A DNA stretch of 20,000 nucleotides from an uncultured virus (IMG/VR IMGVR_UViG_3300030616_000579) (IMGVR_UViG_3300030616_000579); one strand, 5' to 3'. Positions 1-20,000 are shown, counted from the stretch's first letter. Numbers and translations: made by a program. The notes: generated from the letters alone by a model not told the origin.

Positions 1-2200
1 AAACATTGATGTCATCTAAATCTACAACCAAAGATGTAAACTCAGCATCCGTTGCTATTTGTAAATTGTACCGACCTGCATCAATATTCGTCCAATTAAA
101 CGTTGGTGTCGATGTATAAATTGTTGTTTGATTACCGTTTCCTTGAATAGAAATAAATTGTATTGTTTCTCCAGTTGGTACCCAACCTCCAGACCCAGAA
201 AAAGATGGCATCGTTTCAGAATATGTTGTAACAAACAAAGAATCAATAGTTACATTACAATCTGAACCTGTTGTTGATGTAAACCAGAAACTCATATTAC
301 CACTAGGTATATTTGTAGTAATTTCTCTATCCAATGTTCCATTGTAATACACCTTAATACTTGTACTATTAATAACAAATGTTCTCAACTCATATTCATC
401 CAACGTAGCATTCACCGAATCATTTGTACCGCACCAACTATCTGATACACGAGTTTTCAACTGCACATTTGTTGAATTCATTATATAAGCACATCCATTC
501 TCTGGATAGTAAGATGGTGTACCAGATGCATCACCAAACCCAAGTATTGCATCATTAACTGAATCATCACTTACTTTTACTTTCATATTCAAAACACACG
601 GTATTGAAAACTGTTCCTCCGAATTTATATATTTGTTTGACCCAGATATGGTAAATTCACCATCACTATAATTCGATGTAGAACTTACACTTTCGACATC
701 ACCTTGCCAATATGGTGCAAAGAACCAATCAATCGGTACTTTCATCATACGCACTGAACTTGCCACATCAGTTTGATTTGCATAGGTAACAAGAACACAA
801 TCATCTTGTGTTAACACTGTTGTTGGATAGGACGTTCTTGAAGATTTATAAATTAAATTCCTTTCTAGACTTTTAAAAGACGTACAATCATCAACTGAGT
901 ATGTAACGTTTAATGGTATTCGCACTGCCTGATTGTCATATGTATTGTTATGTAATAAGAAAATGATGCGGTTCGGGTTCTCGGATATTCTTTGTAAAAA
1001 CTGCGGAGCCTTCCCGTTATATCTACCAGATGAAGTTGATGTTCCCCATTCCCAACCACCATCAGGTGAGAAACTATGATATATATCTAAAATTTCAGTT
1101 CTGCTACTCTGATATATCGAACCGTTTAACAATTCAACCATTGTTGTTTCATCAGAGTCAACCCCTTCTATTTGCGGTATCAAACTTATCGTATTCCAAT
1201 TTGTACCATTGTCATCACTATAACATAAGTATGTACCCCACTCACCTGGGTCATCTCCAATATCAGCCGTTGCACCTATCAACATTGTACCATTAGACAA
1301 TTTTATAAATGGAAACACAGCACCAGAATAAGCATGAGGAATATTCAAGTCTTCTCCTCCATCCCAAGTAGTTCCATTATCATAACTTGCATATACATAA
1401 CACGGGGAGTTATCTCTTGAATGCCAGTTTAAACACCCAGATAACAATGTACCATTGTCTGAAACACACAGAGAACTAGACAAAATAGACCACGTTCCTT
1501 GAACACCGATTGGATGTGTTTGTACTGGGTCTGTCCATGTTGTTCCATTATCAAATGAATAGGTATGATATGCTCTATAATTTCCATTATTTCTTGGTGC
1601 AACACCAGAATTGTACATAATAATAGCAGTACCATTTTGAAGTGTTGTACTTGCAGTTCCAGCTGCATATGGTCTACCAGCACTATTATTAGAAATCTGT
1701 ATATCATAAAATGTTGCTGTTGAATTTACAAAATAATATCCATATGTGTCACTGAATGGAAATACAGCTTCTGCACTACTGTTCAATGATGCATTTTCAT
1801 TACCAGTAAAAAGATAAATAGTTGAATAATTGTTTGTTGTTGTATTTATCCAATATGTAGCAAGTGTTGTACTGTTTTCTTGCAACCATTGAGGTAATTG
1901 TTCACCTTCCGTTGCATTGTTTGATGAACAAAACCTGATGTCATTTGGAAAGTCCTCAGAATAATCATTCAAATAGAACGTTCCATTTTCTGCATCATCT
2001 ATTCCATTTCCCTTATATAAATTGACTTTCATTTGATGGCACTCAAGTGAGTTTGATATAGAAATTGATTTATAATATTGCCATCCTGTCGATTCCTCCA
2101 ACTCAGCACGAATGTTGATATTATAATTTAAAACACTCACGCCCATCACTAGTGATACTACAACTATTATCACGAATATACTTACTTTCTTTCCTTCCAT
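1..2200 (-). CDS. Exported protein, 3'-truncated (>730 aa): signal/anchor + DUF2341-like domain + BNR/Asp-box sialidase-like beta-propeller + ConA/LamG-like sandwich + start of FN3-like domain
   Basis: Not in the ORF track because it has no stop in the window. Manual translation from ATG 2200 (AGGTGG upstream) gives MEGKKVSIFVIIVAVSLVMGVSVF..., then WQYYKSISI...DFPNDIRF...LPQWLQ...ATYWIN...TIYLFTGN (DUF2341-like). Five Asp-box-like motifs follow (SFDNGTTW, SYDNGTTW, SDDNGTNW, SPDGGWEW, SVDDCTSF), with ETTMVELLNG, RIPL and SYP. The frame ends TPTFNW...YNLQIATDAEFT and stays open to the window edge. Confidence 0.88.
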   Translation of the reverse strand, partial: MEGKKVSIFVIIVVVSLVMGVSVLNYNINIRAELEESTGWQYYKSISISNSLECHQMKVNLYKGNGIDDAENGTFYLNDYSEDFPNDIRFCSSNNATEGEQLPQWLQENSTTLATYWINTTTNNYSTIYLFTGNENASLNSSAEAVFPFSDTYGYYFVNSTATFYDIQISNNSAGRPYAAGTASTTLQNGTAIIMYNSGVAPRNNGNYRAYHTYSFDNGTTWTDPVQTHPIGVQGTWSILSSSLCVSDNGTLLSGCLNWHSRDNSPCYVYASYDNGTTWDGGEDLNIPHAYSGAVFPFIKLSNGTMLIGATADIGDDPGEWGTYLCYSDDNGTNWNTISLIPQIEGVDSDETTMVELLNGSIYQSSRTEILDIYHSFSPDGGWEWGTSTSSGRYNGKAPQFLQRISENPNRIIFLLHNNTYDNQAVRIPLNVTYSVDDCTSFKSLERNLIYKSSRTSYPTTVLTQDDCVLVTYANQTDVASSVRMMKVPIDWFFAPYWQGDVESVSSTSNYSDGEFTISGSNKYINSEEQFSIPCVLNMKVKVSDDSVNDAILGFGDASGTPSYYPENGCAYIMNSTNVQLKTRVSDSWCGTNDSVNATLDEYELRTFVINSTSIKVYYNGTLDREITTNIPSGNMSFWFTSTTGSDCNVTIDSLFVTTYSETMPSFSGSGGWVPTGETIQFISIQGNGNQTTIYTSTPTFNWTNIDAGRYNLQIATDAEFTSLVVDLDDINV

Positions 2201-2209
2201 TTTTTCCAC

Positions 2210-2590
2210 CTATAAAAAATGCATTCCTTCAAATGGTAATTCCCGTGAATCATCGTACCATTCATAGGACAATGATTCTTGGCCCCATTCTTTCTTTTTT
2301 CTCTGTAAATATCGTTTTAATACCATATCGTTTTTGTTCCACTTTCTTTGAGTAGTAAACGATTCTACTTGTAAAACACCATCACGAATAACTCTTTTTT
2401 TATGTTTCCACGTTCCTTGTGAACTAACTTTTGTTGTTCCACCAAACAGTTTTCTTAACTCTGTTTCTACTTCTCGTGCTCGTTTTTTATGTTCTCGTTT
2501 TGATATCTTCTTTGAAATACCAGTTGTATCTGGTACATAAACAACAATATGAACTGATAATCCTCTTTTTACTGGCCAATCATGTGTCAT
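2210..2590 (-). CDS. Hypothetical protein, 126 aa, possibly PII-like/DUF3574-like fold
   Basis: VVYVP...LFGGTT....GTW.....RD.V..V.SF...KKEWGQES pattern resembles DUF3574/PII-like small proteins as I recall them. Abuts the upstream gene (TAA-ATG). Confidence 0.65.
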   Translation of the reverse strand: MTHDWPVKRGLSVHIVVYVPDTTGISKKISKREHKKRAREVETELRKLFGGTTKVSSQGTWKHKKRVIRDGVLQVESFTTQRKWNKNDMVLKRYLQRKKKEWGQESLSYEWYDDSRELPFEGMHFL

Positions 2591-2695
2591 TTACCAATCT
2601 CCACATACAGGACAATATGTAAATGATTCATGTTCTCCATCATCGATTGTTTTCATTACACTCCCACAATTTGAACAAATTTTTGATTTTTGCAT
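2591..2695 (-). CDS. Zinc-ribbon microprotein, 34 aa
   Basis: Manual translation MQKSKICSNCGSVMKTIDDGEHESFTYCPVCGDW has CxxCG...CPxCG. It exactly fills the gap, with a TAATG overlap upstream and TAA-ATG downstream. Confidence 0.8.
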   Translation of the reverse strand: MQKSKICSNCGSVMKTIDDGEHESFTYCPVCGDW

Positions 2696-2940
2696 TATTC
2701 CAATCCGCCTATAGTGTTACCCCAATAGTCTTTTGTTTTTTTCCTCGATGGAACAACATACCCTGCATTTATCAAAGCATTTGCTGTACGTCCATAATGT
2801 CCTTGTAAATGCCACGCTTGTCCTGTATCTACAAGGTGTTGGAATAATTTTATTATTCCTTTTTTGTCTAACTGGCCTGTTTCGTATGCAATAATATTTG
2901 ATGTTAAATCATACGGTTTTGGCACCTTTACTTTTTTCAT
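2695..2940 (-). CDS. Conserved phage-type hypothetical protein, 81 aa
   Basis: IIAYExGxL...LFQHLVDTGxAWxLQGHYGRTAxALIxAG resembles a widespread small phage protein family (recognised from memory, function unknown). ATGA overlap and GGAGAGG upstream. Confidence 0.8.
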   Translation of the reverse strand: MKKVKVPKPYDLTSNIIAYETGQLDKKGIIKLFQHLVDTGQAWHLQGHYGRTANALINAGYVVPSRKKTKDYWGNTIGGLE

Positions 2941-3143
2941 TTTCTCATCCTCTCCATATTTTTTCCAGTATAGATAAACAATTTAGACTTATGGAATTCC
3001 GACTTTAGTATTTTTTCATATTTGTTTCCACATTTCGGACACTTTTTAGACATCGGACTTTTTCTATTGTAAACATGCTTACATTTCAAGCAAATTACCG
3101 TATGGTGTGGATATGGTTCCTGGATTGAGTCGTACATTCTCAT
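2937..3143 (-). CDS. Zinc-ribbon protein, 68 aa
   Basis: CLKC...CPKCG; basic; overlaps both neighbours. Confidence 0.78.
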   Translation of the reverse strand: MRMYDSIQEPYPHHTVICLKCKHVYNRKSPMSKKCPKCGNKYEKILKSEFHKSKLFIYTGKNMERMRK

Positions 3144-3811
3144 TTAAATGCTCTGCTTATAAATTTTTGAATAATAACAGGATGTGGTCTATCTGCTTCA
3201 AGATATAATTCTTCTTGTTGTTCTGGTGTTTTTCGCATTTTAATTCGTGGAAGTGTTCGTTCAATCACTAAAAACGTTGGTCGTGGTTCAGTTGTTAACG
3301 CCTTTGACATTGTTCGTGCTTGTTCAACAGTTGGTCTATGTACCATCTGTGCATACATTCCTCTTCCACGTGTCTTTCTATACCTGATTGCACCTTCACG
3401 TTCAAAATCTCTAATTGCAGCTTTACCATGTAACCCTGTTGCCTGTCCTACTTCCCAGTGGGCTATCTGTCTGTCTGATGTTGTTTCAGGTCTTCGTGGG
3501 TCATCATAGAGTTCATCGAGTTTCTCTTCAGAGAAATCTAACATTTCACCACTAGGTAAAATCCATCCACCTTTATGTGGGTCAGTAGTAACACCAAATT
3601 TTTTTCGAGCCCGTTCAATGTCTCCTTCTCTGTGAAACCGTGGATTAAATATTCTACAATCACGAAAGTTTGGAACACCATCATGGTCAATATCACTGGT
3701 GTCTAGTTTTTTAAAATCAACTGTCCAACTAACAAAACGATTTTTTCTACTAGGAAACCTCTTTCGTTTTGGTATCTTGATTATTGGTTTTGAATATATA
3801 TTTTTATACAT
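3140..3811 (-). CDS. Hypothetical protein (~223 aa) with N-terminal TSP3-like DxDxDG motif and a phage-type domain
   Basis: Start moved from TTG 3829 to ATG 3811 (GGTGAG upstream). DIDHDGVPNFRDCRIFNP is followed by FGVTTDPHKGGWILPSGEMLDFS...RQIAHWEV...GAIR...PTVEQ. Confidence 0.8.
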   Translation of the reverse strand: MYKNIYSKPIIKIPKRKRFPSRKNRFVSWTVDFKKLDTSDIDHDGVPNFRDCRIFNPRFHREGDIERARKKFGVTTDPHKGGWILPSGEMLDFSEEKLDELYDDPRRPETTSDRQIAHWEVGQATGLHGKAAIRDFEREGAIRYRKTRGRGMYAQMVHRPTVEQARTMSKALTTEPRPTFLVIERTLPRIKMRKTPEQQEELYLEADRPHPVIIQKFISRAFK

Positions 3812-3832
3812 GATATTTAATCTCACCAATTT

Positions 3833-3846
3833 TATTTAAAGATTTG
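3833..3846 (-). promoter_or_regulatory. Candidate archaeal TATA box with upstream A-run
   Basis: The minus strand reads CAAATCTTTAAATA in an AT-rich intergenic gap. TTTAAATA (3840-3833) ends ~22 nt before ATG 3811, a spacing compatible with a short-leader or leaderless transcript. Confidence 0.4.
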
Positions 3847-3861
3847 TGAAATTTTAATATT

Positions 3862-4140
3862 TTAGAATATAACTTTATCTCCTTCTTCATCAAATACTCT
3901 TCCTCTGTATTTTTTCAACAGTTCAAAAGCTGGTTTGTGTTTTATGTACGTGTTTTCTGAATAAACATTTGCACCACTACCAATAACAAATTTCTTGTTT
4001 TTGTCAAGCACCTCTAAGTGTCTATGTCTTCCAAAAACTTCTGTTTTATACCTGTACCCAATATCTTTTATCATTTTTTTAAACTCTTTTAATGTTATTG
4101 GTTCTCCTGGATTTATTATCATAGTTCGTCTCATAGGCAT
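3862..4140 (-). CDS. Hypothetical basic protein (~92 aa)
   Basis: Start revised to ATG 4140 (GGAGG upstream, 1 nt after the upstream stop). No recognised motif. Confidence 0.75.
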   Translation of the reverse strand: MPMRRTMIINPGEPITLKEFKKMIKDIGYRYKTEVFGRHRHLEVLDKNKKFVIGSGANVYSENTYIKHKPAFELLKKYRGRVFDEEGDKVIF

Positions 4141-4141
4141 T

Positions 4142-4498
4142 TTATAACCTCCCAAATGATTGTACTTTATAGATGTTTTCTGTCCATCCATGCGTTTTTT
4201 TATTTTCGTGTAACGCTCTTTTCAATAGTTTAACTAACATCTGATAATTCCACTTATGACATTCATCTCGTCTGAATATTGTTGTACCTGCTTGATATAG
4301 TTCGCCAAACGATAACGATGTCACATTTCCTTGTGTATCGTGATATCCAGTGATTTCATAGTGTGGTCGTTGTTTAGTCATCAAGTTGATACCGAAATTA
4401 CCACCAGACTTGTTTTTGTTATGCCATCGTTTTATGACCCTCTCAAGACCCAAATCTCGTTTGAGACTTGTTCCTCTCAGTTCTTTGATATTTATCAT
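4142..4498 (-). CDS. Hypothetical protein, 118 aa
   Basis: Overlaps the synthetase stop codon by 4 nt; GGAG upstream. No recognised motif. Confidence 0.7.
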   Translation of the reverse strand: MINIKELRGTSLKRDLGLERVIKRWHNKNKSGGNFGINLMTKQRPHYEITGYHDTQGNVTSLSFGELYQAGTTIFRRDECHKWNYQMLVKLLKRALHENKKTHGWTENIYKVQSFGRL

Positions 4499-5130
4499 TT
4501 ATCCAACTCCCTATTTCTCATCATAATTTTTTTCAATTTTCTTTTTTCATCATATGTAAATCCATCACGTTTGTAATTCTCGTGAGTTTTACTGAGATAG
4601 AACTTACCTTGGCGTTTTGTTTGAATCTGTATTTCAATTGGTCGTTCTCCTCTCCCTGCACGAATTATCATATGATATGCAACGTAATATCCATCCTTTG
4701 GGTTCTTGTAGAAGTTCTTTTCTTTGATAACTGGATACATTTTTCGTATTTCTTTCACTTTCGGCATGATATCCTTTTCTTTATCAACATAGATACGCAT
4801 CGCACCAATATCATTGAATGAATCAAGGTGTTTTCTCCTTAGTTTATTGATACAAGACCTAACTGTCTTTACTCGATAATCCTTTGCACCAACCCTTTTT
4901 GCTACACTCTTTGTTGTTTTTGTATATGGAATAGTGTGTTGTCTTATTTTCCGTAATTCCTCTGTCAATAATATCTCTGGATTTACTTGTATTGTTTTGT
5001 TTGGATTGAACGGATACATATCATCAGCATTAGGAATACCGTCCTCATCAAAATCACCAAACATAAATGAGCGGTTATTGATGTTTTTATTTAAACAGAA
5101 TGTTTTTATTTTAATTGGTTTTTGTTTCAT
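4495..5130 (-). CDS. RelA/SpoT-domain small alarmone synthetase (SAS)-like nucleotide pyrophosphokinase with N-terminal TSP3-like motif
   Basis: Ordered RSH synthetase motifs: RVKTVRSCINK, NDIGAMRI, YKNPKDGYYVAYH, IEIQIQT, then H. No hydrolase, TGS or ACT domains. Start likely ATG 5130, 2 nt after the upstream stop. Confidence 0.85.
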   Translation of the reverse strand: MKQKPIKIKTFCLNKNINNRSFMFGDFDEDGIPNADDMYPFNPNKTIQVNPEILLTEELRKIRQHTIPYTKTTKSVAKRVGAKDYRVKTVRSCINKLRRKHLDSFNDIGAMRIYVDKEKDIMPKVKEIRKMYPVIKEKNFYKNPKDGYYVAYHMIIRAGRGERPIEIQIQTKRQGKFYLSKTHENYKRDGFTYDEKRKLKKIMMRNRELDK

Positions 5131-5132
5131 GT

Positions 5133-5357
5133 CTACCAATATCTCGTTCTGATTCTATATGGTGTGTGTCTTGGTGGTTTATATGCCAATCGTGGTCGTT
5201 TCTTTTTCCTTCGATATGTACTTCTTGCTGGTCGTGCAATATTCTCTGTTTGTTGTGCAATACTGTTAGCTGTACGTGCTAACAAACCAAGACTTATGCC
5301 CATCCCTGCAATACCAAACACAGTGTTTGCAGTATTAGCTGGGTTATATGTTGCCAT
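5133..5357 (-). CDS. Small protein, 74 aa: hydrophobic Gly-rich helix plus highly basic tail (candidate virion membrane/matrix protein)
   Basis: AGGAGGT SD; VFGIAGMGISLGLLA segment followed by RRKKKRPR...RIRTRYW. Confidence 0.78.
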   Translation of the reverse strand: MATYNPANTANTVFGIAGMGISLGLLARTANSIAQQTENIARPARSTYRRKKKRPRLAYKPPRHTPYRIRTRYW

Positions 5358-5361
5358 ATTT

Positions 5362-5481
5362 TTACCTCCTTTTCTTTTTTGGATGTCTACATATTGGAGT
5401 TCGGTTTCGTCCTCGCCCTCCTTGCTTTCTTCCTATCTGCGTTCCATCCTTTCTACCAAATACCCCTCGTGGTCGTGACAT
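5362..5481 (-). CDS. Gly/Arg-rich basic microprotein, 39 aa
   Basis: Manual translation MSRPRGVFGRKDGTQIGRKQGGRGRNRTPICRHPKKKRR. TAATG overlap with the upstream gene; its 3' end contains the SD of the next gene. Confidence 0.72.
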   Translation of the reverse strand: MSRPRGVFGRKDGTQIGRKQGGRGRNRTPICRHPKKKRR

Positions 5482-5681
5482 TACTGCACCCTCTTAATCA
5501 ATCCTCTTTCCATAAATACTCGTGCATACCACTTTCTATTTGTATATGGGTCAGGGCCAACTACTGTCAACCATCCATTCTCACTGTATTCAGGCCCAAA
5601 CATTGATGTCTCAATATACCTAAGGGGTTTCCCGACAGCCTTCTTTAAATCCTTTTTTGTAGCATAACTTGCCCCTAACAT
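5481..5681 (-). CDS. Conserved phage-type hypothetical protein, 66 aa
   Basis: YxTKKDLKxxVGKPLRYIETSMFGPEY..NG...W/FYAxVxMExGLI resembles a small phage protein family (from memory). AGGAG upstream. Confidence 0.8.
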   Translation of the reverse strand: MLGASYATKKDLKKAVGKPLRYIETSMFGPEYSENGWLTVVGPDPYTNRKWYARVFMERGLIKRVQ

Positions 5682-5698
5682 ATTATCTTCTCCTTCTC

Positions 5699-5902
5699 TT
5701 ATTTCTCTCTACTCCACACCTTAATGATGTTTTTGTCAAATTCATCAGGTTCAACCCTAATAATTAAATTATGTCGTTTATACAAACGAATGATATCAAA
5801 TCTCATTTTTTTCGGAACTGTTCCATTATACTGAAACTTTTTACCATTAAATTCTTTGTACACGTTGAACACATTTAATTGCAAGTTTTTTTGGTTTTTC
5901 AT
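5699..5902 (-). CDS. Hypothetical protein (~67 aa)
   Basis: Start revised from GTG 5923 to ATG 5902 (AGGTG upstream). No motif. Confidence 0.65.
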   Translation of the reverse strand: MKNQKNLQLNVFNVYKEFNGKKFQYNGTVPKKMRFDIIRLYKRHNLIIRVEPDEFDKNIIKVWSREK

Positions 5903-5922
5903 ATATACACCTGTTAGCCACA

Positions 5923-6031
5923 CCTTTTTTCTATGTCAGCACTAGGGTTGGCGTGCATATTACCCAATGCTCGAGAATGGGAAAATGAACTGCAGTGTTT
6001 TTGCACCACAGTTCATCATAAAACGGAAAGG
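5923..6031 (-). ncRNA. Candidate structured RNA (four-way junction or strong hairpin) in an intergenic gap
   Basis: Minus strand: 13-bp hairpin ATGAACTGTGGTG-CAAAAA-CACTGCAGTTCAT (two G-U pairs), two smaller hairpins (CCCA..TGGG; GCAC..GTGC), closed by CCTTT-CCG-TTTTATG / CATAGAA-A-AAAGG. Confidence 0.35.
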
Positions 6032-6130
6032 TTAACCTTTGACACCGTTTTTCCCATATTTTTTTCTGCGAGTCCGCCACGCTTTCTTTGCAGCTTTGGC
6101 TTTCTTCGCAGATTTCCTTTTCTTTGCCAT
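6032..6130 (-). CDS. Lys/Arg/Ala-rich microprotein, 32 aa (protamine/H1-tail-like)
   Basis: Manual translation MAKKRKSAKKAKAAKKAWRTRRKKYGKNGVKG; AGGAGGT SD; 16/32 K+R, no acidic residues. Confidence 0.82.
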   Translation of the reverse strand: MAKKRKSAKKAKAAKKAWRTRRKKYGKNGVKG

Positions 6131-6150
6131 ATTGTATTACCTCCTATGGT

Positions 6151-6267
6151 CTAAGGTTTTCTTCCTCGCACTTTCCGTGGACTTCTCTTAACTTTCAGGC
6201 GTTTCACGTGTTTCGCTCTTTTAACACGCATTGGTTTAACACGTTGTGCTACCCTTGTTTTTTTCAT
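6151..6267 (-). CDS. Lys/Arg-rich microprotein, 38 aa (protamine-like)
   Basis: Manual translation MKKTRVAQRVKPMRVKRAKHVKRLKVKRSPRKVRGRKP; GAGGT SD overlapping the upstream stop; 19/38 K+R, no acidic residues. Confidence 0.78.
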   Translation of the reverse strand: MKKTRVAQRVKPMRVKRAKHVKRLKVKRSPRKVRGRKP

Positions 6268-6272
6268 TTTTT

Positions 6273-6512
6273 CTACCTCTTTTGTTTTAATTTACTAAAG
6301 AAATATTTTGCATCTGCACGAGCTTTACGTTCCGTATCTTTATCTTCAGTAACGTTTGCAAGTGATTGTGCTTTTCTTCCTGCTGATAAATATCGTGATT
6401 TCATTGTTTTACGTTTATCAGTTGCTGATAAAAGTTTTGCACGTCTAGTTGATGGTTTTTGGTCTTTTTTCCAACCAGAATGTTTCTTTGGATTGAACCA
6501 TTTTTTAGCCAT
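6273..6512 (-). CDS. Basic helical protein, 79 aa
   Basis: Start revised to MAKKWF at 6512 (TAATG overlap with 6512-6634). GWKKDQ...RR...AGRKAQSLANVTxD..T...AxADAxYFF. Confidence 0.8.
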   Translation of the reverse strand: MAKKWFNPKKHSGWKKDQKPSTRRAKLLSATDKRKTMKSRYLSAGRKAQSLANVTEDKDTERKARADAKYFFSKLKQKR

Positions 6513-6634
6513 TACTTTTTCCTTCTCTTTTTTGCTTTCCATTTTTTAATCGTCCACTTTCCTGCCACTCCAACATCCCGTCTCAATTTCACTAATCCCT
6601 CGTTTGCCTCATCTAACATTAATTTTGTTTTCAT
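6512..6634 (-). CDS. Basic microprotein, 40 aa
   Basis: Manual translation MKTKLMLDEANEGLVKLRRDVGVAGKWTIKKWKAKKRRKK. Starts right after the upstream TAA, has GGAG upstream and ends in a TAATG overlap. Confidence 0.65.
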   Translation of the reverse strand: MKTKLMLDEANEGLVKLRRDVGVAGKWTIKKWKAKKRRKK

Positions 6635-7591
6635 TTATGTCCAACTCCCAAAATTAAATGCGGTGAAGTTTGTTTCACCGTATGGTTTATAATTGTAACC
6701 ATTGATATCATACCCTTCTACACAATTCAAAAAATTATTCAACATGTAACTACAATAATTGGTGTCACATTGTTCGTCTATTCCCATAGACAAATTGTAT
6801 CCCATATTGTTGATAAAAGAACAGTTTTGTGCTTCACACAACCACATTCCATTTGTACCTCCATCAAAAATATTATTCAATACCATAATATGAGAAACAT
6901 ACTCGAAGTTGATACCATAGAAATTTTCATAAAAATAATTGTTTGATATTGTACTACAACGTATAAGTGATGGGTCTGCATCTCCTTCACATCGAATGCC
7001 ATAAAGATTATCTATAAAATCACAGTATGTAATGCGAACATTTGATGCATCATCATCTGAGTTAGGTAGAATAGCTATGCCTGCTGATGTTGTTTTAGAA
7101 AAGTTTTTAAAAACACAATTGTCAACTGTAAGACCAATCATGTCGTCATCAGTACAAAAACATATACCATTGACAATGCCAGTTGCAGTATCTCCAAGGA
7201 AATTTAAATCTCTAAAACTGATAAATCCAGGAGGAGTAACACAATTAAATATACCATTAGGTAAAGAACAACTATTTACTTGAAGGATTGTATGGTTTCC
7301 TTGACCAGTTATTGTCACATTACTGATTACATCTATCGAACTACTAATTAATATTTCACAAGAAGGTAAAATGATAGAACCACCTGCAGTACTATTCAAA
7401 TCCCAGATAGCAAGTTGTAAGTTACTCTCATTCGTTGACCAATAGTTTCCTTCACTGTTTCTAATATATGTTATAACGTCATCTTTCTCATCAGAGATTG
7501 TTCTATTTACAGATAACACAGATGCTATGCCTACACAAACTAAGAACATTACTACAAGAATGATTTCTATTTTTGTTCTTATTCTTATCAT
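6635..7591 (-). CDS. N-terminally anchored right-handed beta-helix protein (pectin lyase-like/NosD-type), ~318 aa
   Basis: Start revised to MIRIRTKIE at 7591 (AGGT upstream; matches the paralog start). Signal/TM helix, LQLAIWDL...GGSIILPS...ITGQG cap, and repeated ISNN.F..N..GI rungs. Confidence 0.85.
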   Translation of the reverse strand: MIRIRTKIEIILVVMFLVCVGIASVLSVNRTISDEKDDVITYIRNSEGNYWSTNESNLQLAIWDLNSTAGGSIILPSCEILISSSIDVISNVTITGQGNHTILQVNSCSLPNGIFNCVTPPGFISFRDLNFLGDTATGIVNGICFCTDDDMIGLTVDNCVFKNFSKTTSAGIAILPNSDDDASNVRITYCDFIDNLYGIRCEGDADPSLIRCSTISNNYFYENFYGINFEYVSHIMVLNNIFDGGTNGMWLCEAQNCSFINNMGYNLSMGIDEQCDTNYCSYMLNNFLNCVEGYDINGYNYKPYGETNFTAFNFGSWT

Positions 7592-7601
7592 TTTTTTATA
7601 C

Positions 7602-10301
7602 CTATACAATTGGTAAATTAGATGAATTTACAGTGTTACTTCCAAGAAGAACATTTCCATTTGTTGTACCCAAACAATTATTCGCAACAAAGATATTAAA
7701 ATCACAAGTACCAAATTCACGGAACCCATAATTACAATTATAAATTCTATTTCCAAATACAGTACAATTATGTACGCCACTAAGCATAATGCCTTCTGAA
7801 ACACAATCAAAAATCATGTTATTACTGATAGTTGTATTATCGTTATCAGTAAAGATTCCATCCAACGTACAATTCCAGATATAATTATCTGTAATTAAAT
7901 TATTTTGATAATATTGACATGAAATACCTGTTCCTGTAATATTGTATATAGTGTTTCCTGATACATGTTGACATCTTTCTATTCCTTCATCTCCACCAAA
8001 AGAAATAAGATTATTTGTAGCAGTATGCACCCTAAATATCGAAAAACTTTCAGTATTATTTATTGTATTACCAGATGCAATATCATAATTAATGTATGAA
8101 TCGTTTCCTGAACCCCAAATCCCTCCATAACAATTTATAATAACATTACCATTGATAGTTGCAGACCCAACAGATGCATCATATCTCCTGATTGCTACTG
8201 ACCCAGTATTAACAAGTTTGTTATTTGATATTATAGGATATCCACTATCAAAAAAGATTCCATAACCAGATGTGTTTTCTATGTAATTATCAGTTACAAT
8301 ATTTTCTTTTACTCCTATAGATGGATTGTCTGATAAATGCATACCATACTGTTCCATATTTTTAATATGATTTCCAGTTACAATACAACCATCAGTACGA
8401 AAGGCTGTCTCAACATTATAAACATAATTACCTGTTACTGTTGCATTTAAAGCTAAGATTCCTCTACTCCAAAAAGGTGTTGATTCATATGCATATGCTG
8501 ATGAATTAAGGTCGTGAATAAAATTATTAGAAATTATGGCTCTATTTGATTTTTGCCCTTCCATTCCTATACCAATACTAGTATTACCAGTAATGATATT
8601 GTTTGTCACAATCATATCATGTGACGTGTTTGTATATTCACCACCAACAACATGGGTGTCTTCTAAATATACTCCAACTGCCCACGTATCTGCAATGTAG
8701 TTATCACTGACAATGAGATTTTGTCCTGCTAGAAACACTCCTCCTCCATAGAAATGGTCTTTTTTACCTTTCACAAAGCAATTCTTAATAGTAATATTTG
8801 ATATATTTAAACAATGAGTTGAAGAGTCATAATCACCAACATAGATGCTTGTTCCACTAGAGTTGTAGACCCAACAATTATCAATAGTTATATTTTCAGC
8901 TTCATCTCGTATCCACATTACTGATGGATATGCGTGTGTTTCTTGTCCTTCTTCGTTACCGTCCAGTCGTATCTTCTCTATTTCAATGTTATGCTCATCT
9001 TGTATCTGAACCATTGTAACATTTGCTGTATCATTCAAGAACAACAATGTACTGTATCCTTGTCCTACAATACGTACATTACTCCATACATTGATAGTGC
9101 TATCAATAGTTATTTCACCAGATGGAAGATATACTGTTCCTCCATTAGAACTGTTTAAGTCATCAATGGCTTCTTGGATATAGTTATCTGTTACATCCCA
9201 GTATCTACCATTTGAATTACGAATATATGTTTCTTCTGGTTCATAGAGACCAGAACCAAAGTTTCTACAATTAACAAATATCGATGGGCGATTGCCATTA
9301 TCTTCAACTAATTCCATCCCATCATGATATACTGTCAAATCACCTGATGCAGTACAAGCTGTAAAGATGTTGTTTCCTGTTCCACCGCCACCAGTAATAT
9401 TCACTAATCTTCCGTTGCCTTCAAACCGTAAATCATTGAATTTGTTATTTGTAACACCACCAGTTCCACCTAAATATATACATGAACCATTGGAACTATT
9501 TATACCCTCAAAATTGATGTTTGAAAACACATTACTATCTGCATCTACAAGAGAAAGTCCTCTTACTGGTTTATTTGACCATCCTATTGCAAGTTGTCCG
9601 TCTCGTATTATATTGATATTTGCAGTGTCACTAAGAGATATTCCATATACACAATTATCTATACGAAAACGTTCTATTACATTGAAAGCAGATGTAGCCC
9701 CAGTAAAATCACCACCAGTGATATTTATACCAACTGAATAAGTGCTACCCGTATCTCTCCAGAAATCATCAATCCAAACAGCTTCAATGTGTCCATATTG
9801 CATTGCTCTAAATCTGATGCCACCAAGAGGAGCTGTACGTTGTTTTCCATTGATAACCATGTTTTTAATTTCTACAAACCTGGAACCGTTTCCATTAGAA
9901 CCTTCACCACAATCAATGATATATTCATTGCCAAATGTAACTGATGGATAAAGTTCAGTTACAGAAAGTTGATGTCCTGAAGAACCATATCCTGTTTCCC
10001 AACCAGAACCAATAAGTGAAATAGACCTATTATATGTTTTAATTCCTTCGTCTAACTCAAACACACCTGGAGGTAACCATACAATACCACCATTTGTTGT
10101 ATTTAAATCATTAATTGCAAGTTGAATATTACCTGCATCACTTGTGTTCCAGTAGTTCCCTTTACTGTTTCTTATCAGTGCTGTAAAATCATCCCCTGTA
10201 TCTGTTATTGTTCTATTTACAGATATTACAGAATATATAACAACAGATACTAGAAGTAACACAACCAGAAATGTTTCTATTTTTGTTCTTAAACGTATCA
10301 T
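7602..10301 (-). CDS. N-terminally anchored protein with two tandem right-handed beta-helix modules, 899 aa
   Basis: Signal/TM helix; two IQxAIxDL...GGxVxLPxG...GxG caps typical of pectate-lyase-3/tailspike-like beta-helices; many IxxN.I.N...GI rungs. Confidence 0.88.
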   Translation of the reverse strand: MIRLRTKIETFLVVLLLVSVVIYSVISVNRTITDTGDDFTALIRNSKGNYWNTSDAGNIQLAINDLNTTNGGIVWLPPGVFELDEGIKTYNRSISLIGSGWETGYGSSGHQLSVTELYPSVTFGNEYIIDCGEGSNGNGSRFVEIKNMVINGKQRTAPLGGIRFRAMQYGHIEAVWIDDFWRDTGSTYSVGINITGGDFTGATSAFNVIERFRIDNCVYGISLSDTANINIIRDGQLAIGWSNKPVRGLSLVDADSNVFSNINFEGINSSNGSCIYLGGTGGVTNNKFNDLRFEGNGRLVNITGGGGTGNNIFTACTASGDLTVYHDGMELVEDNGNRPSIFVNCRNFGSGLYEPEETYIRNSNGRYWDVTDNYIQEAIDDLNSSNGGTVYLPSGEITIDSTINVWSNVRIVGQGYSTLLFLNDTANVTMVQIQDEHNIEIEKIRLDGNEEGQETHAYPSVMWIRDEAENITIDNCWVYNSSGTSIYVGDYDSSTHCLNISNITIKNCFVKGKKDHFYGGGVFLAGQNLIVSDNYIADTWAVGVYLEDTHVVGGEYTNTSHDMIVTNNIITGNTSIGIGMEGQKSNRAIISNNFIHDLNSSAYAYESTPFWSRGILALNATVTGNYVYNVETAFRTDGCIVTGNHIKNMEQYGMHLSDNPSIGVKENIVTDNYIENTSGYGIFFDSGYPIISNNKLVNTGSVAIRRYDASVGSATINGNVIINCYGGIWGSGNDSYINYDIASGNTINNTESFSIFRVHTATNNLISFGGDEGIERCQHVSGNTIYNITGTGISCQYYQNNLITDNYIWNCTLDGIFTDNDNTTISNNMIFDCVSEGIMLSGVHNCTVFGNRIYNCNYGFREFGTCDFNIFVANNCLGTTNGNVLLGSNTVNSSNLPIV

Positions 10302-11197
10302 CTAATTCTTCTCCCAAATCTTAAATGTGGCATACGAACTGGTTTAAAATCAATTATCGGCATCATACCCATAGGTCGTTCTCCGCCACCAAGAGAATAC
10401 TCACGTGCAACAAAAGGTCTCTTAGGAAGATATGATTCCTCTTTTGATATTGGTGCATACTGTTGAACACCTGGTGGTAATCTTCGTTGTTCAACCGAAT
10501 ACTCATCTGATATCTGTATGGGTTCTTCTTGTACTGGTATTTGTTGAACAACAACTTGTTGTTTTGGTGGTGCTTTTCTCCACCAACCAGGTGGCGAAGG
10601 TGGTTTTCCAGCAGGCGCCACTGCTCCCCGTTGAAGTTGTTGTGCTCCTTCTTTTCTTATCTTTATTCCCTCTTTCATGTTTTCTTTAAATTGTTGCCGT
10701 TTCTCATACCCACGTAAATATGCTTCGCCTCCTTCTTTCATATGTGTTGCTGTACGAGCTATTCCTTTTGTTATTTCCTTTCTGTTCCGTCTACTTGCTT
10801 CATTTTTGTTTGTCGATACTATTACTTGTTCAACGTCTGGTCGTTTTTTTGCTTGATTGACAACTTTACTAACATTATCAGAAGTAAAAGCTCCCCAATT
10901 GTACCACTTATCACCTGTGATTTTAACTATCAAATAATAAAAAGATGGTGCCAACTGTTTAGTTGCTTTTTCAATCTTCTTTTCTTTTCGTTTTTCACTA
11001 AAATCTTTAAATTTTTCTTTAATCTCAGTGAGTCCTTGTCTATTTTTATCATATGGATAACAATCCAACACATTGATTTTGTTATCTTTATCCCAGTCAC
11101 CAAGCGGTTTCAAATTAGATTGCCAGTATCGGAAATCTTTTTTCTTTTTTGGTTTCAACGACTTCATCTTCATTGGATTAAAGAATTGTGATTTCAT
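10298..11197 (-). CDS. Basic hypothetical protein (~299 aa) with N-terminal TSP3-like motif and Pro/Gln-rich C-terminal half
   Basis: GDWDKDNKINVLDCYPYDKNRQG near the N-terminus. Start likely ATG 11197 (TGATG overlap; AGAGGA upstream). No signal peptide. Confidence 0.8.
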   Translation of the reverse strand: MKSQFFNPMKMKSLKPKKKKDFRYWQSNLKPLGDWDKDNKINVLDCYPYDKNRQGLTEIKEKFKDFSEKRKEKKIEKATKQLAPSFYYLIVKITGDKWYNWGAFTSDNVSKVVNQAKKRPDVEQVIVSTNKNEASRRNRKEITKGIARTATHMKEGGEAYLRGYEKRQQFKENMKEGIKIRKEGAQQLQRGAVAPAGKPPSPPGWWRKAPPKQQVVVQQIPVQEEPIQISDEYSVEQRRLPPGVQQYAPISKEESYLPKRPFVAREYSLGGGERPMGMMPIIDFKPVRMPHLRFGRRIR

Positions 11198-11442
11198 CAA
11201 TATCCTCTTCCCGTTCCTCTTTTATGTTTATCAACTTTTGAAGATATATCTCCATATCTTCGCAGTTTTTTGTTCTTAGGAAAAACAATTTTTCCCATAT
11301 TTATTTTCAAATGATGTTGTTTACACCACTTTTGTACCTCTTTAACTTTCAAACATCTACTTGAGACATAGAACCCAGTTACTGTAGGCATCTTCCTAAA
11401 TTTATAGTATTTGTTTTTTACTTCATCTAGACATTTCATCAT
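11197..11442 (-). CDS. Basic hypothetical protein, 81 aa
   Basis: GAGGT SD upstream; coupled to the downstream gene; Lys-rich. Confidence 0.7.
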   Translation of the reverse strand: MMKCLDEVKNKYYKFRKMPTVTGFYVSSRCLKVKEVQKWCKQHHLKINMGKIVFPKNKKLRRYGDISSKVDKHKRGTGRGY

Positions 11443-11459
11443 ACTACCTCTTTGGAGGA

Positions 11460-11527
11460 AAGAAAGGATTGTAAGTTCTACTCTGGCAAGGATTTGGAAG
11501 GAAAGGTAGTTCTTACAACCCCCTCTT
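11460..11527 (-). other. Long intergenic RNA stem-loop (regulatory, processing or terminator candidate)
   Basis: Minus strand AAGAGGGGGTTGTAAG-AA-CTAC...GTAG-AA-CTTACAATCCTTTCTT: 16-bp stem with three G-U pairs, 2x2 A loop, 4-bp stem and a pyrimidine-rich loop. Confidence 0.6.
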
Positions 11528-11551
11528 AATGTTGCCCATTACCTAATCACT

Positions 11552-13888
11552 TTATTCTCCGTACAAACCATATTTGTAGACGACAAACACAATCATCAAT
11601 ATGGCTGAAATAATAAGGAGAATCCCCAAGATTTGCAATACGTTTTCACCTATAGTAGTTACCTCTGTTAGCGAAGAAATATAAGTAATTCGTATTGCCT
11701 CTGTCATTGCACCGAAAACATTATAGAAATTCTGAGATATTTCAGGTGATGTTTCATTTGATGTCAACGTCAAATTGTTCCAGATGTTTGTTCCATTAGC
11801 AAACGCAGATGCATTGATGTTCAACAGAATCCAATTTGTACTTGTTGCACCAGGATTGATAGATGTAATGTTGAACGTTGCATTACCTATTGCAGGCGAT
11901 ATATTGCTGTCATTGAATGATGTATTATCAAAGTATGTTTCATTCCATTGTACCCAGTTTAGATAGAAGTCACCACTGTTTGTGATATTCACTGAGTAAT
12001 TCATCGTTGTAGCGTTCCAAGCTATCATAGAACCATGTAACTCTTTCACAGCATAGTATGAAAATGTTAATGCAGTTGGTGATGCAGTCGTATTTGTATC
12101 ATTAACCACTGTCCAAGCAGTATTACTAATTGATGTTCCATTTGCAATCCTGCCAGATAGGTTCAGATAGATTGTAACGTTAAACCAATGGTTCTCGTAC
12201 CCTGAAACATTCAAATACGTTGCCGTCCATCTATTGTTGATGCCTGAGTCGTTTGTTGGTGTAGAACCACCAAATGATATATTTGAATGATATGATTCAT
12301 TTATCATCACATTCGTCAAGTTGATTGCACCGTTGTTTGTTGTGTTCACCCAAACAATAATCATATTTGATGGTGTTACATCCCACTCTTTGTACACTGC
12401 AACTGCACTTGCCTGTGTTGTAAATGAATATGTTCCACTTGCAGGTACTCTTGTCGTGTCTCCACAACTTGCAGTATCATTCACTCTAGCATACCAATAG
12501 TACGTTGTATTAAGGTTAAGGTTTCCACTGAATGTTGTTGTTGCTGAATCGCCAGTTGCAGTATAGTCGTCAAATCCAATCACTGTTCCATTTGTCCAAT
12601 AGAATGTTGTGTTTATTGGGTCACTGTCTGCATCAGTAACAGTTATGTTGAAGGTTGGAGAGAATCCTACTACATTTGTTGCACCATTTGTTGGCCCTGG
12701 ATTGGAACCTGCAGGCGATGTTCCACCACCAATGCCAGTTGTAAAGGTGTACATAGCAGAAAGAGAATCTCCAGCACCATCAGTTACTGTTACATTCCAC
12801 CAATATGATGTGTTGTGCGATAGAGATGATAATGTTCTTCCATATGAACCATTTGTAGCTCCTGTTGCGGTTGTTGTTTGCCCGTTACTACCGTTTATCC
12901 AATAGGTAAACGATGAACCTATACTATTAGAAACAGTGAGATTTACTGCAATACTATACGTACAGTTTGCAGATGTCGAACCATTCGTTGGAGTTACTCC
13001 TGCAAAGGAGAAGTTTGTGTAACACTGTGTTGTTGTATAATCAGATTGATTTAAGATACTGTATACATTGCCTGTTTCATTATATGTCCAAGCACGATAA
13101 TAATATGCAGTACAGTTTGTCAACCCAGTATGATTGTATGTTGAATTTGTTCCATTGTAAAGAAGACTATCACCATAGTTAGCAGGATAACTTCCTGCTT
13201 TACCACATAATAAAACTGTATCAGCTTCACTTGGTCGTACCATTCCAGTTACATTGATAATGGTATAGTTGTATGATGTAGCCGTCAATCCTGTTGGTGC
13301 TTGTGGATGAACAGTAACACTACAGTTTGTCCACCAATCAGCTGCACCTCCACCAATATCAAGACCAGAAGAACCACTCCACGTCTGAGGTATCAAAATA
13401 GATACAAATCCTGGTTTTATTGCAGTAAAGTTGAACACTGCACCTGTATGATTTCCACTAATAGTGTCCATAATCGAAAACGATTGTGGCCCATACGATA
13501 GGTTTCCTATAGAATTATCTAGATTACCATCATCTGTTGAAAATGTCACATTTCCCCATGCACCTGGAAAAGAACAATTCAAATCGGTATTAGGAGTACC
13601 ACCTGGGTTTGTTGTCATGTTTATGATACCTGCTGAAGTCGTATTCCACTCCACTTCTCTAACAGCAAAAGCCTGTATTCCATCAGTACCAGAATTAATG
13701 TATAGTGTCACATTAAAAGTGTCACCAACAGTAACATTGCTTGAAGAAGCCACTAATGCTCCTGAATGTGTGTCACTTGGGTCGTAATCATCAGATATAA
13801 CAGGAGTCACTAACAACGTTAGCAAACTCAAGAGTAAAACGAGACTAACACCTGCATTTTTTATTTTTTCTTTTCTTTTTCTTTTCAT
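11552..13888 (-). CDS. Type I membrane-anchored surface glycoprotein, 778 aa: cohesin-like domain + FN3/Ig-like repeats + two DUF11-like domains + C-terminal TM (putative scaffoldin)
   Basis: Signal peptide. NVTVGDTFNVTLYIN...IQAF...VEWN...LDNSIGNL...ISGNHTGAVFNFTAIKPG is a cohesin-like pattern. PQAPTGLTATS...TGLTNCTAYYYRAW is FN3. TNNGAINLTNVMINE and TNSGDFYLNWV are DUF11-like. Ends VLQILGILLIISAILMIVFVVYK. Confidence 0.82.
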   Translation of the reverse strand: MKRKRKEKIKNAGVSLVLLLSLLTLLVTPVISDDYDPSDTHSGALVASSSNVTVGDTFNVTLYINSGTDGIQAFAVREVEWNTTSAGIINMTTNPGGTPNTDLNCSFPGAWGNVTFSTDDGNLDNSIGNLSYGPQSFSIMDTISGNHTGAVFNFTAIKPGFVSILIPQTWSGSSGLDIGGGAADWWTNCSVTVHPQAPTGLTATSYNYTIINVTGMVRPSEADTVLLCGKAGSYPANYGDSLLYNGTNSTYNHTGLTNCTAYYYRAWTYNETGNVYSILNQSDYTTTQCYTNFSFAGVTPTNGSTSANCTYSIAVNLTVSNSIGSSFTYWINGSNGQTTTATGATNGSYGRTLSSLSHNTSYWWNVTVTDGAGDSLSAMYTFTTGIGGGTSPAGSNPGPTNGATNVVGFSPTFNITVTDADSDPINTTFYWTNGTVIGFDDYTATGDSATTTFSGNLNLNTTYYWYARVNDTASCGDTTRVPASGTYSFTTQASAVAVYKEWDVTPSNMIIVWVNTTNNGAINLTNVMINESYHSNISFGGSTPTNDSGINNRWTATYLNVSGYENHWFNVTIYLNLSGRIANGTSISNTAWTVVNDTNTTASPTALTFSYYAVKELHGSMIAWNATTMNYSVNITNSGDFYLNWVQWNETYFDNTSFNDSNISPAIGNATFNITSINPGATSTNWILLNINASAFANGTNIWNNLTLTSNETSPEISQNFYNVFGAMTEAIRITYISSLTEVTTIGENVLQILGILLIISAILMIVFVVYKYGLYGE

Positions 13889-13900
13889 AGTTCTTACCTT

Positions 13901-14899
13901 CTATGTTCTATTTGCCCATATTAATGAAACATCAGTGGCTACTACATCGCCACCCCAATCAACGTCATAAATAACATCATATGGAGTTTCCCCACTCCTA
14001 TTATCCCAACATACAGTAGCATCTGTCGCAACGATATCCCCAGAGTTGGTTACATCATATCGTGACCCACCTGTCTTATAAGAATAACTTTCATTAATCC
14101 AAGTTGTTCCATTTGATGCGTTTACAGACCAATAATACATTGTATCACCAATAATCAACTCGTTTGTGTATCCAGATGATGTGTCTATCTCTAACCGTGA
14201 TGTGTCTTGTCCTAACCAGGTTTTCATCATCGTTGTTGTATTTGTTCCTGTTGTCATATTGAGATAGTAAATATATACATCAAACCCTGTTCCTGTTCCA
14301 CTTATACTAATATTAGTTGGTGGTCGAGTAACACTTGTTGATTCATTAGCTGGATATGGACTAGATATTGAAAATGCACCTTGTGGTTGGAACCCAATCA
14401 TAAATAATCGTTCAGAAGCATTTGTATGATTAAATGATAAAACGCCAGTTTCATTAGTTGTTGTCTCTAAAAACAATGTTGAATTCATAGAAACATTATA
14501 TTGTGAATTACTTTTAAGCCCCGATACATTGTAAAACACCGTTCCAGAATATGTTTCAGACCAAAATTCCAATACCGTGTCATATGATGATGCATTTAGT
14601 ATATCTTCATGTATATACACAAGAGAAACATTTACTCGTATATCAGAATCAACATAGAACCCTGTATTGTTGAATTTCACATACGATTCATCTAACACTA
14701 TTTGCTCAAACTTCATCGATTGGTTTGTTGCAAAATAAACATTACCACCAGAATTATGATAATATACACCATCTGATGAGAAATCACGTGTCGTATCAGG
14801 AGGACTTACAGTTATGAGAGCAGTTATTTGTACAGCTAAGAACAGTAGAATAAAAACTGTAATAACCATCTCTATTTTTATTTTTGTTTTTAATTTCAT
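13901..14899 (-). CDS. Exported glycoprotein, 332 aa, with Ig/FN3-like module and C-terminal dockerin-like domain
   Basis: N-terminal hydrophobic helix; SPYPANES...YYWSVNASNG module; duplicated YDVTNSGDIVATD...WDNR / YDVDWGGDVVATD...WANR at the C-terminus. Confidence 0.83.
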   Translation of the reverse strand: MKLKTKIKIEMVITVFILLFLAVQITALITVSPPDTTRDFSSDGVYYHNSGGNVYFATNQSMKFEQIVLDESYVKFNNTGFYVDSDIRVNVSLVYIHEDILNASSYDTVLEFWSETYSGTVFYNVSGLKSNSQYNVSMNSTLFLETTTNETGVLSFNHTNASERLFMIGFQPQGAFSISSPYPANESTSVTRPPTNISISGTGTGFDVYIYYLNMTTGTNTTTMMKTWLGQDTSRLEIDTSSGYTNELIIGDTMYYWSVNASNGTTWINESYSYKTGGSRYDVTNSGDIVATDATVCWDNRSGETPYDVIYDVDWGGDVVATDVSLIWANRT

Positions 14900-17800
14900 G
14901 TTCTGTTACTCCACACTAATGATACATCTGTTGCTGTAATATCTGTACTTGCATCTACATCGTACAACCCAAGATATGCGTACTCTTCCTGTCGATTATT
15001 CCAGACAGTTATTACATCTGTAGCAGTAACATCGTTACTTGAAGTCACATCATATCTACTATGTTCTGTTCTATATCTGAATGTCCTGTTATTCCATATT
15101 GTTCCATCAGATAGATTCACCCAGAAGTAATATGTTGTATTTCCCCACCGCCACTTTGTGTTATATCGTTGTGAGTTATTGAATGTCTGGTTGCACATAA
15201 ACACACCAGCACCTACCGTAAGATTCTCACCTATTGCACACCATCCAGAAGACCCCGCTGATGTTTTATTCGTATAAAATGATACATTCATTATATCTCC
15301 ATCTGCATCATAGATGAAACAACTGATATTCGCAAGTAATAAATCTACATTTACAGAGTTGTTTCCTGGATACGTCCAATTGATAACAGGAGCTGTATTA
15401 CTTCCATATAAGAAACTATCATTACTACTGTCATATGCGTTTTCAATACACGTTCCATTTACATAACTGAATAGATATGTACCAGAAGGAACTGCATTTG
15501 CAGATACATTAACTGTAACATTAAATGAGTCAGTGTCTCCTGATTTTTGGTTTGTTGTTAGATTAAACGTGTAGTTTTTATCTGAACCAGTTGCATTTGC
15601 AGGTGGAAGAGATGTCATTACATATGTAGAACCAGTTGGTAAAGTATGATTTACGGTAACATTTGTATTGTTTACCGAACCAGTATTTGTTACTACTATT
15701 GTATAATTAACGTGATGCCACGTTGAAGTATCAACTATTTGTGATATATTGCATTCAATTGTTGCATTGATATCGTTGTAACTATCTTCCATTTGCCATT
15801 CATTACCAATTCTACCGTGACCCCAATACTGAATGTTTGATTCATTCACACCTGTCCAAACACCATCATAGAAATCTGCTATAGTAACATCAGTAGAAAG
15901 ATTCATGTAGTAATCCCACACTGTTAAATGACCGTCAAACTCATCGTCACATGCATAATAATTGTATAATGAATAATTGTTTGATTCGTTCCAGTTTTCC
16001 CACACTGCAGTCAACGTTTCTGCTTCATCGAGTCCTCTATTGATAGTCATTACATGCAATCCAAACGTATCGTTACTGTTCAAATACTGATGGCTTCCAA
16101 CATATCCTTTTTCAAAGTAATATCGTGGAATTTCAGCAAAGTAACTTCTATGGAAATAGTTTCTATGATATGGTGGCATGCAACTTTCAAACGCACCATA
16201 GTCAAGTGCATACTCCCATCCTGCTATTGCATCTACATCTGATGGTGAAAACTCATCAAGTCCATGATACATTGTAATATTAGTTTGCCACGTAAAGATA
16301 CTAGCATCATACCATGCCCACCATACAATAGCAATATCGTTATCATCCCAATTTCTATCATTGTCAACATCAATACACATTACTGCAGAATCAAAATCGT
16401 CTTGTGTTCCATCTGTTGTATCTTCTATGTGAATACCTAAAGCTTCGTGGTATGTTGAAGAAATATTTGTAAATGTTGTTGTATAATAATAGATAGAACC
16501 ATTTTGGTCATCCCATTCAGTCCATTCACTACAACTAATATTTGGTGTGTAATATCGTGATTCCATACTAAAGAAAGATGAAAGATTGAGACCAGTCAAT
16601 GTCACACAATCAAGATATTCATCCCAAGTTAAGTTTCCATCCATGTACTCATAGAAACAATCCATATATAATGATTGATTTTGTTGTTTGAGTGTTATAT
16701 TATGTAATGGGAACGTCATCAATGGTATTCCATCTTCACCATAGATAGGATGGTTCTCCAACTGTGATGTATTTGCATATTCATCTCTTGAATAATTTAA
16801 CCTCCACATATCAATTTTATCAAAATCTGCGGTAAATGTTACATCATATGGATTCCAGGTTACAAGACCCCAACAAACTGATTGTGGTTCTTCTAAATCC
16901 TCATATTGTGAACCCCCTGCAGTTTCGTTATCGCACACCCAACCAGGCGGTTCTACATCATAATCAAAATTTGTTGATGAATCAAAGATAGGCCACGCTT
17001 TTGCATTAATTGTTCCTGCTAACGAATTATACAATGTTCTAATCCAGATACCATCATATCCAGTATCGTTGCTGTTTGGATAAAAGTCATAATCGAATCC
17101 AGGGTCACAAGGCCACAATACTTCCCAATAGTTGTAACAATCATCTGGACTTGCCACAGCTGTTCCATCCTTCGTATTGACCATTGCACCTCCAACCATT
17201 TTTGACAATAAGTATGCTTTATCAGTTCCAAACAAAACCATATCATATTCATCATTGTTTGTAAATGAATAGATAACACCAACATATGGTTCAGTTGTTG
17301 TATTTCCAGTGTGGTTGAATCGTGCTCGTAATAACGAAGATGTTCTATTTGCAGATGTATGATTTGAAATCGTATATGATAAACCAGCTATATCTCCACC
17401 TGTTCCATCAGAGTTATCATATCGGTAAGCCCATGACCAGTTGTGTTCTTTATTGAGTGTTTCATTATATGCTAACCACTTTGTTGCTTCATATTCTAAC
17501 CAATCACTGTTTTCAAGTGAACCACCCTTTGGATGTTCCGTTAAATTCCAATCACTGGCTTCAATACCGCAACATGGACAGGTTATTGTCTCGTTTAATT
17601 GAGAAACATATACAAATGCAGAACTCTCATTGTAACAATCTGAATCCCAGAACTCGTGGTCGTATTCTGTTACATAAATAGTAACATTGTTCCACCCATA
17701 CCCTGATACATTCTCTGTTGATGCATTGTATGTAATGTATGATGTATTACAATATACCATATCTGCTTCATCTTGTGTTAAATTCCAGTATAAATGTTGA

Positions 17801-20000
17801 TGCCAAAACTCTCCCCCTTCAGTTGTCATATAGTCTGGTTCTCTTGCATATGATGTTCCGTTTGTGTGATAAAACACAGATGTTCCATTGATGTACTCAA
17901 CGTGGTTGTATAATGTATCAACTATCGTTATGTTATCATCTATGTTATCGCCACAATCATGCCAACTGATGTTGAATATTACTGTATTGTTTTCTATCCA
18001 ATCTTCATAAATTCCTTCTTCCCAAGCACTTGATGTTTCATTCCACACCGATTTATCAACTTGAATACAACAATCAAATTTGATATACCAAGCAATTTCT
18101 AGTGTTACATTAACGTCACTTGTACATCCCCATGCATCACCTTCATATGTATTATCCCAATGGTTCAAATAAGACCAGTTACTTCCATTCCCTGCAGAAT
18201 AATTTTGTACATAACACCAATCACAAATTGATTCACCAGGGCCATCTCCTATAGTAATGTCATAATAATCATAACTTACATTTTGTGTCCAATTATGAGA
18301 TGCGTTTCCATAGAAATCGTGGTTGTGTGTTGAATTCCAACCAGGGTTACCATTCTCTGCATTGTCAAAGTATGGGTCAGCAAATAGTAATCCTGTTCCA
18401 TTGCTGTTATATCCTGCAACCTGAACATAATGTCCTCCAACACGAACATCTCCACAATAAAACCCAAGTAGAACAACAACATCATCGCAATTATCCAAAT
18501 GAGTTGTAATATTAGTATAGTTGACTCTACAGGAGGCATCCCACTGTTCCCCGTCTCCTTCAACTTCTAATGAAAAGGTATCACTCCAACCAACTGTTGC
18601 ATTGATAATATTCAGTATTCCCTCTGTCATGCTACTTGCATTTGTTCCATGATGTTCACCAGGAATACCCATAGGCATTGTACAGTTAATGTAACTTGCA
18701 ACCCAATCTACTAATGGTACAACATTGTTTGGGTCTGTTGTATTACATCCTGGGCATAATGCAGGTAACCTATAATTTGGATTTGAGTTATTGTTTGTCT
18801 TGCAGTCTAACCACCATAAACAGTTTGTAAGAGCAACAGGGCCACACATATACCACTGTGGTGATACCATATCACCTGGATGTATTCCTTCCCATCCACA
18901 ATCTTCTTGTTTCTGGTCGAAATCAGGAGGCCCATATGTACAATTTGGATATCCTGGTTTTATGTAATAATCACTTTCGTCTTCATCTTGCGTTACAAAT
19001 ACAGAAGTGTCATTTAACCAATGGACTGAACCTGTTTCATTTACATTAACAGCCCATCTATACTCTGTGTTATATTCACTTATCCATGATGTGTTATAAG
19101 CATAATATGTTCCATTAGATGTACAATATGATGTATTAAAAACTGTTCCAGTTGTATTTTCTCGCCATGTTATATTAAATGGTTCCCCATATGAATGATT
19201 GATTGTAATTGCAAAGTAGTCAAGAGGAATTGCAACATCTTCTGTTTGGTCTGTTGGTGATGGCGAGGTTATATTTAATTCTGTTATCTTAAATCTAAAT
19301 ACATCATTAGTTGTTGCTGATTGGTTATCTGTAATTGTTACATTAAATCTATATTCTCCTGCTTTTAGTGAAAAATTTGAAGGTGTGAAATAATTTATAT
19401 ATTGAACAGTTCCTTTTTGATACCAACCAGGAATTGACCTATTATTATACCAATTAATAAATGTTCCATTTGTATATTCGATTGTTGTATTCAACCAACA
19501 ATCGTCATAATTTGGGTCACCCAACCATTCAAATAATATTGTTTGGTTATCTAAAGCATAATATGTTCCATTTACTTGTGGTGAAACAACTGTTAAACTA
19601 GCAGGAGGAAAATTAAAATCTCCTAAAACATCAAACCATGATTGGCTCCACGTTCCTTGTGTACCGTTTTCAAGTTCTGCATAAACTTTATAAATTACTC
19701 TATCACTTTCTGGATTTCCAACATTAAAGTTTACATCAGGACAACCTTTCCTTGTGACATTTGTATATACATCATATATTTCATCTGGTGCAAGTACTCT
19801 TGACCAAAGTCTAACATCATCAATTGAACCTTCAAATCCTGCTGTTATACCATATCTTATTCCTATATATATATCACCTATTCCAGATTCCATATTACCT
19901 GTACCAGCAAAACCAGATTGTCTGTGAACTTCTGTTCCATTAACATACATAACTACAGTTTCTGGTTCTGTTGAATTAAATGTTACTGCAACATGATACC
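14896..20000 (-). CDS. Very large multidomain surface glycoprotein, 5'-truncated (>1700 aa): LamG + Ig-like + C39/papain-like cysteine peptidase + DUF11-like + C-terminal dockerin-like domain
   Basis: The frame is open past 19950 to the edge (YHVAVTFNS...MYVNG...IYIG...FEGSIDDVRLWSRVL = LamG). Peptidase: PDFDQKQ...CGPVALTNCLWW...GGHYVQVAGY...FADP. DUF11-like: VNYTIVVTNTG..NNTNVTVNHTLPTG. Dockerin-like end: YDVTSSNDVTATD...WNNR / YDVDASTDITATD...WSNR. Confidence 0.88.
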   Translation of the reverse strand, partial: YHVAVTFNSTEPETVVMYVNGTEVHRQSGFAGTGNMESGIGDIYIGIRYGITAGFEGSIDDVRLWSRVLAPDEIYDVYTNVTRKGCPDVNFNVGNPESDRVIYKVYAELENGTQGTWSQSWFDVLGDFNFPPASLTVVSPQVNGTYYALDNQTILFEWLGDPNYDDCWLNTTIEYTNGTFINWYNNRSIPGWYQKGTVQYINYFTPSNFSLKAGEYRFNVTITDNQSATTNDVFRFKITELNITSPSPTDQTEDVAIPLDYFAITINHSYGEPFNITWRENTTGTVFNTSYCTSNGTYYAYNTSWISEYNTEYRWAVNVNETGSVHWLNDTSVFVTQDEDESDYYIKPGYPNCTYGPPDFDQKQEDCGWEGIHPGDMVSPQWYMCGPVALTNCLWWLDCKTNNNSNPNYRLPALCPGCNTTDPNNVVPLVDWVASYINCTMPMGIPGEHHGTNASSMTEGILNIINATVGWSDTFSLEVEGDGEQWDASCRVNYTNITTHLDNCDDVVVLLGFYCGDVRVGGHYVQVAGYNSNGTGLLFADPYFDNAENGNPGWNSTHNHDFYGNASHNWTQNVSYDYYDITIGDGPGESICDWCYVQNYSAGNGSNWSYLNHWDNTYEGDAWGCTSDVNVTLEIAWYIKFDCCIQVDKSVWNETSSAWEEGIYEDWIENNTVIFNISWHDCGDNIDDNITIVDTLYNHVEYINGTSVFYHTNGTSYAREPDYMTTEGGEFWHQHLYWNLTQDEADMVYCNTSYITYNASTENVSGYGWNNVTIYVTEYDHEFWDSDCYNESSAFVYVSQLNETITCPCCGIEASDWNLTEHPKGGSLENSDWLEYEATKWLAYNETLNKEHNWSWAYRYDNSDGTGGDIAGLSYTISNHTSANRTSSLLRARFNHTGNTTTEPYVGVIYSFTNNDEYDMVLFGTDKAYLLSKMVGGAMVNTKDGTAVASPDDCYNYWEVLWPCDPGFDYDFYPNSNDTGYDGIWIRTLYNSLAGTINAKAWPIFDSSTNFDYDVEPPGWVCDNETAGGSQYEDLEEPQSVCWGLVTWNPYDVTFTADFDKIDMWRLNYSRDEYANTSQLENHPIYGEDGIPLMTFPLHNITLKQQNQSLYMDCFYEYMDGNLTWDEYLDCVTLTGLNLSSFFSMESRYYTPNISCSEWTEWDDQNGSIYYYTTTFTNISSTYHEALGIHIEDTTDGTQDDFDSAVMCIDVDNDRNWDDNDIAIVWWAWYDASIFTWQTNITMYHGLDEFSPSDVDAIAGWEYALDYGAFESCMPPYHRNYFHRSYFAEIPRYYFEKGYVGSHQYLNSNDTFGLHVMTINRGLDEAETLTAVWENWNESNNYSLYNYYACDDEFDGHLTVWDYYMNLSTDVTIADFYDGVWTGVNESNIQYWGHGRIGNEWQMEDSYNDINATIECNISQIVDTSTWHHVNYTIVVTNTGSVNNTNVTVNHTLPTGSTYVMTSLPPANATGSDKNYTFNLTTNQKSGDTDSFNVTVNVSANAVPSGTYLFSYVNGTCIENAYDSSNDSFLYGSNTAPVINWTYPGNNSVNVDLLLANISCFIYDADGDIMNVSFYTNKTSAGSSGWCAIGENLTVGAGVFMCNQTFNNSQRYNTKWRWGNTTYYFWVNLSDGTIWNNRTFRYRTEHSRYDVTSSNDVTATDVITVWNNRQEEYAYLGLYDVDASTDITATDVSLVWSNRT

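Follow-up and report, generated by a model that had tools for sequence, protein, structure and literature searches.

A stand-alone RelA/SpoT-type synthetase with a TSP3-like cap and a predicted domain-swapped active site on a likely archaeal virus record

The closest described systems to the enzyme reported here are RelP (SAS2) and RelQ (SAS1) of Bacillota, RSH synthetases in which the Glu of a W...E motif probably reads guanine. RelP and RelQ have been described as homotetramers (PMC6793942), and SASs can be promiscuous between A and G (PMC12691689). The toxSAS enzymes are defined by a conserved toxin–antitoxin layout (10.1101/575399), and PhRel (Phrann gp29), FaRel2 and CapRel among them are tRNA pyrophosphokinases, whose reaction is reversed by SAHs (10.1101/2021.04.30.441581). 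RelA/SpoT domains of phage polyvalent proteins have been proposed to alter the host by alarmone synthesis; the same work places these domains in phages of Spirochaetes and Epsilonproteobacteria, reports a paucity in archaea, and in its available sections mentions neither a cap nor stand-alone archaeal forms (PMC5512222). RSHs in archaeal mobile elements also have precedent, namely gene 6 of the Nitrososphaera provirus Pro-Nvie1 (CBX88950.1) and BDI55125.1 of the Asgard-associated element 10H_0 (LC711081), an element that is CRISPR-targeted by Asgard archaea and whose protein is listed as a 'bifunctional synthase/hydrolase' (10.1101/2021.07.29.453957), although Pfam finds no HD domain in BDI55125.1.

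The window, by which we mean the whole 20,000-nucleotide stretch of DNA that was analysed, forms the terminal part of a linear virus record that measures 135,095 bp and is estimated to be 90% complete. The features on which the argument depends are the following:

4495..5130, minus strand: stand-alone RSH synthetase with TSP3-like cap (P0001, 211 aa), recognised by Pfam, PDB matches and fold
5011..5055, minus strand: TSP3-like motif D26-x-D28-x-D30-G-x-x-N34-x-D36-D37-x-x-P40, recognised by conservation, TSP_3 score and covariation
4831..4875, minus strand: ATP-donor half with R86, K88, S92 and K96 (98–99% conserved) and K100 (K or R in 91%)
4813..4830, minus strand: short hinge, residues 101–106, with an S92-to-D107 spacing of 15; predicted swap point
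4795..4812, minus strand: catalytic D107 (98%) and R112 (only 23%), the latter covarying with position 170
4672..4692, minus strand: G-loop GYYVAYH with Y149 (95%), A151 (93%) and H153 (98%)
4618..4635, minus strand: EIQIQT with E166 and Q168; 81% of the family has Lys at position 170
4570..4584, minus strand: H183-x-x-Y186-K187, 92–96% conserved; the preceding W...E of RelP/RelQ is absent in the alignment
5133..5357, minus strand: 74-aa gene, hydrophobic N-terminus and basic C-terminus, ending 2 nt before the synthetase start
4142..4498, minus strand: downstream 118-aa ORF overlapping the synthetase stop codon (ATGA), the only TA-like candidate
3140..3829, minus strand: 229-aa basic protein (pI 10) that lacks a synthetase and bears a motif of this kind close to its N-terminus
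10298..11200, minus strand: 300-aa basic protein (pI 10) that likewise bears such a motif and lacks a synthetase; it has a paralogue at record positions 7737–8657

The synthetase is encoded on the minus strand by an ORF that begins with ATG at 5130 and runs to 4495; starting instead from the in-frame TTG at 5139 would add three residues. Its sole Pfam family match is RelA_SpoT (53.5 bits with the cut-off at 27; E 3.5e-14), an identity far beyond chance, and its sequence matches in the PDB are RelQ, Rel and RelP. With RelA_SpoT above the curated cut-off and neither HD nor regulatory domains, the protein belongs to the SAS class, and it has the residues that characterize SASs, namely the catalytic Asp and Glu, R-x-K...S...K, and the Tyr and His of the G-loop. 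This single Pfam domain, without HD hydrolase or C-terminal regulatory domains, is not the layout of long bifunctional RSHs. The initial annotation, made from the sequence alone, had described a full ordered synthetase motif set and no hydrolase, and both statements hold: R86-x-K88, S92, K96 and K100 are followed in canonical order by DIGAMRI (residues 107–113), GYYVAYH (147–153), EIQIQT (166–171) and the C-terminal set H183-x-x-Y186-K187, with all catalytic residues present, and a profile search of the 135-kb record, which is about 90% complete, found neither HD_4 nor NUDIX (each 0/1). That annotation had also named a different nucleotidyltransferase fold as an outcome that would speak against it, but this does not apply, because the top fold matches are all RSHs. 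Twelve positions (R86, K88, S92, K96, D107, Y149, H153, E166, Q168, H183, Y186 and K187) are 92–99% conserved over 266 rows that are mostly 25–45% identical to P0001. The roles of the donor half are transferred by analogy from FaRel2 R64, K66, S70, K74 and R77 (PMC11782079). Judged from these residues, the synthetase is very probably active.

The departures from the usual motifs that had been reported are real in sequence, but they are the norm of the family and not peculiar to this gene. Rows without a basic residue at position 112 have one at position 170 in 101 of 106 cases, and rows with a basic 112 in 31 of 47 (the rows are not independent); the 112–170 pair ranks 6 among 17,597 in the covariation analysis. 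In P0001 the charge is retained, since R112 is kept alongside Q170. EIQIQT was also considered as a sign of a damaged enzyme, a view that this compensation rejects. In Rel, two arginines sandwich the donor adenine (PMC7983052).

P0001 belongs to a family that we define by the cap and the motifs rather than by a stable tree. A phmmer search over 1.84 billion representatives returned 426 matches at E<=0.001, and at the stricter limit of E<=1e-10 it returned 125 clusters; in almost all of the best 150 of the 426 matches the match begins at the TSP3-like motif, and weaker matches may include other RSHs. The strict motif pattern fits 127 of 153 proteins, and pattern scans yielded 5 viral loci, at least 71 metagenome loci and at least 25 genome loci, some of which carry the motif only. 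The five viral loci came from scans of viral contigs with a 14-sequence alignment, whereas the same scans with a single protein or with four sequences found no relatives, and tblastn against 50,697 phage records gave seven weak matches, none with 80% coverage and none including the cap. PHROGs holds no family for P0001. The family thus collected takes in polyvalent-type bacterial proteins and an Asgard element as well as archaeal virus-like contigs. Stand-alone members are found on virus-like contigs, where their neighbours are small basic genes, integrases, LPD29 and DUF3560; members are also present in Balneolaceae genomes, and long fusions with SNF2 or zeta-toxin domains occur in genomes of Fodinibius, Aliifodinibius and Phaeodactylibacter. 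The domains added among 65 long proteins include DUF2958, JAB, NUDIX (fused in the relative P0122), methylase, zeta toxin and SNF2.

A tree of the synthetase region placed 192 family sequences in a clade apart from 12 references (FastTree support 0.894), but with eight more sequences the SAS references nested inside the family (support 0.68); the references did not include FaRel, FaRel2, PhRel2 and most of the 30 SAS subfamilies. We make no claim of subfamily placement, because the monophyly of the family is unstable between the two FastTree runs. By sequence, P0001 appears to fall in none of the SAS subfamilies tested: it scores 31.6 bits with the NCBIfam YjbM equivalog, whose cut-off is 320, and it departs from the RelP/RelQ motifs EIQIRT...WA.IEH and GYRS.H, as W and E are absent, Ser is replaced by Ala, and Arg by Gln/Lys.

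The enzyme had been compared with the toxSAS enzymes of phages and prophages. We found no conserved neighbour or antitoxin across the 21 loci with stand-alone members that remained after three partial or near-duplicate ones were dropped (many of the contigs are only 1–4 kb long), and this is not a classical toxSAS toxin–antitoxin module. The downstream 118-aa ORF has no match in 102 related loci and no Pfam match. Upstream, the 74-aa gene has a single match in the 102 loci, a homologue that sits two genes upstream in the nearest of them, and a paralogue in the second module of the record; its product is a candidate internal virion protein. An HD_4 gene lies immediately upstream in two of the 21 stand-alone loci, which are close kin, a NUDIX gene lies one to three genes upstream in three, and a GNAT gene is found in one. 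Occasional HD and NUDIX partners were counted toward a free-nucleotide product; the HD neighbours do not discriminate between products, because SAHs also reverse tRNA pyrophosphorylation. Zeta toxin, SNF2, JAB, methylase, DUF3560, LPD29 and GNAT, all fused to or adjoining relatives, support a role in conflict, as in polyvalent proteins (PMC5512222). The P0001 gene lies among conflict-type genes, and by analogy the enzyme would work like the conflict-type RSHs of phages.

Our preferred reading, which we hold tentatively and a little short of even confidence, is that this RSH-fold enzyme modifies a free purine nucleotide, works as a swapped dimer and throttles a probably archaeal host. Pyrophosphate from ATP would be moved onto the 3'-OH of the free purine nucleotide to give (p)ppNpp. 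Residues 1–102, comprising the cap, the long helix and the ATP-binding strand and helix, would pair with residues 105–211 of the other chain, which would supply D107, Y149 and the G-loop, E166 and H183; a lone chain is predicted to be inactive, because each active site would be composite. The pairing of chains may act as an on/off control that replaces an antitoxin, perhaps together with a metal bound by the acidic cap. The enzyme would act early or ride in the particle, as has been proposed for polyvalent proteins, and host metabolism would be slowed or rivals excluded.

That the product is a free (p)ppNpp is, in our judgement, evenly balanced. For it speak the fold scores, which are higher for RelP/RelQ (Z 11.3–12.6) than for SaEAS (8.8), CapRel (8.7), Tas1 (8.1) and FaRel2 (5.2–6.0), and the H-x-x-Y-K set, which the family shares with Rel, RelP and RelQ and which the two PhRel-type proteins compared lack. 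Guanine selectivity is doubtful, and a non-canonical product is plausible. At residues 136–139 most members carry an acidic E-x-[DE]-D, which resembles the RelA EXDD motif; P0001 has K-E-K-N there, and position 138 is mostly acidic across the family. It is possible, if rather unlikely, that the target is instead the 3' end of tRNA or of another RNA. The residue at position 151 points in this direction, as it is Ala in 93% of rows, Ala in PhRel gp29 and a Corynebacterium phage homologue and Gly in a CapRel-like protein, but Ser at the equivalent position in all 12 housekeeping RSHs captured. The family core is basic (median pI 9.6; P0001 9.9, against 5.6–6.2 for RelP/RelQ-like proteins), tRNA use by FaRel2 involves an N-terminal extension and a basic patch (PMC11782079, 10.1101/2021.04.30.441581, 10.1101/2024.07.05.602228), P0001 has an N-terminal extension of its own and the family its mostly acidic residue at 138, and a universal tRNA target would suit a family with archaeal and bacterial hosts. 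However, FaRel2 is the weakest fold match, H-x-x-Y-K is retained in the family, no antitoxin gene was found, and no tRNA gene appeared in record positions 1–116,000, which take in the part of the record outside the window. Net charge was tried as a substrate test and rejected: tRNA-targeting gp29 is acidic (pI 5.9), and neighbouring non-enzyme proteins of the record are as basic as P0001. For tRNA use, 10.1101/2021.04.30.441581 finds that sequence offers no clear signature. We regard it as unlikely that the product is something other than these two, or that P0001 is inactive.

For the preferred reading of a free-nucleotide enzyme, the architecture is the second element, and it is one that the initial annotation missed. 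The AF2 monomer, predicted from 94 sequences (pLDDT 95.1, pTM 0.80), has its best fold match in RelP/RelQ (VIA Z 12.6, rmsd 1.6 Å, 108 residues), with the C-terminal half only; the superposition covers residues 102–211, and one CapRel row starts from 61 with an rmsd of 4.1 Å. The SYNTH fold is thus matched in the C-terminal half, the N-terminal half is swung away in the monomer model, and the rmsd over the whole alignment to fold matches is 17–21 Å (20.6, 20.6, 20.4 and 20.7 Å to the long Rel chains 7oiw, 8acu, 1vj7 and 5iqr). A two-copy prediction scored 0.77, and its best control 0.00; among solved structures, 20 of 30 pairs and 1 of 23 single chains attain this mark, figures that apply here only roughly. 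Two-copy runs agreed in at least 97% of contacts with a partner pLDDT of at least 86, the cross-chain contacts join residues 87/88 with 108–110, and the top covarying pair, 58–98, is also cross-chain. As only two copies were modelled, the swapped form is given as a dimer. In the model an unbroken helix spans residues 90–104, and from S92 to D107 the spacing is 15 for 159 of the 261 rows of the family, compared with 16–26 in the 15 outside RSHs measured (four outside references are missing from this measurement) and 17, two more, in most long Rel. The short hinge and the single helix over residues 90–104 offer a cause for the predicted swap. P0001 is modelled as open when a monomer and domain-swapped when a dimer, with each active site lying across two chains. 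The relative P0100, which has a spacing of 18 and was modelled from the same 94 sequences, lies 3.3, 3.9, 4.6 and 4.2 Å from 7oiw, 8acu, 1vj7 and 5iqr, although this control is one protein and the values are Foldseek rmsd over about 140 columns. Short hinges accompany stand-alone proteins of up to 300 aa (104 of 131), and long hinges accompany longer proteins (44 of 64), in 195 dereplicated rows among which kin are not independent. A swap is not needed family-wide, since 102 of the 261 rows carry longer hinges.

An ordinary closed SAS, monomeric or RelP/RelQ-like, for which the swap would be a modelling artefact of the short loop and control would lie in timing or an unrecognised inhibitor, we consider unlikely, although the following points favour it. 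Residues 4–211 of the ESM Atlas model of P0001 (pLDDT 0.68) align full-length to a Bacillota SAS model with TM 0.70, which would imply a closed monomer; one DPANN Rel has a spacing of 16, just one more; Pro or Gly, which could turn, is present in 54 of 159 short hinges; and complex predictors sometimes assign intra-chain contacts across chains. Two different predictors nevertheless give the open or swapped form with high confidence, and the matched long-hinge control folds closed. Our literature search found no domain-swapped alarmone synthetase.

The remaining part of the architecture is the cap, whose motif in P0001 reads D26-F-D-E-D-G-I-P-N-A-D-D-M-Y-P40. The columns D26, D28, D30, D36, D37 and P40 are 94–98% conserved, with G31 and N34 excepted, and the D-x-D-x-D-G...D..P spacing fits TSP3. 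The Pfam TSP_3 model gives 18.5 bits (E 0.0016) against a cut-off of 25, and the motif occurs as a single copy with no tandem repeats, which falls short of a recognised thrombospondin type 3 repeat. The name 'TSP3-like', as the motif had been called earlier, is therefore fair. The motif is not simply a terminal delivery tag, as it is part of the conserved enzyme core, although three non-enzyme proteins of the record share it. Measured in 249 of 265 proteins, the distance between motif and R-x-K has a 5th-to-95th-percentile range of 59–75 residues, and 67 of these proteins have over 100 aa between their N-terminus and the motif; because the spacing is near-fixed wherever the motif lies, motif and enzyme travel as one unit. 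Covariation, at an effective depth of 191, joins the cap to the start of the long helix (A35–T56 at rank 3 and I17–R60 at rank 11 of 17,597 pairs), on which the model predicts that it packs. A more far-reaching combination seems to us improbable: stand-alone members would be obligate swapped dimers with composite sites, the metal-binding cap would mark several proteins for loading into the particle, dimer state and falling calcium would activate the enzyme upon entry, and it would make a non-guanine alarmone or cap RNA 3' ends in archaea lacking any alarmone system, gating itself without an antitoxin.

Because the motif recurs on non-enzyme proteins, sorting or binding is a possible second use. 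It would be a much larger step, and a very improbable one, to see in P0001 mainly a particle- or DNA-associated basic protein that is sorted by its TSP3-like tag and whose synthetase is weak, dormant or directed at a non-nucleotide partner. The motif does lie near the N-terminus of three non-enzyme basic proteins of the record, in two of them after a similar K-P-I stretch, motif-only basic proteins are also present in related loci, and R112 is lost in most members; but that loss is compensated, and twelve active-site columns conserved at 92–99% would be needless for a structural role.

For the host, the initial annotation of an apparently archaeal virus-like element finds support in the record. 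The ORF scan covered 111 ORFs outside the window (minus-strand ORFs of 70–1100 aa and one longer) and 19 inside, and it revealed PolB, RFC, ERCC4, a PD-(D/E)XK nuclease, STT3/AglB, and sugar and phosphonate enzymes; terminase, portal and HD domain were not among the matches. RFC scores above the archaeal small-subunit cut-off (351.6 bits against 303), STT3 matches the archaeal model with E 2.7e-61 but under the cut-off, and the best PolB model is archaeal, likewise under its cut-off. The 11.2 kb of intergenic DNA contain 18 TATA-like sites, whereas 200 shuffles gave a mean of 7.7 and a maximum of 17. The record contains two paralogous gene blocks and a weak virion-type PHROG match (E 0.0087), and an Atlas search with its 778-aa surface protein yielded no host signal. 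For positions 2200–6600 of the window no sequencing run was on record, an outcome that does not bear on expression. Going by these models and sites, the host is likely archaeal. A bacterial host, with the enzyme at the head of an ordinary (p)ppGpp stringent response, is hardly credible: family members do occur in Balneolaceae and Phaeodactylibacter genomes, and 15 of the 68 members of the nearest Atlas cluster bear the label Uroviricota, but the archaeal RFC, STT3 and PolB models, ERCC4 and the TATA-like excess speak against it, and the bacterial members are long fusions on another branch of the tree.

It had also been assumed that archaea lack a canonical ppGpp response. This agrees with two model archaea, as (p)ppGpp was undetected in S. 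acidocaldarius and H. volcanii and RSHs are described as rare in archaea (PMC10249747), but not with small-genome DPANN archaea, which carry long Rel. RSHs are known in DPANN, with a frequency of 41.7% in Woesearchaeota (PMC8407392), and the available part of 10.1101/2025.02.15.638363 contains nothing on RSHs. In the host phylum of one relative, 126 of 301 genomes, of 0.7–1.9 Mb, gave a profile match. Thirteen loci (L121–L133) hold Rel-like ORFs of 617–644 aa, several of them beside TFB, aIF2-gamma, Alba or Kae1, and six of the seven of these ORFs that were scanned pass the TIGR00691 cut-off. Within this phylum sample, a full-length match to cap plus synthetase was found only in the centre genome.

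In comparison with known systems, RelP and RelQ (6fgk, 6ewz, 5ded) are nearest to P0001: they likewise stand alone, measure about 210 aa and keep H...YK, and they are its best match both in sequence and in fold, C-terminal helices included (Z 11.3–12.6, rmsd 1.6–1.9 Å, residues 102–211). P0001 differs from them by its TSP3-like cap, a hinge of 15 instead of 21–23, the lost W...E, and Ala for Ser in the G-loop; it is also basic instead of acidic, viral, and predicted as a swapped dimer and not as a closed-chain homotetramer. With the toxSAS enzymes PhRel, FaRel2 and CapRel it shares the residence on mobile elements, the missing hydrolase and an N-terminal extension, and with PhRel and a CapRel-like protein also Ala or Gly in place of the G-loop Ser. 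Unlike these, it has no conserved or fused antitoxin, its N-terminal module is another one, H-x-x-Y-K is present, and the fold match is weaker.

The RelA/SpoT domains of phage polyvalent and MuF proteins are connected to P0001 through its relatives, many of which are fused to SNF2, zeta toxin, JAB, methylase or LPD5 or lie beside LPD29 and DUF3560, whereas P0001 itself stands alone, with no MuF and no multi-domain fusion. BDI55125.1 of the Asgard-associated element belongs to the same family, with cap and core (188.7 bits with our family profile) and a hinge of 15, but is a 1003-aa fusion, compared with the 211 aa of P0001. Gene 6 of Pro-Nvie1 is also a stand-alone RSH of an archaeal virus, with 210 aa and adjoining the portal gene; it differs in being acidic (pI 5.2), in having EIQIRT and a hinge of 20, in belonging to a tailed virus, and in grouping with the outside references. 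In the literature searched, the family is noted only as a mislabelled gene, although further members may be included in the subfamily tables of 10.1101/575399 and in the files of PMC5512222. Novel here are the family as such, the TSP3-like cap that it carries, its occurrence across archaeal elements, and the predicted domain-swapped, self-gating architecture. If true, the domain swap would be a way to build and control an RSH active site that the literature searched does not describe, and with a conserved synthetase on many archaeal virus-like elements, a role of alarmones or of pyrophosphorylated tRNA in archaea becomes testable.

The synthetase is present only in the second of two paralogous gene blocks on the virus record (G000), both of which contain an ATPase (phrog_22963), small basic genes, a 300-aa protein bearing the TSP3-like motif, and a 780-aa surface protein, for which 66% identity was noted between the blocks.

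G000 688-11091: gene block 1, synthetase absent
G000 110640-128983 (window: up to 13888): gene block 2, containing the synthetase
Window 2695-2940: DUF7417/phrog_3908 small protein, within the synthetase's gene run
Window 13901-14899: large secreted protein, duplicated acidic motif (YDVT...DIVATD) at its end
Window 14896-19950: large secreted protein, same duplicated motif at its end

This acidic motif looks like a dockerin. A variant of the TSP3-like motif, often ending in DC-x-P, is also found near the N-termini of basic non-enzyme proteins, and may be a shared sorting or binding module.

Window 3140-3829: basic protein with the variant
Window 10298-11200: basic protein with the variant
G000 7737-8657: basic protein with the variant
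L020 3563-3967 and L022 2652-3224 (related loci): basic proteins with the variant
L071, L072, L074, L076: basic proteins with the variant

On the Asgard-associated element 10H_0, a family member is surrounded by a run of very basic proteins (L135 3956-16254) that have Arg/Lys-rich N-termini in common, and three of its neighbours share a near-identical 60-aa leader, possibly a packaging signal.

In Fodinibius, Aliifodinibius and Halalkalibaculum (L084-L097), the cap and synthetase are fused to an SNF2 helicase in a ~2,415-aa protein adjoined by an AAA ATPase and a transglutaminase; a single genome holds up to four such loci, which suggests a multi-copy integrated element, so far undescribed. 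At two other loci, the gene immediately upstream of the synthetase encodes a small HD_4 hydrolase, so that each locus offers a naturally occurring pair of enzymes for assays.

L013 69-515: HD_4 hydrolase
L014 1363-1797: HD_4 hydrolase
L134 1-1920: further synthetase (Y-x-A-x-H, H-x-x-x-Y-K), archaeal genome

The frame that ends with the L134 synthetase is 1,661 aa long. The L083 genome (G001) has a size of 1.1 Mb; the genomes sampled from its phylum resemble those of DPANN archaea. In small-genome archaea (L121-L133), long Rel-like genes (617-644 aa) adjoin archaeal TFB, aIF2-gamma, Alba/S17e and Kae1; long Rel proteins in DPANN archaea were reported previously (PMC8407392).
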